Source: Sedimentisphaerales bacterium (GTDB lineage: Bacteria > Planctomycetota > Phycisphaerae > Sedimentisphaerales > SM23-30). From it: 64,000 bases of DNA. This document shows positions 1 to 64,000 of this stretch, piece after piece. Location: the NCBI GenBank assembly GCA_963663965.2, contig CAXXFK010000042.1:96001-160000 (forward strand), given 5' to 3'. The notes under the pieces were generated by a model. It was not told the origin of the DNA, did not search any database, and worked only from the letters and a program-made list of their open reading frames with translations. A program made the position numbers and the translations under genes. How positions within the stretch are numbered: the stretch's first letter is position 1; each line of letters opens with the position of its first letter.

Positions 1-64
1 ATGCTACTGTCCGCTAGAATGCTGGCCTAAATAATTTCGATAATTAAACAGGAAATACATTATT

Positions 65-946
65 ATGGATATTATACAACTGTCTTATGGCAAAAATACC
101 CCGGTAATCCGGTGTCTTGATCATGGTTTTGTGAGGTTAATAGACTGTTCTCCCCGGATATTGAATGATGGTGAAGTTTCTGCGGATTATGCCATCGCTG
201 AAGCGGCGCGTTGCAGTTATATGCGCGGCAATAAAACGGTGATGGATGATCGCAACCTGATACGGTATTTAATGCGGCACAAACATACCTCGCCTTTTGA
301 GATGATCACCTTTAAATTCCATTGGAAACTGCCAATATTTGTCGCCCGTCAGGTGATCCGGCATCGGACGGCCTCGCTCAACGAATTAAGCGGAAGATAT
401 TCCGAGTTGCCGGAAGAGTATTTTATGCCAACTACCGATGGGTTACGTGCCAAAGGGGGATTGAATAAGCAGGGATCTTCCGGTTCGATTGAGGGGGAAT
501 TAATCGACGAGCGATTAAAAGCGATGGGAGAGGTTCAGAAACAGTGTTTTGAGGTGTATCATGATAATCTGGATGCGAATGTGGCCCGTGAAATAGCCCG
601 ATGTGTTTTGCCGGTCTCGACTTATACCGAATGGTATTGGCAGATGGATTTGCATAACCTGCTTCATTTTATGGATTTACGATGCGACAGCCATGCCCAG
701 CAGGAAACCAGAGTCTTTGCCGAGGCGGTCCTTGAGTTGATTCGCCCGATTGTGCCAATTACCATTGAGGCCTGGGAAGATTACAGTCCGTATCGAGGAG
801 GGATGATGTTGACCCGGATGGAGGTGGAGGCACTGAAGGCGATGTTGGTTAATAGTGAATTTCAGCCAGTGGAATCTGGCAGTAAGACAGAGAACGCGGA
901 GTGGAAAGATAAGGTTGGGCGCCTGGGAATTGGTTTTTCGGAATAA
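65..946 (+). CDS. thyX: FAD-dependent thymidylate synthase ThyX
   Basis: ThyX motifs HTSPFE and RQVIRHR-x-SLNELSGRY; REIARCVLP; HAQQE. Confidence 0.95.
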   Translation: MDIIQLSYGKNTPVIRCLDHGFVRLIDCSPRILNDGEVSADYAIAEAARCSYMRGNKTVMDDRNLIRYLMRHKHTSPFEMITFKFHWKLPIFVARQVIRHRTASLNELSGRYSELPEEYFMPTTDGLRAKGGLNKQGSSGSIEGELIDERLKAMGEVQKQCFEVYHDNLDANVAREIARCVLPVSTYTEWYWQMDLHNLLHFMDLRCDSHAQQETRVFAEAVLELIRPIVPITIEAWEDYSPYRGGMMLTRMEVEALKAMLVNSEFQPVESGSKTENAEWKDKVGRLGIGFSE

Positions 947-964
947 TTTTGTATTCACTCGATT

Positions 965-1008
965 AAAAAAGGCGATTCGGGAATATATCCGCGACATCGC
1001 CTTTTTTT
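965..1008. terminator. Bidirectional intrinsic terminator between convergent genes
   Basis: aaaaaa-GGCGAT...ATCGCC-ttttttt hairpin between the thyX and PEP-CTERM stops. Confidence 0.8.
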
Positions 1009-1023
1009 CTAATATTTTCCGCT

Positions 1024-1752
1024 TTATTTGATTTTGCGACGCAAAAGCGCTATTCCGGATAAAGCTAATCCAATGGCTGAGGGAACAGGTACGGTGATGG
1101 TTGGATCGGACTGGTACAGAATTAAATTGACATTGTCAACGCCAACAGAGGTTAAGTTGTCCAACTGATTATCGGCATATAGGGCATAGGTCAGATTGTA
1201 ACTGCCCGATTCCAGCCACTGATATCCTGATTGCCAAGGGGTGCCATAATACTGGGGGACTGGTCCGGGATCGGCATGATTGGTCCATATGTTATAAGTT
1301 GTCTGGTTGTTATTACCTAAATTAGTCAAAATGGCCTTGAAATAATCGGATTCCGCGTCTGGTCCGGTTGTCCATAAATTCATTGCGACCGAATACAGAC
1401 CAGCCTGATCAACCTGGAACGAATCGCTAATCAACTGGAGAACATAATCCGGGCCGTCTGTTGCCTCTTCACCGCCAGAAGGAGAAAAGAAGTTTTCCTG
1501 CAGATAGGCGACGGTCGAGGTGGGATCAACGTAATTTCCACCTTCGGGGTAGAACGTGTGATAGATCTGGCCGGGATGGAATGATTCGCCGGAAGAGTTA
1601 TTGATAATATAGGAGTTGAATGTCCAATTTTGGACTTCATAGCCTGTGAGATCAAAACCGGCGTTTGGAATATCGATATTTGCCCATAGTCCTGATACTG
1701 CTATTAGAAAAACGATTAAAGCCAGCATGTTGTTTTTCATTTTTATGCCCAC
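1024..1752 (-). CDS. Secreted PEP-CTERM-like (VPVP variant) surface protein
   Basis: Signal peptide; C-terminus VPVPSAIGLALSGIALLRRKIK (sorting motif, TM, basic tail). Confidence 0.8.
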   Translation of the reverse strand: MGIKMKNNMLALIVFLIAVSGLWANIDIPNAGFDLTGYEVQNWTFNSYIINNSSGESFHPGQIYHTFYPEGGNYVDPTSTVAYLQENFFSPSGGEEATDGPDYVLQLISDSFQVDQAGLYSVAMNLWTTGPDAESDYFKAILTNLGNNNQTTYNIWTNHADPGPVPQYYGTPWQSGYQWLESGSYNLTYALYADNQLDNLTSVGVDNVNLILYQSDPTITVPVPSAIGLALSGIALLRRKIK

Positions 1753-2198
1753 ATTGAATGTTAATTACTTATGCAGTTTTTAACAAAAACCTAAATCACC
1801 ATTCAAGTTTAATCCCAACGAAGGGTTAAAGTCCAATAATATTTTTGTTAAAATAGGGAAAAAGTGAATTTTTTTGCTCTTTGCAGGAATATGAGTCATA
1901 ATTGATTAAGTATTATTGATTTTTTGTTATAAATTGAATAAAGAAAGCAGGTGGTGTTATGATATAAATTGGCGCGGTCCGATGATATGCGGAATTGATG
2001 ATCATCTGTCCTGTCCGAACAAAAATGTTGGAGTCTGTGTTTCGAGTTTATATATATCACTTTGCTATTATTTTATTCATATTAAAATCCCGCTAATGAA
2101 ACATATCCTTTCCTGACGTTTAACAGGTCAGTCTGATCGGTCAATCGGTATCTTCGGTTGTTATTTAATTTGTTTTACTGTCTCCTGTAATCAGAACA

Positions 2199-3203
2199 AT
2201 GCTATTGGTGGGTTCTAATTTCCTGAAATGGGGGGTTCTCCGGGTATGGTTTGGATATATTTGGACAGGAAAGGATGTTGTGATGAAAATAGAGCGTAAT
2301 GTCTTCGTTAAGGATGTGGTGGTAGTGTTATTTATATTGGGATTAATTTTTATAATTATATTACCTCTTTTAGGTCGATTTCGGGAAATGGGTGTTTGTA
2401 GAATCCAATGTGCTTCGGTGTTAAATGGGATTTCCAAGTCGATGGTTCTTTACGCAAATGACAACCGGGGGGCATACCCTTATGTCGGTCCCAAAGATAA
2501 TATCCATATGACATTTGGTATGGGATTGTATAACGAACCGGGCAAATTGGATACCTATCCACGCTGGGTTGATCCCGAATTCAATGATTGGGAACAACAG
2601 GCAACGGTGGGAGCCAGTTTGTATTTGCTGATTAAGTATACCGATCTGGTCCCCAAGATGTTTATCTGTCCATCTAGTGATGATGATCCGATAAAATTGG
2701 AACCGGCTATGATGACGCGGAGACGGATCTTTCCGGATGGACCACCTGTTGAGACTTATTGTGACTTGAATGATTTCCCTTCAATGCGAAATTTGAGTTA
2801 TTCTTACAATGATCCCTGGAAAAATCCTATAGATGATAGTGCCAATTCCGGCTTAGCAGTGTTAGCCGATAAAAGTCCAGCCTTTGATACTGAAACCGGC
2901 ATTCGCAATCTGGCTGCTGGTGATTTTCCTGCGCCACAGGTTGGGGACAGGGCGATGGACTGGTGTTCGACAAAACATAAATCGCAGTATGGCAATTCTT
3001 TAAATCATAACGGCGAATGTCAGAATGTGGGTTATGCTGATACCCATGTCAAAAAGGAGGAAACTCCATTGGTTGGAATTGAAGAGGATAATATCTTTAC
3101 CCGGTGGCACAGGACCGGTGAAAATGAACAATGGGATATCATTATTGGACGGTGGGATCAGGGGCACGCGGAAGATTTTTTTGACTCTTATCTGGGAAAT
3201 TGA
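2199..3203 (+). CDS. Planctomycete prepilin-like / H-X9-DG (DUF1559-like) protein; true start probably at MKIERN (~2282)
   Basis: Degenerate prepilin N-terminal hydrophobic helix; C-x-S-x-L-x-x-I; YANDN; FICPS; SYSYN; C-terminal HNGECQNVGYADTHV. Confidence 0.75.
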   Translation: MLLVGSNFLKWGVLRVWFGYIWTGKDVVMKIERNVFVKDVVVVLFILGLIFIIILPLLGRFREMGVCRIQCASVLNGISKSMVLYANDNRGAYPYVGPKDNIHMTFGMGLYNEPGKLDTYPRWVDPEFNDWEQQATVGASLYLLIKYTDLVPKMFICPSSDDDPIKLEPAMMTRRRIFPDGPPVETYCDLNDFPSMRNLSYSYNDPWKNPIDDSANSGLAVLADKSPAFDTETGIRNLAAGDFPAPQVGDRAMDWCSTKHKSQYGNSLNHNGECQNVGYADTHVKKEETPLVGIEEDNIFTRWHRTGENEQWDIIIGRWDQGHAEDFFDSYLGN

Positions 3204-3440
3204 GGTATAATATAAATAGAGAAATGTTAAATTCAGAAATAAAATTTATCACACCCAGAAGGACCGGCAGCATGATGAGCAACAACTCAATGAAAGGAGG
3301 TGGGGCCTATGACATAACCTTTTAATAGCAGGTATTTACTATCAGGAATGATGGCCTGCTGATTAAGAATCGCCCCTTATTTTGTATGGAATTATATATT
3401 TCTTAAATATTTTATTTTTGCGACTTAATCGACAGGTGAC

Positions 3441-3477
3441 CAGGCACGACCAAGAAAATGATCGTGCCTGTTTTATT
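3441..3477 (+). terminator. Intrinsic terminator hairpin
   Basis: CAGGCACGA...TCGTGCCTG followed by ttttatt. Confidence 0.65.
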
Positions 3478-3531
3478 GATTGAGCAGTAACACATAGTCT
3501 GTTAGAAATTATACGGATATAATGGAATTGT

Positions 3532-4050
3532 TTATGATTCAGTCAGATTTTTGGTGAAAATCCATTTATCATCGTTCGGAGCGTAGAAATCTTTGACGAC
3601 GGCGGCCATGAGATAGCCATTTCGCTCATAAAAGGCCCGGGTTGGGAGGTATCTTTCCGCACCGGAGGTTTCTATGACGATTAAACGTCCCTTCTGGTGT
3701 TTAATTTTCTGTTCGGCAAATTGCAGTAGTTTCGAGCCGATTTTGTGGCGCTGCCAGGTGGGATCCACCACAATCCAATAGATATCAAACGTTCCCAGCG
3801 TACAGGGGGTCGCGCCAAAACAAATCCATCCAGCCACTTGATGACCCGTTTCGGCGACATAGGATTGATAGTTACAATCGGGTTTTTCCATGGCGGCGTC
3901 GTCAAAAACTTCACAGGCGATTTCAACTTCGACCGGCCGGAAGAATCCGGTGGCTTTTACGCTGTCCAGAACGGCAGGATGGTCTTCAATGCCTGCTTTA
4001 CGGATATTGAATTTTGTGTCGTCAAGTTCTGAAATAAGTTGAGTTTTCAT
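3532..4050 (-). CDS. GNAT N-acetyltransferase
   Basis: V-D-P-x-x-Q-R-x-x-I-G-S-x-L-L acetyl-CoA motif; FYERNGY. Confidence 0.9.
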   Translation of the reverse strand: MKTQLISELDDTKFNIRKAGIEDHPAVLDSVKATGFFRPVEVEIACEVFDDAAMEKPDCNYQSYVAETGHQVAGWICFGATPCTLGTFDIYWIVVDPTWQRHKIGSKLLQFAEQKIKHQKGRLIVIETSGAERYLPTRAFYERNGYLMAAVVKDFYAPNDDKWIFTKNLTES

Positions 4051-4079
4051 AAAGAGGGTGTTTCTATTAAGTTGGGTGT

Positions 4080-5108
4080 TTATGCAAAAGGCATATTGTT
4101 TTGTTGAAACCTTTGCCGGGCATTTTGAATCATACTAACCACAAATTGTTCATAGCTGATATTACCGGCGGCCAGCGCCGCGGCAAATCCGGCTTCCGGT
4201 GATATGTCAGGATTGGGATTCACTTCAAGAATGAAAGGATTCAGATCTTTATCCAGTCTGAAATCAACCCGGGCATAATCCCGGCATCCCAGTTGCTGCC
4301 AGGCAGCCAGCGCCAGATTTTCCACGATTTGAGCCACAGGGCTGGGTAAATCCGCAGGGATTTTACGAGGGGTGTGATGGTAACCAAATGAGCTGGTATT
4401 CCATTTGGCATCGTAATCCACGATTTTTGGCCGGTCATCCTGAAAAGCGGAGAAATCAATTTCGGCCAGGGGCATCACCAGGTATTCTCCATCCAGTTCG
4501 ATGACCGAGACATTTAACTCTCGGGCGGGAATATACTGTTCGATAATGACAGGTTGTTCAAATTGCCGCCATAACTGCTTTAGTAATTGTGACGTGCGAT
4601 CCAGCTCAGATGGCAACGTGACGACTGAATCCGAGGTAATTCCCTCGCTGGCGTCGCAAAACTGGGGTTTTAAAATATAACGGCCGGGAGTGAATTGGTT
4701 CCAGGGTATTGTTTCATCCGGATTTAAGGTGAACCCTGACGGACAGGGCAAACCGGCGTTCAGGAGTATGGATTTGGTATATGTTTTATTCTGGCTGAGT
4801 AAAAGCGTTGGTGAATCATTGCCGGTGCATGATTTACCGTAAACCTGGCAAAGCGCCGGAACATAACAGGCCTGATTGATGGCGCCAACGAATTCTTCCG
4901 CCAGATTAAAGCAGAGTGTTTCTGTACGGTCGGGCAGGATTTCAGCCAGGTGGCGTAAATTGTCAACCTGGATGGGAGTACAATCGAACCCGGAGAGTGT
5001 AAGGGCATATTCCACCGCGCGTACCTGGTCCATGACTCCGGCGCGGCTTTCGTAAAGCGGGTCATCTTGTGGGCCGAATGAGTTGTAAATGATCAGGACA
5101 CTTTCCAT
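4080..5108 (-). CDS. ATP-grasp amide ligase, D-Ala-D-Ala ligase-like (copy B); start taken at MESVLII
   Basis: FNLAE, ILKP-x-x-x-DASEGI, EQYIPARE, RDYARVDFR, LEVNPNPD. Confidence 0.9.
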   Translation of the reverse strand: MESVLIIYNSFGPQDDPLYESRAGVMDQVRAVEYALTLSGFDCTPIQVDNLRHLAEILPDRTETLCFNLAEEFVGAINQACYVPALCQVYGKSCTGNDSPTLLLSQNKTYTKSILLNAGLPCPSGFTLNPDETIPWNQFTPGRYILKPQFCDASEGITSDSVVTLPSELDRTSQLLKQLWRQFEQPVIIEQYIPARELNVSVIELDGEYLVMPLAEIDFSAFQDDRPKIVDYDAKWNTSSFGYHHTPRKIPADLPSPVAQIVENLALAAWQQLGCRDYARVDFRLDKDLNPFILEVNPNPDISPEAGFAAALAAGNISYEQFVVSMIQNARQRFQQNNMPFA

Positions 5109-6109
5109 TGTCTGATTCCGCGGGTTCCGGCCCGTTGAAAGGCGCTTTCCAGTATTGAACCGATTAAGGTCTGATAGCTCATGCCTTCCTGAGTGGCGAT
5201 CATGGGCAGGTCGGAATGGGTAGGATGTAAACCGGCAAGAGGATTCACTTCGATAAAACACGGCCGGCCGTTATGGTCACAACGGATATCGACACGACCG
5301 GCATCGCGGCACTCCAGAACCTGGTAACTGCGAACCGCCAGATGTTCCACTTCATCCCTCAGAGTCTGATTGTCCAGCAGGGGATGATAGAAGATTCTTG
5401 ATTCGCATTCTTCTTTGTTGAGATAGGAATAGATCGCCGGTTCGTTTCGGGCCAGCATTTCAATTTCCATGGTTCCAATGGCCCTGGCCTGGGCGCCGGT
5501 ACCAAGAATGCCTACCGTGAATTCGCGGCCGGGAAGAAACTCTTCGACCAGGGCTGGTTGACGATAGGTTTCGAGTAAATCGGCGCAGACCGTGCGCAAT
5601 TGCTCCGGGTTGTCAATTTTGGAATTCTGGTCTACCCCTTTGCCCGTGCCTTCGGCCAGGGGTTTGGCAAAGAGCGGGTATCGCAAAACCATTCCGTTCA
5701 GATCGGCTAACGTTTCAATGACGTCAAAAGCAGGCGTCGCCAGACCCTGTTGCGCGACAACGCGTTTGGCCATGGCTTTATCCAGGGTCAGGGCGCAGAC
5801 CAGTGCATCTGAAAACGTATAGGGGATGTCATACATATCCAGGAGAGCCGGTACAAAGGCTTCCCGACAGCGTCCGCCCAGTCCCTCGGCAATATTAAAA
5901 ACCATATCCCACCGGTGGCCGGCAACGAGCCGCATATTCAAGACCTTGCCATTACCGATGCGTTCGGTGAGATAGCCGCACGCTTCGATGGTTTCTTCCA
6001 GTGCGGTGATGGTTTCTTCTGAATCAAATTCCGCGACTTCAGCTTCGCTATAGCCCAGCGCCAGATAATCTGTTCTCAAGTCGTAAACCAGTCCTATTAA
6101 TGGTTTCAT
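5093..6109 (-). CDS. ATP-grasp amide ligase, D-Ala-D-Ala ligase-like (copy A)
   Basis: FNIAEG, FAKPLAEGTGKGV, EEFLPGREFTVG, RDAGRVDIR, IEVNPLAG. Confidence 0.9.
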   Translation of the reverse strand: MKPLIGLVYDLRTDYLALGYSEAEVAEFDSEETITALEETIEACGYLTERIGNGKVLNMRLVAGHRWDMVFNIAEGLGGRCREAFVPALLDMYDIPYTFSDALVCALTLDKAMAKRVVAQQGLATPAFDVIETLADLNGMVLRYPLFAKPLAEGTGKGVDQNSKIDNPEQLRTVCADLLETYRQPALVEEFLPGREFTVGILGTGAQARAIGTMEIEMLARNEPAIYSYLNKEECESRIFYHPLLDNQTLRDEVEHLAVRSYQVLECRDAGRVDIRCDHNGRPCFIEVNPLAGLHPTHSDLPMIATQEGMSYQTLIGSILESAFQRAGTRGIRQWKVS

Positions 6110-6192
6110 TTTTGTTCCCTGTAAAATTAAGTATTGGTGAAAAAATGCTGCTATCTTTCGTTTATTAAAGTTGAGCCCGGTTATCCGTATGA

Positions 6193-7920
6193 TTATTTCA
6201 AAACTTCGGCAAATCCCTGAAACAGCGCGGTGGCGCCCATTCTGAGGTTTTTCAGATTATAGCCGCCTTCCTGAACGACCAGTGTCGGCATTTTGAGAGA
6301 CGCCAGAGTCTGGCCAATCGTTTTCATGGTCTGCCCGTTTAATCCGAAAGCCCCGGTCGGATCACCTTTCATAATGTCAAATCCCAGACTGACGACAAGA
6401 AACAACGGGGCAAATTTGCGGATCTGGATAATCGCTTTATCCAGGGTTTTAAGGTAAGCATCAGCACCGGCGTTGTCCGGCAGGCAGTAATTATGGTTAA
6501 ACCCTTTGCCGGGACCTTCCCCGGTTTCGTCGGCAAAACCAGAAAAGTAAGGATACGCCTCATTGGGATGGCCGTGGATCGAGAGGGTCAGGACGTCATT
6601 CCGGTTATAAAAAATATCCTGTGTTCCGTTGCCATGATGAAAATCGATATCCAGCGTGGCGACTTTACCCTGGCGGGAAAGTAACTGGGCGGCAATGGCT
6701 GCGTTATTGAAATAGCAGAAACCGCCAAAGCAGCGGTTTTCGGCATGGTGGCCGGGCGGGCGGCAAAGGGCATAGGCAACTCGACGCCCGCGTACAATTT
6801 CTTCAGACGCTGTCAGGGCGACATTGACGGCCAGCCGGGCGGCGTCGAACGCATTGTGGTCCAGCGGGGTAAAGGTGTCGATACAATAGTAACCCGCTCG
6901 AACAGCCAGATCATGCGGTTTACGTTCCGGCCTGCGAATAGGAAACACATAAGGATAAACCGGCCGCTTGGGTTTCAATTTCTGACAAACTGCTTTTAAA
7001 TAACGTACGAAATCTGCGTCGTGAACAGCCAGGATGTATTCCTGGCCAAAGTTGCGAGGCGGAATCGCATCAAAAAGCCCGGTTTTATCCAGCGCGGAAC
7101 GAATCGCCTGGACCCTGGCCGGGCGCTCGACGTAGCCGCGATCCTGAACGTGATGGACTTCATGGCCGATGCCGCATACCATGATAAATGGTTTTTGCAG
7201 CCGGTCGAAGCGTTTGGCAGGGGCTACAACTTCATTTTTGATGTAGCGGGGTTCACGAATACGCACGGGATCATCCGTAACCGACTCGACGACTTTTTCG
7301 ATATAATCAGGTGTTACCAGGTGAGAATATTTTTTTATCAGTATGGTACGCATGACGGAACGGCAGACATTGCGGCGAAGTGGCTTACCCCGGTCCAGAT
7401 CATCATAAAGCAGATGAGGCGCCGGAGAGTCGTCAATCGGTGTTTCGTAGGCTGTTCCTGCTATTGGCCGGACACCGTACCCTTCATAGAAGCGCAAACG
7501 TAGCTGGTTTTCTTTAAGGATTGCCGGATCAGTTACCAGGGCTGGATCGTCGGGCAGCGCTTCGAGATACAGCCCCTGGCAATCGATTCGTTTGAGGTAA
7601 TCGCGAGTGGCTTCATAGAGAGCGCCGCCGGAGCCACCACCACGGATATCACGACGAACCGCGATAAAATCGAGCCAGGCACAACGCATATTGGGAAAAT
7701 AAATGAACAGGGAAAAGCCAGTGACCTGTCCAGGCGCTTTTTCACAGACCAGCAACAAGGTCGTGTAACCGTACTTGATGGGATTTTCGAGCAGGTCCGG
7801 GATTTTATCGGCGTAATTGGAAACAGCAGAAAAATTCTGGCGAAAAATCTCCTGGACCTGGGCGATACGATCTTTATCAACCGGCAAAACAGTTTGATAG
7901 ACTCTGGCAATTCTGATCAT
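6193..7920 (-). CDS. Fusion of an N-terminal GNAT-like domain and a C-terminal HDAC / acetylpolyamine amidohydrolase domain
   Basis: N-term RGGGSGGALY and FYEGYG; C-term RPPGHHA, GGFCYFNN, DIDFHHGNGTQ, SLGFD, QEGGY. Confidence 0.9.
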   Translation of the reverse strand: MIRIARVYQTVLPVDKDRIAQVQEIFRQNFSAVSNYADKIPDLLENPIKYGYTTLLLVCEKAPGQVTGFSLFIYFPNMRCAWLDFIAVRRDIRGGGSGGALYEATRDYLKRIDCQGLYLEALPDDPALVTDPAILKENQLRLRFYEGYGVRPIAGTAYETPIDDSPAPHLLYDDLDRGKPLRRNVCRSVMRTILIKKYSHLVTPDYIEKVVESVTDDPVRIREPRYIKNEVVAPAKRFDRLQKPFIMVCGIGHEVHHVQDRGYVERPARVQAIRSALDKTGLFDAIPPRNFGQEYILAVHDADFVRYLKAVCQKLKPKRPVYPYVFPIRRPERKPHDLAVRAGYYCIDTFTPLDHNAFDAARLAVNVALTASEEIVRGRRVAYALCRPPGHHAENRCFGGFCYFNNAAIAAQLLSRQGKVATLDIDFHHGNGTQDIFYNRNDVLTLSIHGHPNEAYPYFSGFADETGEGPGKGFNHNYCLPDNAGADAYLKTLDKAIIQIRKFAPLFLVVSLGFDIMKGDPTGAFGLNGQTMKTIGQTLASLKMPTLVVQEGGYNLKNLRMGATALFQGFAEVLK

Positions 7921-7949
7921 AATAACACCTCTGGCACATAAGATGCCTG

Positions 7950-9359
7950 TCAGGCATCGATCAGATAATGGTTGTTGGCACAGGAGGTATTTTTGCCCGT
8001 ATTTTTCTGGCGCCGATCCAATCGCTGGGTATGGGCCGGCTGGATCACATCGGCTTTGCCGGTAGCCAGTTCCCAGACCCCGGTTGTCTGGTTCGGATTA
8101 GAACCGGCAGGGGTTTGAGGCGCCATGTCATAGCCGGGTTCTGGATAGCTGACCAGCAGGCCTTCGTAATTACGCAATACGGTATGAGTCGGGCTCATGG
8201 AGACGACATAGGTCGGCGTTACCGGGAGTTTGCCGCCACCGTGAGGGGCATCAACGACAAAGGTGGGAATCGCAAAACCGGCAATTCTGCCACGTAGATA
8301 TTCCATGATTTCCATCCCTTTACGGACCGAGGTGCGGAAGTGTTCCACGCCCCGAACCAGATCGCACTGGTACAGGTAATAAGGCCGGACCCGGGTACGG
8401 ATCAAATTACGGCATAACTGTTCGATAATCAGCGGATCATCGTTAATGCCACGCAAGAGAACGGTCTGGTTGCCCAGAGGGATGCCGGCATCCGCCAGTT
8501 TGGCGCAGGCGGCGCGGGCTTCTTCGGTCAGTTCATTGGGATGATTAAAATGGGTATTGATCCACAAGGGATGATATTTTTTCAGCATGGCCACCAATTC
8601 GTCGGTAATGCGCATAGGGAGTACGACAGGCATACGGGTCCCGATACGGATTACCTGAACGGATTCGACCGCTCGCAACGCGCTTAAGACGGATTCCAGC
8701 GCGGAGTCAGACATGGTCAGGGGATCTCCACCCGAAACAATGACATCGCTGATTTCGGGGTGATTGCTGAGATATTCCTGAACCTGGCGCAGACGGCGGG
8801 GGGAAATCGCATTTTCGCGGGTACCGGCGATGCGTTTGCGGGTGCAATGACGGCAATACATGGAGCACATGGTGGTGGCAATGAGTAATGCCCGGTCCCG
8901 ATATCGGTGTACGAGTCCCGGAACCGGCATGTCTTCATGCTCTTCCAGCGGATCGTCGGTCAGGCAGGGGGGATCGTACAATTCCTGGATATTGGGTACG
9001 CTCATGCGAAAGATCGGATCAGATAAATCGGCCTGCTGGATCAGCGAGGCGTAATAGGGGGTAATGGCCATGGGGTATTTGTCGACGACCTTTTGGAGTT
9101 CGGTTCGCCCTGGCAATCCGACCAGATATTTTGACAGTTGTTCCAGACTACGGATACGATTGCGCAACTGCCAGCGCCAGTCGTTCCACTGGCTCGATTT
9201 TTTACATAAAGGGGTATTTCCCGATGGGCAGGTGGAGGGCGTCGAGTTCGCCCTCTGTGTACTCGGAGGTTCTAAAGGTTCGGCAGACGCGTCAGTCTCG
9301 ACCGATTCAATAACGACCGTTTGTGTTTGCTGTTGCATGGTTGGGTGTCCCTCTGTCAA
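7950..9359 (-). CDS. kamA: KamA-family radical SAM/PLP aminomutase (lysine 2,3-aminomutase-like)
   Basis: WNDWRWQL, LVHRYRDR, CSMYCRHCTRKR, SGGDPL, THFNHPNE, PLP-lysine motif DAPHGGGK. Confidence 0.93.
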   Translation of the reverse strand: MTEGHPTMQQQTQTVVIESVETDASAEPLEPPSTQRANSTPSTCPSGNTPLCKKSSQWNDWRWQLRNRIRSLEQLSKYLVGLPGRTELQKVVDKYPMAITPYYASLIQQADLSDPIFRMSVPNIQELYDPPCLTDDPLEEHEDMPVPGLVHRYRDRALLIATTMCSMYCRHCTRKRIAGTRENAISPRRLRQVQEYLSNHPEISDVIVSGGDPLTMSDSALESVLSALRAVESVQVIRIGTRMPVVLPMRITDELVAMLKKYHPLWINTHFNHPNELTEEARAACAKLADAGIPLGNQTVLLRGINDDPLIIEQLCRNLIRTRVRPYYLYQCDLVRGVEHFRTSVRKGMEIMEYLRGRIAGFAIPTFVVDAPHGGGKLPVTPTYVVSMSPTHTVLRNYEGLLVSYPEPGYDMAPQTPAGSNPNQTTGVWELATGKADVIQPAHTQRLDRRQKNTGKNTSCANNHYLIDA

Positions 9360-9365
9360 TGTTAG

Positions 9366-10052
9366 TTATACGGTACCTTGATTAATTAAAAAGGAATATA
9401 AACTTTTGACAAAACTCTGTCGTAAAGGCTTGATACTTGTCTCAATTTCATCGGCGTCCATGCCTATCATTGCAAACGAGAAGAAACCGAAAACGAATCC
9501 TGCCACCGCGCAGGCAAATCGTCGAATTCGGACAATATCCACTTTTTCCGGAACATGGGGAGACAGGATCGTTTCCAGCAGTTCCAGATATCGATTGAAA
9601 GGCTCTTCCAACTGGTTGGATATCAGCCGGTCCAGTTTGAGGAACAAGCGGCCCTGGAATAAAAGAATAAATTCTTCATTATGGTTCAGAAAGAACCTGT
9701 AATGAACGTTAATAATATGGTCAAGAATGTCTTCGATCGATCGGGGATCGGTCATAGACTGAATTTTATCGATTAACTTGTCAATGGCTTCAGTCACTAG
9801 AACGGCGGTGATTTCTGCTTTATCGGAAAAGTGGCGGTAAAAGGTGCCTTTGCCCAGATCGGCCTTTTGGGTAATATCTTCAATCGTCGTGGCATCAACT
9901 CCGTAATCACAAAATGAGTGGAGCGCCGCATCCAGTAATTTTCGCCGGGTTTTCATGGTCCGTTTATCGGACCTGGTGGCTGGGCGTGAATCCTGGTTGA
10001 TTTCGAATAAGTAGTTTTCAGTTGTTTGTTTATTTTCTGTCATAGTATTCAT
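9366..10052 (-). CDS. TetR/AcrR family regulator
   Basis: TTIEDITQKADLGKGTFYRHFSDK HTH. Confidence 0.93.
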   Translation of the reverse strand: MNTMTENKQTTENYLFEINQDSRPATRSDKRTMKTRRKLLDAALHSFCDYGVDATTIEDITQKADLGKGTFYRHFSDKAEITAVLVTEAIDKLIDKIQSMTDPRSIEDILDHIINVHYRFFLNHNEEFILLFQGRLFLKLDRLISNQLEEPFNRYLELLETILSPHVPEKVDIVRIRRFACAVAGFVFGFFSFAMIGMDADEIETSIKPLRQSFVKSLYSFLINQGTV

Positions 10053-10059
10053 CAGTACT

Positions 10060-10118
10060 AAAGTGACTGATTGGTCACTTTGATAATGACTATATAGTCA
10101 TTTCTGACCATTTAGTCA
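10060..10118. promoter_or_regulatory. Three tandem TGAC-N6-GTCA palindromes, probable TetR operators
   Basis: aaagTGACtgattgGTCActtt (10060-10081), aaTGACtatataGTCAtt (10085-10102) and TGACcatttaGTCA (10105-10118), directly upstream of tetR. Confidence 0.8.
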
Positions 10119-10267
10119 ACTGGCTTTAATTGATTTTTTTAAAATTTATTGTAAATAATTGCTAGAGCAGGTTTCCTGGTCAAATTAATCCATATAATCA
10201 TCATGGATATAATTGTAAGAGGGTGTATTGGTAGGCCCAAAACAGTGTCTTAGATTCCCATCGACGC

Positions 10268-10313
10268 AAAAAAATAAACCGCTTATTCAATCTGATGAAA
10301 AAAGCGGTTTATT
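10268..10313 (-). terminator. Terminator after the yeeE/yedE pair
   Basis: AATAAACCGCTT...AAGCGGTTTATT hairpin followed by a T-run on the minus strand. Confidence 0.65.
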
Positions 10314-10418
10314 GATATAACCTTTTATATATTATAATGTTATGATTATCTTGCTGTTTTTGTCAAAATTCAGGATAAAAGCAAGATATTCTTATTGATT
10401 CTGGTTCAACTTTGATAT

Positions 10419-10952
10419 TCAAGTTTTGCGAGATTCCAATCGGGCTATAGTAAACAGTAAGGCGATGATGCCTGTTACAAAGATTGTTATAACAATCCAA
10501 TGGTTAATGTTTAATAATTCGGGGATGGTTTTGTTGCCCAGATTGCCCCATGCCAGGAGATTGGATTTCAGCATAGGATAGATTTCGGCATAAATGGCAG
10601 CGCCAGTGAGCATCCCTAATACTCCCCATAAGGCATGCCAGCGACCTTCGCCGATGGCGCCGACGGCAGTACCGGGACAATAGCCCATGATGGCCCAGCC
10701 GATACCAAACAGGATTCCGCCTATTGCCTGGGCGCTTACTACTGTTGATTTCAGGTCTAACTCAATCAGACCCATGTCTTTCAGAAGGTAAATGCCTATG
10801 ACACCGACAGCAATGGCTGAAAACATGAATTTAATGATGGTCATATCTTTTAACAGCAGAAAGCCTACCTGTTTTTCAAAACGCAATACCTGGGCTTTTT
10901 GTAAGAGAAATCCAAAGATAACGCCGGTGATCAGTCCAATTATGAGTTCCAT
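10419..10952 (-). CDS. YeeE/YedE family (thiosulfate/sulfur-compound transporter) subunit
   Basis: GxxFGFLLQK; GGILFGIGWAIMGYCPG; multiple TM helices. Confidence 0.88.
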   Translation of the reverse strand: MELIIGLITGVIFGFLLQKAQVLRFEKQVGFLLLKDMTIIKFMFSAIAVGVIGIYLLKDMGLIELDLKSTVVSAQAIGGILFGIGWAIMGYCPGTAVGAIGEGRWHALWGVLGMLTGAAIYAEIYPMLKSNLLAWGNLGNKTIPELLNINHWIVITIFVTGIIALLFTIARLESRKT

Positions 10953-10954
10953 AA

Positions 10955-11494
10955 TTATTTACCTCCATTATAGATGAGTTTGGCTGTAATCATTCCACCT
11001 GCCATAAAACCACCCATGGCGATCAGGCCGCTTAAGGCTAATTGCATCATGCCGCTCATACCGTGGCCGCTGGGGCAGCCACCGGCCATTCTGACACCAA
11101 TAATGGCAATTATTCCGCCGATAAACGCTCCGATGGCTCTTAGCGCCACTTTATTCTTAAAACGATCCTGCCAGATGGGGGGGACGAGTTCGTTTTTAAA
11201 CTGGCCGCCTAGTGTCGATGAGATTAAAGAACCAACAAAAATACCGGCTACCAGCATCATCTGCCAGTCGATTTTGATTTTGGTCTTCTGGAAATAGTCA
11301 TTCTGGGCCACATGGTTCGGGGTGATCTGCTGTTCGATCAGGCCGGTTATCCGTACGAAGGTTGTGGAAGTGCCCAGATAGTGGCCTTTGTTCAATACTT
11401 TAGTTGTTATCAGTACCGACAGGATGGCCAGTAAACCTGCTAACATACCGGTCAGGTAAGGGTTCCAGGCTTTATTTTGATTTGCTTTGTCCAT
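10955..11494 (-). CDS. YeeE/YedE family subunit
   Basis: WNPYLTG; GVRMAGGCPSGHG motif; TM helices. Confidence 0.88.
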   Translation of the reverse strand: MDKANQNKAWNPYLTGMLAGLLAILSVLITTKVLNKGHYLGTSTTFVRITGLIEQQITPNHVAQNDYFQKTKIKIDWQMMLVAGIFVGSLISSTLGGQFKNELVPPIWQDRFKNKVALRAIGAFIGGIIAIIGVRMAGGCPSGHGMSGMMQLALSGLIAMGGFMAGGMITAKLIYNGGK

Positions 11495-11556
11495 GGGTTG
11501 TGCTCCTTTAATTGTTATATTAACAAGAAAAACACTAATCTATTGTTGATTGTTAT

Positions 11557-11573
11557 TGCATTTAGTGTGCCAA
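11557..11573 (-). promoter_or_regulatory. Sigma-54 (-24/-12) promoter for the yeeE/yedE pair
   Basis: Minus strand TTGGCACactaaATGCA, exact GG-N10-GC spacing, about 60 nt upstream of the start. Confidence 0.65.
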
Positions 11574-11753
11574 ATTCAATGATTAAGTTGAATAAAAATA
11601 TAAACGCCTTAAAATCAGCATTTTATATTTTTTTAGCCTATGATCTTAACTGGTGTATGCGCAAACTATGATTAATGCAGGTGGATAAAGGTGTAAACCT
11701 GAGAATTAAATATGCAATTGTATTGTGGTTGACAAATTTCTGGGTGGTACTTT

Positions 11754-11797
11754 TGGTGTAATATATATTTGACACCATGTAATATGTGTGTTACTAT
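11754..11797 (+). promoter_or_regulatory. Sigma-70 promoter overlapped by palindromic operators
   Basis: TTGACA (11769-74), 17 nt, TACTAT (11792-97); inverted repeat TGGTGT...ACACCA (11754-77) and GTAA-N8-TTAC. Confidence 0.7.
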
Positions 11798-11841
11798 AAA
11801 AATAGTGATACTCAAAATGTTCTATGACGGGAGGCTAAGCC

Positions 11842-12279
11842 ATGAAACAGAAACAGGAAGAACTAATCAGTTTGGCGGTTTGTGGGTTGTTTCCGATGAT
11901 TGTTGGTTTTTCGATTATTGTTACGATCTGTTATGACGGGGTGGGATTCAAGGCCGGAATTATGATGCTAAGCTGGCTGGCTGCGAGTGCTTTTATCTGG
12001 GTTGTGCCTGATATTTTGCATAAAATGGGTTTAAAAAAAGAGGTATTGCGTGATGAACGTGATGCTCAGATTCATAAAACGGCTGCCCTGATGGCTCATG
12101 TGGTGGTCTGGATTGGTCTGTTGGGCGCCAGTTTGCTGATCTGGGGCCGGGTGGGCAATGGTGGTTCTGTGCCGATTGAGGTATTGATGTTTTTGTGTGT
12201 TGGCGGTGTGATGCTGTTTCAGGTGGCTTTGGTGATTTTCAGCATGGTTCTGGAGGAAAGAGGATTGAGGCATGGCTGA
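11842..12279 (+). CDS. Four-TM membrane protein (DUF2178-like, DER motif)
   Basis: Hydrophobic helices flanking RDERDAQI; overlaps the downstream HTH gene. Confidence 0.65.
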   Translation: MKQKQEELISLAVCGLFPMIVGFSIIVTICYDGVGFKAGIMMLSWLAASAFIWVVPDILHKMGLKKEVLRDERDAQIHKTAALMAHVVVWIGLLGASLLIWGRVGNGGSVPIEVLMFLCVGGVMLFQVALVIFSMVLEERGLRHG

Positions 12280-12487
12280 AAGTAAATTGCGTAATCATAT
12301 CAGGCGGTTGCGTTTTGAGCATAATGAGATGACTCAGCTTCAGTTGGCTGAACAGGTCGGGGTTACGCGTCAGACGATTATTGCGATTGAGGCGGATCGC
12401 TATTCGCCTTCGCTGGTGCTGGCATTTAAAATCGCGCGGTTTTTTCATCGACCGGTGGATGAGGTTTTTGAATATATAGACGATTAA
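12272..12487 (+). CDS. XRE-family HTH regulator
   Basis: MTQLQLAEQVGVTRQTIIAIEADRYSPSLVLAFKIA. Confidence 0.93.
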   Translation: MAESKLRNHIRRLRFEHNEMTQLQLAEQVGVTRQTIIAIEADRYSPSLVLAFKIARFFHRPVDEVFEYIDD

Positions 12488-12682
12488 TGGGTTGGTGGGG
12501 GGTGAGTTGCCGGGCGGGGCAATTTTGCGTAAAAGTGTGGCATTACGAAAGTTAGTTGACTGAAGGTATGGGATTTCTTATAATCCTAACCTTTGTGTAA
12601 GAAAGATAATTTACTATAGCGGCGACAGGTGGCTGGGGTGGTCCAACGGGATTCGTCGCAAGGTGTTGAGAATATATAGCTT

Positions 12683-13732
12683 ATGATAAATTCACAGACA
12701 GTGAAAGCGCTTGCCGAGCATGTGGGCGGCATCGTGGAGGGGGATGGTGACCTGTTAATCCGGGGGGCGTCAACTTTGAGTGAGGCCGGGCCGGATGAAA
12801 TTTCGTTTCTGGCCAATCCCAAATACGAAAAAGAGTTACAGACCACAAAGGCGGCTGTTATTGTGGTTAATGAGAAAATTCCGAATTATGGCCGGACAGT
12901 GATCCGGTGTAAGGATCCTTATTACGCGTTTATGCAATGTGTGGTATTGATTCATGGGCATCGGGAACATGAAAAGATCGGGGTCAGTGAACGGGCGAGC
13001 ATCGATTCATCGGCTCAAATCGGCGAGGGGGTGGATATCCATGATTTTACGGTGGTGTCGGCGGATGTGACAATTGGCGATCAGACCTGTATCTATTCCA
13101 ATTGCACGATCGGGCCGGGAACGAAGATCGGGAAAGAGTGTATTATCTATCCGAATGTAACGATTTACGATGGGTGTTCGATCGGGGACCGGTGTATTAT
13201 TCATTCCGGGACAGTGATCGGTCAGGATGGGTTTGGGTTCGCGACGCATGACGGTGTTCATCATAAGATCCCGCAGATTGGCGGGGTAGTGATCGAGGAT
13301 GATGTCGAGATCGGGGCAAATTGCGCGATTGACCGGGGGACGCTGGGGGATACGGTGATCGGTAAAGGGACGAAGATGAGCAACCTGATCGCGATCGGGC
13401 ATAATACCCGGATCGGGGCGCATTGTTTGCTGGTGGCCCAGGTCGGGATCGCCGGGAGTGTGAGTGTGGGGAACTATTGTGTGTTTGGCGGGCAGGTAGG
13501 CGTGGTGGGTCATATCAAGATTGGTGACCGGGTGAAGATCGGGGCGCAGTCGGGCGTGACGAATAATCTGGATGATGGTCAGATGGTGATGGGATCGCCG
13601 GCCTGGCCGATGAACGAGGCGAAGCGGTCGATGATGATGATGAAAAGCCTGCCGGATATCCGCAAGAAACTCAAGGATCTGGATCGATCGTTGCGGCAAT
13701 ATATTGGCGAGAGTGAAGACGAGACTGAATAA
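12683..13732 (+). CDS. lpxD: UDP-3-O-(3-hydroxyacyl)glucosamine N-acyltransferase
   Basis: ISFLANPKY; hexapeptide repeats; [25 protein letters not shown]. Confidence 0.96.
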
Positions 13733-13805
13733 GGGGCGTGGCCGCGGTGATGATATCGAGTGACATGAGATCAAAGATAAAAACCATTTTGGACCCATTA
13801 CCGGG

Positions 13806-14669
13806 TTGAGTATGCAGCGGGTGGAACAGGATAACCGACCGGTATTTGGATTGATCGCGGGGCAGGGGCGGTTGCCGTTTCTGGTGGCGCGTGGGGCGCG
13901 GGATGCGGGGTACCGGGTGGTGTGTGTGGGGTTTCGGGATCAGGCTGAGCCGGAGTTGATGGAGGCGGTGGACCGGTTTTACTGGGTGTCGCTGGCGCGG
14001 CCGGGGGGGTGGATCCGGAAGTTGACCAAGGAGGGGGTACGGGATACGATTATGGTGGGACGGGTGGCGAAGAAGCGGATTTATACGCCGTTTCGGCTGT
14101 TGACGTATTTGCCGGACTGGCGGGCGATTCGGGTGTGGTATGGGCGGCTGAGCCAGAAAGATAAGCGAGATGATACGTTATTGAAGGCGCTGGCGGATGA
14201 ACTGGCCAGCGGAGGTGTTATTTTGAACGATTCGACGCAGTTTTGTAAGGACCAGATGGCGACTGAGGGAGTGATGACCCGGACGCAGCCGGGTAAGGGG
14301 GTGGCGGGTGATATCGAGTTCGGGTGGGAGATTGTCAAGCGGCTGAGCGATCTGGATGTGGGGCAGGCGATCGCAGTGAAGGAAAAGGATATTATCGCGG
14401 TGGAGGCGATTGAAGGGACGGACCGGATGATCGAGCGGGCGGGCGAGTTGTGCCGGGCGGGGGGCTGGACGCTGATCAAGACGGCGCGGTCGGATCAGGA
14501 TATGCGGTTCGATGTGCCGACGATCGGGGTTGGGACGATCGAGAAGCTGCATCGGTGCAAGGCGACGTGTGTGGTGGTGGAGGCGGGCAAGACGATTATG
14601 ATCGACAAGGAAGAGACGCTGGCGCTGGCGGACCGGTATAAGATTGCGGTGGTGGGGCATCGGGTTTGA
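13806..14669 (+). CDS. lpxI: UDP-2,3-diacylglucosamine diphosphatase LpxI (DUF1009)
   Basis: GLIAGQGRLP, DVGQAI, AVEAIEGTD, QDMRFDVPTIG; follows lpxD. Confidence 0.92.
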   Translation: MSMQRVEQDNRPVFGLIAGQGRLPFLVARGARDAGYRVVCVGFRDQAEPELMEAVDRFYWVSLARPGGWIRKLTKEGVRDTIMVGRVAKKRIYTPFRLLTYLPDWRAIRVWYGRLSQKDKRDDTLLKALADELASGGVILNDSTQFCKDQMATEGVMTRTQPGKGVAGDIEFGWEIVKRLSDLDVGQAIAVKEKDIIAVEAIEGTDRMIERAGELCRAGGWTLIKTARSDQDMRFDVPTIGVGTIEKLHRCKATCVVVEAGKTIMIDKEETLALADRYKIAVVGHRV

Positions 14670-15194
14670 GGCTGGAGAGGCAGTGAGGGGCTGGAATTGT
14701 AAGGGTTGATGGGGTAATCAGGCAGGGGAATCCGGGCCGGTCGGAATAAGGTATCACCTGGGAACTGCTATGGGATCGGTTTGTTTACACTTTGCTGAAC
14801 AGGCGATGGTAAGGTCTTGGATTTCAATGAGATGGATGATAAGGTTAGGGGAATTGGCTTCGTTTAGATTGGGGTGGCGGTAGTCAAGAGGGGGGTAGCA
14901 GGTAGAGAGAAGCAAGCAGGCAGGTAGCAAGCAGGGAGGAAGTAAAGAATCAGGAAGAGGACTGGAATGGGGGGCGAATAATGGTCGTTGGGTTCGTTTG
15001 GAACATGTTGTTATATAAGAGGTTAAGGTTGATTTTGCGGATGTTGGATTGGGCGGGCAAGGTTTGTTGTGGGCGGCCCAGATATAGTTGAAGGCTTTTG
15101 GGATTGACCGAATGGGTGGCCGGGGGTAATATGCTGGGCGGTTTGAAAGTTTTAAAGATTACTTAGATGGCGAATTTGAAAGGAGTATCCGGTT

Positions 15195-15985
15195 ATGGCT
15201 ATTGCGGTATCGATGGTGATGTTTGATGGGCCGGTCAAACTGGCGGTTGGCAAGATTACACAATACTTGAATGAGATCTGGGCTGACCTGCCGAAAGTTG
15301 GCGGGGCGCAGGAGCATGATAATATGGTGGCGTTTCAGCTGGGGGAGGCGGACGTGGCGCTGGGAGTGATCGCGGCGCCGATGCCGTGGGATGAGTTGGA
15401 GAGTGTGTGTGAGATGAGTCCGTTGTGGCCGGGGGCGGCTGAGGTGTTGAAGGAACACCGGGAGCATGTGATTGTGACGGTGCGGGGTGAGCTGGATCCG
15501 GTTGAGTTGTCGGGATTGCTGACGCAGGTGACGGCGGCGGTGATGGCGAGTTCGGAGGCGGCGCTGGGGGTGTACTGGGGAAATGCTTCGATGGTGGTTC
15601 CGAAGGATATGTTTATCGAATTTGCGGTGGATATTCTGCCGCAGGGGCCGCCGCTGTTTGTGTGGGTGAACTTTCAGGCGGGGCCGATGGAGGAGGAGGG
15701 GGTCAGCGGCGGATTTACAACGGGACTGGAGGCGCTGGGGCTGATGGAGTTGGAGACGGAGAACGCGACGGAGTCGCCGGGGAAATGAAGGAGCGGCTGG
15801 TGGACCTGGCGGGGTACCTGGTGGAAAACGGGCCGGTGATTGGCGATGGCGATACGGTGGGGCGCGATGAGGATGAGAAGATACGGGTGGTGTACGCGGA
15901 ATCGGCGTTTGGCAAGGAGGGGGAGGTGATGCGGCTGGAGTATGGCGATGGGGAGGAGAAGAAGGCGTGGTGGAAGTTCTGGTGA
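15195..15985 (+). pseudogene. DUF4261-like protein split by a frameshift at the G4 run 15779-15782
   Basis: Frame 1 ends ...TESPGK*; one extra G gives ...ESPGEMKERL...YLVENGPVIGDGDTVG...KKAWWKFW. Confidence 0.7.
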
Positions 15986-16545
15986 GGGGGGGCAAGCCGC
16001 GACCAAAGAAGAAATTTCACACGAAGCCGCCAAGCCACAAAGGGAAACGGCCAGACTGGTTGAGTTGGAGTTGGAAAGTGGAATACGAATTTTCTCTGGG
16101 CGATTAGATTTGACCGCAACTCCCTAAAAGCTTCAAGAGATCAAGATTTGAACCACGAAGCCGTCCTCCTGAGGCGGATCTTCGACCTTCGGCTACACGA
16201 AGAGCGCCTGCGGCGCTACACGAAGGGCCGGGGGCCTGGTTGAGGAATTGATTCGGATTGAAACTTTGAACAGAAAAAAGGACCATTTACTATGTAATGA
16301 ATAAAACTTATAATACATGTTCTTTGAAACGACGCGAAAAACAAGAGTATGAAGGATAGCATTACGAATTAGTACTAAATAAAACAGGGATTAATGGATG
16401 TCTGATTTGACTACCCTGTGATGATTATAAAGATTATTAATATTAAGAATTATGATCTGATGGAGAGGGATTGATTTCACAGGTATACAAGATTGAATAT
16501 AACCATATTGGTAATAAATTAACTATTTCAATAATGAATCTTTAA

Positions 16546-18924
16546 GTGAATATGCCATTATTAAGATATAATTTGGATATGCTGGGATGGTATGAGTTTG
16601 AACATTTATGCCAAACTCTACTCAAACATAAATTAAGTTTAGGAATTGAAGCTTGGGGAGGAACAAATGATTATGGACGAGATGCGTATTATACTGGAGA
16701 ATTAAAGTATCCAGGAAATGAAATCCAAAAGGGCCCATTTCTTTTTCAATGTAAGTTTATAAACGGAGCTAATTCTGCCTCAGCTAAGATTGAAAAACCT
16801 ATTTTAAATGCAGTTAAAAAGGAATGCCAACAAATTACAGATCGTCTAACAAGCAATAAATGGACAATTATTCCAACAGTGTATACTTTTTTGACGAATG
16901 CTGTTTTATCTTCAACTCTTAGAGAAAAAATAAAATCTCAAATAAAAGCAGTTTTACCAAATTCTGATATTGTCTTACTAGGTGGAAATGATATTTGTGG
17001 GTTCATTGATTTGACATCTGGCATAGCACGAAAATTTCCACAGATATTATCTCTTAATGATTTAGATATATTACTTGAACAATGTGTTAACCGGGACATA
17101 TTAAATAGGAGTGAGGCTGCAATAGAAGAAGCAAAAGAGATTAGCAAAGTATTTGTACCTACAGAAGCTTATTCGAAAGCCATTAAAACATTAAGAGAGC
17201 ATTTTTATGTAGTTCTTGAAGGACCACCTGAAGTTGGGAAAACTGCGATAGGAAGGATGATAGCGTTGTCATACTTACCAGAAGGATGGGAAGTAATCGA
17301 ATGCCAAGCTCCGAATGATTTCCTAAAAATATATAACAGGACACAAAAACAAATATTTATCACTGATGATTCTTTTGGTCGGACGGAATATAATCCTGAG
17401 AGGGTAAGGCTATGGCAAGATGATTTACCTGCAATTCTAAGAAAGGTCAATAAGGACCATTTACTTATAATGACCAGTCGAAAACATCTTTTGGAAATGG
17501 CAAAAGAAAAGCTTGATATTCCTGGATCTCATGAAGACTTTCCAAAGCTTTCAGAAGTGTTAATAGATGTATCACAGTTAATAAAAATTGAGAAGACTTT
17601 AATGCTTTATAAACATATGAAACAAGTTAAATTACCTGAAGATATCAAAGGTGTTGTTCGAGTATTTGCTGAAAAAGTTATTATGCATTCAGGATTCACG
17701 CCAGAACGGATTAGAGTACTCTCAAACAAAGTCAAAGCTGAAAAATTTTCTATTCAGCTAATCGATAATATTTTGAGAAATCCAACAGATAGAATGAGTA
17801 AAACATATCGAGAGTTGCCCGTAGCGTATAAATGGTTTATGGTATCTGTATTAATTAATCAATCAAATTATTATTCAGCACAATACCAAAACACGAAAAG
17901 GTCTTATGAAAAATTGTGCCCATTAGAAGAATTAGTAGATTTTGAAAAAATAATTGCACAGTTATCTGAAGCTTTCATAAAACTTAAAGAATACATTGGA
18001 AGCAATAAGCCTCAAATAGATTGGGTGCATCCGAGTTGTGGCGATATGGTTTCTAAAGAATTATCTTCATGTGCTATAGATCGAAAGCAATTTCTAGAAT
18101 TTTGCGGAGAGTCTGGACTAATGTTTGCAGTTTCAGTTGGTGGTGGAGATGTTGGACAGAGAGTATTGCCTTTATTAATAAGTTCGAAAGACTGGGAAAT
18201 ATTTGAGAAACGATGTCTAGCTTGTTATAATACAAATCTTCTAAATCGCATTTATGATTCGGTTCAACAATTATCCAAAACCCCAAACCATTATAAAGAT
18301 AAAGCAAAGCTTGAAATATTATTAAAAAAATCCTTGATAACAACAATAATACATATCAATGATAATGGAAGCATGTACAATAATCATATAAATATTTTTA
18401 GAATTGTTAAGCAATATTCAAATGAAAAACTGCCTCCTATAAATTATTATGAAGCGTGGTTAAGTGTGGCTGATTCTGCAATTGGGATTTTAAATGACGA
18501 TTATAAGGAATGGCATAAATGGGGTGACATAGACCATTTTATTTCTTTAACCAAAGTCATTTTAGAATATGATCCAACGTGTTTTGAAACGAATAATATG
18601 CGGGATAAATGGCAGGAATTTATAGCCACCTTGATCAAGCGAGGATTAGAAGTTTCTAATTATCAAATGTTTGAAGATGATCATGAAATGGTACAAGAGT
18701 TGTTTGAATGTTATGATGAGAGTAGTAAGCTTTTTAAAGATATATCTGCAATGATAGAAAGTGATGATGTTAAAGAACAGTGTAAAACTATTAGCAATAA
18801 TTTTAATTGTTTAATGGATGATATATCAGAATATTTACCATACGAAGGCGATGTTGGTAGTGATGAGAGTAGGGCATATTATGATAATGATTTTAGTGTG
18901 CAAAGTATTTTTAGAGACTTGTAA
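16546..18924 (+). CDS. Mrr-like restriction endonuclease fused to a STAND (nSTAND3-like) NTPase; putative defence protein
   Basis: N-term EFEHLC...DYGRD...FQCK; Walker A GPPEVGKT; Walker B IFITDDSFG; LIMTSR; AT-rich. Confidence 0.75.
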   Translation: MNMPLLRYNLDMLGWYEFEHLCQTLLKHKLSLGIEAWGGTNDYGRDAYYTGELKYPGNEIQKGPFLFQCKFINGANSASAKIEKPILNAVKKECQQITDRLTSNKWTIIPTVYTFLTNAVLSSTLREKIKSQIKAVLPNSDIVLLGGNDICGFIDLTSGIARKFPQILSLNDLDILLEQCVNRDILNRSEAAIEEAKEISKVFVPTEAYSKAIKTLREHFYVVLEGPPEVGKTAIGRMIALSYLPEGWEVIECQAPNDFLKIYNRTQKQIFITDDSFGRTEYNPERVRLWQDDLPAILRKVNKDHLLIMTSRKHLLEMAKEKLDIPGSHEDFPKLSEVLIDVSQLIKIEKTLMLYKHMKQVKLPEDIKGVVRVFAEKVIMHSGFTPERIRVLSNKVKAEKFSIQLIDNILRNPTDRMSKTYRELPVAYKWFMVSVLINQSNYYSAQYQNTKRSYEKLCPLEELVDFEKIIAQLSEAFIKLKEYIGSNKPQIDWVHPSCGDMVSKELSSCAIDRKQFLEFCGESGLMFAVSVGGGDVGQRVLPLLISSKDWEIFEKRCLACYNTNLLNRIYDSVQQLSKTPNHYKDKAKLEILLKKSLITTIIHINDNGSMYNNHINIFRIVKQYSNEKLPPINYYEAWLSVADSAIGILNDDYKEWHKWGDIDHFISLTKVILEYDPTCFETNNMRDKWQEFIATLIKRGLEVSNYQMFEDDHEMVQELFECYDESSKLFKDISAMIESDDVKEQCKTISNNFNCLMDDISEYLPYEGDVGSDESRAYYDNDFSVQSIFRDL

Positions 18925-19103
18925 GATTTTTTGCATTTAGCATTGTGAGCTAAAATGTAGTTCTTTCATTTATTGAAAATAAGGGAAGATATTCCGATTA
19001 GGCCCAGAAGAACCCGGATTTTGCTTTGCTCAAAATGGACCAACAAGTTTGCCCATTCTCTTCTATCGGCTAGCACATTAATTATTGTTGTGGGATATTT
19101 GGT

Positions 19104-20114
19104 ATGAAATCAGGTAATGATAAAGTTCGCAAGATATTTATATCAAGTCAGGATTTAGGAAACTGGGATGTGATTAAGTTTTTGGAATCGCTTCATTCGT
19201 TGGGGATGATTTATGAATATGCAGATGATTATTGTGCAAATATTCAATCGGTCATAGCAAGGAATGATATTTTTGTTGCGGTCATATCTGAGGCTTATAT
19301 TCGTTCTAAAGCAATGGCAGAGCAAGTGCAATATGCTGTTCAGTTATGGGAGGAATACAAACGGCCGTTGCTTTTTATATTTAGGATAGATAAAACACCT
19401 TTATTTCATGATTTTGGGGTTTTAACGCATACAGCCCAGGAATTGCCAATGAAGCCCGGAAGAGCCGCCGCAAAACTACTGGTTGCAAAGGGGAAGAAAC
19501 CAATAGAAATACTTAAATCGGGGATAGATGCGCCTGACTTTCAAGAATATATGGAAATACTTTCACGCGAGATGGGATTGGCAAGATTTACAAATCATGT
19601 CGAGTCTTCCACGGTATTGCGTATTTTATTTAGGCCGACATTTGATCCAGAATGCGTGGTTGAAATAAGATGGAATGAACAAAATGTGATAATGGTTTTA
19701 ATTTCGATGCAAACGAATGTCGAGCAGTGGGAATGTTATGTGCGTCAAAGCCGATCAGGAAAATGGCATCCACTAAAGCCTGCCCCCGATCCACCAGAGT
19801 TATGGAAAGAAGAAATTGTTTTACCCCATGATGTATTATTTGAATTGAAGTGGATGATCATTGATTCAACCTGGAGAGAGGCAATGAATGCTCAAGCTTC
19901 ATCAAGAACTAATTCTATTTGTGATGGGATGGGGATGGATATCGATATGTATAGCGGGGGGAAAGTCAACTCAATATTTTATAATTGTCCAGATCTCGGC
20001 ACGCCGATTCATACATTCGTTAGTCATGTTTTAATATTAGCAAAATCAGAATTCATATTGCCGAAAAGTAAGGCTTTGATTGAAAAATTATTGAGGTATA
20101 CCGTATGGGAATGA
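19104..20114 (+). CDS. TIR-like N-terminal domain plus unknown C-terminal domain
   Basis: KIFISS and DIFVAVISEAYIRS pattern typical of TIR_2. Confidence 0.55.
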   Translation: MKSGNDKVRKIFISSQDLGNWDVIKFLESLHSLGMIYEYADDYCANIQSVIARNDIFVAVISEAYIRSKAMAEQVQYAVQLWEEYKRPLLFIFRIDKTPLFHDFGVLTHTAQELPMKPGRAAAKLLVAKGKKPIEILKSGIDAPDFQEYMEILSREMGLARFTNHVESSTVLRILFRPTFDPECVVEIRWNEQNVIMVLISMQTNVEQWECYVRQSRSGKWHPLKPAPDPPELWKEEIVLPHDVLFELKWMIIDSTWREAMNAQASSRTNSICDGMGMDIDMYSGGKVNSIFYNCPDLGTPIHTFVSHVLILAKSEFILPKSKALIEKLLRYTVWE

Positions 20115-20327
20115 AAATTCCTGGTCGCTCGAAAGGCAACATTTTACTTGTCAACTATTTGTTTCCCGGCGAAACGGGAAAATTCAAATGTAAAGAGTAA
20201 ATTTTTGAGAAAGTGAATGATTTTAGAGTTGATTTCTATTCCAAGTGATTCTGATCTGATCAGCATGGGCAAACAAGTTTGCCCATCTTCTTTTCGTTTT
20301 GTGATAAAATGATAACGGGTGTTTTTT

Positions 20328-20402
20328 CACGCTGAAGCGTGGGCTCCGTACATTGGTTTGGGGTTGGGAGAGAGACGCGAGGCGTTGCGTCTTTACGTGG
20401 GG
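20328..20402. repeat. REP-like palindrome cluster, copy 1
   Basis: CACGCtgaaGCGTG (20328-41) and a 41-bp unit ggttgggagAGAGACGCGAggcgTTGCGTCTTTACgtgggg (20362-20402). Confidence 0.7.
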
Positions 20403-20577
20403 GGGATGGTGTTGGGTGGCGATTATTTGGGTTGGGATTTTTGTTTGATTGGTTGGGGAGATTGATTATAATGAGGGTCAGGACAGGGTTGTCCGGCGCT
20501 GAGTCAGGAAGACGGACCGAATACATAAGATATTGTTTGATCTGTATATCTGTCTGTCTTGATTTTCAGGAGTTGTT

Positions 20578-22134
20578 ATGAGTACTGAAGAAAACGGGCG
20601 TGAAACGGTAGAGGCAAGTGGTCCGGAAGAGAAAGAATCGAAGCGCGAGGCGGGCCGGCCGGGACGGGGGCCGAAGCGTCGATTGCGGCGGAGTTGGGGG
20701 GGCTGGATTGGAGTGCTGACGCGCCGGGGGCTCTGGCTGGGGTTGGTGGCGGCGGTGGTGGCGATACCGATGGTGTGGCGGTTTATGCCGCAGCAATACG
20801 AGGCGACGGTGGCTGTTCAGATCAAGAAGATAATAAACAGCTTCATTTTTGGTGATGAGACGACGGATCGGCCGATGCCGAATTATGAAAGTTTTCGGAA
20901 TACCCAGGCGGAATATCTAGTCAGTCCACTTGTTATGGATGAAGTGGCTAATCAATTGGGAAAAGAGAAAATCTCTCTAAATATTTTAAGGGCTAAACCT
21001 GATGGTTTCTTTCGATTATTGAAAGAAATCTGGATACGTAAAGACTTGTCGCTCTGGTTCCGGGAGAGTTCTGGACTTGAGAATCGACTTATGAAGCTGG
21101 TCGATAACGGGACGATTGTTGCGGTTCCGCAACCTGACAGCGAAATGATAACAGTGACAATGAGGCATACAGATCCAGACGAGGCGCTGCGAATTGTGAG
21201 AGCGATTTGTATGGCATATATGCTGAAGATTGTCAGGCCGATGGAAGTTCATGAGACTGGGAAATTACGTGATTTACATGTTGAAAAGGATCAGTTTTGC
21301 AGATCTATACTGAATTTACGGGAAAGGATTCAGGAAATTGCTATGAAATATGGCACAGGCGATCTGGAGCGGTGGCAGGAAGTTACGATGGAACGCAAAG
21401 TGGCAATTGCTAAGAGAGTCGGTGAACTGGAACGGGAAAAGGTCGCTATCGAAGGTGAGCTGGCTAAACTGGAAGGACAGAATGGTACGGAATCGTCGAT
21501 TCCAGCAGTAGAAGATGAACTACTCAAGCAGGATTATATTAATAAGGATCCGCAGGTACAAAGCCTGATCCGAAATATCATTGAAGTACAGGAGCAGCTA
21601 ATTAAGGCTCATGAAATACTAAGTGAACAAAATCCGGAGCTGTGTCGGCTGCAAAACAGGCTGGTTCTATTACAATCAGCGTTGAATAAACGTAAGACGG
21701 AACTGGAACAGAGCTATTATGAGTTGCGGATGGGGGGGGCTGGTGCGGTAAGCAGTGTAGCTATGGCCCAAGCGATCAGGGAAGAGCCTATGCGATCGAT
21801 CAAAGAGCAGTTGGAGAACCGCGACGATGAGCTTGACAAGTTAAAGACAGAATTAGAAAGACTGGAGAAAGATTATAAAAACGCGGGCCGGGATTTATTG
21901 GAAATGTGGCAACGGCAAGATGACCTGACAATTCTTAAGCCAATATACGACAGGATAATGACTCGAATATATCAATTGGAAATTGAATTGTCAAGACGGC
22001 CGGGCCGGATTGAGGTGCCGTATGAACCGACATCAAATGCGTTGCCTGATCTGCGCGGGTGGATTACGTTCTGGCTGGGTGGTGGGATTGGGGTGGCGGT
22101 TGTTGGGATCTTTCTGTTGCGGAAGGTTGGTTGA
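20578..22134 (+). CDS. GumC/Wzc-like polysaccharide chain-length / coiled-coil membrane protein (no kinase domain)
   Basis: N-terminal TM + PQQYEATV; NTQAEYLVS; long coiled coil with SEQNPEL; C-terminal TM. Confidence 0.7.
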   Translation: MSTEENGRETVEASGPEEKESKREAGRPGRGPKRRLRRSWGGWIGVLTRRGLWLGLVAAVVAIPMVWRFMPQQYEATVAVQIKKIINSFIFGDETTDRPMPNYESFRNTQAEYLVSPLVMDEVANQLGKEKISLNILRAKPDGFFRLLKEIWIRKDLSLWFRESSGLENRLMKLVDNGTIVAVPQPDSEMITVTMRHTDPDEALRIVRAICMAYMLKIVRPMEVHETGKLRDLHVEKDQFCRSILNLRERIQEIAMKYGTGDLERWQEVTMERKVAIAKRVGELEREKVAIEGELAKLEGQNGTESSIPAVEDELLKQDYINKDPQVQSLIRNIIEVQEQLIKAHEILSEQNPELCRLQNRLVLLQSALNKRKTELEQSYYELRMGGAGAVSSVAMAQAIREEPMRSIKEQLENRDDELDKLKTELERLEKDYKNAGRDLLEMWQRQDDLTILKPIYDRIMTRIYQLEIELSRRPGRIEVPYEPTSNALPDLRGWITFWLGGGIGVAVVGIFLLRKVG

Positions 22135-22183
22135 TGGTCTTTTACAGAATGGGGGCCCACAATAGACGTCCGTATGGTGGGAT

Positions 22184-22285
22184 GGTTGGGAGAGAGACGC
22201 GAGGCATCGCGTCTCTACGTGGGGCATTTGAGATTTGAGAGATCAGCCTTTTGTCTTTAAGGAGGGATAGCACGCTGAAGCGTGG
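22184..22285. repeat. REP-like palindrome cluster, copy 2
   Basis: 41-bp unit 22184-22224, 38/41 identical to copy 1 (GTAGAGACGCGA..TCGCGTCTCT on the minus strand); CACGCtgaaGCGTG at 22271-84. Confidence 0.7.
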
Positions 22286-22308
22286 ATTCCTTACGTGGAG
22301 TTCGAACT

Positions 22309-23673
22309 TCAGCTGAAGCGTTGGCTGAGGCGGTTGAGGATGGTTTCGGTTTCCCATTGGGGGTGACGGGAGCATTGGGCGGTTTCGCTGGCGGTGTTGC
22401 CCAGGTTGATGACGATGCCGGATTTTTTTTCGATGGTGTTCCAGGAGCAGAACTGGATATCGTGATGTTCTGACATCTGAATGATCTGGGCGCGGAGAGC
22501 GGGCCGGCCGCGATTGGCGCGGAGGTAAGGGGGCGCGACGGGCGGAACGCCGGGCAGGCGATGGTTGAGCAGGCCGTTGCGGTCGAGGCGATCGAAGTGG
22601 CCGTCTGCAACCAGGCCGAAGCGGATATCGATTTCTTTGAGCCGGGTGGCGATTTGGGGATCGATCACGGCGCAGCCAGTCAGGTCGCAGCCGGTGAAGT
22701 TCCGCATGAGATTGAGTTTGATGGCCCAGTCGAGCCGGTCGGAGACCGCTAGCGGTCCGGCGGCCAGCAGGTCCAGGGTTTCCTGCCAGAGTTGGCAGGC
22801 ATAACCGGCCCAGGGCGGCAGGTGTTCGGAGTGAAGGTGGGCGCGGACGATATCGAGATAGCGGCGCTGGATGCCCAGGGCGCTGTCGTGGGCGCCTCCG
22901 GCAAGCCGGACAGTCCGGGTCAGATCGAGGGTGGCGGTGAAGTCATTGAAAACCTGTAGTTCGCTATTTTCCAGAAAATCCACCGGTGGGCGAGAAAGCA
23001 AGCCGGCTTCGATCAGTTTAAGGATCAAGGCCGTGGTCGCGTATTTTAAAAAGAGAGCGGTTTGCGAAAACAGGCTGTCGCCGTGATTGATGTGGATCGA
23101 ACAGCGCCGATCCGGTTCGCGGCGGATGCAGGTGTCGATAATGGTGCGCTGTTTGGGGCCGTTGACACCGGTGAGATGGCGAACACGGGGTGACAGGGTG
23201 AACCAGGCGTTATCCATATGTTTGTAGTCGAGGCCGCCCGATCCGGTATAGATGATCCGTGAGACGAGATGGGGCATGATCTGCCGGGCGTAGGCACTGG
23301 CCTGAGGGCGGGTACTCTGGTAATTTTCGTGGCAGCCCCAGGTGTGACCGAGGTAATCGACATTGGTCCGGATCAGCTGGAATTCGCATGCCTGTGCTTC
23401 GCGGGCGAGGATGTCTTCGATGACTTTGAGGTTGTAGATGAGGTCCCAGGGATTGAAACATTCGCAGGTGCAGCCTTCGGGATGGTGGCCGGCGTCGATG
23501 TAGAATCGGCCCCACTCCCAGAAGAAGCCGTTGGGTCCGGGCAGGGTATGGTAGTTGGCCTGGCAACGGGACAATAGCCCAGGAGCGAGGCGCTCCTGAG
23601 CTTTACGGCTGTACCCGAGAATGCCGAATTCGCGTTCTTCACCAAAACAGCACATGGATTCAATACGGGTCAT
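22309..23673 (-). CDS. PafA/Dop (Pup-ligase / PafA2) family protein
   Basis: FGEEREFG; GRFYIDAGHHPEGCTCEC; NVDYLGHTWGCHENY; IHINHGDSLFSQTALFLKYATTALILKLIEAG; LDWAIK. Confidence 0.9.
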   Translation of the reverse strand: MTRIESMCCFGEEREFGILGYSRKAQERLAPGLLSRCQANYHTLPGPNGFFWEWGRFYIDAGHHPEGCTCECFNPWDLIYNLKVIEDILAREAQACEFQLIRTNVDYLGHTWGCHENYQSTRPQASAYARQIMPHLVSRIIYTGSGGLDYKHMDNAWFTLSPRVRHLTGVNGPKQRTIIDTCIRREPDRRCSIHINHGDSLFSQTALFLKYATTALILKLIEAGLLSRPPVDFLENSELQVFNDFTATLDLTRTVRLAGGAHDSALGIQRRYLDIVRAHLHSEHLPPWAGYACQLWQETLDLLAAGPLAVSDRLDWAIKLNLMRNFTGCDLTGCAVIDPQIATRLKEIDIRFGLVADGHFDRLDRNGLLNHRLPGVPPVAPPYLRANRGRPALRAQIIQMSEHHDIQFCSWNTIEKKSGIVINLGNTASETAQCSRHPQWETETILNRLSQRFS

Positions 23674-23828
23674 TCGCCGGACTCCTGCTCGACGCGTTCG
23701 CGCAGGAAGGTCTGGCTGTCGGACGAAAGGGCATCCTGGATGATCTGGCTGCCCATCTGCAACAGGGACGTTTCATTCTGACGATTGACATCGGTGCGAC
23801 AACATTTTTCACTTTCTGTCATAGGCAT
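23670..23828 (-). CDS. Pup/UBact-like small protein modifier, 52 aa (absent from the ORF track)
   Basis: MPMTESEKCCRTDVNRQNETSLLQMGSQIIQDALSSDSQTFLRERVEQESGE*; AAGGAG RBS; stop overlaps the ligase start (ATGA). Confidence 0.85.
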   Translation of the reverse strand: MPMTESEKCCRTDVNRQNETSLLQMGSQIIQDALSSDSQTFLRERVEQESGE

Positions 23829-23876
23829 GGGTAATTCTCCTTAAATGACATGGTTGGGATTAATAGACAGGTAACA

Positions 23877-25670
23877 CTATGAATTCGGATCCGAAACGTT
23901 TAAGTTATCGATCATTTGTAACAGGCGCTGGTTGAGCAGATGAACGCAGGTTTGCAGATCAGGCTTGCCGTAGAACCAGTCCAGAGGGTAGCGGATTTTG
24001 AGATCGGCGAGTTCGGCGTCGATACGGCTGTTGGCGAAACGGTTGTAACGGGTGAACAGCAGCCGCTGCTGGACGCGGGGCAGGAAATAGCGCAGCAGGA
24101 TTTCCCAGCCGGGCCGGTCGCGGTAGTCGGAAATGTCGGGATATCCGCAGACAATAGCCGGGGAGAGGCTGTCGCCGGAGTATTGCCGGCCGAGGAAAGC
24201 CACCAGCAATTCGGCAGAATAGCTGATGGTCAATGATTCGGGATTAAAATGGTCGGACCGGATCAGATCAACGGCCATCTCGTTACGGTAGTAATCGAGA
24301 ATGGGGATCAGGCGCTGATGCATGTCGTGCATTCTGGTGATCTTGTCGGGTGTGGCAATGAGGATGAGTCTCAGACCGGGCTTGCGCCGGCATTCATGAT
24401 GGAGCAGCGAAATGGTTTGGGGATCGATCGGGGTATCCGTTTTTAAAACGTGGGATTCCGATTCGAATTTCCGGCGTGTTTCGCGACATTCATATTTGAC
24501 GCTCTGGCTGGTGGTGAGCTGTTCGATCCGGGTGAGGATATCGGGCAATAAGGGGTGGACGGCTGCCTGTGTTTGCGCGTTCTGGCGGGCCAGTTTGTAA
24601 TAGCGCAAGGCGGTTCTTTTTTCGCCGGACAGATCGCCCAGTCGGTGATAAACCGGGACAAAGAATCGGTGGCCGGCGCAGCAGGTACGCCTGAGAATGC
24701 TCAGCGCGCGGCTATAGCATTTGCGCGCCAGGGTGTGGTGTCCCGTGCGGTAGTACCATTCGCCGCGCAGGCGGAAGTAGACGGCGAAGTCCGGATGGTT
24801 TAATTTGCGGTAGGTCTGCCAGAGCAGTCTGCCGGTATTTTTCAGGTATGCCCTAGTGGTGAGGATGGCATCAGGTCCCTCCAATTCGAGCTTGCATTCC
24901 GCCAGGGTCAACATGGCGCGGACCACCTGAGGGCTGGCCATGGCGTAGTTTTTGATGAAATGAGCGAGCGCCTGTACGGACAGGGTTTGGGCCTGCCGCC
25001 AGTTGCCGGCGAGGGCATGGAGTTCGGCGATGTGGTGCTGAATTTCCATGGTGCGTGAATGGTGGGCGCCGTAGCACTGGACGAAATCGGCATGGGCCTT
25101 ATTGAGAATGAACAGGGCATCGTTGTAATAGCCCAGCTCGACCAGCAGGCTGCCCAGTCGGTAAAAGGCGTGTGCCGTATTGCTGTCTCGAACGGGGTAT
25201 CGGGTATTATAGTACTGAATAGCGGGTTTGATCAGTTGGTAGGCGGCTTGGTAGTCGCCATAGCGGGTGTGGATACAGGCCGCATTGACCTGATAAAATG
25301 CGCGGTTCGAACTGCTGTTGGGCATGCCGAGTACCTGGGAGATTAAAACCACGGCCTGGTTAAACTCGGCCAGTTCCATCAGGCAGATACTCAGGTTGTT
25401 GAGATAGGTCGTATCGTTGGGCGTCTGCTCGAGAGCCTGGATATAGGCCTGGGTGGCTTCGGTGAGATGGCCCGCCCGTTTGGAGGACAGTCCCAGCCAG
25501 TTGTAGATATCCGCCACGCCGGAGGGCCGATCGTCAGGCGGAATGCGATAGAAGCAGGCCAGCGCCATGCGGTAATAGCGGGCAGATTTGCGGAATTCGC
25601 CACGAGTAAAACATTCTCCGCCCGCACTGCAGCAGGCAGTCATACGCTCCTTTGGGGTTACCATAGACAC
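23877..25670 (-). CDS. Tetratricopeptide repeat protein with an unknown C-terminal domain
   Basis: Repeated TPR patterns (YNWLGL..., YLNNLSI..., AFYRLGSLL...) with kinesin-light-chain-like linkers (YGAHH, LNHPD). Confidence 0.8.
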   Translation of the reverse strand: MSMVTPKERMTACCSAGGECFTRGEFRKSARYYRMALACFYRIPPDDRPSGVADIYNWLGLSSKRAGHLTEATQAYIQALEQTPNDTTYLNNLSICLMELAEFNQAVVLISQVLGMPNSSSNRAFYQVNAACIHTRYGDYQAAYQLIKPAIQYYNTRYPVRDSNTAHAFYRLGSLLVELGYYNDALFILNKAHADFVQCYGAHHSRTMEIQHHIAELHALAGNWRQAQTLSVQALAHFIKNYAMASPQVVRAMLTLAECKLELEGPDAILTTRAYLKNTGRLLWQTYRKLNHPDFAVYFRLRGEWYYRTGHHTLARKCYSRALSILRRTCCAGHRFFVPVYHRLGDLSGEKRTALRYYKLARQNAQTQAAVHPLLPDILTRIEQLTTSQSVKYECRETRRKFESESHVLKTDTPIDPQTISLLHHECRRKPGLRLILIATPDKITRMHDMHQRLIPILDYYRNEMAVDLIRSDHFNPESLTISYSAELLVAFLGRQYSGDSLSPAIVCGYPDISDYRDRPGWEILLRYFLPRVQQRLLFTRYNRFANSRIDAELADLKIRYPLDWFYGKPDLQTCVHLLNQRLLQMIDNLNVSDPNS

Positions 25671-25702
25671 ACACTCCCCTGGAAATAGTATAGAGTTAGT
25701 TG

Positions 25703-26005
25703 TTATTCAGTCGGGTAATAGCTTTCAATCAGTTTGAGTGAGCGGGCCGCCCGGCCTTCGCCGGGATGGCGGTCCAGAAACACTTTTAAAAGCGACTGGC
25801 ATTGTCGATATTGTTTTCGGTATAATAACAATGCCGCCAGAAGATCGGTATACCGCCAGTTGTCATCTGACGGTTGGTTCGATGTGGCACGCAGCATATC
25901 GATCGCCATATCGAAATGGCCATGCCGAATCAGTGTTCTGGCCTGGCGATACAGGCTGAATAAATTTCCCTTGTTCATCGTTGATACCTGTTTATAATTA
26001 TTCAT
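25703..26005 (-). CDS. Small TPR-like protein
   Basis: ARTLIRHGHFDMAIDML...LAALLLYRKQY...FLDRHP helical repeat pattern. Confidence 0.6.
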   Translation of the reverse strand: MNNYKQVSTMNKGNLFSLYRQARTLIRHGHFDMAIDMLRATSNQPSDDNWRYTDLLAALLLYRKQYRQCQSLLKVFLDRHPGEGRAARSLKLIESYYPTE

Positions 26006-26299
26006 TGCGATAGAAAACTTACCGTTGCTTATTGCAACACTGATGGTATACTAAACATAAAGTTTTTTGAGAAGCTCTTAAGCAAGTTCTAAATAAATTA
26101 ATAGCAAGGAAACGGGCCCTTGCCAGTCTTAGTATTTCGCCTGAGTCGAAACGCTTTAAGCCAATCGATATTTTGCCTGAAAAGGTCGAAAATAATCAAT
26201 GTTGACTTTGGCAGATGAGAAGAAATTATCGTGATTGGCCGCAATAAAGGTGATTATAAGCGAGGTTCATGTAAAAAAAATAAAAAAGGGTAGAGAATC

Positions 26300-27406
26300 A
26301 TGAAAATTGAATTCTGTCTGCAGGAACTGATCAAGAAGCATAATATCAATTCGTACGGTTTACAGCGCAAGCTGGCGGAGAAAACGAAAAAACACACCCA
26401 GACCATCGCTAAAATAGTGAATAACCAGGCGTCGGCGCTTTCGGTAGAGACCCTGGAAATTATCTGCGAGTGGCTGGTGGATAATGGGGTGCCGGCCAAG
26501 GATTTGCCGCAGGCCTTGTTCAAGCAGACATCGTATGGCTTGTTTGATGCCCTGACCCACAAGAAAAACATGATCGTTTACCTGGGTGAGTCTTGTCAGC
26601 AGAGCCCGGACAAAGGGCCGGCGATTCGCTGGATTTCGCGTCGTGACGCCCAGGTGGAGAATCTGATTGTCAAGGAACTTTCCAGACAGTCCGCCCCTTT
26701 GACGATCGAGACGCGTTATGTTTCGGCCACGTTCAAGTATCATCCGGAAATGAATTATGAGGCTGAAGCGGCCAAGGATATTGAGAATTCCCGGGTATTG
26801 TATCAGGATATGGCGGGCCGGGTCGATCAAAGCGCCATGGTTCTGATCGGATCACAGCGGGCCAATTACCTGGTGGAACATTATATTGCCAACATGTTTC
26901 ATTGCCGGCCGTTTCAGCCGACAGCCAATCCGGGGGAAGAGGTGCCGTTTTATATCCGCTTCCGCAGCAAAGATCCGAATCTGGCCAGCGTATTTGGCGG
27001 GGCTGAATTGCCGGGGGGGTATGATGAAGATACGGATGAGGCCGGGATTCTGTTTCGTAATACAGAGAACAAGTGGGTATTCTGGCCGTGGGAGGAAAAG
27101 AAGCAATATGTCGCCCTGGCGATTGTGGAGTATACTCCGGGTCCGCAGAATATTGTCGTCTGTCTGTTTGGCTTTTCAGGCATGGCGACTGAATTGGTGG
27201 GTGAGTGTTTGGTTCGACAGGAGATCGATGGATTGTGGCCGCCCAGGATTCAGATTAAAAAGAAAAAGTATTCGATTGTGCTATGCAAATTCACGGTGCC
27301 GGAAGGATTCGATCTGGAAAACAACAAAGATTTTAATCTGATCGATAAAGAATTTGTCAGTCTGAATCATGAGATAGTCAAAAATCATATGAAGACCAAT
27401 AAGTGA
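26300..27406 (+). CDS. XRE/HTH_26-like regulator with a C-terminal alpha/beta (putative sensor) domain
   Basis: N-term QRKLAEK...TIAKIVNN...LSVETLEIICEWL; divergent from the TPR-Pup operon. Confidence 0.7.
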   Translation: MKIEFCLQELIKKHNINSYGLQRKLAEKTKKHTQTIAKIVNNQASALSVETLEIICEWLVDNGVPAKDLPQALFKQTSYGLFDALTHKKNMIVYLGESCQQSPDKGPAIRWISRRDAQVENLIVKELSRQSAPLTIETRYVSATFKYHPEMNYEAEAAKDIENSRVLYQDMAGRVDQSAMVLIGSQRANYLVEHYIANMFHCRPFQPTANPGEEVPFYIRFRSKDPNLASVFGGAELPGGYDEDTDEAGILFRNTENKWVFWPWEEKKQYVALAIVEYTPGPQNIVVCLFGFSGMATELVGECLVRQEIDGLWPPRIQIKKKKYSIVLCKFTVPEGFDLENNKDFNLIDKEFVSLNHEIVKNHMKTNK

Positions 27407-27671
27407 AGCAACTTGTGTTTTGACGGACCTGAGCATTGGCAGTCATTGACCCAAAGCGGTAAATTAGATCAACCTGACCCTAAACCGGCAGTGCCGGAAC
27501 CAAACAGGGTCACAGTGGCATCCGCCTCCCTGCTGAGATTTCTTTGCCATTTTGCGCAAGATTTCACTCGTAAGAGACTAAAATAGCTTGTATTTTAAAC
27601 GAATTGATATTAGAATTATCAATATAAATAAAGTTTGTGAAAAGGTATCTTGCCATTGGAGGAAAGCTAAA

Positions 27672-28355
27672 GTGAATCAGTGTGTCTGGATAGTATTTTG
27701 GGCTATTGGCGGCCTGATTGGGATTGTCCACCAGGTTAATGCTACCCTGATCGGATTTGTGCTGGAAGGGCAATTACAAGCCACGCAGGCAGACTATGGT
27801 CAGTTAGATGGCGCTCGAATTCGGTTGAGTTATACGGCGGATTCGCAGGCAACGCCGACGAATACGCGATCGTTTTCGGGTGGGGTTACCTCGTTTTTTG
27901 ACGTGTTTACCATGACCTGTCAGATTACGGATCGACCTGATGGGGCTGATGATATTTTAAATCTGAGCGTCAAGAATGATCCGATGGCGATTAATTTCTT
28001 TGAATCGCAAAGTGACAATGACCGGTTCACATTCGATAGCCGAACCTGGATGCTGCCGATGGGGGACTGGGATGAGATTGAACTGGATGTCAGTTCGTGG
28101 GGAATAGAATTCAGTACCAATGGCTTTTTTGGAGGTACTGACGCAGTGCCGGATTTGACATTTTTAGATGGCATGAATGCTAATGACTGGGTGGTTAGGC
28201 GATACCCGGAAATCACCGAGGAGTCCAGTGGAGATGAATATTCGATATCAGAGATATCATTGACTTTTGTGCCGGAGCCGGCAACGATTGGGCTGTTGAT
28301 GGTGGGAGGCATTCTGCTGAGGAAGCGGTTGTTGCTATCGTCGACACGTATCTAA
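27672..28355 (+). CDS. PEP-CTERM protein (GTG start after GGAGG)
   Basis: C-terminal VPEPATIGLLMVGGILLRKR; signal peptide. Confidence 0.88.
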   Translation: MNQCVWIVFWAIGGLIGIVHQVNATLIGFVLEGQLQATQADYGQLDGARIRLSYTADSQATPTNTRSFSGGVTSFFDVFTMTCQITDRPDGADDILNLSVKNDPMAINFFESQSDNDRFTFDSRTWMLPMGDWDEIELDVSSWGIEFSTNGFFGGTDAVPDLTFLDGMNANDWVVRRYPEITEESSGDEYSISEISLTFVPEPATIGLLMVGGILLRKRLLLSSTRI

Positions 28356-28365
28356 ATTAAGCGCA

Positions 28366-29892
28366 TTGGAAAAAGAAATGTGTCCTATTGAACCGATGAA
28401 AACTAAGTTACTAACCGTTTTATGTTTGTCTCAGTGTCTTGTGGGGGAGTTGACCTATCCGATTGTGGATACCGGTCAGGTCCGCTGTTATAACGATTCG
28501 GTGGAAATCGTGTTTCCTGAGGTGAGTTCACCGTTTTATGGTCAGGATGCCCATTATGCGGGGAACCAACCGGCCTATCAGGACAATAAAGACGGGACAG
28601 TTACCGATGAGGTGACCGGGTTGATGTGGTTAAGCGAGCCGGGTGAAAAGATGAGTTTTGACCAGGCAGTCGCCGGCGCGTCCCAATGCCGGGTAGGGGG
28701 ATATACCGACTGGCGGTTGCCGACGATTAAGGAACTGTATTCGTTGATCCTGTTCAGTGGGACCGATCCCGATCCGAGGGCGGCGGAAACCAATGCCTTG
28801 AAACCGTTTATCGATACCCGCTATTTCCATTTCAGTTATGGCGATCCTGCCGGCGGAGATCGGATTATCGATTCTCAATTTGCCACCTCGACCCTCTATC
28901 GAAGCAGGACGATGAACGGCAACGAAACCATGTTTGGCGTAAATTTCGCGGATGGCCGGATCAAGGGGTATCCGATACATATGCCGGGGAATCGGGAAAA
29001 GATCTATTATGTGCTGTATGTGCGCGGCAACCCGGAGTATGGCAGGAACCGTTTTGTCGATCATGGCGATGGCACGATTACCGATGAGGCTACCGGCCTG
29101 ATCTGGATGAAGCAGGACAGCGGTTACCTGAAAGCAGGAAAAGATGGTCGTTTGAACTGGGCCGAAGCACTGGAATGGGCTGAGAATCTCGAATACGCCG
29201 GCCGTTCGGACTGGCGGTTACCCAACGCCAAGGAATTGCAGAGCATTGTGGATTACAACCGTTGTCCGGATGTGACGGATTCCGCGGCGATCGATCCAAT
29301 CTTTGCAGTGACTGCTATTACCAACGAAGGAGGCAAGCGGGATTATCCCTATTACTGGACATCGACCTCGCATGTGAGGTTCAGTTCCGATACCGCGGGT
29401 GTTTATATTGCTTTTGGCCGGGCATTGGGATTGATGCAGGATCCGCGCACCGGCCGGAGAACCCTGATGGATGTCCACGGCGCGGGGGCCCAACGGTCCG
29501 ATGTGAAGGCCGGCGATCCGGATCAACTGCCCCAGGGACGCGGACCGCAAGGCGATATTATGCGGGTAACTAATTTTGCCCGATGTGTCTGCGGCGGGAC
29601 GGCCGATCCTCAGACTTCCGGGCCGGCTTTGGAGACGCGATCACCGCAGCAGGGAAACCGGCCGGGAAATCGATGGGGCCGACCCAATATGGGGCCGCCG
29701 ACAGGGGGGATGGGTGGTCCGGTGAATTGGGGAGCCCTATTTGTCCAGAGGCTGGATCGAAACGGCGATGGAAAAGTATCCCGGCAGGAATTTGACGGGC
29801 CGCCAGATCATTTTGGCGTGCTGGACAGGGATCATGATGGATTCTTAAGTCAGGATGAAGCGCCGGGACCGGTGTTTCGACCGGGGCCGTAA
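28366..29892 (+). CDS. Secreted protein with two DUF1566/Lcl domains and EF-hand motifs
   Basis: Two DNxDGTxTDxxTGLxW ... DWRLPxxKEL units; C-terminal DRNGDGKVSRQE and DRDHDGFLSQDE. Confidence 0.85.
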   Translation: MEKEMCPIEPMKTKLLTVLCLSQCLVGELTYPIVDTGQVRCYNDSVEIVFPEVSSPFYGQDAHYAGNQPAYQDNKDGTVTDEVTGLMWLSEPGEKMSFDQAVAGASQCRVGGYTDWRLPTIKELYSLILFSGTDPDPRAAETNALKPFIDTRYFHFSYGDPAGGDRIIDSQFATSTLYRSRTMNGNETMFGVNFADGRIKGYPIHMPGNREKIYYVLYVRGNPEYGRNRFVDHGDGTITDEATGLIWMKQDSGYLKAGKDGRLNWAEALEWAENLEYAGRSDWRLPNAKELQSIVDYNRCPDVTDSAAIDPIFAVTAITNEGGKRDYPYYWTSTSHVRFSSDTAGVYIAFGRALGLMQDPRTGRRTLMDVHGAGAQRSDVKAGDPDQLPQGRGPQGDIMRVTNFARCVCGGTADPQTSGPALETRSPQQGNRPGNRWGRPNMGPPTGGMGGPVNWGALFVQRLDRNGDGKVSRQEFDGPPDHFGVLDRDHDGFLSQDEAPGPVFRPGP

Positions 29893-29898
29893 ATTTTA

Positions 29899-29932
29899 AG
29901 GGTACCTCTAAAGCCGTTTTTAGAGGTACCCT
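29899..29932. terminator. Perfect 14-bp hairpin between convergent genes
   Basis: AGGGTACCTCTAAA / TTTAGAGGTACCCT. Confidence 0.7.
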
Positions 29933-29938
29933 GATCGA

Positions 29939-31513
29939 TTACTGGATAGATCCAGTTGTACGGATATCGAATAAGCCCACATCCACGCCCTGGCCACCAC
30001 TGGTTTGCCGGCATTTGACGGCTATGGTATTGTGACCTTTGTGGAAAAGTCCCAGTTTTTCCGCAGGGACCGGCCGGTCGATATAGTGTGGACTCCAATC
30101 GGTTCGATGCAGAGCCAGTTTGCCATTGATATAAATCCAGAGTTCCTCATCGTGATAGAGCCGGAACTGAAGATCGGCGAACTGGGTGGAATCTAATTGG
30201 AACTCTTTTCGCAGCCAGATTTCATTGGTATTCCACTCGGTCGCTACGTGTAAATTGGGTGGGTTATTTCCGCCGAAAGCGCCCGGACCGGTTTGCCATT
30301 GACTATCGTCAAAGTCAGGGGCCATCCAGTTGTCTTTTGGCTCTTCGATCGTATAACGCCAGGATTGCGAGATCAGTTCAGACGTTGGCAAGAGGGTATC
30401 AATGACAGGGATTGGCTGGTTTCCCGAGCGTTGTTTCGATTTGGCGGCCTGTAGATAAAATTTGAATTGTTGAATTTCCGCGTCACAATAGGGGGTATAA
30501 TCCGAATGATAGAGATCATGCTGCCAGACGGCCGGTTCGGGGTCGCCGGGCTGATGGCCCCAGTTCAGATCGGTCTGAGTTTTGCCGTTGACCAGACCCC
30601 AATGCAGACAGCCCACATTTTCATGGAAAAAGACGGGCAAACAGGTCGTGACGATGGAATTCCTGCCCCGGTTGAGCCATTCGGTGCAAATCATCGGGCG
30701 TCCCTGGGATTTGAGCACCTTGATCTGGTTGAGCAACGAATAACCCGGAGAGTAATTGTGGAAGGTGATGATATCGGAATTTTCCATGATGACCTGATTG
30801 AGCTTGCGAATGCCGTTGTAACAGCCAACGGTCAGGGGTTGGATGGGATTGATCTGCCGGGCGCAGGCGAATACCCGCTCGGTCAGCGTGATCGAAATTT
30901 CACCCAGTCTTGCGTTGGCGGGTTCGTTATATAAATCCCAGCACAGGATTCTCGGATCAGTTTTGTGGGCATTGATGATATCGCTGACAAATCGCTCCAG
31001 CCTGGGCCAGGTGGATTGATCCCGGACCATGCCATGGCCGGGACTGGGGGTCCAGCCATTGGCGTACCAGCCTTCGACGACCTCCGGTTGCCGGCCGTAG
31101 ACCGGATCCTGAATCGGACCAAAGACACAGTCGTCGAAGAAAATGGGCATAACCTTCAAGCCGCGCTGATGACAGATTTGCAGGAATTGTTCAAAGCGCT
31201 GCTTGAACGCCTGGGGATCATGTTCCCAGACCACGAAGGAAAATACCACGCGCAGACAATTAAAGCCGACCTCCTGCGCGAGCTTCAATTCGGTATCAAT
31301 CCGTTTGGGATCGAAGCAATAGTCCATCCACATCTCGGTGTAACTAATGGCATTGGCCGGGACATAGTTAAAGCCGCAGGGCCAGGGCTGGCTGTTATAC
31401 CATTGCCAGGCCTGAGCTCGGGACCATCGTTGGGGTGTTTCGGCGATGGCCAGGGGTGTAAGCAGGCAGGCAACAATCAGGCATGCTGAGGTCATCATCG
31501 CGCGAGTTTTCAT
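29939..31513 (-). CDS. Secreted clan GH-A glycoside hydrolase (GH5/GH2-like) with a C-terminal sugar-binding domain
   Basis: WDLYNEP acid/base and ICTEW nucleophile; C-terminal FDDSQW-x-x-G-x-GAFG...IWLRKEF domain. Confidence 0.8.
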   Translation of the reverse strand: MKTRAMMTSACLIVACLLTPLAIAETPQRWSRAQAWQWYNSQPWPCGFNYVPANAISYTEMWMDYCFDPKRIDTELKLAQEVGFNCLRVVFSFVVWEHDPQAFKQRFEQFLQICHQRGLKVMPIFFDDCVFGPIQDPVYGRQPEVVEGWYANGWTPSPGHGMVRDQSTWPRLERFVSDIINAHKTDPRILCWDLYNEPANARLGEISITLTERVFACARQINPIQPLTVGCYNGIRKLNQVIMENSDIITFHNYSPGYSLLNQIKVLKSQGRPMICTEWLNRGRNSIVTTCLPVFFHENVGCLHWGLVNGKTQTDLNWGHQPGDPEPAVWQHDLYHSDYTPYCDAEIQQFKFYLQAAKSKQRSGNQPIPVIDTLLPTSELISQSWRYTIEEPKDNWMAPDFDDSQWQTGPGAFGGNNPPNLHVATEWNTNEIWLRKEFQLDSTQFADLQFRLYHDEELWIYINGKLALHRTDWSPHYIDRPVPAEKLGLFHKGHNTIAVKCRQTSGGQGVDVGLFDIRTTGSIQ

Positions 31514-31554
31514 ATTTTGAATCCTTTCTTTTTTATGGTTGCCGGCGGGGCGGT

Positions 31555-34023
31555 TTATTCGTTATCGCAATATAATCCCAGATCGATAAATTGGTTTGAG
31601 CCATTGCCGGAGCAATGAACACTGATGACGTTGGTTCCGGTCAGCAGGTATTGTGATACGCTTGGCTCCAGAGGGATCCGGCTATAATCATAAGAATTTC
31701 CGGGCAAAGTGGCAATCAAATGATGATTGAGATAAATTTCGGTATTGCCAGTATGAAAAACGTTCAAGATCAGGTTCAAGTAGTTCTGCCAGGGCCCGTC
31801 CAGTTCGAAGGTCCGGCGCAGCCAGATATCCGGACTGCTCCATTCGGTTCGAACGACGCTGTTGCTGGTACTGATCTGGCCAAAACCCGCGGTACCCGCG
31901 GTCCAGTGGGTGTCATCATATCCCAGCGCCGTCCATTCTGACGGGGGGGCTGTGGTTGAATAGCGCCAGGAATAAACGGCGCTGCTGATGCCCGAATCGG
32001 GTATTTGGGTTAATATGCCATTTTCATCCACCTTAACCGGTAGAAAGGCGGCTCGTTCACGAATGGGTGTGGTATTATCGCTGCCAAAAAACGTGGATAA
32101 CAACCGCCCGGTCGAATCGCGGAAAAGAATATTGTGGCCGCCGTGAGGCACAGCGATATATTGCGGGCCGTAGGGTCCCATGAGAGCCTCTGCCGACGCG
32201 ACGGCAAAATCGTATCGGCCGGTCTGGACGGATGCCGCGCCCAGATAATACCGGTTATTGATTTGATAGATAAAAGCGCCTTCGAAGCCCACTTCATCGT
32301 GATTGGATGGGCGGAGCATCTGCCACTGGCCGACAAAACCATCTAACTGATCGTTCATCTGCCAGATTTTACCATTCTGCCAGATAAAGTAGACGGCGCC
32401 ATCATCATCCTGGAACAGAGAGGCATCGATCTGGCTGGTTAACGGTCCATCCGTTTTAACATCCACATAGGGGCCTTGCGGTGATCCGCTGACACTTTTC
32501 AGGATACCGGTGCCGCCTTCCCCCGGCCAGTTCATACAATAGGTGAGCCAGTAATTGTCATTAATATAATGCAGTTCCGGCGCCCAGACTGCCCGGTAAC
32601 CATTGACCCAGCGTCTGGCCCAGGTCCCTTCTTTTTCGAGACTCCAGATCAACCCATCATTGTCGCCCGGCTGGTCCATTTGTTCCCAGTGGATCAGGTC
32701 AGAGGAGCGGTACATGCGAATCCCATCATTTTGGGTCCACCAGACCGGATGGCCGGTGGTGCCGGTGAGATAATACTGACCGTCAGGCCCCAGTAAAATA
32801 CAGGTATCCCGCAGGGGGAAATCGAACAGGGGGGCAAATTGAGGCAAATCATAAGCCGTGTGGATAATAGCGCCGCTCTTTTGAGAATTAACCGGTTGGC
32901 AGCCGGATTCATTGGGAATGGTGCAGGCCAGCCAGTGTTGAAACAGTCTGGACAGATCTGCCAGGTCAACCCGGCAATCAAAATTCAAGTCCAGGGGGTC
33001 GAATCCCCAGGCGCCGCAGTCCGTTTCCAGAATACTGATGGGCAGTTTGAATATCGTACCAGAAAAGACTGGATCAGTGCTGGTTAGTTTATGATCGATG
33101 GTTGCCTGGTGCGGATTCGATTCCAGAATCGAATCATTCAGGGCACGGATCGTGACGGATTGAGGCAGATTCCAATTGGCCGGATTAAAGGTCAGGGTAG
33201 CCGGTTCGATTTGGAGTTGATCAGGAGTTGAGGCATTTTCCAAGGTGATGATCACCTCATCGGCAGGTGGTTGGAGCAGTTCGATGGAATAGGTGTCTGG
33301 GGAACCCCCTTCTTTTAGTTCCATGTTCTCAGGCAGGATCTTGATGGGAGCGATAGTCTGAAAAAAGCGAACTTCCGAACAACCGACTAATGGGCCAAAT
33401 GGATCGGTATCGGGAGCGCCGTCTCCAGTGACATCGTAGCCATCGTAATTACTGAGGATTTCAATGGCTACCCGTCGCGCGACTGTTGCATCCAGCTTTA
33501 TATTCTGACCGGTGTAGTTGTTATTGCCCGGCGCCGGATTCAGAACGGCATTTTCCAGCAGTAGAGTCCATCCTGTCGAATCGAAGGGCTGGTTACTGTC
33601 GGCGCTGTTATTACCGGCGCTATCGTCGTTACGTAACCACAGGTTATACTGGCGAATACTGCGGGTGGTTTCTGCCCCGCCGCTGCCGGTATGGTTATAA
33701 TTCCATATTTGCATTGATTCAAGCGAATAGGAACCCCCCAGATCGAAAATTAACCAGGCGTGTTCGACAATACCATTGGGATTATACCGGGTATGCCAGG
33801 AATAATTCGAACCTGACTGGCCGTTGATATGGGTGGCTCCGGTATCACCTGCCGGATCATTGAGTCCCGAACCGTTGATAATCAACTCCGGCTGACGATC
33901 GGCAACCCAGCTGCTGGAAGCCATCACCGAATAGTCATTGTGATCGATAACCTGGGCGGCCATGGTTTGATAAATGGCTATCAGGGAGAGAAAAATAAAG
34001 TACCAGTTAGATTGAGTTCGCAT
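31555..34023 (-). CDS. Secreted modular GH43 glycoside hydrolase
   Basis: LRDT, WAPELH, IDASLFQDDDG, FEGA motifs; N-terminal discoidin-like and dockerin-like DLNFDCRVDLAD modules; C-terminal sugar-binding domain. Confidence 0.85.
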   Translation of the reverse strand: MRTQSNWYFIFLSLIAIYQTMAAQVIDHNDYSVMASSSWVADRQPELIINGSGLNDPAGDTGATHINGQSGSNYSWHTRYNPNGIVEHAWLIFDLGGSYSLESMQIWNYNHTGSGGAETTRSIRQYNLWLRNDDSAGNNSADSNQPFDSTGWTLLLENAVLNPAPGNNNYTGQNIKLDATVARRVAIEILSNYDGYDVTGDGAPDTDPFGPLVGCSEVRFFQTIAPIKILPENMELKEGGSPDTYSIELLQPPADEVIITLENASTPDQLQIEPATLTFNPANWNLPQSVTIRALNDSILESNPHQATIDHKLTSTDPVFSGTIFKLPISILETDCGAWGFDPLDLNFDCRVDLADLSRLFQHWLACTIPNESGCQPVNSQKSGAIIHTAYDLPQFAPLFDFPLRDTCILLGPDGQYYLTGTTGHPVWWTQNDGIRMYRSSDLIHWEQMDQPGDNDGLIWSLEKEGTWARRWVNGYRAVWAPELHYINDNYWLTYCMNWPGEGGTGILKSVSGSPQGPYVDVKTDGPLTSQIDASLFQDDDGAVYFIWQNGKIWQMNDQLDGFVGQWQMLRPSNHDEVGFEGAFIYQINNRYYLGAASVQTGRYDFAVASAEALMGPYGPQYIAVPHGGHNILFRDSTGRLLSTFFGSDNTTPIRERAAFLPVKVDENGILTQIPDSGISSAVYSWRYSTTAPPSEWTALGYDDTHWTAGTAGFGQISTSNSVVRTEWSSPDIWLRRTFELDGPWQNYLNLILNVFHTGNTEIYLNHHLIATLPGNSYDYSRIPLEPSVSQYLLTGTNVISVHCSGNGSNQFIDLGLYCDNE

Positions 34024-34165
34024 GAGGTTCCTCTGAAGAAAAGAATTTATGATGCAGCATTCTGATGTTGTCGATGGGGAGAAGTAAGAAGCGGTCTGTT
34101 TAGAGTCCCAGATCCAATGAATATTTTGCGGCCGGCAGATAAATCATCCGCTTCGAATGCGGGTC

Positions 34166-34210
34166 CAGACATCCTCGACAACCCTTTGCGAGGTTGCCTG
34201 AGGATGTCTG
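34166..34210. other. Intergenic hairpin (further hairpins at ~34148-34162 and 34310-34340)
   Basis: CAGACATCCTC...GAGGATGTCTG. Confidence 0.55.
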
Positions 34211-34364
34211 ATCCCTACGGCCATTTATATTTCATTTTTGCCCGGTCTCATATCGAACGTTATTTTACCAGGCACTTTAAGTGACCCGATTCCGGGATTC
34301 GTTTCTGACGAAGGGGTATACCTGAACGGCACACCCCTTCACCCAAAAAGTAGAACTGACCGGT

Positions 34365-36383
34365 TTAGTTGATACAATCGGGGACTAAAGCGCAGTCCAG
34401 CCATTGACTCATCATCATGGAAAAATCGTCAAGATCGACTTTGCAGTCGTTATTGACATCCACCGCCGGTTGTATGGACCGCATACAGACGGTCTTACCG
34501 GTGATTGTGGTATAGGCCTGGGCAATCTCCAGTTCGGAAACCGGATAATTGTACAATTTGATTTCGTCAATCTGGCCATCCAGGAAATTGAGTCCAGATT
34601 TGATTTTACCGATGTGGAGCCCATCGGGCGCATCCAGCCGTCCAGCCGGTCCGGTACCGGTGGCTTCCAATTCGCCATCGACGTAGACATTGATCCGGCC
34701 GGATACATGATCACGGGTGGCCACACAATAATGCCATTCATTGTCGTTAACCGCCGAGATCGACGCAAGAGTCATGGATGGACCAATACCCAGGCAGAAA
34801 TGATTATTACTCAAGCTGGCGCCGAAATCATTTTGCAGGCCGGGCATATCGCCATCGACCAGGCCGCTGCCGGTCCACCAGTTGTTGTCGCCACCGGTGG
34901 CTTCCGTTTTCAGCCATAAGGCAATGGAGAAACTATCCTGAATCAAACGCGGGATTTGAACGGCTTCATCGATCCCGTTAAGCACGATGGCCTGACCGGC
35001 GATCCCATCGGTATAGGTGAACGGGGTATTGGGATCGTGTTTGATCGGTGTGCCGTCATTTTCTCCGACTGAGTCAATCAGGTCATTTTCGAATGCGTAC
35101 CAGGCCAGCAGGCGATAAAGCTCAAGATAGGCCACATCTGACTTAACCGGAATTTCACTTTCATTTGTCACTTCACAATAATAAAAGCCCTCATCGGTTA
35201 GCTGGCAGTCGTTGAGTGTCAAAAGATTGGAGCCGGAGGTTAACAGGGTATCATCCTCTGGTGTTTCGTTACTGTTATCCTCAGATCGATACCAGTGATA
35301 AGCTGTGGGCGAAATACTCGTGACTTCGATCGAAAAATCGGCAGTAGCGCCGTTGGCGACCAGTACATCCTGAGGTTGCCGGACAATAACCGGTGAGCTT
35401 TTACGGGTTTCAAAAGACCAGACCGGGCTCTGGACTGTGTTGGGTTCTTCCGGGGTGGATCCATTAATGGCCTGATCGACCCGCCAGTAATAGGTTTGAT
35501 CCATCGTCAGGGTCTGGGGATAAAGCATTCTTTCTGCAGGAGGGGTATCGGCCGGAATAACCACGGGTTCAACCTCGATAAAATTCGGTTCACCGGACGC
35601 CAGATAGAAATAATAAGCGGTGATATCCGGGTTGGGTAAATCATCGGGTCCTTTGCCGGTATCCCAGCCAAACTCCACTTTGACATTGCTGGTTTCGCCA
35701 AGGATTTCTCCAACGGCGATTTCGTCCGGAGACGGGGAGGGATTATGCGCCGCCAATGGAATGTAAGTCAATGTCACATTATCCAGGGTCCAGTCGCCCC
35801 CGGTGCTTCCGACGGTGGTATCCAGCCAGATACCGAATCCGGAGCCGATCGCCGTGGCGGGAATGTCTTCGGCATTTAACGTGGTGGAAAAATTGGTCAG
35901 GGAGGTATTGCTTAAGTCGCTGTAAACGACTTCCGTAACAGCCAGAATCGTCAGAGCGGGTACCCGGGTGAAAAGTCGCAATGCCATTTTGGTATCGGCC
36001 GGGTTCGATGGGGCGGAATCGGACCGGGCGGCGATACCAACGGTCAGGATATAGGTACCGGGCTGAAGTGAGTAGGGCAGGTCGATGTAGATGTTATTTT
36101 TACTGCCGCCTGCTCCTCCGGCATAACAATTCATAAACGCCAGTTGTTTGCCATCGGTGTTGGTGATGAAATTGCCAAATCCTGCAGAATTATTGAAGAC
36201 GCCCGTTGCCCCGGTATCGCCCCAATCTGCGATCGTCATAACGAAACTACTGGTTGCGGGCGCTTCGAATGAATAATTAGGAACTGTCAGGGCAATTCCT
36301 CCCCAGGCTGATGTGACCCAAATGGCTAGAAATCCCAATGTTAATGTAAACGTGACCAGCTTTTTCATTTTCATACTCCACAT
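34365..36383 (-). CDS. Secreted Ig-like / LamG / dockerin-like protein
   Basis: TYYWRVD...VWSFET; Ig domain DEGFYYCEV; LamG NDNEWHY...GQIDEIKLYN; DVNNDCKVDLDDF. Confidence 0.85.
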   Translation of the reverse strand: MWSMKMKKLVTFTLTLGFLAIWVTSAWGGIALTVPNYSFEAPATSSFVMTIADWGDTGATGVFNNSAGFGNFITNTDGKQLAFMNCYAGGAGGSKNNIYIDLPYSLQPGTYILTVGIAARSDSAPSNPADTKMALRLFTRVPALTILAVTEVVYSDLSNTSLTNFSTTLNAEDIPATAIGSGFGIWLDTTVGSTGGDWTLDNVTLTYIPLAAHNPSPSPDEIAVGEILGETSNVKVEFGWDTGKGPDDLPNPDITAYYFYLASGEPNFIEVEPVVIPADTPPAERMLYPQTLTMDQTYYWRVDQAINGSTPEEPNTVQSPVWSFETRKSSPVIVRQPQDVLVANGATADFSIEVTSISPTAYHWYRSEDNSNETPEDDTLLTSGSNLLTLNDCQLTDEGFYYCEVTNESEIPVKSDVAYLELYRLLAWYAFENDLIDSVGENDGTPIKHDPNTPFTYTDGIAGQAIVLNGIDEAVQIPRLIQDSFSIALWLKTEATGGDNNWWTGSGLVDGDMPGLQNDFGASLSNNHFCLGIGPSMTLASISAVNDNEWHYCVATRDHVSGRINVYVDGELEATGTGPAGRLDAPDGLHIGKIKSGLNFLDGQIDEIKLYNYPVSELEIAQAYTTITGKTVCMRSIQPAVDVNNDCKVDLDDFSMMMSQWLDCALVPDCIN

Positions 36384-36444
36384 CGTAATTTGATAAATAG
36401 TTCTTGGAGCGGACCATCCGCTTGATTTTAATATTTAAACAGCT

Positions 36445-37548
36445 TCAGTCAGGCGTCAGGGGACGGTTGCGTGCTTTGGGCGCCGATTGAAGTGAAGATG
36501 TTTTCAGGTCGACGATTACCGGCCATTTCCCTGATTGACTGCGATAGCCGGTCTGATTTTGTGCCATATGGATGAAGGCAAGCATGTTTTCCAGGGAGGT
36601 ATCGCCCTCAACGGCGTGAGAGGGAGAAAAAATAAGGCCGCCTTTCAGGCCGGCTTGCAATAGTCGGGAGGATGCGGTTTCGACCTCTTGAATGGAGCCG
36701 AACGGCAGGGTCTGCTGCATGGACAGACCGCCGTGAAACGCCAGTTGGCCGCGGTAGCGTTCCAGGAGGGTAAAGACATCCATCACTTCCGGCTGGAATG
36801 GGTTAAAACAGTCCAGCCCGGCTTCGATTAAATCATCGAACAGTTCATCGACATCCCCGCAGCTATGAATAAAAACAAATTTTCCGGCCTGCCGGACTGC
36901 GGCGTACATCCGCTTCAGCTGGGGCAGGATATAGGTTCTCCAGAATGCCGGCCCCATAATCAGGCCGTGCTGCTGGCCCCAGTCATCGCCAAAATATACT
37001 GCGTCGATATCGTATTGGAGCGCTTCTTGCACCTGGGCGATATTGTAATCGGTAATGGCAGTCATCAGGGCGTGGACAAAATCGGGATGATCGATAAAAT
37101 CCATCATCAGATTTTCCATGCCGCGCAGAGACCAGGCGCGTTCAAAAAGGGAAAACCCAATTTCAAACAGGCGGAAACAATCCGGATATTGGGCGATGGA
37201 TGCATTGATATTGGAGAAAAAACGGGGATCCCGCGGATCCGGTAATTGATACGTGGCTAATGTTGGTTCTGATAATACGGTCCCCTGTACGATTCCGATG
37301 TCTTTATCGATGGTACGATCCCAGATAACGCCAAAAACATCCTGGAAATGATTGGGGGAGATTTCTTCGAAGAATCCGATATCACTACCCAACCGGACAA
37401 TATGGTTATCCACCGTGGTTTCAATGTCTTCTGTGCCATAATGAGTTGCCAGCAGTTGATGAGCTTCATGAGTAAACTTAAATGACCAGGGAGTATAGGG
37501 CACAGAGTGGCCTTGTAGAGCAAGTTTTACCAACTGTCGTTTTGTCAT
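36445..37548 (-). CDS. Uroporphyrinogen decarboxylase family (UroD/MtaA-like) protein
   Basis: LRGMENLMMD, FGDDWGQQ, HSCG, FNPFQPE, FHGGLS, SPSH. Confidence 0.85.
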   Translation of the reverse strand: MTKRQLVKLALQGHSVPYTPWSFKFTHEAHQLLATHYGTEDIETTVDNHIVRLGSDIGFFEEISPNHFQDVFGVIWDRTIDKDIGIVQGTVLSEPTLATYQLPDPRDPRFFSNINASIAQYPDCFRLFEIGFSLFERAWSLRGMENLMMDFIDHPDFVHALMTAITDYNIAQVQEALQYDIDAVYFGDDWGQQHGLIMGPAFWRTYILPQLKRMYAAVRQAGKFVFIHSCGDVDELFDDLIEAGLDCFNPFQPEVMDVFTLLERYRGQLAFHGGLSMQQTLPFGSIQEVETASSRLLQAGLKGGLIFSPSHAVEGDTSLENMLAFIHMAQNQTGYRSQSGKWPVIVDLKTSSLQSAPKARNRPLTPD

Positions 37549-37690
37549 TGCGTATCCTGTCTATCCGGTTTCCACGATTGTGGGTAAATTTTTTCAATAT
37601 GAATAAATATACCTCAAAAAAACAGGGCAGTAAATGTACAAAGTTGCAAATATGATGGATATTTATTGGAAATTGTGCTATACTTGAGCC

Positions 37691-38566
37691 ATGAAGTATC
37701 CACTTAAATATATTTTTCAAGAGCAGGCGCAGGAGATTCTGGATGTATTTACCGAGCTTTTCAATATCCGTATCGCTTTTTTTTCCGCGGAAGGTCAGGA
37801 GCTTAAAGTGGGTAAAAGTAAACCGCTTTGCCGGTATTGTTACCTGCTGAGAAATCATCTGGATTATGACCACATCTGTACGTCTCTCGACCAGCAAATG
37901 CGGGAAGCGGCGGTCGAAACCGGGCAGACGATCCATTATCAGTGTCATGGCGGCATGACGGAATCCATTACCCCGGTCTTTATGGATCAGGCGTTGATTG
38001 GTTTTCTGATGATCGGTCAGTTTCGGACCTCGACCAAACCCTTGAACGCGGCGATTCAGCGTAAATGGAAAAAGCAAGTAGGAACCGATGAACTGAGGCT
38101 GGCGTTCGAGAAAACCCCGTATCATTCCATGGCAGATACAAAAAATATTTTGAAACTGTTCAATATTCTGGTGGAATATATACTGTATCGTCACATGATC
38201 GAGCTTTACGGCAGTCATTCGCTCCAGCCGCTGGTGGGTTTTCTACAGGGTCATCTGGAAAAGAATCTGGAACTATCGGAGGGCGCCCGGATTCTCAAGC
38301 AAAGCAAATCCAGCCTGGCGCATAAATTCAAGACGGTAACCGGAAAAAGTTTCAAGCAATACCAGATCGGTCTTAAGCTGGACAAGGCGGATGAATATTT
38401 CCAGAAACAACCGGAGATGACCATCCGGGAGGTGGCGTTCCGGCTGGGTTATCAAGATCCCTATTACTTTTCAAGGCTGTACAAAAAACATCGCGGCCAT
38501 TCACCCCTGACGGCGAAAAAGATTTCCGGTGGCCGGAAGGTAGAAAATGATATAGGATTAGAGTGA
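37691..38566 (+). CDS. AraC regulator with a PocR ligand-binding domain
   Basis: PocR C..C...YQCHGG motif; C-terminal IREVAFRLGYQDPYYFSRLYKK. Confidence 0.9.
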   Translation: MKYPLKYIFQEQAQEILDVFTELFNIRIAFFSAEGQELKVGKSKPLCRYCYLLRNHLDYDHICTSLDQQMREAAVETGQTIHYQCHGGMTESITPVFMDQALIGFLMIGQFRTSTKPLNAAIQRKWKKQVGTDELRLAFEKTPYHSMADTKNILKLFNILVEYILYRHMIELYGSHSLQPLVGFLQGHLEKNLELSEGARILKQSKSSLAHKFKTVTGKSFKQYQIGLKLDKADEYFQKQPEMTIREVAFRLGYQDPYYFSRLYKKHRGHSPLTAKKISGGRKVENDIGLE

Positions 38567-38764
38567 AATGAGATTATTGAGTGGGTGTGTAAAAGTTGAT
38601 GGATCGAATCCAAAACAGGAAGTTATACCCAATGGGTATGAAAATTGCCGGTTGCTCGCAAGCCAGGTTTTTCTCGTAAAAGACTTATATTACGGCCCCA
38701 CGGGCATTATCAATCGTTAATGGAATCATTAAGAAAAATCCGCAAACAGATTTTGCCATGCTGC

Positions 38765-39055
38765 TCAAGGTTGGATCAACTCATATTGAATACTGTAGCG
38801 CGGTTCTGCCATCATATCGGCCACGGTATCGCGCCATTTCAGGTAGTGGGCGGTCAGCTTATGGCGGGCGGGGTCCTCTTCGGTCCGGTATACTTCAACC
38901 AGCAGGAACCGGTGGGGATCATCCTTTTGCTGCTGGAGGTCGAACCGGGCAATGCCTGGTTCGTTGATGCTGTGGCGGGCATTTTCCAGTGAGGCCGATT
39001 TAAAGGCTTCGGTTTGATCGGGTTTGACGTGGATAAAGACATGAACGATTAACAT
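38765..39055 (-). CDS. ABM/LsrG-like dimeric alpha-beta barrel protein
   Basis: EPGIARFD...FLLVEVY...[11 protein letters not shown]. Confidence 0.85.
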
Positions 39056-39110
39056 ACGTATTCCTTTTATTCATTTAGATGTTATGAACCAATTCCTGGT
39101 TTAAGCCGGA

Positions 39111-39689
39111 TCAGGATTTCATGCCCAGACCGATAGCCTCGGCGACCTGGCGCATGCCCAGGATGGTTTCTCTGAACAGATCGGTTAATTCCATACCCAG
39201 CATCTCCGCCCCTTGCTGGATGACTTCGCGGTTGACGCCGGCGGCGAAGGATTTTTCCTTCCATTTTTTCCTGACCGACTTGGGTTCCATATCCAGTACC
39301 GATCCGGAAGGGCGCACCAGCGCGGTGGCGGCGATCAGGCCGGTCAGTTCATCGATGGCGAACAGTGTCTTTTCCAGCAGGGTTACCGGCTCCACGTCCG
39401 AACAGATTCCCCAGCCATGCGAGACAATGGCCCGGATGTATTCTTCCGGCCAGTTGCGAGCGCGTAGAATTTCAGCGGTTTTAGTGCAGTGCTGGTCGGG
39501 AAATTGCTGATAGTCCAGATCATGGACCAGGCCGATGATTCCCCATTTGTCGATATCTTCGCCATTTTTTTCGGCAAAGTATCGCATCACGCCTTCGACG
39601 GCCAGGCCGTGGCGGATCAGGCTTTCATCCGAATTGTATTCCTGTAACAGGGCAAGCGCCTGCTGGCGGGTTGGGATCGGTGCGGTCAT
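39111..39689 (-). CDS. HD-domain hydrolase
   Basis: H-x-LAVE, GLVHDLDY, DELTG, FAAGV. Confidence 0.88.
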   Translation of the reverse strand: MTAPIPTRQQALALLQEYNSDESLIRHGLAVEGVMRYFAEKNGEDIDKWGIIGLVHDLDYQQFPDQHCTKTAEILRARNWPEEYIRAIVSHGWGICSDVEPVTLLEKTLFAIDELTGLIAATALVRPSGSVLDMEPKSVRKKWKEKSFAAGVNREVIQQGAEMLGMELTDLFRETILGMRQVAEAIGLGMKS

Positions 39690-39712
39690 AAGGTTGCTCC
39701 CATATTAGAAAA

Positions 39713-40888
39713 TCAGTCCAGTATTCTGTTAACCGGTTTTAAGTATCCGGTTGCTCCGATTTTTTGTAATTGTGGATCTTGTGGTTTAATTGCTCCGGTA
39801 GAACGCCAACCGGATTCGAAAATCAGATCGGGCTGATAGTGAGGATTTTGCTCAACCGTGGGCAATTGTGGCTTACGCTGTCCCTGGGTATCGTACCAGA
39901 TATTATCGCGAAAGGTAAAAGACTGCGGGTTGGTACCCGGTCCGACATTGGCGAAGTATTGCACCGATTCATCAAAGACAATCAGGTTCTTTTCGAACAG
40001 GCCATCATGACAGGGGCGGAAGCGTTCCTCCTTGGTTTCCTGCAGGATTCTCAGTACCCATTTATCCGGAAGAACAATCGTATTGTGATGGAAGGAGCCG
40101 CCATCGGCGGTGACCCAGGCGACCGGTGTCACTGAGCCGACGAACCGGTTGCCGGCCACAATTATTTTTGATGCTTCATAATGGTCGACTTTGGGGCGGA
40201 AATATGGCAGGCCGGTACTACCGCCCAGATTGATGGCGCGTTCGCCGGTATCGCGAAAGAGATTGCACTGGACCAGGAGTTCTGCCGTGCCGCCTTTCAT
40301 TTGTATGCCGCTGGACTGGGTATGGCCGGATTTCCCGATGAAAGTGCAATCTTCCACCACTCCCTGATGACAACCGACCATATCGATCGCTGATCCGGCC
40401 CAGCCTTCCAAATGGCAATGACGCACGATAAAGAGATCAACACCGGACATCTTCAGGGCATCGTGATTCCCTTGCGGTCCGGTATCAAGAATGGTTACAT
40501 TTTCTATCAGGATATGATGAGCCGGAGTTTCAAAGGTACCGCCATCATCAATATTAATGCCATTGGAAGGAAAGCCAGCGACCTTGATGTTTTTCAAAAC
40601 GATATAGTTGCAGTCGGACAGATGAAGGGCCTGGGTTCCTTCGGTAAATACTGGAGGATTGTTGGGATCGCGTCCGGTGATAATAATGGGCCTGCCGGGT
40701 TGTCCGGAAATTCCGTTGAGAGAATGACCGCCGCGGTATTGGCCGGATTCAATGATAATTTCATCACCGGACTTGACGGTTCGTAAGGCAGATTTCAGCT
40801 CAGAGGTATCCCGTACCTCGATGGAGCGGCCCACAACGGTACCGGCGACTAAAACAGTCAATATTCCTATCATCGCAATCCGGTTCAT
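39713..40888 (-). CDS. Secreted right-handed beta-helix protein (start taken at MNRIAM)
   Basis: Repeated beta-helix turns, GDEIII..G.Y; signal peptide. Confidence 0.75.
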   Translation of the reverse strand: MNRIAMIGILTVLVAGTVVGRSIEVRDTSELKSALRTVKSGDEIIIESGQYRGGHSLNGISGQPGRPIIITGRDPNNPPVFTEGTQALHLSDCNYIVLKNIKVAGFPSNGINIDDGGTFETPAHHILIENVTILDTGPQGNHDALKMSGVDLFIVRHCHLEGWAGSAIDMVGCHQGVVEDCTFIGKSGHTQSSGIQMKGGTAELLVQCNLFRDTGERAINLGGSTGLPYFRPKVDHYEASKIIVAGNRFVGSVTPVAWVTADGGSFHHNTIVLPDKWVLRILQETKEERFRPCHDGLFEKNLIVFDESVQYFANVGPGTNPQSFTFRDNIWYDTQGQRKPQLPTVEQNPHYQPDLIFESGWRSTGAIKPQDPQLQKIGATGYLKPVNRILD

Positions 40889-41037
40889 AAGCTGCCTTTC
40901 CAAAAAAATGGCGACAATTCCTATCATTTGAATTATCGCCATTTATCTGATAATTTCGAGTAAATTTTTATTCAGAATAGTAAGTAATGCTCTCTAAAAA
41001 AAGGCTTATTATTTCTATCTGTAGGTATAAGGGCGGG

Positions 41038-42348
41038 TTAAGACCCAGTTGTATAATATCTTTCTCGAATAACCGCCGCACTCACAGGTATCAATCTTTC
41101 TTCCAGACTGGCCGCGGCTTGCTGTTCCAGACCAGTCAGATCATCGTTGTCTGAAGTCTGGCTATCGTATAGCATTTCGGGTATGGGCTTGAACAGCAGC
41201 GGCGCGAAATCGCTCAGATATTCCCGCCAGTTGGCCCAGATATGGCCGCCGTCCGATTCATGGTAATAGACTTTAAAATCGTTTTTGCGGAACACATCAA
41301 CGGTTTGGCGGGAAGTTTCCAGCAGGAAGTCATCCCGGCCAGTCGCGAACCACAGGAGTTGCAGGCCTTTTTTCAGTTCGGCGTTCTGTAAGGTCTCGGC
41401 ATAGCGTTCCTGCCATGGGGGGCGATTGGCATTGTTATTGCCAAAGCGTCCCGACAGTTCGAATACCCCGGAACTGAACACGCCGGCATAACCAAACAGG
41501 TCCATGTGATCGACCAGCAGGGACAGGGTCTGGCCGCCGCCCATGGAAAGACCGGCGATGGCGCAGTGCGCCCGGTCGTGGTTGACGCGGTAATGGTCTT
41601 TGACATAGGGCATGATATCCTGAATGAAATCTTGCTGGAATGGATCCGTTGCGGGGCGCGGCTGACCCAAATTCATTGGACCGGTATGGCCCGCGGGCAT
41701 GACGACGATCATGGGCAACGCTTTCCCGGCAGCGATCAGATTGTCCAGAATGAAACCGGCCCGGCCGACGGTTGTCCAGGACGCGTCGCTGTCAGAGGCG
41801 CCATGCAACAGGTAGAAGACCGGATAGCGATCCTGACCGGCTTCGTATCCCGGCGGGGTGTAGATATGCATGCGGCGGAAGCGTTGCAGCGCATTGGAAT
41901 AATAGGTGATCTGGGCCACGGCTCCATGGGGTACCTTTTGGGTGTCCATAAATTCCGCGCCCGGCACATAGACCAGGCTCCAGGTGTTGTTGTTGGATTC
42001 GCTGGTGGCGGGATTGCGCGGATCAATCACCGATACATTATCGACATTAAAATTGTAGCGATAGGCTCCCGACCGGATTGGTCCCAGGGTGATCTTCCAG
42101 ACACCCTGATCCTCTTTGGTCATCTCGCCGCCCTGGCCCAGATTGGGAATGTCGGAACTGCTGAGTTTCACTGTTTGTGCTTTGGGCGCCAGAATACTGA
42201 ACGTGACCTTGCCATCATCAGCGACGACCGGCGATTCCACGCGGGGTCCGGGGGCCCGGCCAAATTGCGCGGTGGCCTGGGTATAAAAGAGTAATACCAA
42301 CCCCAATAATGCTATCAATACCGATGAAAATTGATTTCGATACTTCAT
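41038..42348 (-). CDS. Secreted esterase (CBM48-like + CE1 alpha/beta hydrolase)
   Basis: YTPPGY, YLLHG, nucleophile GLSMGG, GGHIW. Confidence 0.88.
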   Translation of the reverse strand: MKYRNQFSSVLIALLGLVLLFYTQATAQFGRAPGPRVESPVVADDGKVTFSILAPKAQTVKLSSSDIPNLGQGGEMTKEDQGVWKITLGPIRSGAYRYNFNVDNVSVIDPRNPATSESNNNTWSLVYVPGAEFMDTQKVPHGAVAQITYYSNALQRFRRMHIYTPPGYEAGQDRYPVFYLLHGASDSDASWTTVGRAGFILDNLIAAGKALPMIVVMPAGHTGPMNLGQPRPATDPFQQDFIQDIMPYVKDHYRVNHDRAHCAIAGLSMGGGQTLSLLVDHMDLFGYAGVFSSGVFELSGRFGNNNANRPPWQERYAETLQNAELKKGLQLLWFATGRDDFLLETSRQTVDVFRKNDFKVYYHESDGGHIWANWREYLSDFAPLLFKPIPEMLYDSQTSDNDDLTGLEQQAAASLEERLIPVSAAVIRERYYTTGS

Positions 42349-42370
42349 GCGACAACTCCCTGAAAAAAGA

Positions 42371-42826
42371 CTATTGGGTCTTTACTGGCCGGTTGCCATG
42401 TTCCCAACTGGCCATGGCATCGGCAATACGGTTGAGATAACCAATCAAGTTATTGACTTCTCTGGGTTGAAACGGGTCGGCAAGCGCTTCCTGCAAAGGA
42501 ATGATCGTTTCGGTTATTTGAGTATACATTTGCCGTCCCTGAGGGGTGAGGATTACTTTCAGCGCCCGGCCATCTTTGGGGTGTTGCTGACGGGAAATCA
42601 GCCCTTTGTTTTCCAGCAATACCAGCATGGCTCGTATGGTATTGGGATCGGAAGCGGCCCGGCGGCTCAGCTCTTTTTGGGTGATGCCATCCTGCTGGGC
42701 CAATAGAAACAGCAACACAAACTGATCGGCCGTAATCTCATACGGCGCCAGGAAGGCATTGGTCTGACGGTGCATCAGTAAATAGGATACGCGCAATCCC
42801 ATTGCTATGTTATGGCCAGTTGTCAT
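42371..42826 (-). CDS. MarR family regulator
   Basis: ITADQF, ITQKEL, LENKGLI..DGR..LTPQG. Confidence 0.92.
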   Translation of the reverse strand: MTTGHNIAMGLRVSYLLMHRQTNAFLAPYEITADQFVLLFLLAQQDGITQKELSRRAASDPNTIRAMLVLLENKGLISRQQHPKDGRALKVILTPQGRQMYTQITETIIPLQEALADPFQPREVNNLIGYLNRIADAMASWEHGNRPVKTQ

Positions 42827-42890
42827 GGCAATCCCTGATTAATAGTATGTATACGTATTATGTGTAACCTGAATGGTAAGTATAGTCAAC

Positions 42891-42937
42891 AAAAAAGCAC
42901 CTGGAATTTATCAGCGAAGTTCCAGATGCTTTATTTT
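42891..42937. terminator. Intrinsic terminator after the GH3 gene
   Basis: aaaaAAGCAcCTGGAA...TTCCAGaTGCTTtatttt. Confidence 0.65.
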
Positions 42938-42977
42938 GAAAAATCGAATTGTTAATGTTTGAATAATTTTTGTTAGA

Positions 42978-45221
42978 TCAATCCAGCCAGAACGCTTTTT
43001 TCTGGTCGCCGGCGCGCAGGATGAACTGACCTTTTTCGATGGCGGGTTGGCTCTTGTGGTCGATAAAGGTAAAGGCGTCCGGGTTCAATTCGAAGGTAAC
43101 CGTTTTGGTTTCGCCCGGTTTGAGATGGATCCGCTGGAACCCTTTCAACCGTTTGTTGGGCGGGGTGATACTGGCGACGACATCGGAGACATATAGCTGA
43201 ACGATTTCATCGCCGGCGAGTTTGCCGGTATTGGTAACATCCACGGAGACCTTCAGACTCTTCAGCGCTTTCAGCTGGATTCGTTCGGCCGCCAGTTTGA
43301 GATTGGCGTATTTGAAGCTGGTATAAGACAGGCCATGTCCAAAGGGCCACTGGAACCGGACCTGGCCGCCATTGCCATCGGCGCTCTTTTTGAAATCGTA
43401 CCATTCGAAGCCACCGGGATATTTGGGATAGCTGAAGGGCAGTTTACCGCCGGGATTATAATCGCCAAACAGGACATCGGCGATGGCGCGGCCGCCTTCC
43501 GGGCCGGGCAGGTAGGTAGCCAGAATACCCTGGGCCAGCGGCTCGATGGCGCTGATGACGCGCGGCCGCCCCTCGGTTAGTATCAGAATGACCGGTTTAC
43601 CGGTCTGGGCCAGCGCTGCCACCAGATCGAGTTGCGGCTGGGTCATGGTCAGGTCATAAATATTGCCGGGCGTTTCACAATAGGTGGGCTCGCCGATACA
43701 GGCCAGCACAATGTCGCAATCGGCGGCAGCTTGTATTGCCTTGTCATAGTCCTGGCGTTTGTCAAAATCAACGCCTTTCACATAGGTGACGTTATCCGCG
43801 CCGACTTTGGCGGTGATCGCTTCCAGAATGGTCATTTTTTCCTGCGGATACAATTTTTCCTGATCGCCCTGCCAGGTATAGGTCCAGCCGCCGTTCAAAA
43901 CGCTCAGCAGATTGGCGGTCGGGCCGGTGACCAGGACTTTGGCTTTTTTGGATAAGGGCAGAATGGCCTTTTCATTTTTCAGCAGGGTCATGGCCTTGCG
44001 CGCCGCGTCCAGGCTGACGGACCAATTGGCGTCACTGCCGATCTGGCCGGCTTTGTCAGCAGGGGGATAGGCGTTATCGAACAGGCCCAATTGGAATTTG
44101 ACCCGTAAGATATCACTGACCGCTTTATCGATGCGGGATTTGGGGACTTCACCTTTTTTCACCAGATCGATCAAATGGTTATAGAAACTCAGATCGTAGG
44201 GCACCATGCTCATATCGATACCGGCCATGACAGCCATCTTGACGGCGGTTCGCTGATCCGGGGCGACCATCTCGCGGGTATACAGATTGTTGATGTCATC
44301 CCAGTCGGTAACGACAAAGCCTTTAAAGCCCAGTTCATCACGCAGGATTTCGGTCAGGTAGTAATGGCTGGCGTGAACGGGACTGCCGTTGATTTCGCTG
44401 GAGTTGACCATGACCGTTCCCACACCGGCATCAACGGCCGCTTTGAAAGGAGGCAGGAAGATCTCGCGCATTTCCCGGTCTGGAATCCAGGCGGGGGTTC
44501 GGTCGCGGCCTGAGCGCGGCATGCTGTAGCCCAGGTAATGCTTCATACAACCCACCACCCGGTTATCGCCGGAGATATCATTGTCTTGCAGACCTTTGAT
44601 ATACGCAGCGCCCATGGTGGCGACGATAAAGGTATCTTCGCCGAAGGTTTCCCACATGCGGGACCACATAGGCTGGCGGCCAACGCCCAGCACCGGATTA
44701 AAGTTCCAGGGGATGCCGGCCGCGCGGGTTTCCATGGCGGTAATTTCACCGGCCTTATGGACCAGGTCCGGATCGCCGGTGGCGGCCATGGCAATGGCCT
44801 GCGGGAACAAGGTGGCTTCACGGATATAATTGGCGCCGTGAATCGAGTCGACGCCGTAGATGACCGGGATTTTCAGCCGGGTTTCTTTGGTGGCGACATC
44901 CTGGATCTGGGTAATGATCGTATGCCAGGTTTTGGTGTAATTGGCTTGTCCACCGCAATTTAAAATGGAACCGACGTTGTTTTTAACAACCAGGTTACGT
45001 AATTTTTCCGGATCGATAGTGAATTCCGGCCCGCTGTCTTTTTTCTGGATGGTTTCCAGGGTCAGTTGGGTCATCTGGCCGACTTTTTCTTCCAGGGTCA
45101 TTTTCTTAACAAGATTTTTGACCTCTTTATCGATCTGTTTGGGTGTCATCGCGCCTGATAATAAGCAGGATGAAAAACACAAAACCAGTACAAATGTAAC
45201 CAATCTGGATACCGTGTTCAT
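42978..45221 (-). CDS. GH3 beta-glucosidase (BglX-like) with an Fn3-like domain
   Basis: MTLEEKVGQM, DSIHG, ETFGED, KHY, LRDELGFKGFVVTDW, FGHGLSYT, EIVQLY. Confidence 0.95.
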   Translation of the reverse strand: MNTVSRLVTFVLVLCFSSCLLSGAMTPKQIDKEVKNLVKKMTLEEKVGQMTQLTLETIQKKDSGPEFTIDPEKLRNLVVKNNVGSILNCGGQANYTKTWHTIITQIQDVATKETRLKIPVIYGVDSIHGANYIREATLFPQAIAMAATGDPDLVHKAGEITAMETRAAGIPWNFNPVLGVGRQPMWSRMWETFGEDTFIVATMGAAYIKGLQDNDISGDNRVVGCMKHYLGYSMPRSGRDRTPAWIPDREMREIFLPPFKAAVDAGVGTVMVNSSEINGSPVHASHYYLTEILRDELGFKGFVVTDWDDINNLYTREMVAPDQRTAVKMAVMAGIDMSMVPYDLSFYNHLIDLVKKGEVPKSRIDKAVSDILRVKFQLGLFDNAYPPADKAGQIGSDANWSVSLDAARKAMTLLKNEKAILPLSKKAKVLVTGPTANLLSVLNGGWTYTWQGDQEKLYPQEKMTILEAITAKVGADNVTYVKGVDFDKRQDYDKAIQAAADCDIVLACIGEPTYCETPGNIYDLTMTQPQLDLVAALAQTGKPVILILTEGRPRVISAIEPLAQGILATYLPGPEGGRAIADVLFGDYNPGGKLPFSYPKYPGGFEWYDFKKSADGNGGQVRFQWPFGHGLSYTSFKYANLKLAAERIQLKALKSLKVSVDVTNTGKLAGDEIVQLYVSDVVASITPPNKRLKGFQRIHLKPGETKTVTFELNPDAFTFIDHKSQPAIEKGQFILRAGDQKKAFWLD

Positions 45222-45332
45222 GATATGGCCCTCGTAAAAGGTGAAAAGTTAACGTATCTTCCATTTAAACATGGAGTTACCTCTGTCAAACGATTGAATG
45301 ACACTAGATATTACCGGCAAGGATTCTGCTTG

Positions 45333-46112
45333 TCAAATCGTAATCGTACCGGCCATATACAGGACGGCTTTGCCGGCAATGGTGATGGTTTGGGGCTGGA
45401 CCGTGCAGGTAAGTTCACCACCGCGGGCTGAAATCTGACGGGCGTTTAAGAGGTTTTGTTTCAGCCGCGTCGACCAGTAAGGCGCCAGGGTACAATGAGC
45501 TGAACCGGTGACGGGATCTTCATCGATGCCTTCTTGAGGGGCGAAGAAACGTGAGACAAAGTCACATTGTTCACCCGGAGCGGTCACAATCAGGGCGAAA
45601 CCCGGCAATTGCCTGATCAAATTAAAATCCGGTTGCAGGTTACGGACCTGTTGTTCTGTTTCAACGACTGCCATTAAGTCGCGAGCCAGATAAGTTTCAA
45701 TCGGACTGATACCCATAGCCGTTTCCAGACCTTCCGGAATGGCACAGGACTGGCCCGGCCGGGCCGGCAGATCCATTTCCAGCTTGTCTTCTTGATGGCG
45801 AACGGTCAGTAAGCCGCTTTGGGTAGTAAAGGTGAGCGTGTCGGTATCCGGACGGCGCTCCAGAAATACCGTGAAGGCGCTGGCCAGTGTTCCGTGTCCA
45901 CACAAGTCCACTTCTACCGCCGGGGTGAACCAGCGCAGTTCGTAGTGGCTGCCATGGCCCACCAGAAACGCGGTTTCCGACAGGCAATGCTCGGCCGCGA
46001 TTTTTTGCATGGTTGAAGTATCCAGCCATTGCTCGAGAAAGCAAACGCCGGCGGGATTGCCCGCGAACGGTTTATCGGTGAACGCATCGATGTGATAATA
46101 CGGTATCTGCAT
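45333..46112 (-). CDS. PhzF family epimerase/isomerase
   Basis: DAFT..FAGNPA, SETAF, EVDLCGH, EDPVTGSAH. Confidence 0.93.
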   Translation of the reverse strand: MQIPYYHIDAFTDKPFAGNPAGVCFLEQWLDTSTMQKIAAEHCLSETAFLVGHGSHYELRWFTPAVEVDLCGHGTLASAFTVFLERRPDTDTLTFTTQSGLLTVRHQEDKLEMDLPARPGQSCAIPEGLETAMGISPIETYLARDLMAVVETEQQVRNLQPDFNLIRQLPGFALIVTAPGEQCDFVSRFFAPQEGIDEDPVTGSAHCTLAPYWSTRLKQNLLNARQISARGGELTCTVQPQTITIAGKAVLYMAGTITI

Positions 46113-46160
46113 GATGGACTCCCAAGGGGTTTGAATGTGTTTCAGTCAGCATGAGGCCAT

Positions 46161-46670
46161 TTAAATGAACCGTTCGTCTGAGCGCTTCTGCCGGATTTCG
46201 GTTTCACTGGCCTGCATCCAGCCTGCGCGAGATTGAGCCGGATGATCGAATTTCTCGATATACGGTTTAATATCCAGCAGGGGGGTGCCATCCAGAATAT
46301 CGATCCCGCGTACGGTCAGGCGACAACCATCAACAGCGACCAGTTCGACAACGGAAAGACCAATTGGATTGGGACGAGACGGCGAGCGGGTGGCGAATAC
46401 TCCACGTTCCACGGTATCCATGAATGGAGTAACCATTAAGCGGGAAGGCCCCGCCTGATGTAAATGGAAGATGACATAAATATGACTGAAGCCATCCAGG
46501 TCTTTCAAGCCGTCGGCATATTCTTCGAACAATTCGAGTGTTCCCAGAGTATCCGCCGCTCCTTTGGGTTGGATGGGCATGCCTTTCAATTCATGAAACG
46601 GGCTGTGAATGATTCCTATTGGCTTCAGTGTCACGTCGTCAACCATGCCGTTGGTCTCGTTGTCGATCAA
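46161..46670 (-). CDS. tsaA: tRNA (N6-threonylcarbamoyladenosine) methyltransferase TsaA/TrmO
   Basis: GVFATRSPSRPNPIGLS, DGTPLLDIKPY. Confidence 0.9.
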   Translation of the reverse strand: MIDNETNGMVDDVTLKPIGIIHSPFHELKGMPIQPKGAADTLGTLELFEEYADGLKDLDGFSHIYVIFHLHQAGPSRLMVTPFMDTVERGVFATRSPSRPNPIGLSVVELVAVDGCRLTVRGIDILDGTPLLDIKPYIEKFDHPAQSRAGWMQASETEIRQKRSDERFI

Positions 46671-46673
46671 TGA

Positions 46674-47456
46674 TTATCCCGCCGGGGTATTGGCGCCGGA
46701 ATTAATGACCACATACCAGACAATGGCGGCGGCCGCGGCGGCGGCTGATACCGCCAGTACCACGGTCGTGGCGATCAGCCAGCTGAATCGTTTATTCTGT
46801 TTGTCAACCATGCCCTGCAAGCGCGCCTCATTTTCCTGCAGCATCTGGCCGATATTGGCCATCGATAATGTCTGAGCTTTACTGTTTTCTGACATTCCCT
46901 GCATGGATTGTTCAAAACGATTGATCGAGTCCGTTTGGATGACCTGGTTTTCCAGCGAATGTTCCAGAGACTTGATGACTTCTTCGAGTTTTTCGGTATT
47001 TTCCAGGGTAGTTTCCGGCAGGTTTTTCAGCATTTCGGATACCTGCTGGCTGCTGGCTGACTGGTTCCGCAGTTCATTGGCAATATCCTTTAAAACACCA
47101 TGTTGCCGGGTGATATTTTCCGGCAGGTTTTGCAACGCGTCCACGACCAGTTCCATCCGGCTGTTCAACTCAGTGGTCTGTTGGCGATGTTCTTTGACAT
47201 TTTCGTTCATATTTTCCAGGACTTCAACCAGGCGATTAAAGGCGTCTTCCATGGCGGCCAGTTGCTGTTCCTTCTTATGGCCGCGATGCAGGACCGGGTG
47301 ATCCTGAGCCGGTTCCCTGGGAGTCTGCACTTCTTCATATTCATTGCGGATCAACAAACCTTCGGCGTCCAGATTATCGATTTCGGTACCGCCTTCCGGG
47401 TTGGAATTGCCACGCAGCCATCCGCCGAATCGTTTCCATATTGAAATTTTTGACAT
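46674..47456 (-). CDS. Coiled-coil protein with a C-terminal TM anchor
   Basis: Heptad-rich body; hydrophobic C-terminal helix. Confidence 0.65.
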   Translation of the reverse strand: MSKISIWKRFGGWLRGNSNPEGGTEIDNLDAEGLLIRNEYEEVQTPREPAQDHPVLHRGHKKEQQLAAMEDAFNRLVEVLENMNENVKEHRQQTTELNSRMELVVDALQNLPENITRQHGVLKDIANELRNQSASSQQVSEMLKNLPETTLENTEKLEEVIKSLEHSLENQVIQTDSINRFEQSMQGMSENSKAQTLSMANIGQMLQENEARLQGMVDKQNKRFSWLIATTVVLAVSAAAAAAAIVWYVVINSGANTPAG

Positions 47457-47653
47457 AACGTCCTCCGTTACTGTTATTGTTATCGGGCCAGTATTTTGCT
47501 TATTTTCTAACAGAAAAAGCCACCCTGTTGCAAGCTAATAAATCGTTAAACACAGGATATTCTTTTGGGCCTGCCAAAATTAGGGTTTTCAGCTTCTCTA
47601 ATTTAATTATACTGCAATTGTGTGATGATTGGTTCACAGGTTTCAGGAAATTC

Positions 47654-48274
47654 ATGAATTCAAAAAACAGAAAAAAACGGTTTATATGGGATATCAGGCT
47701 TTTGCCACTGCAATTCTGGCGGTGGTGGGGTATGGGTGTGGTGATAGTCGTTTTGTTTCTGATCGGATTTCAACGACCCGCCGCCAATCCATTTGCTGAG
47801 GATGATTTCGCTCGTTACCATCAGCAGTGTTGCCGGGTTATCGAAGTGGTTGATGGCGACACATTGCAGGTGGATGTTCCTGATCCACTGACCGGCCAGG
47901 ATACGACACGTATACGATTGTGGGGGGTGGATACGCCTGAAACACGCCATCCGGAAAAAGGGGTGATGTATTTTGGTCCGGAAGCCGCTGAATTCACCCG
48001 ATACTGCGCGCTTGATCAAACGGTTGAACTGATACTGGAACCCAATCAGTCCTCCCGCGACCGTTATCAGCGGTTGCTGGCTTATGTGTTACTGCCGGAT
48101 GGTTCGGTTCTTAATGAAAATCTCATCCGTAAGGGATATGGTTACGCGGATTCCAGATTCGACCATGTTCTGCGTGACCGGTTTATAGAACTGCAAAAGC
48201 AGGCCCGCCGGGAAAAAGCCGGGCTCTGGCGGGAGGTTCAGCCTGAGCAATATCCGGATTGGTTTGAGGATTGA
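47654..48274 (+). CDS. Thermonuclease (SNase) family, membrane-anchored or secreted (start taken at MNSKNR)
   Basis: VVDGDT, IRLWGVDTPE, DRYQRLLAYV, AGLW. Confidence 0.92.
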   Translation: MNSKNRKKRFIWDIRLLPLQFWRWWGMGVVIVVLFLIGFQRPAANPFAEDDFARYHQQCCRVIEVVDGDTLQVDVPDPLTGQDTTRIRLWGVDTPETRHPEKGVMYFGPEAAEFTRYCALDQTVELILEPNQSSRDRYQRLLAYVLLPDGSVLNENLIRKGYGYADSRFDHVLRDRFIELQKQARREKAGLWREVQPEQYPDWFED

Positions 48275-48297
48275 TTTTCGGTAATCTCGATGAACCG

Positions 48298-49859
48298 TTA
48301 GGCCCTTAGTTCCATAAATGCTTTTTTTAATGGCAATCCCTGGTCTGGATTAACCATAGTGATATAGGCGATCATGCCTCCGAGCCAGGCTTCGAAGTTG
48401 GGGATGTTATGTTTATTTTGCGCTGTAAGCCCTTCATGCCGGGCGCGATGGAGGATGGCGCGGATCCGGCGGACCTGTTTTCGGGGTACGCCCGGTCTTT
48501 CATTGACGACTATGCCGGTTACCAACTGGGCGGCGCTGGGCCGGAGAATACGGGTCTTATCTTTGTTGATACTGAAGTTTTCATCCTGAACAATATGGCG
48601 TATCCGGGCCAGTATGTATCCAACCATGGTGTTCTGATCATCCCGGTCGGTCGAAAAACTGATATCATCGGCATATCGCGAGTAGCGCCAGCCCAGTTTT
48701 TCGGCCATAGCCGCCAGGCGCAGGTCCAGCCGGTGGGCGATCAGATTGCTGATGGCCGGACTGCAACAGGAGCCCTGGGGCAGGGCGCGCGGGCCGGAGG
48801 CTACAAAGAAAGACTTGCCGGCGTAATCGACTTTACGGCGGGGCGGTTCCGTGCAGATCAAAGCCAGGATGGTTGCCACGGCCGGGGAATACCCCATTTT
48901 CTGAAAGAGGCCGCGTATCCGCGGAAAGGTGATGCCGGGGAAAAAGTCTTTCAAGTCGCAATTAATAAGGATTTTGCTTTGGCTGTGGTTGGCGGCGTTG
49001 GATACGGTACTGCGGCCGGGGACAAAACCATGCGCGGCCGGATGAGTGTTAGTTTTGTTGAAAATATTGGCAAAGATCCACTGCTGGCATTGGGCGAGGT
49101 TCTTCTTCGGAGCAGAGATTGTTCTCATTCCGCCGCTCTTTTTGGGAATCTGGAAATTGATATAGTTGCTGGTGCGGGTGCTCTGGGCATGAAAGGCCAG
49201 CCAGCGTAATTTTGGAATCGTTATTCCCATGGCTTGCGCTACTTCGGCCGGCGTACTCAGAACCGGCAGGCCTGATGCCTGCAATGCCTCCACATTGGAG
49301 CGGCGATCGTGCAGGCCGGTCGATACGCCGCGTCCCAGGTAGATAATATCGGTTGCCCGGCGATGGGCCACGGCTTCGGCGTGCTGTTGACGGCGTTCCA
49401 AGGCTTCCTGCTTCTTTTGAGCTTTCAGCGCGGCCTGGGCCTCACGTGATTGCTGAACTGCCGCGGTGGCCCGGGCGACGGCGGTCTGGACGGAGGGACG
49501 CAGTTCATCCATCTGGGCCCCAATGGTATGAATTTCGACCAGTTCTTCCGGTGTAATGATGCCCTGCGCTACCATGGAACGGTCGATGGTGTGGGTCAGT
49601 TTGTCTGTAACAGGGGGAATGCGGTTACGACTGCGGAAAGCGATCCGGCTGCCGAATAATAATGATGAAGCCGTGACAGGGCCATCATCTTCTGTCGGCT
49701 GGAACTGGGATGCATCCAGTTTGAGGGATTCCCGGATATCTTTAGGCGCTCGCGGCTGACTGGTTGGACGGGATAGAGTACGCGACAAATGGTCCTGGAT
49801 CGACCGATTGATTGGCCGGTTGCGATTTTGTCTGGCCCTGAGCCGATCCCAGATAATTA
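48298..49859 (-). pseudogene. Retron reverse transcriptase, 3' fragment with the whole catalytic domain; gene split by an IS
   Basis: IPKKSGG, NAANH (retron region X), DLKDFFP, LPQG, YADD, VTGIVVN (region Y); the frame is open up to the IS junction. Confidence 0.93.
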
Positions 49860-51687
49860 GAGCCTGTCCGCAATTCTTGGATTTTGTGAGCCGCGGTTTT
49901 GGGAGGACTGATTTTGAATCGTATCATCAGTAGATGACGGCTGGTGTCCAGGTTATTTTCGTTCAGCGGGTGATTTTCCGATTTCTGCGCATAGTAGCCC
50001 CATAAACAGGGCAAGCCGGGGTGGTTTTAAGCCACTTTTTGTCGTTCTTTTTCCCGTTCTTCCTCTTGAGCCAGCTTAATTCTGGCCAATACCCAGAGGT
50101 TGTGCGATAAAATGCTCAGGCCCATATGGACTTGGCGGTGATCAAAGCCTTTTTGTTTCATGGGCGCCCCGCAAAAACCATGGCTCAGGATGCTGATTCG
50201 GGCTTCGGTCTGACTGCGGCGAGTCTGAGCCTGCCGGAACGGCTCTTCCTGAAGCCTTTCCTTCAGCAAGGCCGGGCTGAGCGGACAAACCGCATTAAAA
50301 ATATCGTGACTTTCCATGTATTGGCGATTCCCGGCGCTGTCGAAGCCCCGATCGCCGGCCAACAGCTTGACTTGATTACCAAGCTTCTCTTCCATACGCC
50401 GGTGGCTGGCTTTAAGCATTTTTTCATCGCTGGGACCTTGCTGACGAAATAACTTCCAGTCCATGATTAAGCCATTGGATTGTTCGGCCAGATAAAGTTG
50501 GTTGCCAAATTCCGTCTCCGCGCCGGCCTTGCGGCGCACGATCACATGGATATCCGGCTCGTAAAGGCTCAAGATCTTGTCTGGATTGGCAACCTTGCGT
50601 TCGCCGATCATGCGTTCGTGAGCCTGCCTGACCACGGCGGCCAACTGACAGGTCACGCCGGTAATCTGTTTGACGATTTGCCGGACGGAACCGAGAGCGA
50701 TATCGGCCTTTTTCCAGTGGTTTTCCAGGTTTTTCAGATGATTTTCCGCATGATTCAAGACCCGCCGGATCAGTTTTTTCATCTTTCGCAAAACCGCTTT
50801 ACGCAGTTTTTTCGCGCCCTTTTTGCGGTTAACATAGGTCATCTCCATGCAGAGCTTATTCATGTTTGAAATAAACTTAGCCGGCTCGCAAGGCATGCGA
50901 CACAGGATCCCGGCTTTACGAATACGGGCCGTCGCCTTCATCAAGGTACGGGTCGCATCTCTAAACAGCAGCCAGTCGATCGGATAATGAATGTGGGCGC
51001 CAATGCAGGTACAGTCAAAATAAGCCTGACTGAAATCCAGGGGGGCCTCCAAAACAACCGAACCCTGGGCCACTTGAAAAAACAGTTCTTCCGCCTGAGC
51101 GATTAACTGAGGCGAAAGCGCGTTTTCCAACTCGTTGATTCTGGTTTTGCCGGGGATCCGAGGCAGATCAAAGCGGTTAATGCCGCAAAACCACTGATAC
51201 AGTTCGCTATGAGACAAGGCCACGGCAAATTTACGCAACGACAAACCCAGCCGCTTACGCAGGATCGACATCCGTAACGCCCAAACGGCCTGGGCACGAA
51301 TATTCATGCGATCCGTATGGGTTAATTTAACCGGCGTGTCAGTGCCAAAGTGCTCGATGGCCATTTCAGCGTAAGCTTTGTCGAGAAAATACTGGAGAAA
51401 CAACTGCTCCAGATCGCTGTGGCGGATGATCTGGTCCATGGCCAGCAACTGCTGGCGTTCCTGGCGATACTCCAGACAGCCAAATTCTTCCGGAATACCT
51501 TTGTCAAACAACTGCTGAACGGGTAAAATCTCTGGCATAGGTGTGTTCCCTTTTTTAAGGAAAAATGATTCGCAAAACATTTTATAACACACCTATTTTA
51601 CGGTTTTGACCCAAAATAGCACGCTATAACTCCGACTCTTTTACATAATCTTCTGAAATCTATAGGGTTAAAGCTACGGACAGGCTC
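49860..51687 (-). mobile_element. IS5-like insertion sequence, 1828 bp
   Basis: Terminal inverted repeats GAGCCTGTCCG / CGGACAGGCTC; TAATTA on both flanks (49854-59 and 51688-93). Confidence 0.9.
50027..51538 (-). CDS. DDE transposase (IS5-like); start taken at MPEILP
   Basis: FDCTCI..IHYPID, KILSLYEP..K..EFG, GDRGF, R-x3-E-x2-I motif. Confidence 0.85.
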   Translation of the reverse strand: MPEILPVQQLFDKGIPEEFGCLEYRQERQQLLAMDQIIRHSDLEQLFLQYFLDKAYAEMAIEHFGTDTPVKLTHTDRMNIRAQAVWALRMSILRKRLGLSLRKFAVALSHSELYQWFCGINRFDLPRIPGKTRINELENALSPQLIAQAEELFFQVAQGSVVLEAPLDFSQAYFDCTCIGAHIHYPIDWLLFRDATRTLMKATARIRKAGILCRMPCEPAKFISNMNKLCMEMTYVNRKKGAKKLRKAVLRKMKKLIRRVLNHAENHLKNLENHWKKADIALGSVRQIVKQITGVTCQLAAVVRQAHERMIGERKVANPDKILSLYEPDIHVIVRRKAGAETEFGNQLYLAEQSNGLIMDWKLFRQQGPSDEKMLKASHRRMEEKLGNQVKLLAGDRGFDSAGNRQYMESHDIFNAVCPLSPALLKERLQEEPFRQAQTRRSQTEARISILSHGFCGAPMKQKGFDHRQVHMGLSILSHNLWVLARIKLAQEEEREKERQKVA

Positions 51688-51763
51688 TAATTACGATCAG
51701 GATTGCCCCGATGCAGATCACCCGGATAATCGTCATAATCACAGAGCCAAGCATGATGGTCAT
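51688..51763 (-). pseudogene. 5' fragment of the retron RT gene (hydrophobic N-terminal helix)
   Basis: GAGG RBS + MTIMLGSVIMTIIRVICIGAILIV; in frame with the RT once the IS and one TAATTA are removed. Confidence 0.8.
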
Positions 51764-51793
51764 TTGATTCCTCACTACAGTAAACATAAAAAA

Positions 51794-51999
51794 GACAAGG
51801 CAGCTCCTGACTTCATCCCATGGACCAGGGACGTTCACCAAAGGCCCATAACAGCTATATGTGAGGGAAAGCCTCTGGCTTGCTATGGCCCAAACATATA
51901 GCTGTTATGGGCCATACAGAAAAACGGCTCTGGGTACGCAATGCTACCCGGATTCACCCGCGGCGGATCGCCGCAGAAAAGTCTCAGGAGCTGCCTGTC
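51794..51999 (-). ncRNA. Retron msr-msd non-coding RNA
   Basis: a1/a2 inverted repeat AGGCAGCTCCTGA (51798-810) / TCAGGAGCTGCCT (51984-996); perfect 20-bp msd stem 51843-62 / 51894-913; two msr hairpins 51960-74 and 51932-49; directly upstream of the RT start. Confidence 0.88.
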
Positions 52000-53691
52000 C
52001 TGTTGTCAAATGGTTATACCACTGTTCCAGAGTGGTATCCGGTTTATGGTCTCCGGTCCACAACGCCAGGCGTATGGCCTGCATATGCCGGCAGGGACCG
52101 TTTTTTAAGCGATACTGGCGGAAATAACCGCAGCAACAATTACCCCGGCGAATCGCACCGTCGGCATCCATCAAAATATCACAGGATATCTTATCCACCT
52201 CGGCACGGTATAATGTCAGACCGGGTTTAATTTCTTCCTGTTGCCGGTTTTTGATTTTCTGTTCGGCTGCCAGCTGTCTGGCCGCGTTATATTCATCATG
52301 GGCCGGGCCGGTTTGCAGGCAGGCCACCGCGTGTGGCATAATCTGACGCCAGCGGTAAACCTGGTTGGGTAAATCGAAGATAATCTGGCCGGTATGGGCC
52401 AGGTGGCGTAATGACGCCGCAAGTTCAGCCGGCCGGGATGAACCGGTCAGTTCTATCTGCTTGAAAGTTGCGGCCTTGTTGCGCTGAAGGTAATTGCCTG
52501 CCTGGTTTATCCTGTCCTGAGCCGGTTCAACCGGTGGGGCTATCATATCCAGCGCGCATACTCTTGTCCAGTCGTTTGTCGTCCAGCCTGACAGTCCCAG
52601 GGTCAGGTGCATCTCACCCATATTCACTACCCAGAAACTGGGCAAACCTGTGCCCAGCAGATAGACATCCACCGATTCCGCCAATGGCAGGGCACGGGCC
52701 AGGGTCATCAGCCGCCGGCGTCCCCATATCCGGATTGGTTCGCAATCCGGCCCATGGTAACAGGCGCCATAGGAAATAATCGGTTTTTCCCAGGGTTCCA
52801 GAATCATTACCGGCGGCTTATCCGCCAATAATTCAAATCGAATGGCGCGGGGGCCGGTCTTTTCCCGGTTCCGTTTCAGAAATGCCAGCAGGGAATAAAC
52901 CGCTTCCGTAGAAAGGGTAACTCGCCGCATCGGCATGCTCATCACACTTTGAATCTGTAGAAAGCCTTGCAGCCAGCTGTCGGGCAGATCGATTTTTTCT
53001 TCCCGATACCCCGGTTCATCCGCCACGGAAACCTCAAAGCCGCCCGGATCGATTTCGAACCGGGTTTCGCGATAACTGCGCAAGCCCTGAAAATGATGAT
53101 AGAGATCCCAGGAATAATCGACATTGGTGGTTCCATACTGACTGGCGGTATCTGATCCAAAACCATCCGTACGATTCACACTCAGGCAACCGTAGCTCGA
53201 CTCATCCGCGGAAAAGCATTCAAAGAATATGACATCATCCGCCACGGTGATGACCGGATCCATCAGCAACAGGTATTGCCGGAACAGCTTGGGATTGGTC
53301 AGCATGATATGGCGCCGATATTTGCGATGGGCGCCCCAGTATCGTTTCACCGCCTGTTGATGGCTCCATTCGAAATCCTCCGGCAACGGCGAGGCCTCAA
53401 TCGCTTTTTTCATTTCCTGCCGGTATGCCTCTCGATAGAACACCGATTCCATCGTTCGCTGGTTCTTTTTCCATTCTTCGTAACTGCTTTTATCGCGTTT
53501 CTGATAACGCAGATCGCTGATAACGATATCATGCAGGGTGGAAATGGCTTCGCGGAAACGCAGGGGGTGTAAAAAAGCGGCGCGTTAAAAGCGACCGCGT
53601 CACGTTTTAAATTGGGCTGCAAGGTGACCTGCTGATGCCCGTCGGCCGCGATGATGCGGCTGCGATTGCGATAGGCAACGGCTAATTCCAT
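51944..53691 (-). pseudogene. SWIM zinc-finger retron accessory protein, frameshifted at the T6 run 53571-53576
   Basis: ORF 53691 (MELAVAY...PNLKRD) continues in another frame as HPLRFREAISTLHDIVISDLRY into ORF 51944..53452; DPVITV..FFECFS; C-terminal CxC...CRH. Confidence 0.8.
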
Positions 53692-55409
53692 GCATCCACC
53701 TCCGCCCGCGTTAATTGCAGTTCCGGCAGATGTGCCTGCACCGGTTCCAGCAGGTCCGGCCGCCGGTCAATCACACTGACCACCGCAGCCAGTCCATCAC
53801 CGGCTTCGGTTGTTCGTACCGATCGGATTGCCACACCGAGAATGGGCAGCAGCATTTCAGCTTTGTCCGGATGTTCAATCAAGGCTCGGCTTACCTGCCG
53901 CAATGCCTTGAGTTTCTGGCGTGAACCTCGCTGGATATTGAGTAATACCGAACGCCAGATCAGGCTCAGGTTATCACTACCGGCGCCCGGGATAGACTGA
54001 CGTTCCAGCCAGTTAATCAGATTCAATTTCAGGTCATCATAGGGTGTTTCCAGCAGGCGAATCCAAAGTTGACTGTCGTTCTGAACATTCGCGGGGGCGT
54101 CCGTCAGCCATTGCCAGGCAGAATGACGGCAGTTTGCCTGTAGACTGTCAAAGAATCGTATGACGGAATCGTTCTGGTAATTGTCTTCCTGACCCAGATG
54201 TCCCAGGGCAAAACCGGCTAGTTCACCGGCCAGCGCTTCGCATTGTGCTTCTGCCAGTTGCGACAGTCTGGGAATATCTTCTCTGACCAGAGTTCGTAGT
54301 TTCAGAAATTCAAATCCAAGCTGTGCGACCGGTGCTTGACGAGCGATGCTCAATTCCAGGCAGTCGCCCAGATTCAACCGGTCGGGCCGCACGACTTCGC
54401 GCATTTTATCGCAGATCCGGGCCTGGACATCGGGATTATCCGTGGCGAGCAGTTTAAACCAGGTTGATAACGGCAGCGAATGCAACTGCTTGAGAGAATG
54501 AAATAAATCCGCCCCAAAGTTCTGGAGGTCGGGATGAGGATTTTCCAGTAATTGGATAATAAATTCGACCGAAAGCTCCTGCAGGGCCGGGCCATGCTTC
54601 TGTTCCAGCATCTGCCGGGCCCATCTCCGCACCAGCGCCGACCGGGCTGACAGTAATAGTGTGGTTAATCGATCGTAAGCCTGCGGTGTTTCCCATAATT
54701 CCGGTCGATAGGGGGCCACCTCCAACTGCTCCAGGGCCTGTCCTTCCCGAATTGCTGCTTTAGCGGCGGTAAATTCAAACGCCGAATGATGATAGTAGCA
54801 GGCGTGTATGAATCCCCAGTTGTCCAGGATATGTTCCACTTTGCTGAAATCCGAATCCTGATAACGAGCCAGCCAGTCGCCAGCTAATGCCAGATATCGT
54901 TGTGGTTCGCTCCAGGCGAGTTTTCGAATATAGCGCCAGGCTCGCCGTCTTAAATAGTAGCGGGTATGGCTGGAGAATAACACGCCATTGCCACCCATCT
55001 CGTAACCGTTGGGTATCAGGCTGTTATGCGGCAATACCAGTGTTTCGCCTTCAAAAACCGTTTGGGATTCCCAGTCCCACTGTCGAAACTTTTTTCGTTC
55101 GCGGCGAATCGTCCGGTCAAATGCCAGCATGAAAAGTCCCATCAATTCATCATCCTGCCTGGCTTCAGCGTGTTTGAATAGATTTTTGACCAGGGGGTGA
55201 TGGCCCATGACAGTGAAAGGCATGCCCAGATATTGAATCAGTTGTTCGCGAGCCCAGGGGCGGGGATCCTGTTTCCAGCGTTCAGAAAAGGCTTTCAAAA
55301 ACTTCGAGCTTTTTACACTCCTTAAGACAGATAGAAAATACTGATTTTGCGTATTGAAATATTCTTCCAGTACAATCGTAGAATTCTTATGTCCGTTTTT
55401 TTTGACCAT
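53682..55409 (-). CDS. ARM/HEAT-like helical repeat protein, retron accessory
   Basis: Leu-rich helical repeats; LFSSHTRYYLRRRAWRY; overlaps the SWIM gene start. Confidence 0.7.
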   Translation of the reverse strand: MVKKNGHKNSTIVLEEYFNTQNQYFLSVLRSVKSSKFLKAFSERWKQDPRPWAREQLIQYLGMPFTVMGHHPLVKNLFKHAEARQDDELMGLFMLAFDRTIRRERKKFRQWDWESQTVFEGETLVLPHNSLIPNGYEMGGNGVLFSSHTRYYLRRRAWRYIRKLAWSEPQRYLALAGDWLARYQDSDFSKVEHILDNWGFIHACYYHHSAFEFTAAKAAIREGQALEQLEVAPYRPELWETPQAYDRLTTLLLSARSALVRRWARQMLEQKHGPALQELSVEFIIQLLENPHPDLQNFGADLFHSLKQLHSLPLSTWFKLLATDNPDVQARICDKMREVVRPDRLNLGDCLELSIARQAPVAQLGFEFLKLRTLVREDIPRLSQLAEAQCEALAGELAGFALGHLGQEDNYQNDSVIRFFDSLQANCRHSAWQWLTDAPANVQNDSQLWIRLLETPYDDLKLNLINWLERQSIPGAGSDNLSLIWRSVLLNIQRGSRQKLKALRQVSRALIEHPDKAEMLLPILGVAIRSVRTTEAGDGLAAVVSVIDRRPDLLEPVQAHLPELQLTRAEVDAWN

Positions 55410-55684
55410 AATGACCTTGTCGGCCCAAACTCGCCATTTTTTCTATTCAATTCCCATACTCCTATATGGGAATATTTACACCGATATAATCCTAAATAAT
55501 CCTGATCCGATGTCAATGGATTATTATAAAATATTTTTGAGAAATGGAATGATGTCCCAACCAGAAATTGTGCGACTGGTTTCTGTTAAGCGTTCAATAC
55601 TGAAAAGAAAACTCAAAACGGTCTTCCAGCCAGTTTTATATAGATAATAGCTTAAAATTTAGATTTATAAGAGTTCTTCAATCC

Positions 55685-56872
55685 TTATGCTTCTATCTGG
55701 CCGGAAAGCGTCGTGGGCGGTTGTTTGCTGACCATCATATGATAAAACGCATCAAAGAGGTAGTTTGCGTCATGCGGTCCGGGTGAGGCCTCCGGGTGAT
55801 ATTGAACGGCAAAAATAGGTAATTTGCGATGCGCGAACCCTTCCAGGGTGTTGTCGTTCAGATTGATATGGGTCACGCGGATATCGTCCTGGCTCAGGGT
55901 ATTCAGATCGATCGCGAAACCGTGGTTCTGGGCCGTGATTTCGACCTGTCCGGTATCGAGATTTTTGACCGGTTGGTTGCCGCCCCGGTGACCGAATTTT
56001 AATTTGTAGGTTTTACCACCCAGCGCCTGGCCCAGCAGTTGTAATCCCAGGCAGATGCCAAACATGGGGATCTTTTTCTCAATCAGTTTCTTGAGGGTTT
56101 CAATCGTGTAGCTGACCGGTTCCGGATCGCCCGGGCCGTTACTAACGAAAATTCCATCCGGATTCATCTCCAGGATGGTTTCCAGTTGTACGGTTGCCGG
56201 TACTACCGTAACATCGCAACCGGCTTCGGTCAGGTTTCGCATGATATTGTCTTTGATACCGCAATCGATCGCGACGACCTGCATTCGTTTGCGTTCATGA
56301 CCAGGCGTTGCCAGAGCTTTCAGCGGTCCGGCGAATTGGGATTCATAGCCTTTATTCCACCCGCAGGTATGTGGCCGGGTCACATGCTGCACCAGGTCCT
56401 GGCCCTTCATTTCCGGGGACTGGCGCGCCATCTTCACCAATTCGGCATCATCGTCGATTTCAGTACTGATTACGCCGCGCATCGCGCCATCGATACGCAA
56501 TTTTCGGGTTAAAGCACGGGTGTCGATCTCGCAGATTCCGATGATTCCATTTTTTTTCAGATACTCCTGCAGAGAAACATCCGCCCGGAAATTGCTATGG
56601 AGGCGCGCCGGTTCCCGGACTACAAAGCCGGCGACATGAACCTGTTCACTTTCAACATCTTCCGGACTGATACCATAATTGCCAATCTGTGGGTAGGTCA
56701 TCGTCACAATCTGTCCACGATAACTCGGATCGGTCAGGATCTCCTGGTATCCCATCATCGAGGTATTGAATACCACTTCGGCTTCACGAGTGCCGGTTGC
56801 GCCAAAATGCCGGCCGGTAAAGACGGTGCCATCTTCTAATGCGAGTTTTACCTGGTTCGTTGCGTTTGCCAA
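55685..56872 (-). CDS. carA: Carbamoyl-phosphate synthase small subunit
   Basis: LALEDG, VFNTSMMGYQEILTDPSY, SNGPGDP, GICLG, AQNHGF, QYHPEASPGP. Confidence 0.97.
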   Translation of the reverse strand: MANATNQVKLALEDGTVFTGRHFGATGTREAEVVFNTSMMGYQEILTDPSYRGQIVTMTYPQIGNYGISPEDVESEQVHVAGFVVREPARLHSNFRADVSLQEYLKKNGIIGICEIDTRALTRKLRIDGAMRGVISTEIDDDAELVKMARQSPEMKGQDLVQHVTRPHTCGWNKGYESQFAGPLKALATPGHERKRMQVVAIDCGIKDNIMRNLTEAGCDVTVVPATVQLETILEMNPDGIFVSNGPGDPEPVSYTIETLKKLIEKKIPMFGICLGLQLLGQALGGKTYKLKFGHRGGNQPVKNLDTGQVEITAQNHGFAIDLNTLSQDDIRVTHINLNDNTLEGFAHRKLPIFAVQYHPEASPGPHDANYLFDAFYHMMVSKQPPTTLSGQIEA

Positions 56873-57055
56873 TATGGGCTCCTGTATTGTATGATTATAG
56901 TAACAGTCTGATTTTCAGAGCTCTGGCGTCAGCAGCAAACTCTGACTGGATACCGTTTATAACGTCTGGGTAATCCAGGCAAGTAGCCAGACCACTGATA
57001 CTAAAATGTTACGATTTTGTGTAAATAGTTATCGGGGTTTCAGACGATAATAAAA

Positions 57056-57177
57056 CAGCCCGGATAACTTAACGGGCTGATTATTAGTGTGATAAAAGGC
57101 TGTGGGTCACCCGACTTGTGTCGGGAACAGCCTGGCTTGGAGGATCTGGGTTTCGGCGAGCTCAGATCCTCTTTTTT
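57056..57177 (+). ncRNA. Candidate structured RNA: three hairpins ending in a terminator
   Basis: Stems 57056-79, 57097-133 and 57140-171 followed by T6; no credible ORF. Confidence 0.35.
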
Positions 57178-57673
57178 CAAATCCATATCTTACCGGGAAA
57201 ATTATTTAAATCAATCCAGATTTCTCTCAACCCCCCTGAGGTTCGGGCCGATACCTATTCCATAAGAGAAATGTGTATGTGTTCGAAGCAAAGAACAACG
57301 GTGTTTACAAAAAACAACACTGAGGGATTATTTTTGTAAGACTTTGTTTTTTGGTTAGTTATGAAAAAGCCCGGCATGAATGCACCTGTTTGTGCGTTTG
57401 AGAAAAAAAACACTGTTCAAATCTCTTGAGCAAAAAAAAAATTGTCGGTTTTTTCCTGATTTTGTCTAAGTCTTTTACTTGATGATGTTAATGAAAATTT
57501 ATCTTTCTCAAGCCAGATTGACTTTTTTGCTGGTATATGATTTGCTTGGAATGTATAATCAAATTAGACCCAATCCGGGATATATCCAGCAAAACAGGAG
57601 ATTACCCTGGTAAATGAGGAGTCTTGAGAATTTTTTAAATTAATAAAAGCCTATTTGCTCTCTCTCTCTTTCT

Positions 57674-57715
57674 TCCAGGCTTGAATAGCAAAATGTTCAA
57701 GTCTGGATTTTTTTT
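57674..57715 (+). terminator. Terminator-like hairpin upstream of the Gfo/Idh/MocA gene
   Basis: TCCAGGCTTGAA...TTCAAGTCTGGA followed by T8. Confidence 0.6.
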
Positions 57716-57850
57716 ATCTTTATTGGAATCGGGATAAATTTTTGCAATTCGTTATATAATAAAACCGTTGATAAATTAATCAATAATTGAGATAATTGTC
57801 CCAAGGTTAAGTTTTTAAAAGAGTTCTCTGGCTATCTGGGAGACACCACG

Positions 57851-59314
57851 ATGAAAATCAACCGCCGCCGTTTTATTCAAGCATCAGTTTCTTCACTGGC
57901 TTTGGCATCAACCTCCACCTGGGCCAATCCAATTGGGGCTAATAACGATATCCGTGTTGGTGTTGTCGGTGTTCGCAGTAAAGGCGCCCACCATATCGAA
58001 GTGATTCGCAAAGTTCCCGGTGTCCGGATAGTAGCGCTTTGTGATGTTGACAGTGATATTCTGGCAAGAGAGGCCAAAAAACTTACTGATGATCAGATTA
58101 AAGTCAAGACCTATACTGATATGCGTAAGATGCTGGAAGACAAGGACATAAGCATAGATGCCGTTTCGATTGCCACTCCCAATCACTGGCATTCTTTGCA
58201 GGCGATCTGGGCTTGTCAGGCTGAAAAAGATGTTTATGTGGAAAAACCGGTCTCGCATAATGTCTGGGAAGGCCGTCAGCTGGTCAAGGCCGCCCGGAAA
58301 TATAATCGAATTGTTCAGGCGGGCACCCAGAATCGTTCCGATACCGGTTTGCGAGAGGTATTCCCCTACATTCAGGAAGGTGGCTTGGGTAAAATTCAGT
58401 ACGTACGGGCCTTGTGTTATCGCAGCCGTGACAGTATCGGAAAGGTGGCGGGCCCTCAACCAATTCCATCTAATATTGATTATGATCTGTGGACCGGTCC
58501 GGCTCCACTTGGCCCGTTACGCCGTAAAAGCCTGCATTATGACTGGCACTGGGTCTGGCCCACCGGCAATGGCGATATCGGCAACCAGGGCATCCACGAG
58601 ATGGATCTGGCCCGTTGGGTGCTGCAGGAGCAGGGTTTGCCTAAGCAGGTGGTCAGTTTTGGCGGACGCTATGTCTGGGATGATGATGGCACGACGCCGA
58701 ATATGCAGTATTGTGTGATGGACTATGAAAGCGCGCCGGTGATCTTTGAGGTGATCAATCTTCGAGTCAGCAGCACCCAGAACTGGATGCCCATGATTCG
58801 CGGTGTGGGGGTCGCGGTGATTGTACAATGTGAAAACGGTTATTTCGCCGGTGGCCGCAACGGCGGATGGACCTATGATAACGATGGAAAAAAAATAAAA
58901 AAATACGCCGGTGACGGTGGGGGAGCGCACCATCAAAACTTCTTCGATGCCATGCGGTCACGTAAAGTATCCGATTTGCGTGCCGACATCGAACAGGGGC
59001 ATCTTTCCAGCGCCATGTGCCATTTGTGCAATATCTCTCAACAGCTGAGCAGCCGCACCAATCCGGATCAAATCAGAGAGGTACTGGGTGATCGTCTGAG
59101 TTGCAGTGAAGATCTGGACCGGTTTGTCAAACAGCTGGAAGCCAATCAGGTTGACCTGAAAGCCCATCCTTTGTCTTTAGGGCCGGTTTTGAAGGTCGAT
59201 TCGGCTAAAGAAGTTGTTATCCAGCAGGGTGGACCATACGATATCACCCGCTGGGCTAATGACCTGATGCGTGGCAGCTATCGCGCCCCGTTTGTGGTGC
59301 CGGAAAATATCTGA
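57851..59314 (+). CDS. Tat-exported Gfo/Idh/MocA oxidoreductase
   Basis: NRRRFI Tat motif; VGVVGV..G, ATPNHWH, VYVEKP, GTQNRS, QGIHEMD. Confidence 0.93.
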   Translation: MKINRRRFIQASVSSLALASTSTWANPIGANNDIRVGVVGVRSKGAHHIEVIRKVPGVRIVALCDVDSDILAREAKKLTDDQIKVKTYTDMRKMLEDKDISIDAVSIATPNHWHSLQAIWACQAEKDVYVEKPVSHNVWEGRQLVKAARKYNRIVQAGTQNRSDTGLREVFPYIQEGGLGKIQYVRALCYRSRDSIGKVAGPQPIPSNIDYDLWTGPAPLGPLRRKSLHYDWHWVWPTGNGDIGNQGIHEMDLARWVLQEQGLPKQVVSFGGRYVWDDDGTTPNMQYCVMDYESAPVIFEVINLRVSSTQNWMPMIRGVGVAVIVQCENGYFAGGRNGGWTYDNDGKKIKKYAGDGGGAHHQNFFDAMRSRKVSDLRADIEQGHLSSAMCHLCNISQQLSSRTNPDQIREVLGDRLSCSEDLDRFVKQLEANQVDLKAHPLSLGPVLKVDSAKEVVIQQGGPYDITRWANDLMRGSYRAPFVVPENI

Positions 59315-59369
59315 TAAGCCTGGATGAAAGTATCAAGAGCATTAATCTGATTCAGGACCAATGAGCGTA

Positions 59370-60830
59370 TCAGGTATCTTGTTTATTGAAAATCAATTTC
59401 ATCGTGAATACCCCGTTGCTAATTGAAACTTCCGGTGAAATATGCAGGATATCGGCAATTTTATTTACGACCGTCAAACCAATGCCACTATGAATTCCTA
59501 TTGCGCTTCGGGCAGTGTCTCCGCGCCAGAAAGGCTCAAAAACGTGCCGGGCGGACTCATGGTCCAGGGAGCAACCCGTATTGGATAAAATCAGGGTAAC
59601 TGTTGAGTCGTCCTGGCTGGAGACCGCGTCGATTTTCCCTTTATCATCGCAATAATCCACTGCGTTATTTAACAGGTTGGCCAACATCATGGCCAGCAAA
59701 TCCGGATCGGTTTGGAACCTCAGATTAGCCTCAAGGTGATTTTCGAAGGTGAGTCCGCGGTCCCGTGCCCGGTCGGCAACCCAATTCCATTGTTTATCAA
59801 GAAAAGATTTGAATTCGATAACCTGATGCTGAAGGGTTAACGACGCCTGGTCCAGCCGGGCGATTGCCAGCAAGGCATCGACGATCTTGCGCAATCCACG
59901 GGTAATCTCAAGGCTTTCCTGCAGGGCGTGCCGGTATTCCTGAGCCGGTCGTTGTCGTGATAAAGCGACTTCTGTTACCGTTTGAAGTCCTGCCAGTGGC
60001 GTCCGAAGTTCATGGGCCACATCGGCGTTGAAACGTCTTTCACGCATGAATGATTCATTTAGCCGCTTCATCAGATCATTTAAACCGCGACAGACAGGAT
60101 GGAGTTCAACCGGATAATCTGCCGGATCGAAGGTCGAGTGTAAATCGTCAATATCCATTTTTGTAATGCGTGTAGCCAGATGCCGAACGGGTTTTAGACC
60201 TTTGCGAGTAGTGCTCCATATCAAAATTCCACCAGGAACTGATAACCCGATCATACAACCAGCCAGGAGCCATTTAAACGTATCCAGGAAACCATACAAC
60301 TCTTCGGCATTTCGCGCAACAATCAGAGTAATACCCTGAGAAAAGGCGCTGTTTTCCAGGACCGGTAATATTAATAAACCGATAGCGCGCCCCCGTTTTC
60401 CCGATGGCAAAATCATTTTACGATAAACAGGCGTCGAGGTTGCGGGCATGAAATCCAGATTGTTTACGCCCAGGGAAGGTGACCGCAATAAGGTTTGCCC
60501 CGTGGCATCGTAAACCTGATAATAGGAACCGCCTTCCAAACGATAAAATTCGGGAGTCATACGGACATCGAATTCGAGTTCAAGAGGCTGTGTCGTTTTG
60601 GGATTATCGAAAGGATCGCCGGATATATCCTTGCCGTTTAAAGTTTCATCCCAGCCTTCTTCCTCGGCAACTGCCGACAGGATTTCAGCCGTAGTCAGTA
60701 AAGCGTGATCGAAGTGCTGGATCAGGGTATTCTGGGTGAGGGCAAGAAGTATGCTGCCAAACAAGCCGACCAATAGGGTCAATACGGCCAGCATGCCTGC
60801 CAGTAACCTGAATTGAATAGATGTTTTCAT
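59370..60830 (-). CDS. Two-component sensor histidine kinase (HAMP-HisKA-HATPase; CusS/QseC-like)
   Basis: Two TM helices; DVAHELRTPL; NLLNNAVDY; GIGL. Confidence 0.93.
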   Translation of the reverse strand: MKTSIQFRLLAGMLAVLTLLVGLFGSILLALTQNTLIQHFDHALLTTAEILSAVAEEEGWDETLNGKDISGDPFDNPKTTQPLELEFDVRMTPEFYRLEGGSYYQVYDATGQTLLRSPSLGVNNLDFMPATSTPVYRKMILPSGKRGRAIGLLILPVLENSAFSQGITLIVARNAEELYGFLDTFKWLLAGCMIGLSVPGGILIWSTTRKGLKPVRHLATRITKMDIDDLHSTFDPADYPVELHPVCRGLNDLMKRLNESFMRERRFNADVAHELRTPLAGLQTVTEVALSRQRPAQEYRHALQESLEITRGLRKIVDALLAIARLDQASLTLQHQVIEFKSFLDKQWNWVADRARDRGLTFENHLEANLRFQTDPDLLAMMLANLLNNAVDYCDDKGKIDAVSSQDDSTVTLILSNTGCSLDHESARHVFEPFWRGDTARSAIGIHSGIGLTVVNKIADILHISPEVSISNGVFTMKLIFNKQDT

Positions 60831-61501
60831 ATTGCAGGCCCCAGCAAATAGCCCTGGCCCCGAATGGTATGGATAAGCTCTGGACTACCCGGTTGTTCCA
60901 GTTTTTTACGCAGGTAACCGATATAGACATCCACGACATTACTGGCCGCCGATGAATTGAATTCATAGACATGTTCCCAGATGTCGGATCGACTTACGGT
61001 TTCATTTTGGCGTAACGCCAGATATTCCAGCAGCGCAAATTCACGCGGGGTAAGACTGATCGGCTTACCATTGCGACTGGCCTGGCGGCGGGTCAGATCG
61101 ATACGCAGGTCTTCAACAGTAATGACTGGATTCTTTTTTTGATAACTTCGACGCAGTAGCGCGCGAATGCGGGCCATTAATTCTACGAATTCGAACGGTT
61201 TGACTAAATAGTCGTCCGCGCCCAGGTCCAATCCTTTAATCCGGTCATCCAACGTGTCCCGGGCTGTTAAGATCAGGACATGAGCCCGGCCATTCTGTTT
61301 CCGCAGAGATTGCAATATCGATAAGCCATCCATGCCCGGTAACATCAGGTCCAGGATAATCAAATCATAGTTGGTCCCGGTCGCGAACCACAAGCCTTCC
61401 CGGCCATCGCCGGTGGCGTCAACCGCATAACCCGCTTCACGTAGACCTTGAGTCAGCGAGCGACGTAACGGTTCATAATCTTCAATAACAAGCAAATGCA
61501 T
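60827..61501 (-). CDS. OmpR-family response regulator (start taken at MHLLVIED)
   Basis: LDLMLPGMDG, LTARD, GADDYLVKPF, NVVDVYIGYLRKK, TIRGQGY. Confidence 0.95.
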   Translation of the reverse strand: MHLLVIEDYEPLRRSLTQGLREAGYAVDATGDGREGLWFATGTNYDLIILDLMLPGMDGLSILQSLRKQNGRAHVLILTARDTLDDRIKGLDLGADDYLVKPFEFVELMARIRALLRRSYQKKNPVITVEDLRIDLTRRQASRNGKPISLTPREFALLEYLALRQNETVSRSDIWEHVYEFNSSAASNVVDVYIGYLRKKLEQPGSPELIHTIRGQGYLLGPAI

Positions 61502-61514
61502 GGTCAATCGATAA

Positions 61515-61553
61515 AACTCCACCAGACGATAACACTTACTGTCTGGTGGAGTT
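61515..61553 (-). terminator. Hairpin between the PepSY-like gene and the regulator
   Basis: AACTCCACCAGAC / GTCTGGTGGAGTT, 13-bp perfect stem; short T-run on the minus strand. Confidence 0.6.
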
Positions 61554-61613
61554 CATTGTAAAGAGGTCACAACGTTATTTCAAATGAAATTCCACGATTC
61601 GGATATCAATGGA

Positions 61614-62342
61614 TTAGTCGTTATCTTGCTTGTCTTTTTTCTTGTTTTTGTCGGATTGTTTGACTTTGGTTGTTTTACGGTCTTTGTCTTTGGTTCTGTT
61701 ATCACCAGTTTTGCCGTTATCATCGTCGTCATCATCATCGTCGCCGACCTTGCCGTTATCATCGTCGTCATCATCGTCATCGCCGACCTTGCCGTTATCA
61801 TCATCCTCATCTTTGCCCTTTCCGACGTTGGCCGCTTTTTTCTCCGGTTCTTCCGCCGGCAACACTTTGCCATTAGCGGTTACGGCAACTTCGTATTCTT
61901 TGCCATCAATCACGTATTTGGCGGCATAAACGGTTTTGGGTTTCGCCAGTTTCACCGCTCTCATTTCTGCGTGAATGGTTTCTTTTTCCACCTCGACAAT
62001 TTTGGCATTTTTGAGTTTTGTCTTCAGTGCTTTTTGCACCGCTTCAGGTAGATCTTTGGCATCCATTTCAATTTCCACCGACAACACGGTACCATCCGTC
62101 GCTATCGAAACCGTCTGCTCTTCATCGTCGTTGGTCATTTCAACTTCATAGACTTTGTAAGACTCCATTTCCTCAACAATTTTTTCGATGTCGGCATCAG
62201 GAAACAGTTTGGCGATGACGGCTTTGATCTTTCCGGGCAGTTCGATCTTTCCGGGATTCAGGGTTTTGGCCGGCGCCACGTTGCCCAGGAACATGACAAC
62301 AGCCACAATAAGTACAATTCGGGTCCAATTTTTAGTTTTCAT
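61614..62342 (-). CDS. Periplasmic PepSY-like (BLIP-like) protein with an acidic repeat tail (start taken at MKTKNW)
   Basis: Signal peptide; LPxxxK...YEVE...DGxVL repeats; AAGGAG RBS. Confidence 0.75.
   Translation of the reverse strand: MKTKNWTRIVLIVAVVMFLGNVAPAKTLNPGKIELPGKIKAVIAKLFPDADIEKIVEEMESYKVYEVEMTNDDEEQTVSIATDGTVLSVEIEMDAKDLPEAVQKALKTKLKNAKIVEVEKETIHAEMRAVKLAKPKTVYAAKYVIDGKEYEVAVTANGKVLPAEEPEKKAANVGKGKDEDDDNGKVGDDDDDDDDNGKVGDDDDDDDDNGKTGDNRTKDKDRKTTKVKQSDKNKKKDKQDND
61711..61805. repeat. 39-bp coding tandem repeat, about 2.4 copies (VGDDDDDDDDNGK)
   Basis: Unit ttgccgttatcatcgtcgtcatcatcatcgtcgccgacc at 61711 and 61750, partial at 61789. Confidence 0.85.
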
Positions 62343-62412
62343 GTCGATACTCCTTGAATGAAGGTTAACAGTATACCGGCACATACCGGCATAGAGTCAT
62401 TAATGTTGGCAA

Positions 62413-63426
62413 TTACTGCCGTTTGACAATCAGGGTGCAGGCCAGAACCGGGGATCCCCGCCGGCTGAAAGCCGTTCCTTTGACTTCCCGCAAGTCGAAA
62501 GTGACCGTATAGGAACCTGGTAAATCCGGGCAGGTTAAGTTGTGATTCAAACTGATGGTTTTCCCCGGGGGCAATGGGTACGCGGGCAATCGGGTAAAGG
62601 TTTTGAGGGGGTCCGCCGGCCCGTTAATTAAACTGTAAAGCTCGATCGGATGATCGGGATTGTCAACCGGGATCGTCAGGCTGGATGCGTTTTTAACTTG
62701 CAGGTCGATAGTGAGCATTTCACCGGTCCGGCCGGTCATCTGCGGTGGTCCGTCAATAAGAACATGGTAATAACCGGGATGATATATGGTATGAGCCCAG
62801 GTTTTAAATCGTTGGGTATTATCGGGAGATTCCTGGTGTTCGGCACACCAGTTTCGATAATCCTCAAACAGACGGCTGATATGATCGCCTCCTTTGCGGG
62901 TCTTCCAGGGGCCGGGAATCACATACGCATTCCGGCAGGCGGCATCCAATGTGATAGTGCCGGAAAGCCAGGCCGCCAAAGCGCCAATGGTCCGGCTGCG
63001 ATCAATACCATCCCGGCAATGGATCAGGATCGGGCGCGGCGCCGTTTCCAGTATATCCAGAATACGAATCAGACGCTGAGGCGCGATGGCGCGGTAAGCG
63101 CTAAGAGAGACATCTTCCAGTTGAATGGCATGGTTACTGGCCAGGTTCTCTTCCATGGCATGATCCGGCGAGTCGATACCCCGCAAATTCAGAATCGTTC
63201 GGATGCTCTTCTGAGTAATCCAGTTTTCCAGTTGAGCAGCAGATGGCTGACCAGATCGGTATATTTCACCTGGAACAACGGTATGCAATGAATGTGTCCA
63301 GAAATAATAACCGCAATAGATAAAGCTCAATGCCAATAAGCCGAGAAGAAGGCGCTTAATGAATTTACGGCCTGATTTTTTACTTTTAAAAGGTGATGTC
63401 ATGATGGATAGTTGATCAGATTTCAA
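62413..63426 (-). CDS. Membrane-anchored Cys-based (tyrosine/dual-specificity-like) phosphatase with a C-terminal Ig-like domain
   Basis: YRSGQP, ILNLRG, catalytic HCRDGIDRS (CX5R). Confidence 0.85.
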   Translation of the reverse strand: MKSDQLSIMTSPFKSKKSGRKFIKRLLLGLLALSFIYCGYYFWTHSLHTVVPGEIYRSGQPSAAQLENWITQKSIRTILNLRGIDSPDHAMEENLASNHAIQLEDVSLSAYRAIAPQRLIRILDILETAPRPILIHCRDGIDRSRTIGALAAWLSGTITLDAACRNAYVIPGPWKTRKGGDHISRLFEDYRNWCAEHQESPDNTQRFKTWAHTIYHPGYYHVLIDGPPQMTGRTGEMLTIDLQVKNASSLTIPVDNPDHPIELYSLINGPADPLKTFTRLPAYPLPPGKTISLNHNLTCPDLPGSYTVTFDLREVKGTAFSRRGSPVLACTLIVKRQ

Positions 63427-63660
63427 GATTTATGCTGTTATCGATGCCCGCAAGTTTATCGAAAGATAAATGAGAATATGGTGAGAATAGATAAATTTAC
63501 AAAAAAAACATAATCCGAACCCCGATCAAGTTATTTAGGCGTAACCTATTGATAAATAATTAGTTGTGTCGATATTGACTAAAGGCATTCCTTTTGCTAC
63601 AATCACTATTTTATAATTTTACTTTGGCAGCAAAAAAACCGTTAGAAAGTTTGATCGAAT

Positions 63661-64000
63661 ATGAAAATATCGCTGGATTGGCTCAAAGACTATGTGGATT
63701 ACACTGGCACCGTTGCGGAACTGGTTGAACTGTTGACCCATGTGGGTTTTCCGGTGGAAGAAACCCATCAGGTTGGTGATGACTGGATGCTGGATGTGGA
63801 AGTCACCAGCAACCGTCCCGATTGCCTGGGCCATATCGGTATTGCCCGCGAAGTGGCGGCGGCGGCCGGTCTCTCCTGGCGGTTACCCGAGGTGAATCTG
63901 GTCGAAGACGATCCAAAAGATGTCAGCGAATATGCCGTGGTTAAAGATGAGGCGCTGGACCTGTGCAGTCGATATACAGCCCGGGTGGTAACGGGGGTCA
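63661..64000 (+). CDS. pheT: Phenylalanine-tRNA ligase beta subunit, 5' part (runs off the window)
   Basis: MKISLDWLKDYV...DVEVTSNRPDCLGHIGIARE...CSRYTARVV. Confidence 0.93.
   Translation, partial: MKISLDWLKDYVDYTGTVAELVELLTHVGFPVEETHQVGDDWMLDVEVTSNRPDCLGHIGIAREVAAAAGLSWRLPEVNLVEDDPKDVSEYAVVKDEALDLCSRYTARVVTGV

Follow-up and report, generated by a model that had tools for sequence, protein, structure and literature searches.

The window, a stretch of 64,000 nucleotides from a Sedimentisphaerales bacterium, harbours a cassette of four genes on the minus strand, with a regulator gene divergent from it on the plus strand. The first gene of the cassette (26005-25703) codes for a small TPR-like protein of 100 residues, whose Pfam matches to TPR_14 (23.2 bits for a cut-off of 23.5) and TPR_6 are both just below threshold. 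It is followed by a large TPR gene (25670-23877; 597 residues, TPR_12 at 61.5 bits), which probably starts with the ATG at 25664. Next come the gene for a Pup-like tag (23828-23670), a 52-residue peptide ending in QESGE, and that for a homologue of PafA-type Pup ligases (23673-22309; 454 residues, PF03136 at 187.8 bits for a cut-off of 25). An AAGGAG ribosome site precedes the tag gene, the stop codon of which overlaps the start codon of the ligase gene (ATGA). The plus-strand gene (26300-27406) codes for an XRE/Cro-type HTH regulator of 368 residues (HTH_26, 22.3 bits). The 294 bp that separate it from the small TPR gene (26006-26299) are presumed, by their position only, to contain the promoters and an operator. 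The open reading frames and Pfam searches thus bear out the gene order of an initial sequence-only reading of this DNA. No second copy of the exact five-gene layout was present among the loci examined.

A single public contig, possibly from the source sample, spans positions 16202 to 27505 with zero differences. Promoter and terminator scans both gave results near chance, with 8 promoter sites predicted between 22000 and 27700 versus 4.7 ± 2.4 in shuffled sequences. Repeats at 16202, 22184 and 27479 were considered as island boundaries, but they have 63, 7 and 25 matches genome-wide and therefore do not mark an insertion. Carriage by a phage or a plasmid was also rejected, as no relative was found in viral contigs, and a plasmid collection yielded two records, both actinobacterial and 29-32% identical.

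No Pfam or NCBIfam model, those of Pup included, matches the tag. When the ORFs of the genome were searched with a profile of 53 tags from related loci, it was the only match (E 1.8e-7). In an alignment with 48 related tags it shares I30, L34, S38, F41 and G51 with them, and relative to most of its homologues it has a one-residue insertion between the conserved Phe and the end. Its terminus is Gly-Glu. The terminal residue of the related tags is Gln in 44 cases and Glu in 25, and Glu-ending tags are common in relatives that have Dop, too.

The ligase scores 142.8 bits with TIGR03686, below the 551.3-bit cut-off of this PafA equivalog model, and it does not reach the cut-off of the Dop equivalog either. 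Its predicted structure (pLDDT 88.9, pTM 0.91) adopts the GS fold, with TM values of 0.70-0.80 to Dop and PafA structures in Foldseek. Its closest protein matches belong to the ligase family of ubiquitin-plus-Pup operons. In a quick tree it clusters with the PafA-like paralogues of these operons, and a branch with 97% SH-aLRT support splits the Dop-like paralogues and the canonical PafA and Dop proteins from its group. Alignments to Dop indicated that the Dop loop is absent and that the spacing of the D-x-G-x-HPE motif is of the PafA type; absence of this loop and typical residues beside the catalytic Asp are among the features given for PafA in PMC7947786. All six Mg ligands (E13, E15, Y58, E66, H115 and H194) and the catalytic Asp (D60), named for Dop in PMC8599861, are present, and R163, R176 and W411 are retained as well. 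Two active-site arginines are expected, one before and one on core strand 5 (PMC2588565). The ligase has one of them, R176, which is equivalent to R201 of PafA. The other belongs to the RLH motif and shows 99% conservation among relatives, but the ligase has Ser192 in its place. Arg190, two residues upstream of it, could take over its role. By fold, motifs and phylogeny, this enzyme is predicted to be a PafA-type ligase and not a Dop-type hydrolase, and to be a long-branch ligase paralogue of the ubiquitin-plus-Pup operon.

Judging from sequence comparisons, both the tag and the ligase belong to the families of this hybrid operon, whose gene order is RING, E1, E2, ubiquitin-like, JAB, ARC, Dop, tag and PafA-like, and they correspond to its back half. 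The 54 related loci with at least 9 kb of upstream sequence code for FHA-RING (44), E1 (45), E2 (46), ubiquitin-like (48), JAB (49), ARC (48) and Dop-like (49) proteins, and in 59 of the 61 cases with room for it, Dop immediately precedes the tag. At our locus the large TPR gene occupies this latter place, and the two TPR genes stand where the relatives carry Dop, ARC and the whole ubiquitin-like system.

The absence of prcA/prcB, of an ARC ATPase and of a second PafA/Dop paralogue, first remarked upon for the window, holds for the whole assembly, which is 94.6% complete in 42 contigs. The genome search for 20S and ARC genes that had been proposed found neither. PF00227, which covers 20S subunits and HslV, has no match in the assembly, and TIGR03689 (ARC) has none over its cut-off, the best three being FtsH, a TPR-AAA protein and a plain AAA protein. 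PF03136 has a single match, and no second ligase-family (Dop) gene was found. Profiles of E2, the ubiquitin-like protein, JAB, FHA-RING and an operon gene of unknown function retrieved nothing from the assembly, which has only weak ThiF-type and general AAA/Clp matches elsewhere. Adjacent 20S alpha and beta genes occur in 4 of 55 genomes (53 handles with related ligases, two of which are apparently one genome, and two regulator-only genomes), always on a contig other than that of the related operon. The idea of non-proteasomal tagging is supported by these data. HslV was envisaged as a stand-in for the proteasome, as it accounts for 23 of the 27 best PF00227 matches classified in relatives, but this was rejected because the source assembly has no HslV.

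We favour, with a probability of roughly 50%, the reading that the cassette is a minimal irreversible tagging unit, a reduced offshoot of the ubiquitin-plus-Pup operon. Its tag and ligase belong to the tag family and the PafA-like paralogue of that operon, the remainder of which was not found in the assembly. PafA enzymes are known to use ATP to phosphorylate the terminal Glu of the tag at its side-chain carboxylate, after which an isopeptide bond with a lysine of the target is made; a tag that ends in Glu can be activated without Dop. The ligase would join the Glu-ending tag to a target lysine in this manner, Dop not being needed. Without Dop the mark would not be removed, and without ARC or 20S it would not be read for degradation. 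With neither an eraser nor degradation readers, the tag would thus act by blocking or re-routing its few targets. The TPR proteins would choose these targets, a role also proposed for the TPR-like extensions that some related ligases carry, and the regulator would repress the divergent promoter until a stress or invader signal is perceived.

The main rival, which we hold to be unlikely, is that the locus is a weakened remnant, in which most of the parent operon has been deleted, selection on the ligase and tag is relaxed, both are scarcely active or inactive, and the TPR genes are cargo that has nothing to do with them. No other intact member that we saw is as diverged as this ligase: of 129 conserved columns it has lost 42, versus a median of 6 among 198 rows, and the Arg of RLH and the C-terminal LDLxDP(F)...W motif are among the losses. 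Its branch length of 2.06 is three times the median of 0.66. The losses and the long branch are consistent with decay, as are the TPR genes without relatives in related loci and the 7 of 16 regulator loci without tagging genes nearby. One relative (G250) has a stop within its Dop gene, with unrelated genes upstream, showing that operon decay occurs in the class. However, the frame of the ligase is intact, with 30-41% identity to all 119 relatives among the matches listed, and the metal site has been selectively retained: of the 60 columns with a conservation of 95% or more, 51 keep the consensus, versus 19 of the 123 columns below 40%. The tag, the ribosome site and the start-stop overlap have all been retained as well. 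Moreover, a long branch (2.02) is also found for the ligase of a variant with TPR, MoxR and vWA genes, which is nevertheless conserved between two metagenome loci. If the remnant reading is correct, the TPR genes came under the promoter of the regulator, and should the ligase have no activity, the locus would do no more than document the decay of a hybrid operon.

One relative (L063) has a detached cassette coding for a Glu-ending tag, a ligase and a TPR protein, the single clear case of this kind. It is a precedent for the favoured reading, but its genome has Dop and PafA elsewhere. Our locus might likewise be an extra, specialised pair of tag and ligase, with the parent operon and its Dop and ARC genes in the unassembled part of the genome. 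Such an arrangement would fit with the incompleteness of the assembly and with the further ligase-family genes found elsewhere in all five of the genomes with a lone ligase locus that were checked. We nonetheless deem it improbable: none of about ten parent-operon genes sought was found in the assembly, PF03136 is present in 0 of 60 relatives, and the ligase is far more diverged than those satellites.

The large TPR protein consists of ~370 residues of TPRs followed by a 200-residue C-terminal domain of no recognised family. This domain has no match in Pfam and one credible stand-alone relative (P0127, E 2.5e-6); three of its four non-self matches were repetitive proteins and were dropped. The small TPR protein has no relative among the related loci fetched, and neither TPR gene has detectable homology to the TPR domains beside or fused to related ligases. 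PafA-like ORFs of at least 650 residues account for 34 of 83 in the relatives (one being an ORF-calling artefact), and Pfam calls TPRs in 6 of the 16 long ones tested. Stand-alone TPR genes follow the ligase gene in three loci (G404, L140 and L143). That the TPR genes of the cassette are split-off ligase extensions found no support, as their products score 5.7-8.8 bits with profiles of the ligase-fused extensions, versus 137 for the TPR protein of G404. The TPR link therefore appears to be recurrent rather than inherited. The combination that would have spoken against the idea of non-proteasomal tagging, a proteasome operon elsewhere together with a TPR link that is not conserved, was not observed. 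By analogy with the ligase-fused extensions, a role of the TPR proteins as substrate selectors is plausible.

Another possibility is a change of job, in which the ligase no longer ligates and serves as a scaffold or switch to which ATP and the tag bind. The large TPR protein, with a perhaps TIR-like C-terminal domain, would read the acidic end of the tag and be the output. The loss of an active-site Arg while the metal ligands stay is in line with this, and the C-terminal domain of the large TPR protein has, as a mere lead, TIR-like neighbours in the ESM Atlas (0.86-0.87), the ten best family-bearing matches all falling into a single family or clan (TIR_2 for those displayed). However, these scores are below 0.9, and one third of shuffled proteins agree as well. 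Pfam gives no support, and Arg190 might make up for the lost Arg. A DUF4062 identity, suggested by eye, gained no support from hhalign (probability 0.1%) or from a phmmer comparison with the locus proteins. Among 80 related loci, 13 have TIR, DUF4062, NB-ARC or NACHT genes, a count made without a control and with seeds from the same loci, and this enrichment was set aside as support. Altogether, we see little likelihood of such a change of function.

The sequence-only reading had linked the cassette to a STAND/TIR island about 2 kb away. The distances are as described. On one unbroken contig, the end of the ligase gene is separated from the TIR gene by 2.2 kb and from the STAND gene by 3.4 kb, and the STAND protein matches PADLOC PDC-S73 (E 9.9e-43). 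One could thus imagine a single defence island in which the cassette acts with these neighbours, e.g. by tagging them or phage triggers. The link itself was not borne out. The GC3 values of the STAND and TIR genes are 0.22 and 0.34, versus 0.66-0.73 for the ligase (0.73), tag and large TPR genes; a Wzz-like gene and genome-wide repeats lie in between; and 80 related loci contain no homologue of either. They look like a separate acquisition, and a joint island is very improbable. None of the four module proteins other than the tag matches PADLOC 2.0.0 at E 0.001, and the antiphage role suggested for the module is hypothetical.

Beside its HTH, the regulator has a C-terminal alpha/beta domain of 290 residues (predicted structure, pLDDT 82.9). 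The best fold match of this domain is BcsB (Z 9.6, rmsd 3.6, 164 aligned), with a further match to the anchor domain of an archaeal S-layer (Z 8.1, rmsd 3.4, 119 aligned); for the regulator, XRE HTH and BcsB/S-layer-type alpha/beta domains match best. These fold matches do not indicate a ligand. Foldseek yielded no match of the model at E 0.001, all Atlas matches are below 0.9, and Pfam reports HTH_26 and no WYL match, though a domain of an unlisted family may be present.

The family of this regulator is rare. Sixteen other loci were collected independently of the ligase, and at 9 of them it adjoins ubiquitin- or Pup-type genes (five firm links and four weaker ones); for comparison, PF03136 is present in 3 of 400 genomes from the class. 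The tie of the divergent protein to tagging genes is much stronger than could be known when it was called a sensor-regulator; its sensing role is putative. Conversely, a strong regulator homologue is present in 2 of 49 genomes with related ligases. The family heads the ubiquitin-plus-Pup operon in three genomes (G404, G474 and G467), and its partners vary elsewhere. Besides the present cassette, the set comprises ubiquitin plus Pup plus ARC, ubiquitin-only, Dop-Pup-PafA-TPR-MoxR-vWA and Pup-ligase-WD40 types, and the TPR-MoxR-vWA form, found via the regulator, is absent from the loci selected by ligase. No shared palindrome or operator was seen in 15 upstream regions of regulator genes. As far as gene neighbourhoods can tell, the association of this family with ubiquitin- and Pup-type tagging genes is new here. 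We found no paper that describes the family or the reduced cassette, though the supplements of PMC2588565 and PMC7159879 may list such operons.

A bolder and rather doubtful proposal is that one XRE-type regulator family controls interchangeable, proteasome-free tagging cassettes. The cassette described here would be their smallest working form, with a write-only ligase and TPR adaptors similar to E3 specificity factors, and would mark invader proteins irreversibly. To our knowledge, work on pupylation has dealt almost exclusively with its role as a degradation signal, for which a single ligase of broad specificity is the writer. If the proposal is true, pupylation chemistry would here, for the first time, be directed by adaptors and, also for the first time, serve against viruses.

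Several known systems resemble the cassette in part. UBact (Lehmann et al. 2017) is said to comprise, in Gram-negative bacteria, a short G[EQ]-ending tag beside a PafA/Dop-family gene, in loci that carry proteasome genes. The likeness resides in this gene pair; our tag has no NCBIfam match, and the genome is devoid of PF00227. With the actinobacterial Pup-proteasome system (Pup, PafA, Dop, Mpa/ARC and PrcA/B; 4bjr, 4b0t, 4b0r and 5lrt), the cassette shares the GS fold and metal site of the ligase and a short Gly-Glu-ending tag encoded directly upstream. In contrast, its ligase is below the PafA cut-off, its tag is unmatched by Pup models, and the assembly has no match for Dop, ARC or 20S. Its regulator is predicted to be of the XRE type, whereas PafBC consists of a winged helix and a WYL domain (PMC8223512). 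The sequence-only reading treated the presence of proteasome genes in canonical loci as established. This is too strong, because Pup/ligase pairs unlinked to proteasome genes were reported in 2008 for Rhodopirellula and Plesiocystis, with a predicted regulatory rather than degradative role (Iyer et al. 2008, PMC2588565). Those pairs are like the cassette in this respect, but their ligases have four transmembrane segments after core strand 4 and a membrane protein as neighbour (PMC2588565). The 454-residue ligase of the cassette has no such insertion in the alignments to Dop or in the predicted structure, and its neighbours are TPR proteins.

The coupling of Ubl conjugation to Pup conjugation in Thermofonsia and Planctomycetes is the subject of one sentence of Kaur et al. 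2020 (PMC7159879). That hybrid system, also without a linked proteasome, is where the tag family and the ligase clade come from that are found in the cassette, which differs by the lack of the RING, E1, E2, Ubl, JAB, ARC, Dop and ClpA-like genes and by two unrelated TPR genes in their stead. The passage concerned mentions neither the regulator nor reduced forms. Bil, Bub and type II CBASS are likewise sparse protein-conjugation operons; they use E1 and E2, whereas the cassette has a GS-fold ligase, another tag and probably another type of regulator. According to PMC11601596, Bub operons often have a dedicated repressor, CapW/BrxR in 8% and CapH plus CapP in 31%.

A cassette of four genes that comprises neither an eraser nor an unfoldase nor a protease represents a small, directly testable system for the effect of a Pup-type tag on a target that is not degraded. 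It also bears on whether adaptors can confer E3-like specificity on a PafA-type ligase. Finally, the regulator family provides a practical handle for finding tagging cassettes: the search with it turned up one (G597) that the Pup-ligase Pfam model had missed.

The window cassette encodes, on the minus strand, a small TPR-like protein (100 aa; 26005-25703), a large TPR protein (597 aa; 25670-23877), a 52-aa peptide ending in QESGE (the tag; 23828-23670) and a Pup-ligase-family protein (454 aa; 23673-22309; PF03136, 187.8 bits), with the gene for an HTH_26 protein (the regulator; 368 aa; 26300-27406) divergent from them. The gene calls agree with the positions of all five genes in an earlier sequence-only reading, which had proposed a non-proteasomal Pup-like module. 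An AAGGAG site precedes the peptide, which overlaps the start of the ligase. The ligase scores 142.8 bits against a cut-off of 551.3 for PafA and 132.3 bits against 492.3 for Dop. A single public contig, possibly from the source sample, covers 16202-27505 with no differences.

We searched the whole assembly (7.24 Mb, 42 contigs, completeness 94.6%, contamination 5.4%) and found a single PF03136 match, no PF00227 match and, at this completeness, no proteasomal-type ATPase (ARC) over the cut-off, which supports the non-proteasomal proposal. Profiles of FHA-RING, E2, ubiquitin-like (Ubl) and JAB proteins and of an additional gene of the operon described below had no match in this genome either. 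Its completeness leaves some room for an operon that escaped assembly and of which the cassette would be a satellite; with none of these components found, this appears improbable.

Relatives of the ligase (119 listed, with 30-41% identity by HMMER rank order, mostly 480-790 aa) were used to place the cassette. An alignment of 52 of them served for a pattern search of GTDB genomes, which gave 238 matches, 228 of them confirmed. The neighbourhood analysis suggested by the sequence-only reading was performed on the best 80 of these, which belong to Acidobacteriota, Planctomycetota, Verrucomicrobiota, Gemmatimonadota, Binatota, Myxococcota and other phyla, and it revealed one hybrid ubiquitin-plus-Pup operon common to most loci. 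Its order is winged-helix gene, FHA plus Prok-RING, E1 (ThiF), E2 (UQ_con), a gene of unknown function, Ubl, JAB, ARC-type ATPase, Dop-like, tag and PafA-like, often then a ClpA-like gene. In the 54 loci whose upstream sequence extends for 9 kb or more, FHA-RING is present in 44, E1 in 45, E2 in 46, Ubl in 48, JAB in 49, ARC in 48 and Dop-like in 49, and four have none of these; the locus tallies take in one row from an unpublished genome (G442, locus L024), on which no claim rests. Dop lies immediately upstream of the tag in 59 of the 61 cases with room for it.

The window peptide is a member of the tag family of this parent operon by profile and alignment. In a quick tree of 56 selected rows, the ligase falls with the PafA-like paralogue, and the Dop-like paralogue and canonical PafA and Dop are set apart (97% SH-aLRT). 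PF03136 was found in none of 60 related genomes and in 3 of 400 genomes of the class, each with two ligases, and members of the tag family could be confirmed in 6 of 400 phylum genomes (10 best of 24 non-self matches examined), every time between Dop and PafA. Thus, the ubiquitin-plus-Pup system is sparse. The parent operon appears to be that named in a single sentence of Kaur 2020, where a Ubl-conjugation system is coupled to a Pup-conjugation system in Thermofonsia and Planctomycetes (PMC7159879). The window cassette is not a complete hybrid operon, nor does it belong to the UBact system or the Pup-proteasome system. As judged from its genes, its exact layout, seen once, is a reduced variant that would act like PafA-Pup.

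We also determined the distribution of proteasome genes in 55 incomplete genomes (50 of the 80 locus genomes, three class members with ligases and two with the regulator only). PF00227 matches occur in 41 of them, and the 27 best matches that were classified comprise 23 HslV and four 20S beta proteins. All four 20S beta genes adjoin an alpha gene, on contigs other than that of the hybrid operon, and three of these pairs lie within canonical Dop-Pup-beta-alpha-PafA loci. As 20S genes are few and off the operon's contig in these incomplete genomes, the missing proteasome is not peculiar to the window and is inherited from the parent operon. A proteasome-free theme is already in print, as Iyer 2008 describes membrane-anchored Pup ligases unlinked to the proteasome (PMC2588565). 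Genomes G441 (L161), G437 (L162), G473 (L111) and G469 (L163) have a proteasome-linked tag locus and a hybrid operon on separate contigs. The ARC-like ATPases of parent operons (e.g. L073:6076-7773) mostly place a Tyr several positions short of the C-terminus (as in YLYLNAA), unlike those of canonical loci, where it is penultimate (GQYL). This fits the absence of a 20S partner for the parent-operon ATPases.

Whether the ligase is active is uncertain, as sequence and model provide points on both sides. The model (pLDDT 88.9) matches Dop and PafA with TM 0.70-0.80. The Dop residues that PMC8599861 lists as its six Mg ligands and catalytic Asp correspond to E13, E15, Y58, E66, H115, H194 and D60, all kept, and R163, R176 and W411 are also retained. 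By the features separating PafA from Dop in PMC7947786, the protein lacks the Dop loop and has PafA-type spacing next to the catalytic Asp. The consensus is retained at 51 of 60 near-invariant columns versus 19 of 123 variable ones, the pattern given by purifying selection. The tag ends in Glu, so that no deamidase is needed, but 25 of 69 relatives have tags with this ending as well. On the other side, of 129 columns that at least 85% of 197 relatives conserve, the ligase has lost 42, against a median of 6 (the sole row losing more is an ORF-calling artefact). Its branch measures 2.06 versus a median of 0.66, and it lacks the Arg of RLH, one of two proposed as arginine fingers in PMC2588565. 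These losses would suit a weakened remnant, which we consider rather unlikely beside the retained metal site.

TPR or helical extensions recur across this ligase group: of 83 PafA-like ORFs, 34 are at least 650 aa long, Pfam finds TPR in 6 of 16 long ones tested, and G404, L140 and L143 have a stand-alone TPR gene after the ligase. At L063, a tag(Glu)-ligase-TPR unit stands detached, and the same genome has Dop and PafA elsewhere. BLAST of the window TPR proteins against the related loci found no relative, and they score 5.7-8.8 bits against ligase-extension profiles (137 bits for the G404 TPR gene), indicating that the TPR link is recurrent, not inherited. The window TPR proteins may be adaptors. 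The last 200 residues of the large one have one credible relative and give an unconfirmed TIR-like lead. This might suit a ligase that no longer ligates but serves as a scaffold, the TPR protein being the output, a reading that we consider improbable. In Acidobacteriota, second PafA-like copies of ~700 aa (L012, L022, L037, L040, L045, L057, L060, L062 and L083) share a conserved helical extension and have no tag directly upstream; several of the nine adjoin TIR, NB-ARC-TPR or DUF4062-NACHT-TPR genes.

The regulator combines an XRE-type HTH with an alpha/beta domain at the C-terminus, whose nearest structural matches are BcsB and an S-layer anchor domain, a likeness that implies no ligand. A protein search returned two relatives. 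Searches with the regulator alone as query gave matches in 4 of 400 genomes of the class, in six metagenome loci, two of the same sequence, and in 8 of 400 genomes of the phylum, of which one weak HTH-only match was dropped; these amount to 16 distinct loci. Tagging genes firmly adjoin the regulator in five: it heads the full operon in G404, lies beside Dop-tag-PafA-TPR-MoxR-vWA in L139/L140 and L143 and beside RING-E1-E2-Ubl-JAB in G577 and G663. Four links are weaker, namely L144 (JAB-like, with Ubl by eye), L142 (FHA part, short contig), G857 (ThiF at the contig end) and G597 (GGE peptide, GHEIEFE protein without Pfam match, WD40). The other seven (G045, G053, G250, L141, G635, G661 and G829) have no tagging neighbours. 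Of 49 ligase-chosen genomes, only two encode a strong homologue, in each case divergent at the operon head, and four have weak matches, two adjoining the operon's winged-helix gene. Thus, with 9 of 16 neighbourhoods (loci partly kin, so that counts are given without a test statistic) and 2 of 49 genomes, the regulator often accompanies tagging genes without being obligatory, and the majority of parent operons lack it. Our literature search turned up no paper that describes either the regulator family or the reduced layout.

In L140:835-11098 and L143:1450-11092, the regulator is divergent to Dop, a 57-aa tag ending in GQ, PafA-like and TPR genes, then MoxR-like AAA and vWA-like genes, labelled from weak matches and motifs; this pair replaces ARC, and L139 repeats part of L140. 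L168:9365-14981 (G597) encodes the GGE-ending peptide, the GHEIEFE-motif protein (462 aa), the WD40 protein and the regulator; ~10 kb away are genes that we take, by sequence resemblance, to be type I restriction-modification. G577 (L164:9247-19900, L185) has regulator, ParB-like, RING, E1, E2, Ubl, JAB, ARC-like and ClpA-like genes; as its genome gives no match to PF03136, this is a form with ubiquitin-type genes only. In L144:2-3725, the regulator is divergent to a gene in which a JAB-like domain (Prok-JAB, E 0.0018) is fused to a stretch that by eye is Ubl and ends in GG.

Gene content, tag and ligase ancestry, the absences in the assembly and the regulator neighbourhoods are directly supported, and on them we base a joint reading to which we give about even odds (roughly 0.5). 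In the established PafA chemistry (PMC8599861), the terminal Glu is phosphorylated with ATP and an isopeptide bond to lysine follows. Likewise, the window ligase would phosphorylate the terminal Glu of the tag with ATP and join the tag to a lysine. The mark would be permanent and non-degradative, the TPR proteins would choose the targets, and the regulator would gate expression on stress or invaders. New here are the regulator link and the ligase-only design, both easy to test. An antiphage role, were the system active, is possible but doubtful, and is suggested by analogy with Bil and CBASS and with the repressor-linked Bub operons of PMC11601596.

A link between the cassette and two neighbouring genes is not supported. 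These encode an nSTAND3 NTPase (792 aa; 16546-18924, plus strand; GC 0.32), whose N-terminus resembles a restriction endonuclease (Mrr_cat, E 0.0018), and a TIR_2 protein (19104-20114, plus strand; 24.6 bits, under the cut-off) fused to a 200-aa C-terminal part without Pfam match. Although they lie nearby, their GC3 (0.22 and 0.34) differs from that of ligase, tag and large TPR (0.66-0.73; small TPR 0.53, regulator 0.60), a Wzz-like gene stands between them and the ligase, and neither has a homologue among the 80 related loci; joint action with the cassette is highly improbable. The STAND protein matches PADLOC PDC-S73 (E 9.9e-43) and its gene appears to be a defence gene of its own that was acquired separately; the TIR_2 protein has no PADLOC match. 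TIR, DUF4062, NB-ARC or NACHT genes occur in 13 of the 80 loci, a count without a control set that is only suggestive of a defence context for the ligase family as a whole.

Short repeats lie either side of the Wzz-like gene, at 20328-20402 and 22184-22294 (41 nt at 93%, 24 nt at 88%), with related copies elsewhere in the genome. GC skew is strongly positive at 12000-24000 (up to 0.48 at 14-16 kb), well above the remaining window and across genes of both strands. A minus-strand cluster at 4080-9359 encodes a lysine-2,3-aminomutase-like radical SAM protein, a GNAT-histone deacetylase fusion, two ATP-grasp ligases and a GNAT. Finally, a reverse transcriptase is encoded at 48298-49788 on the minus strand (496 aa; RVT_1, 78 bits), with three large ORFs without Pfam match upstream on the same strand (50027-55409).
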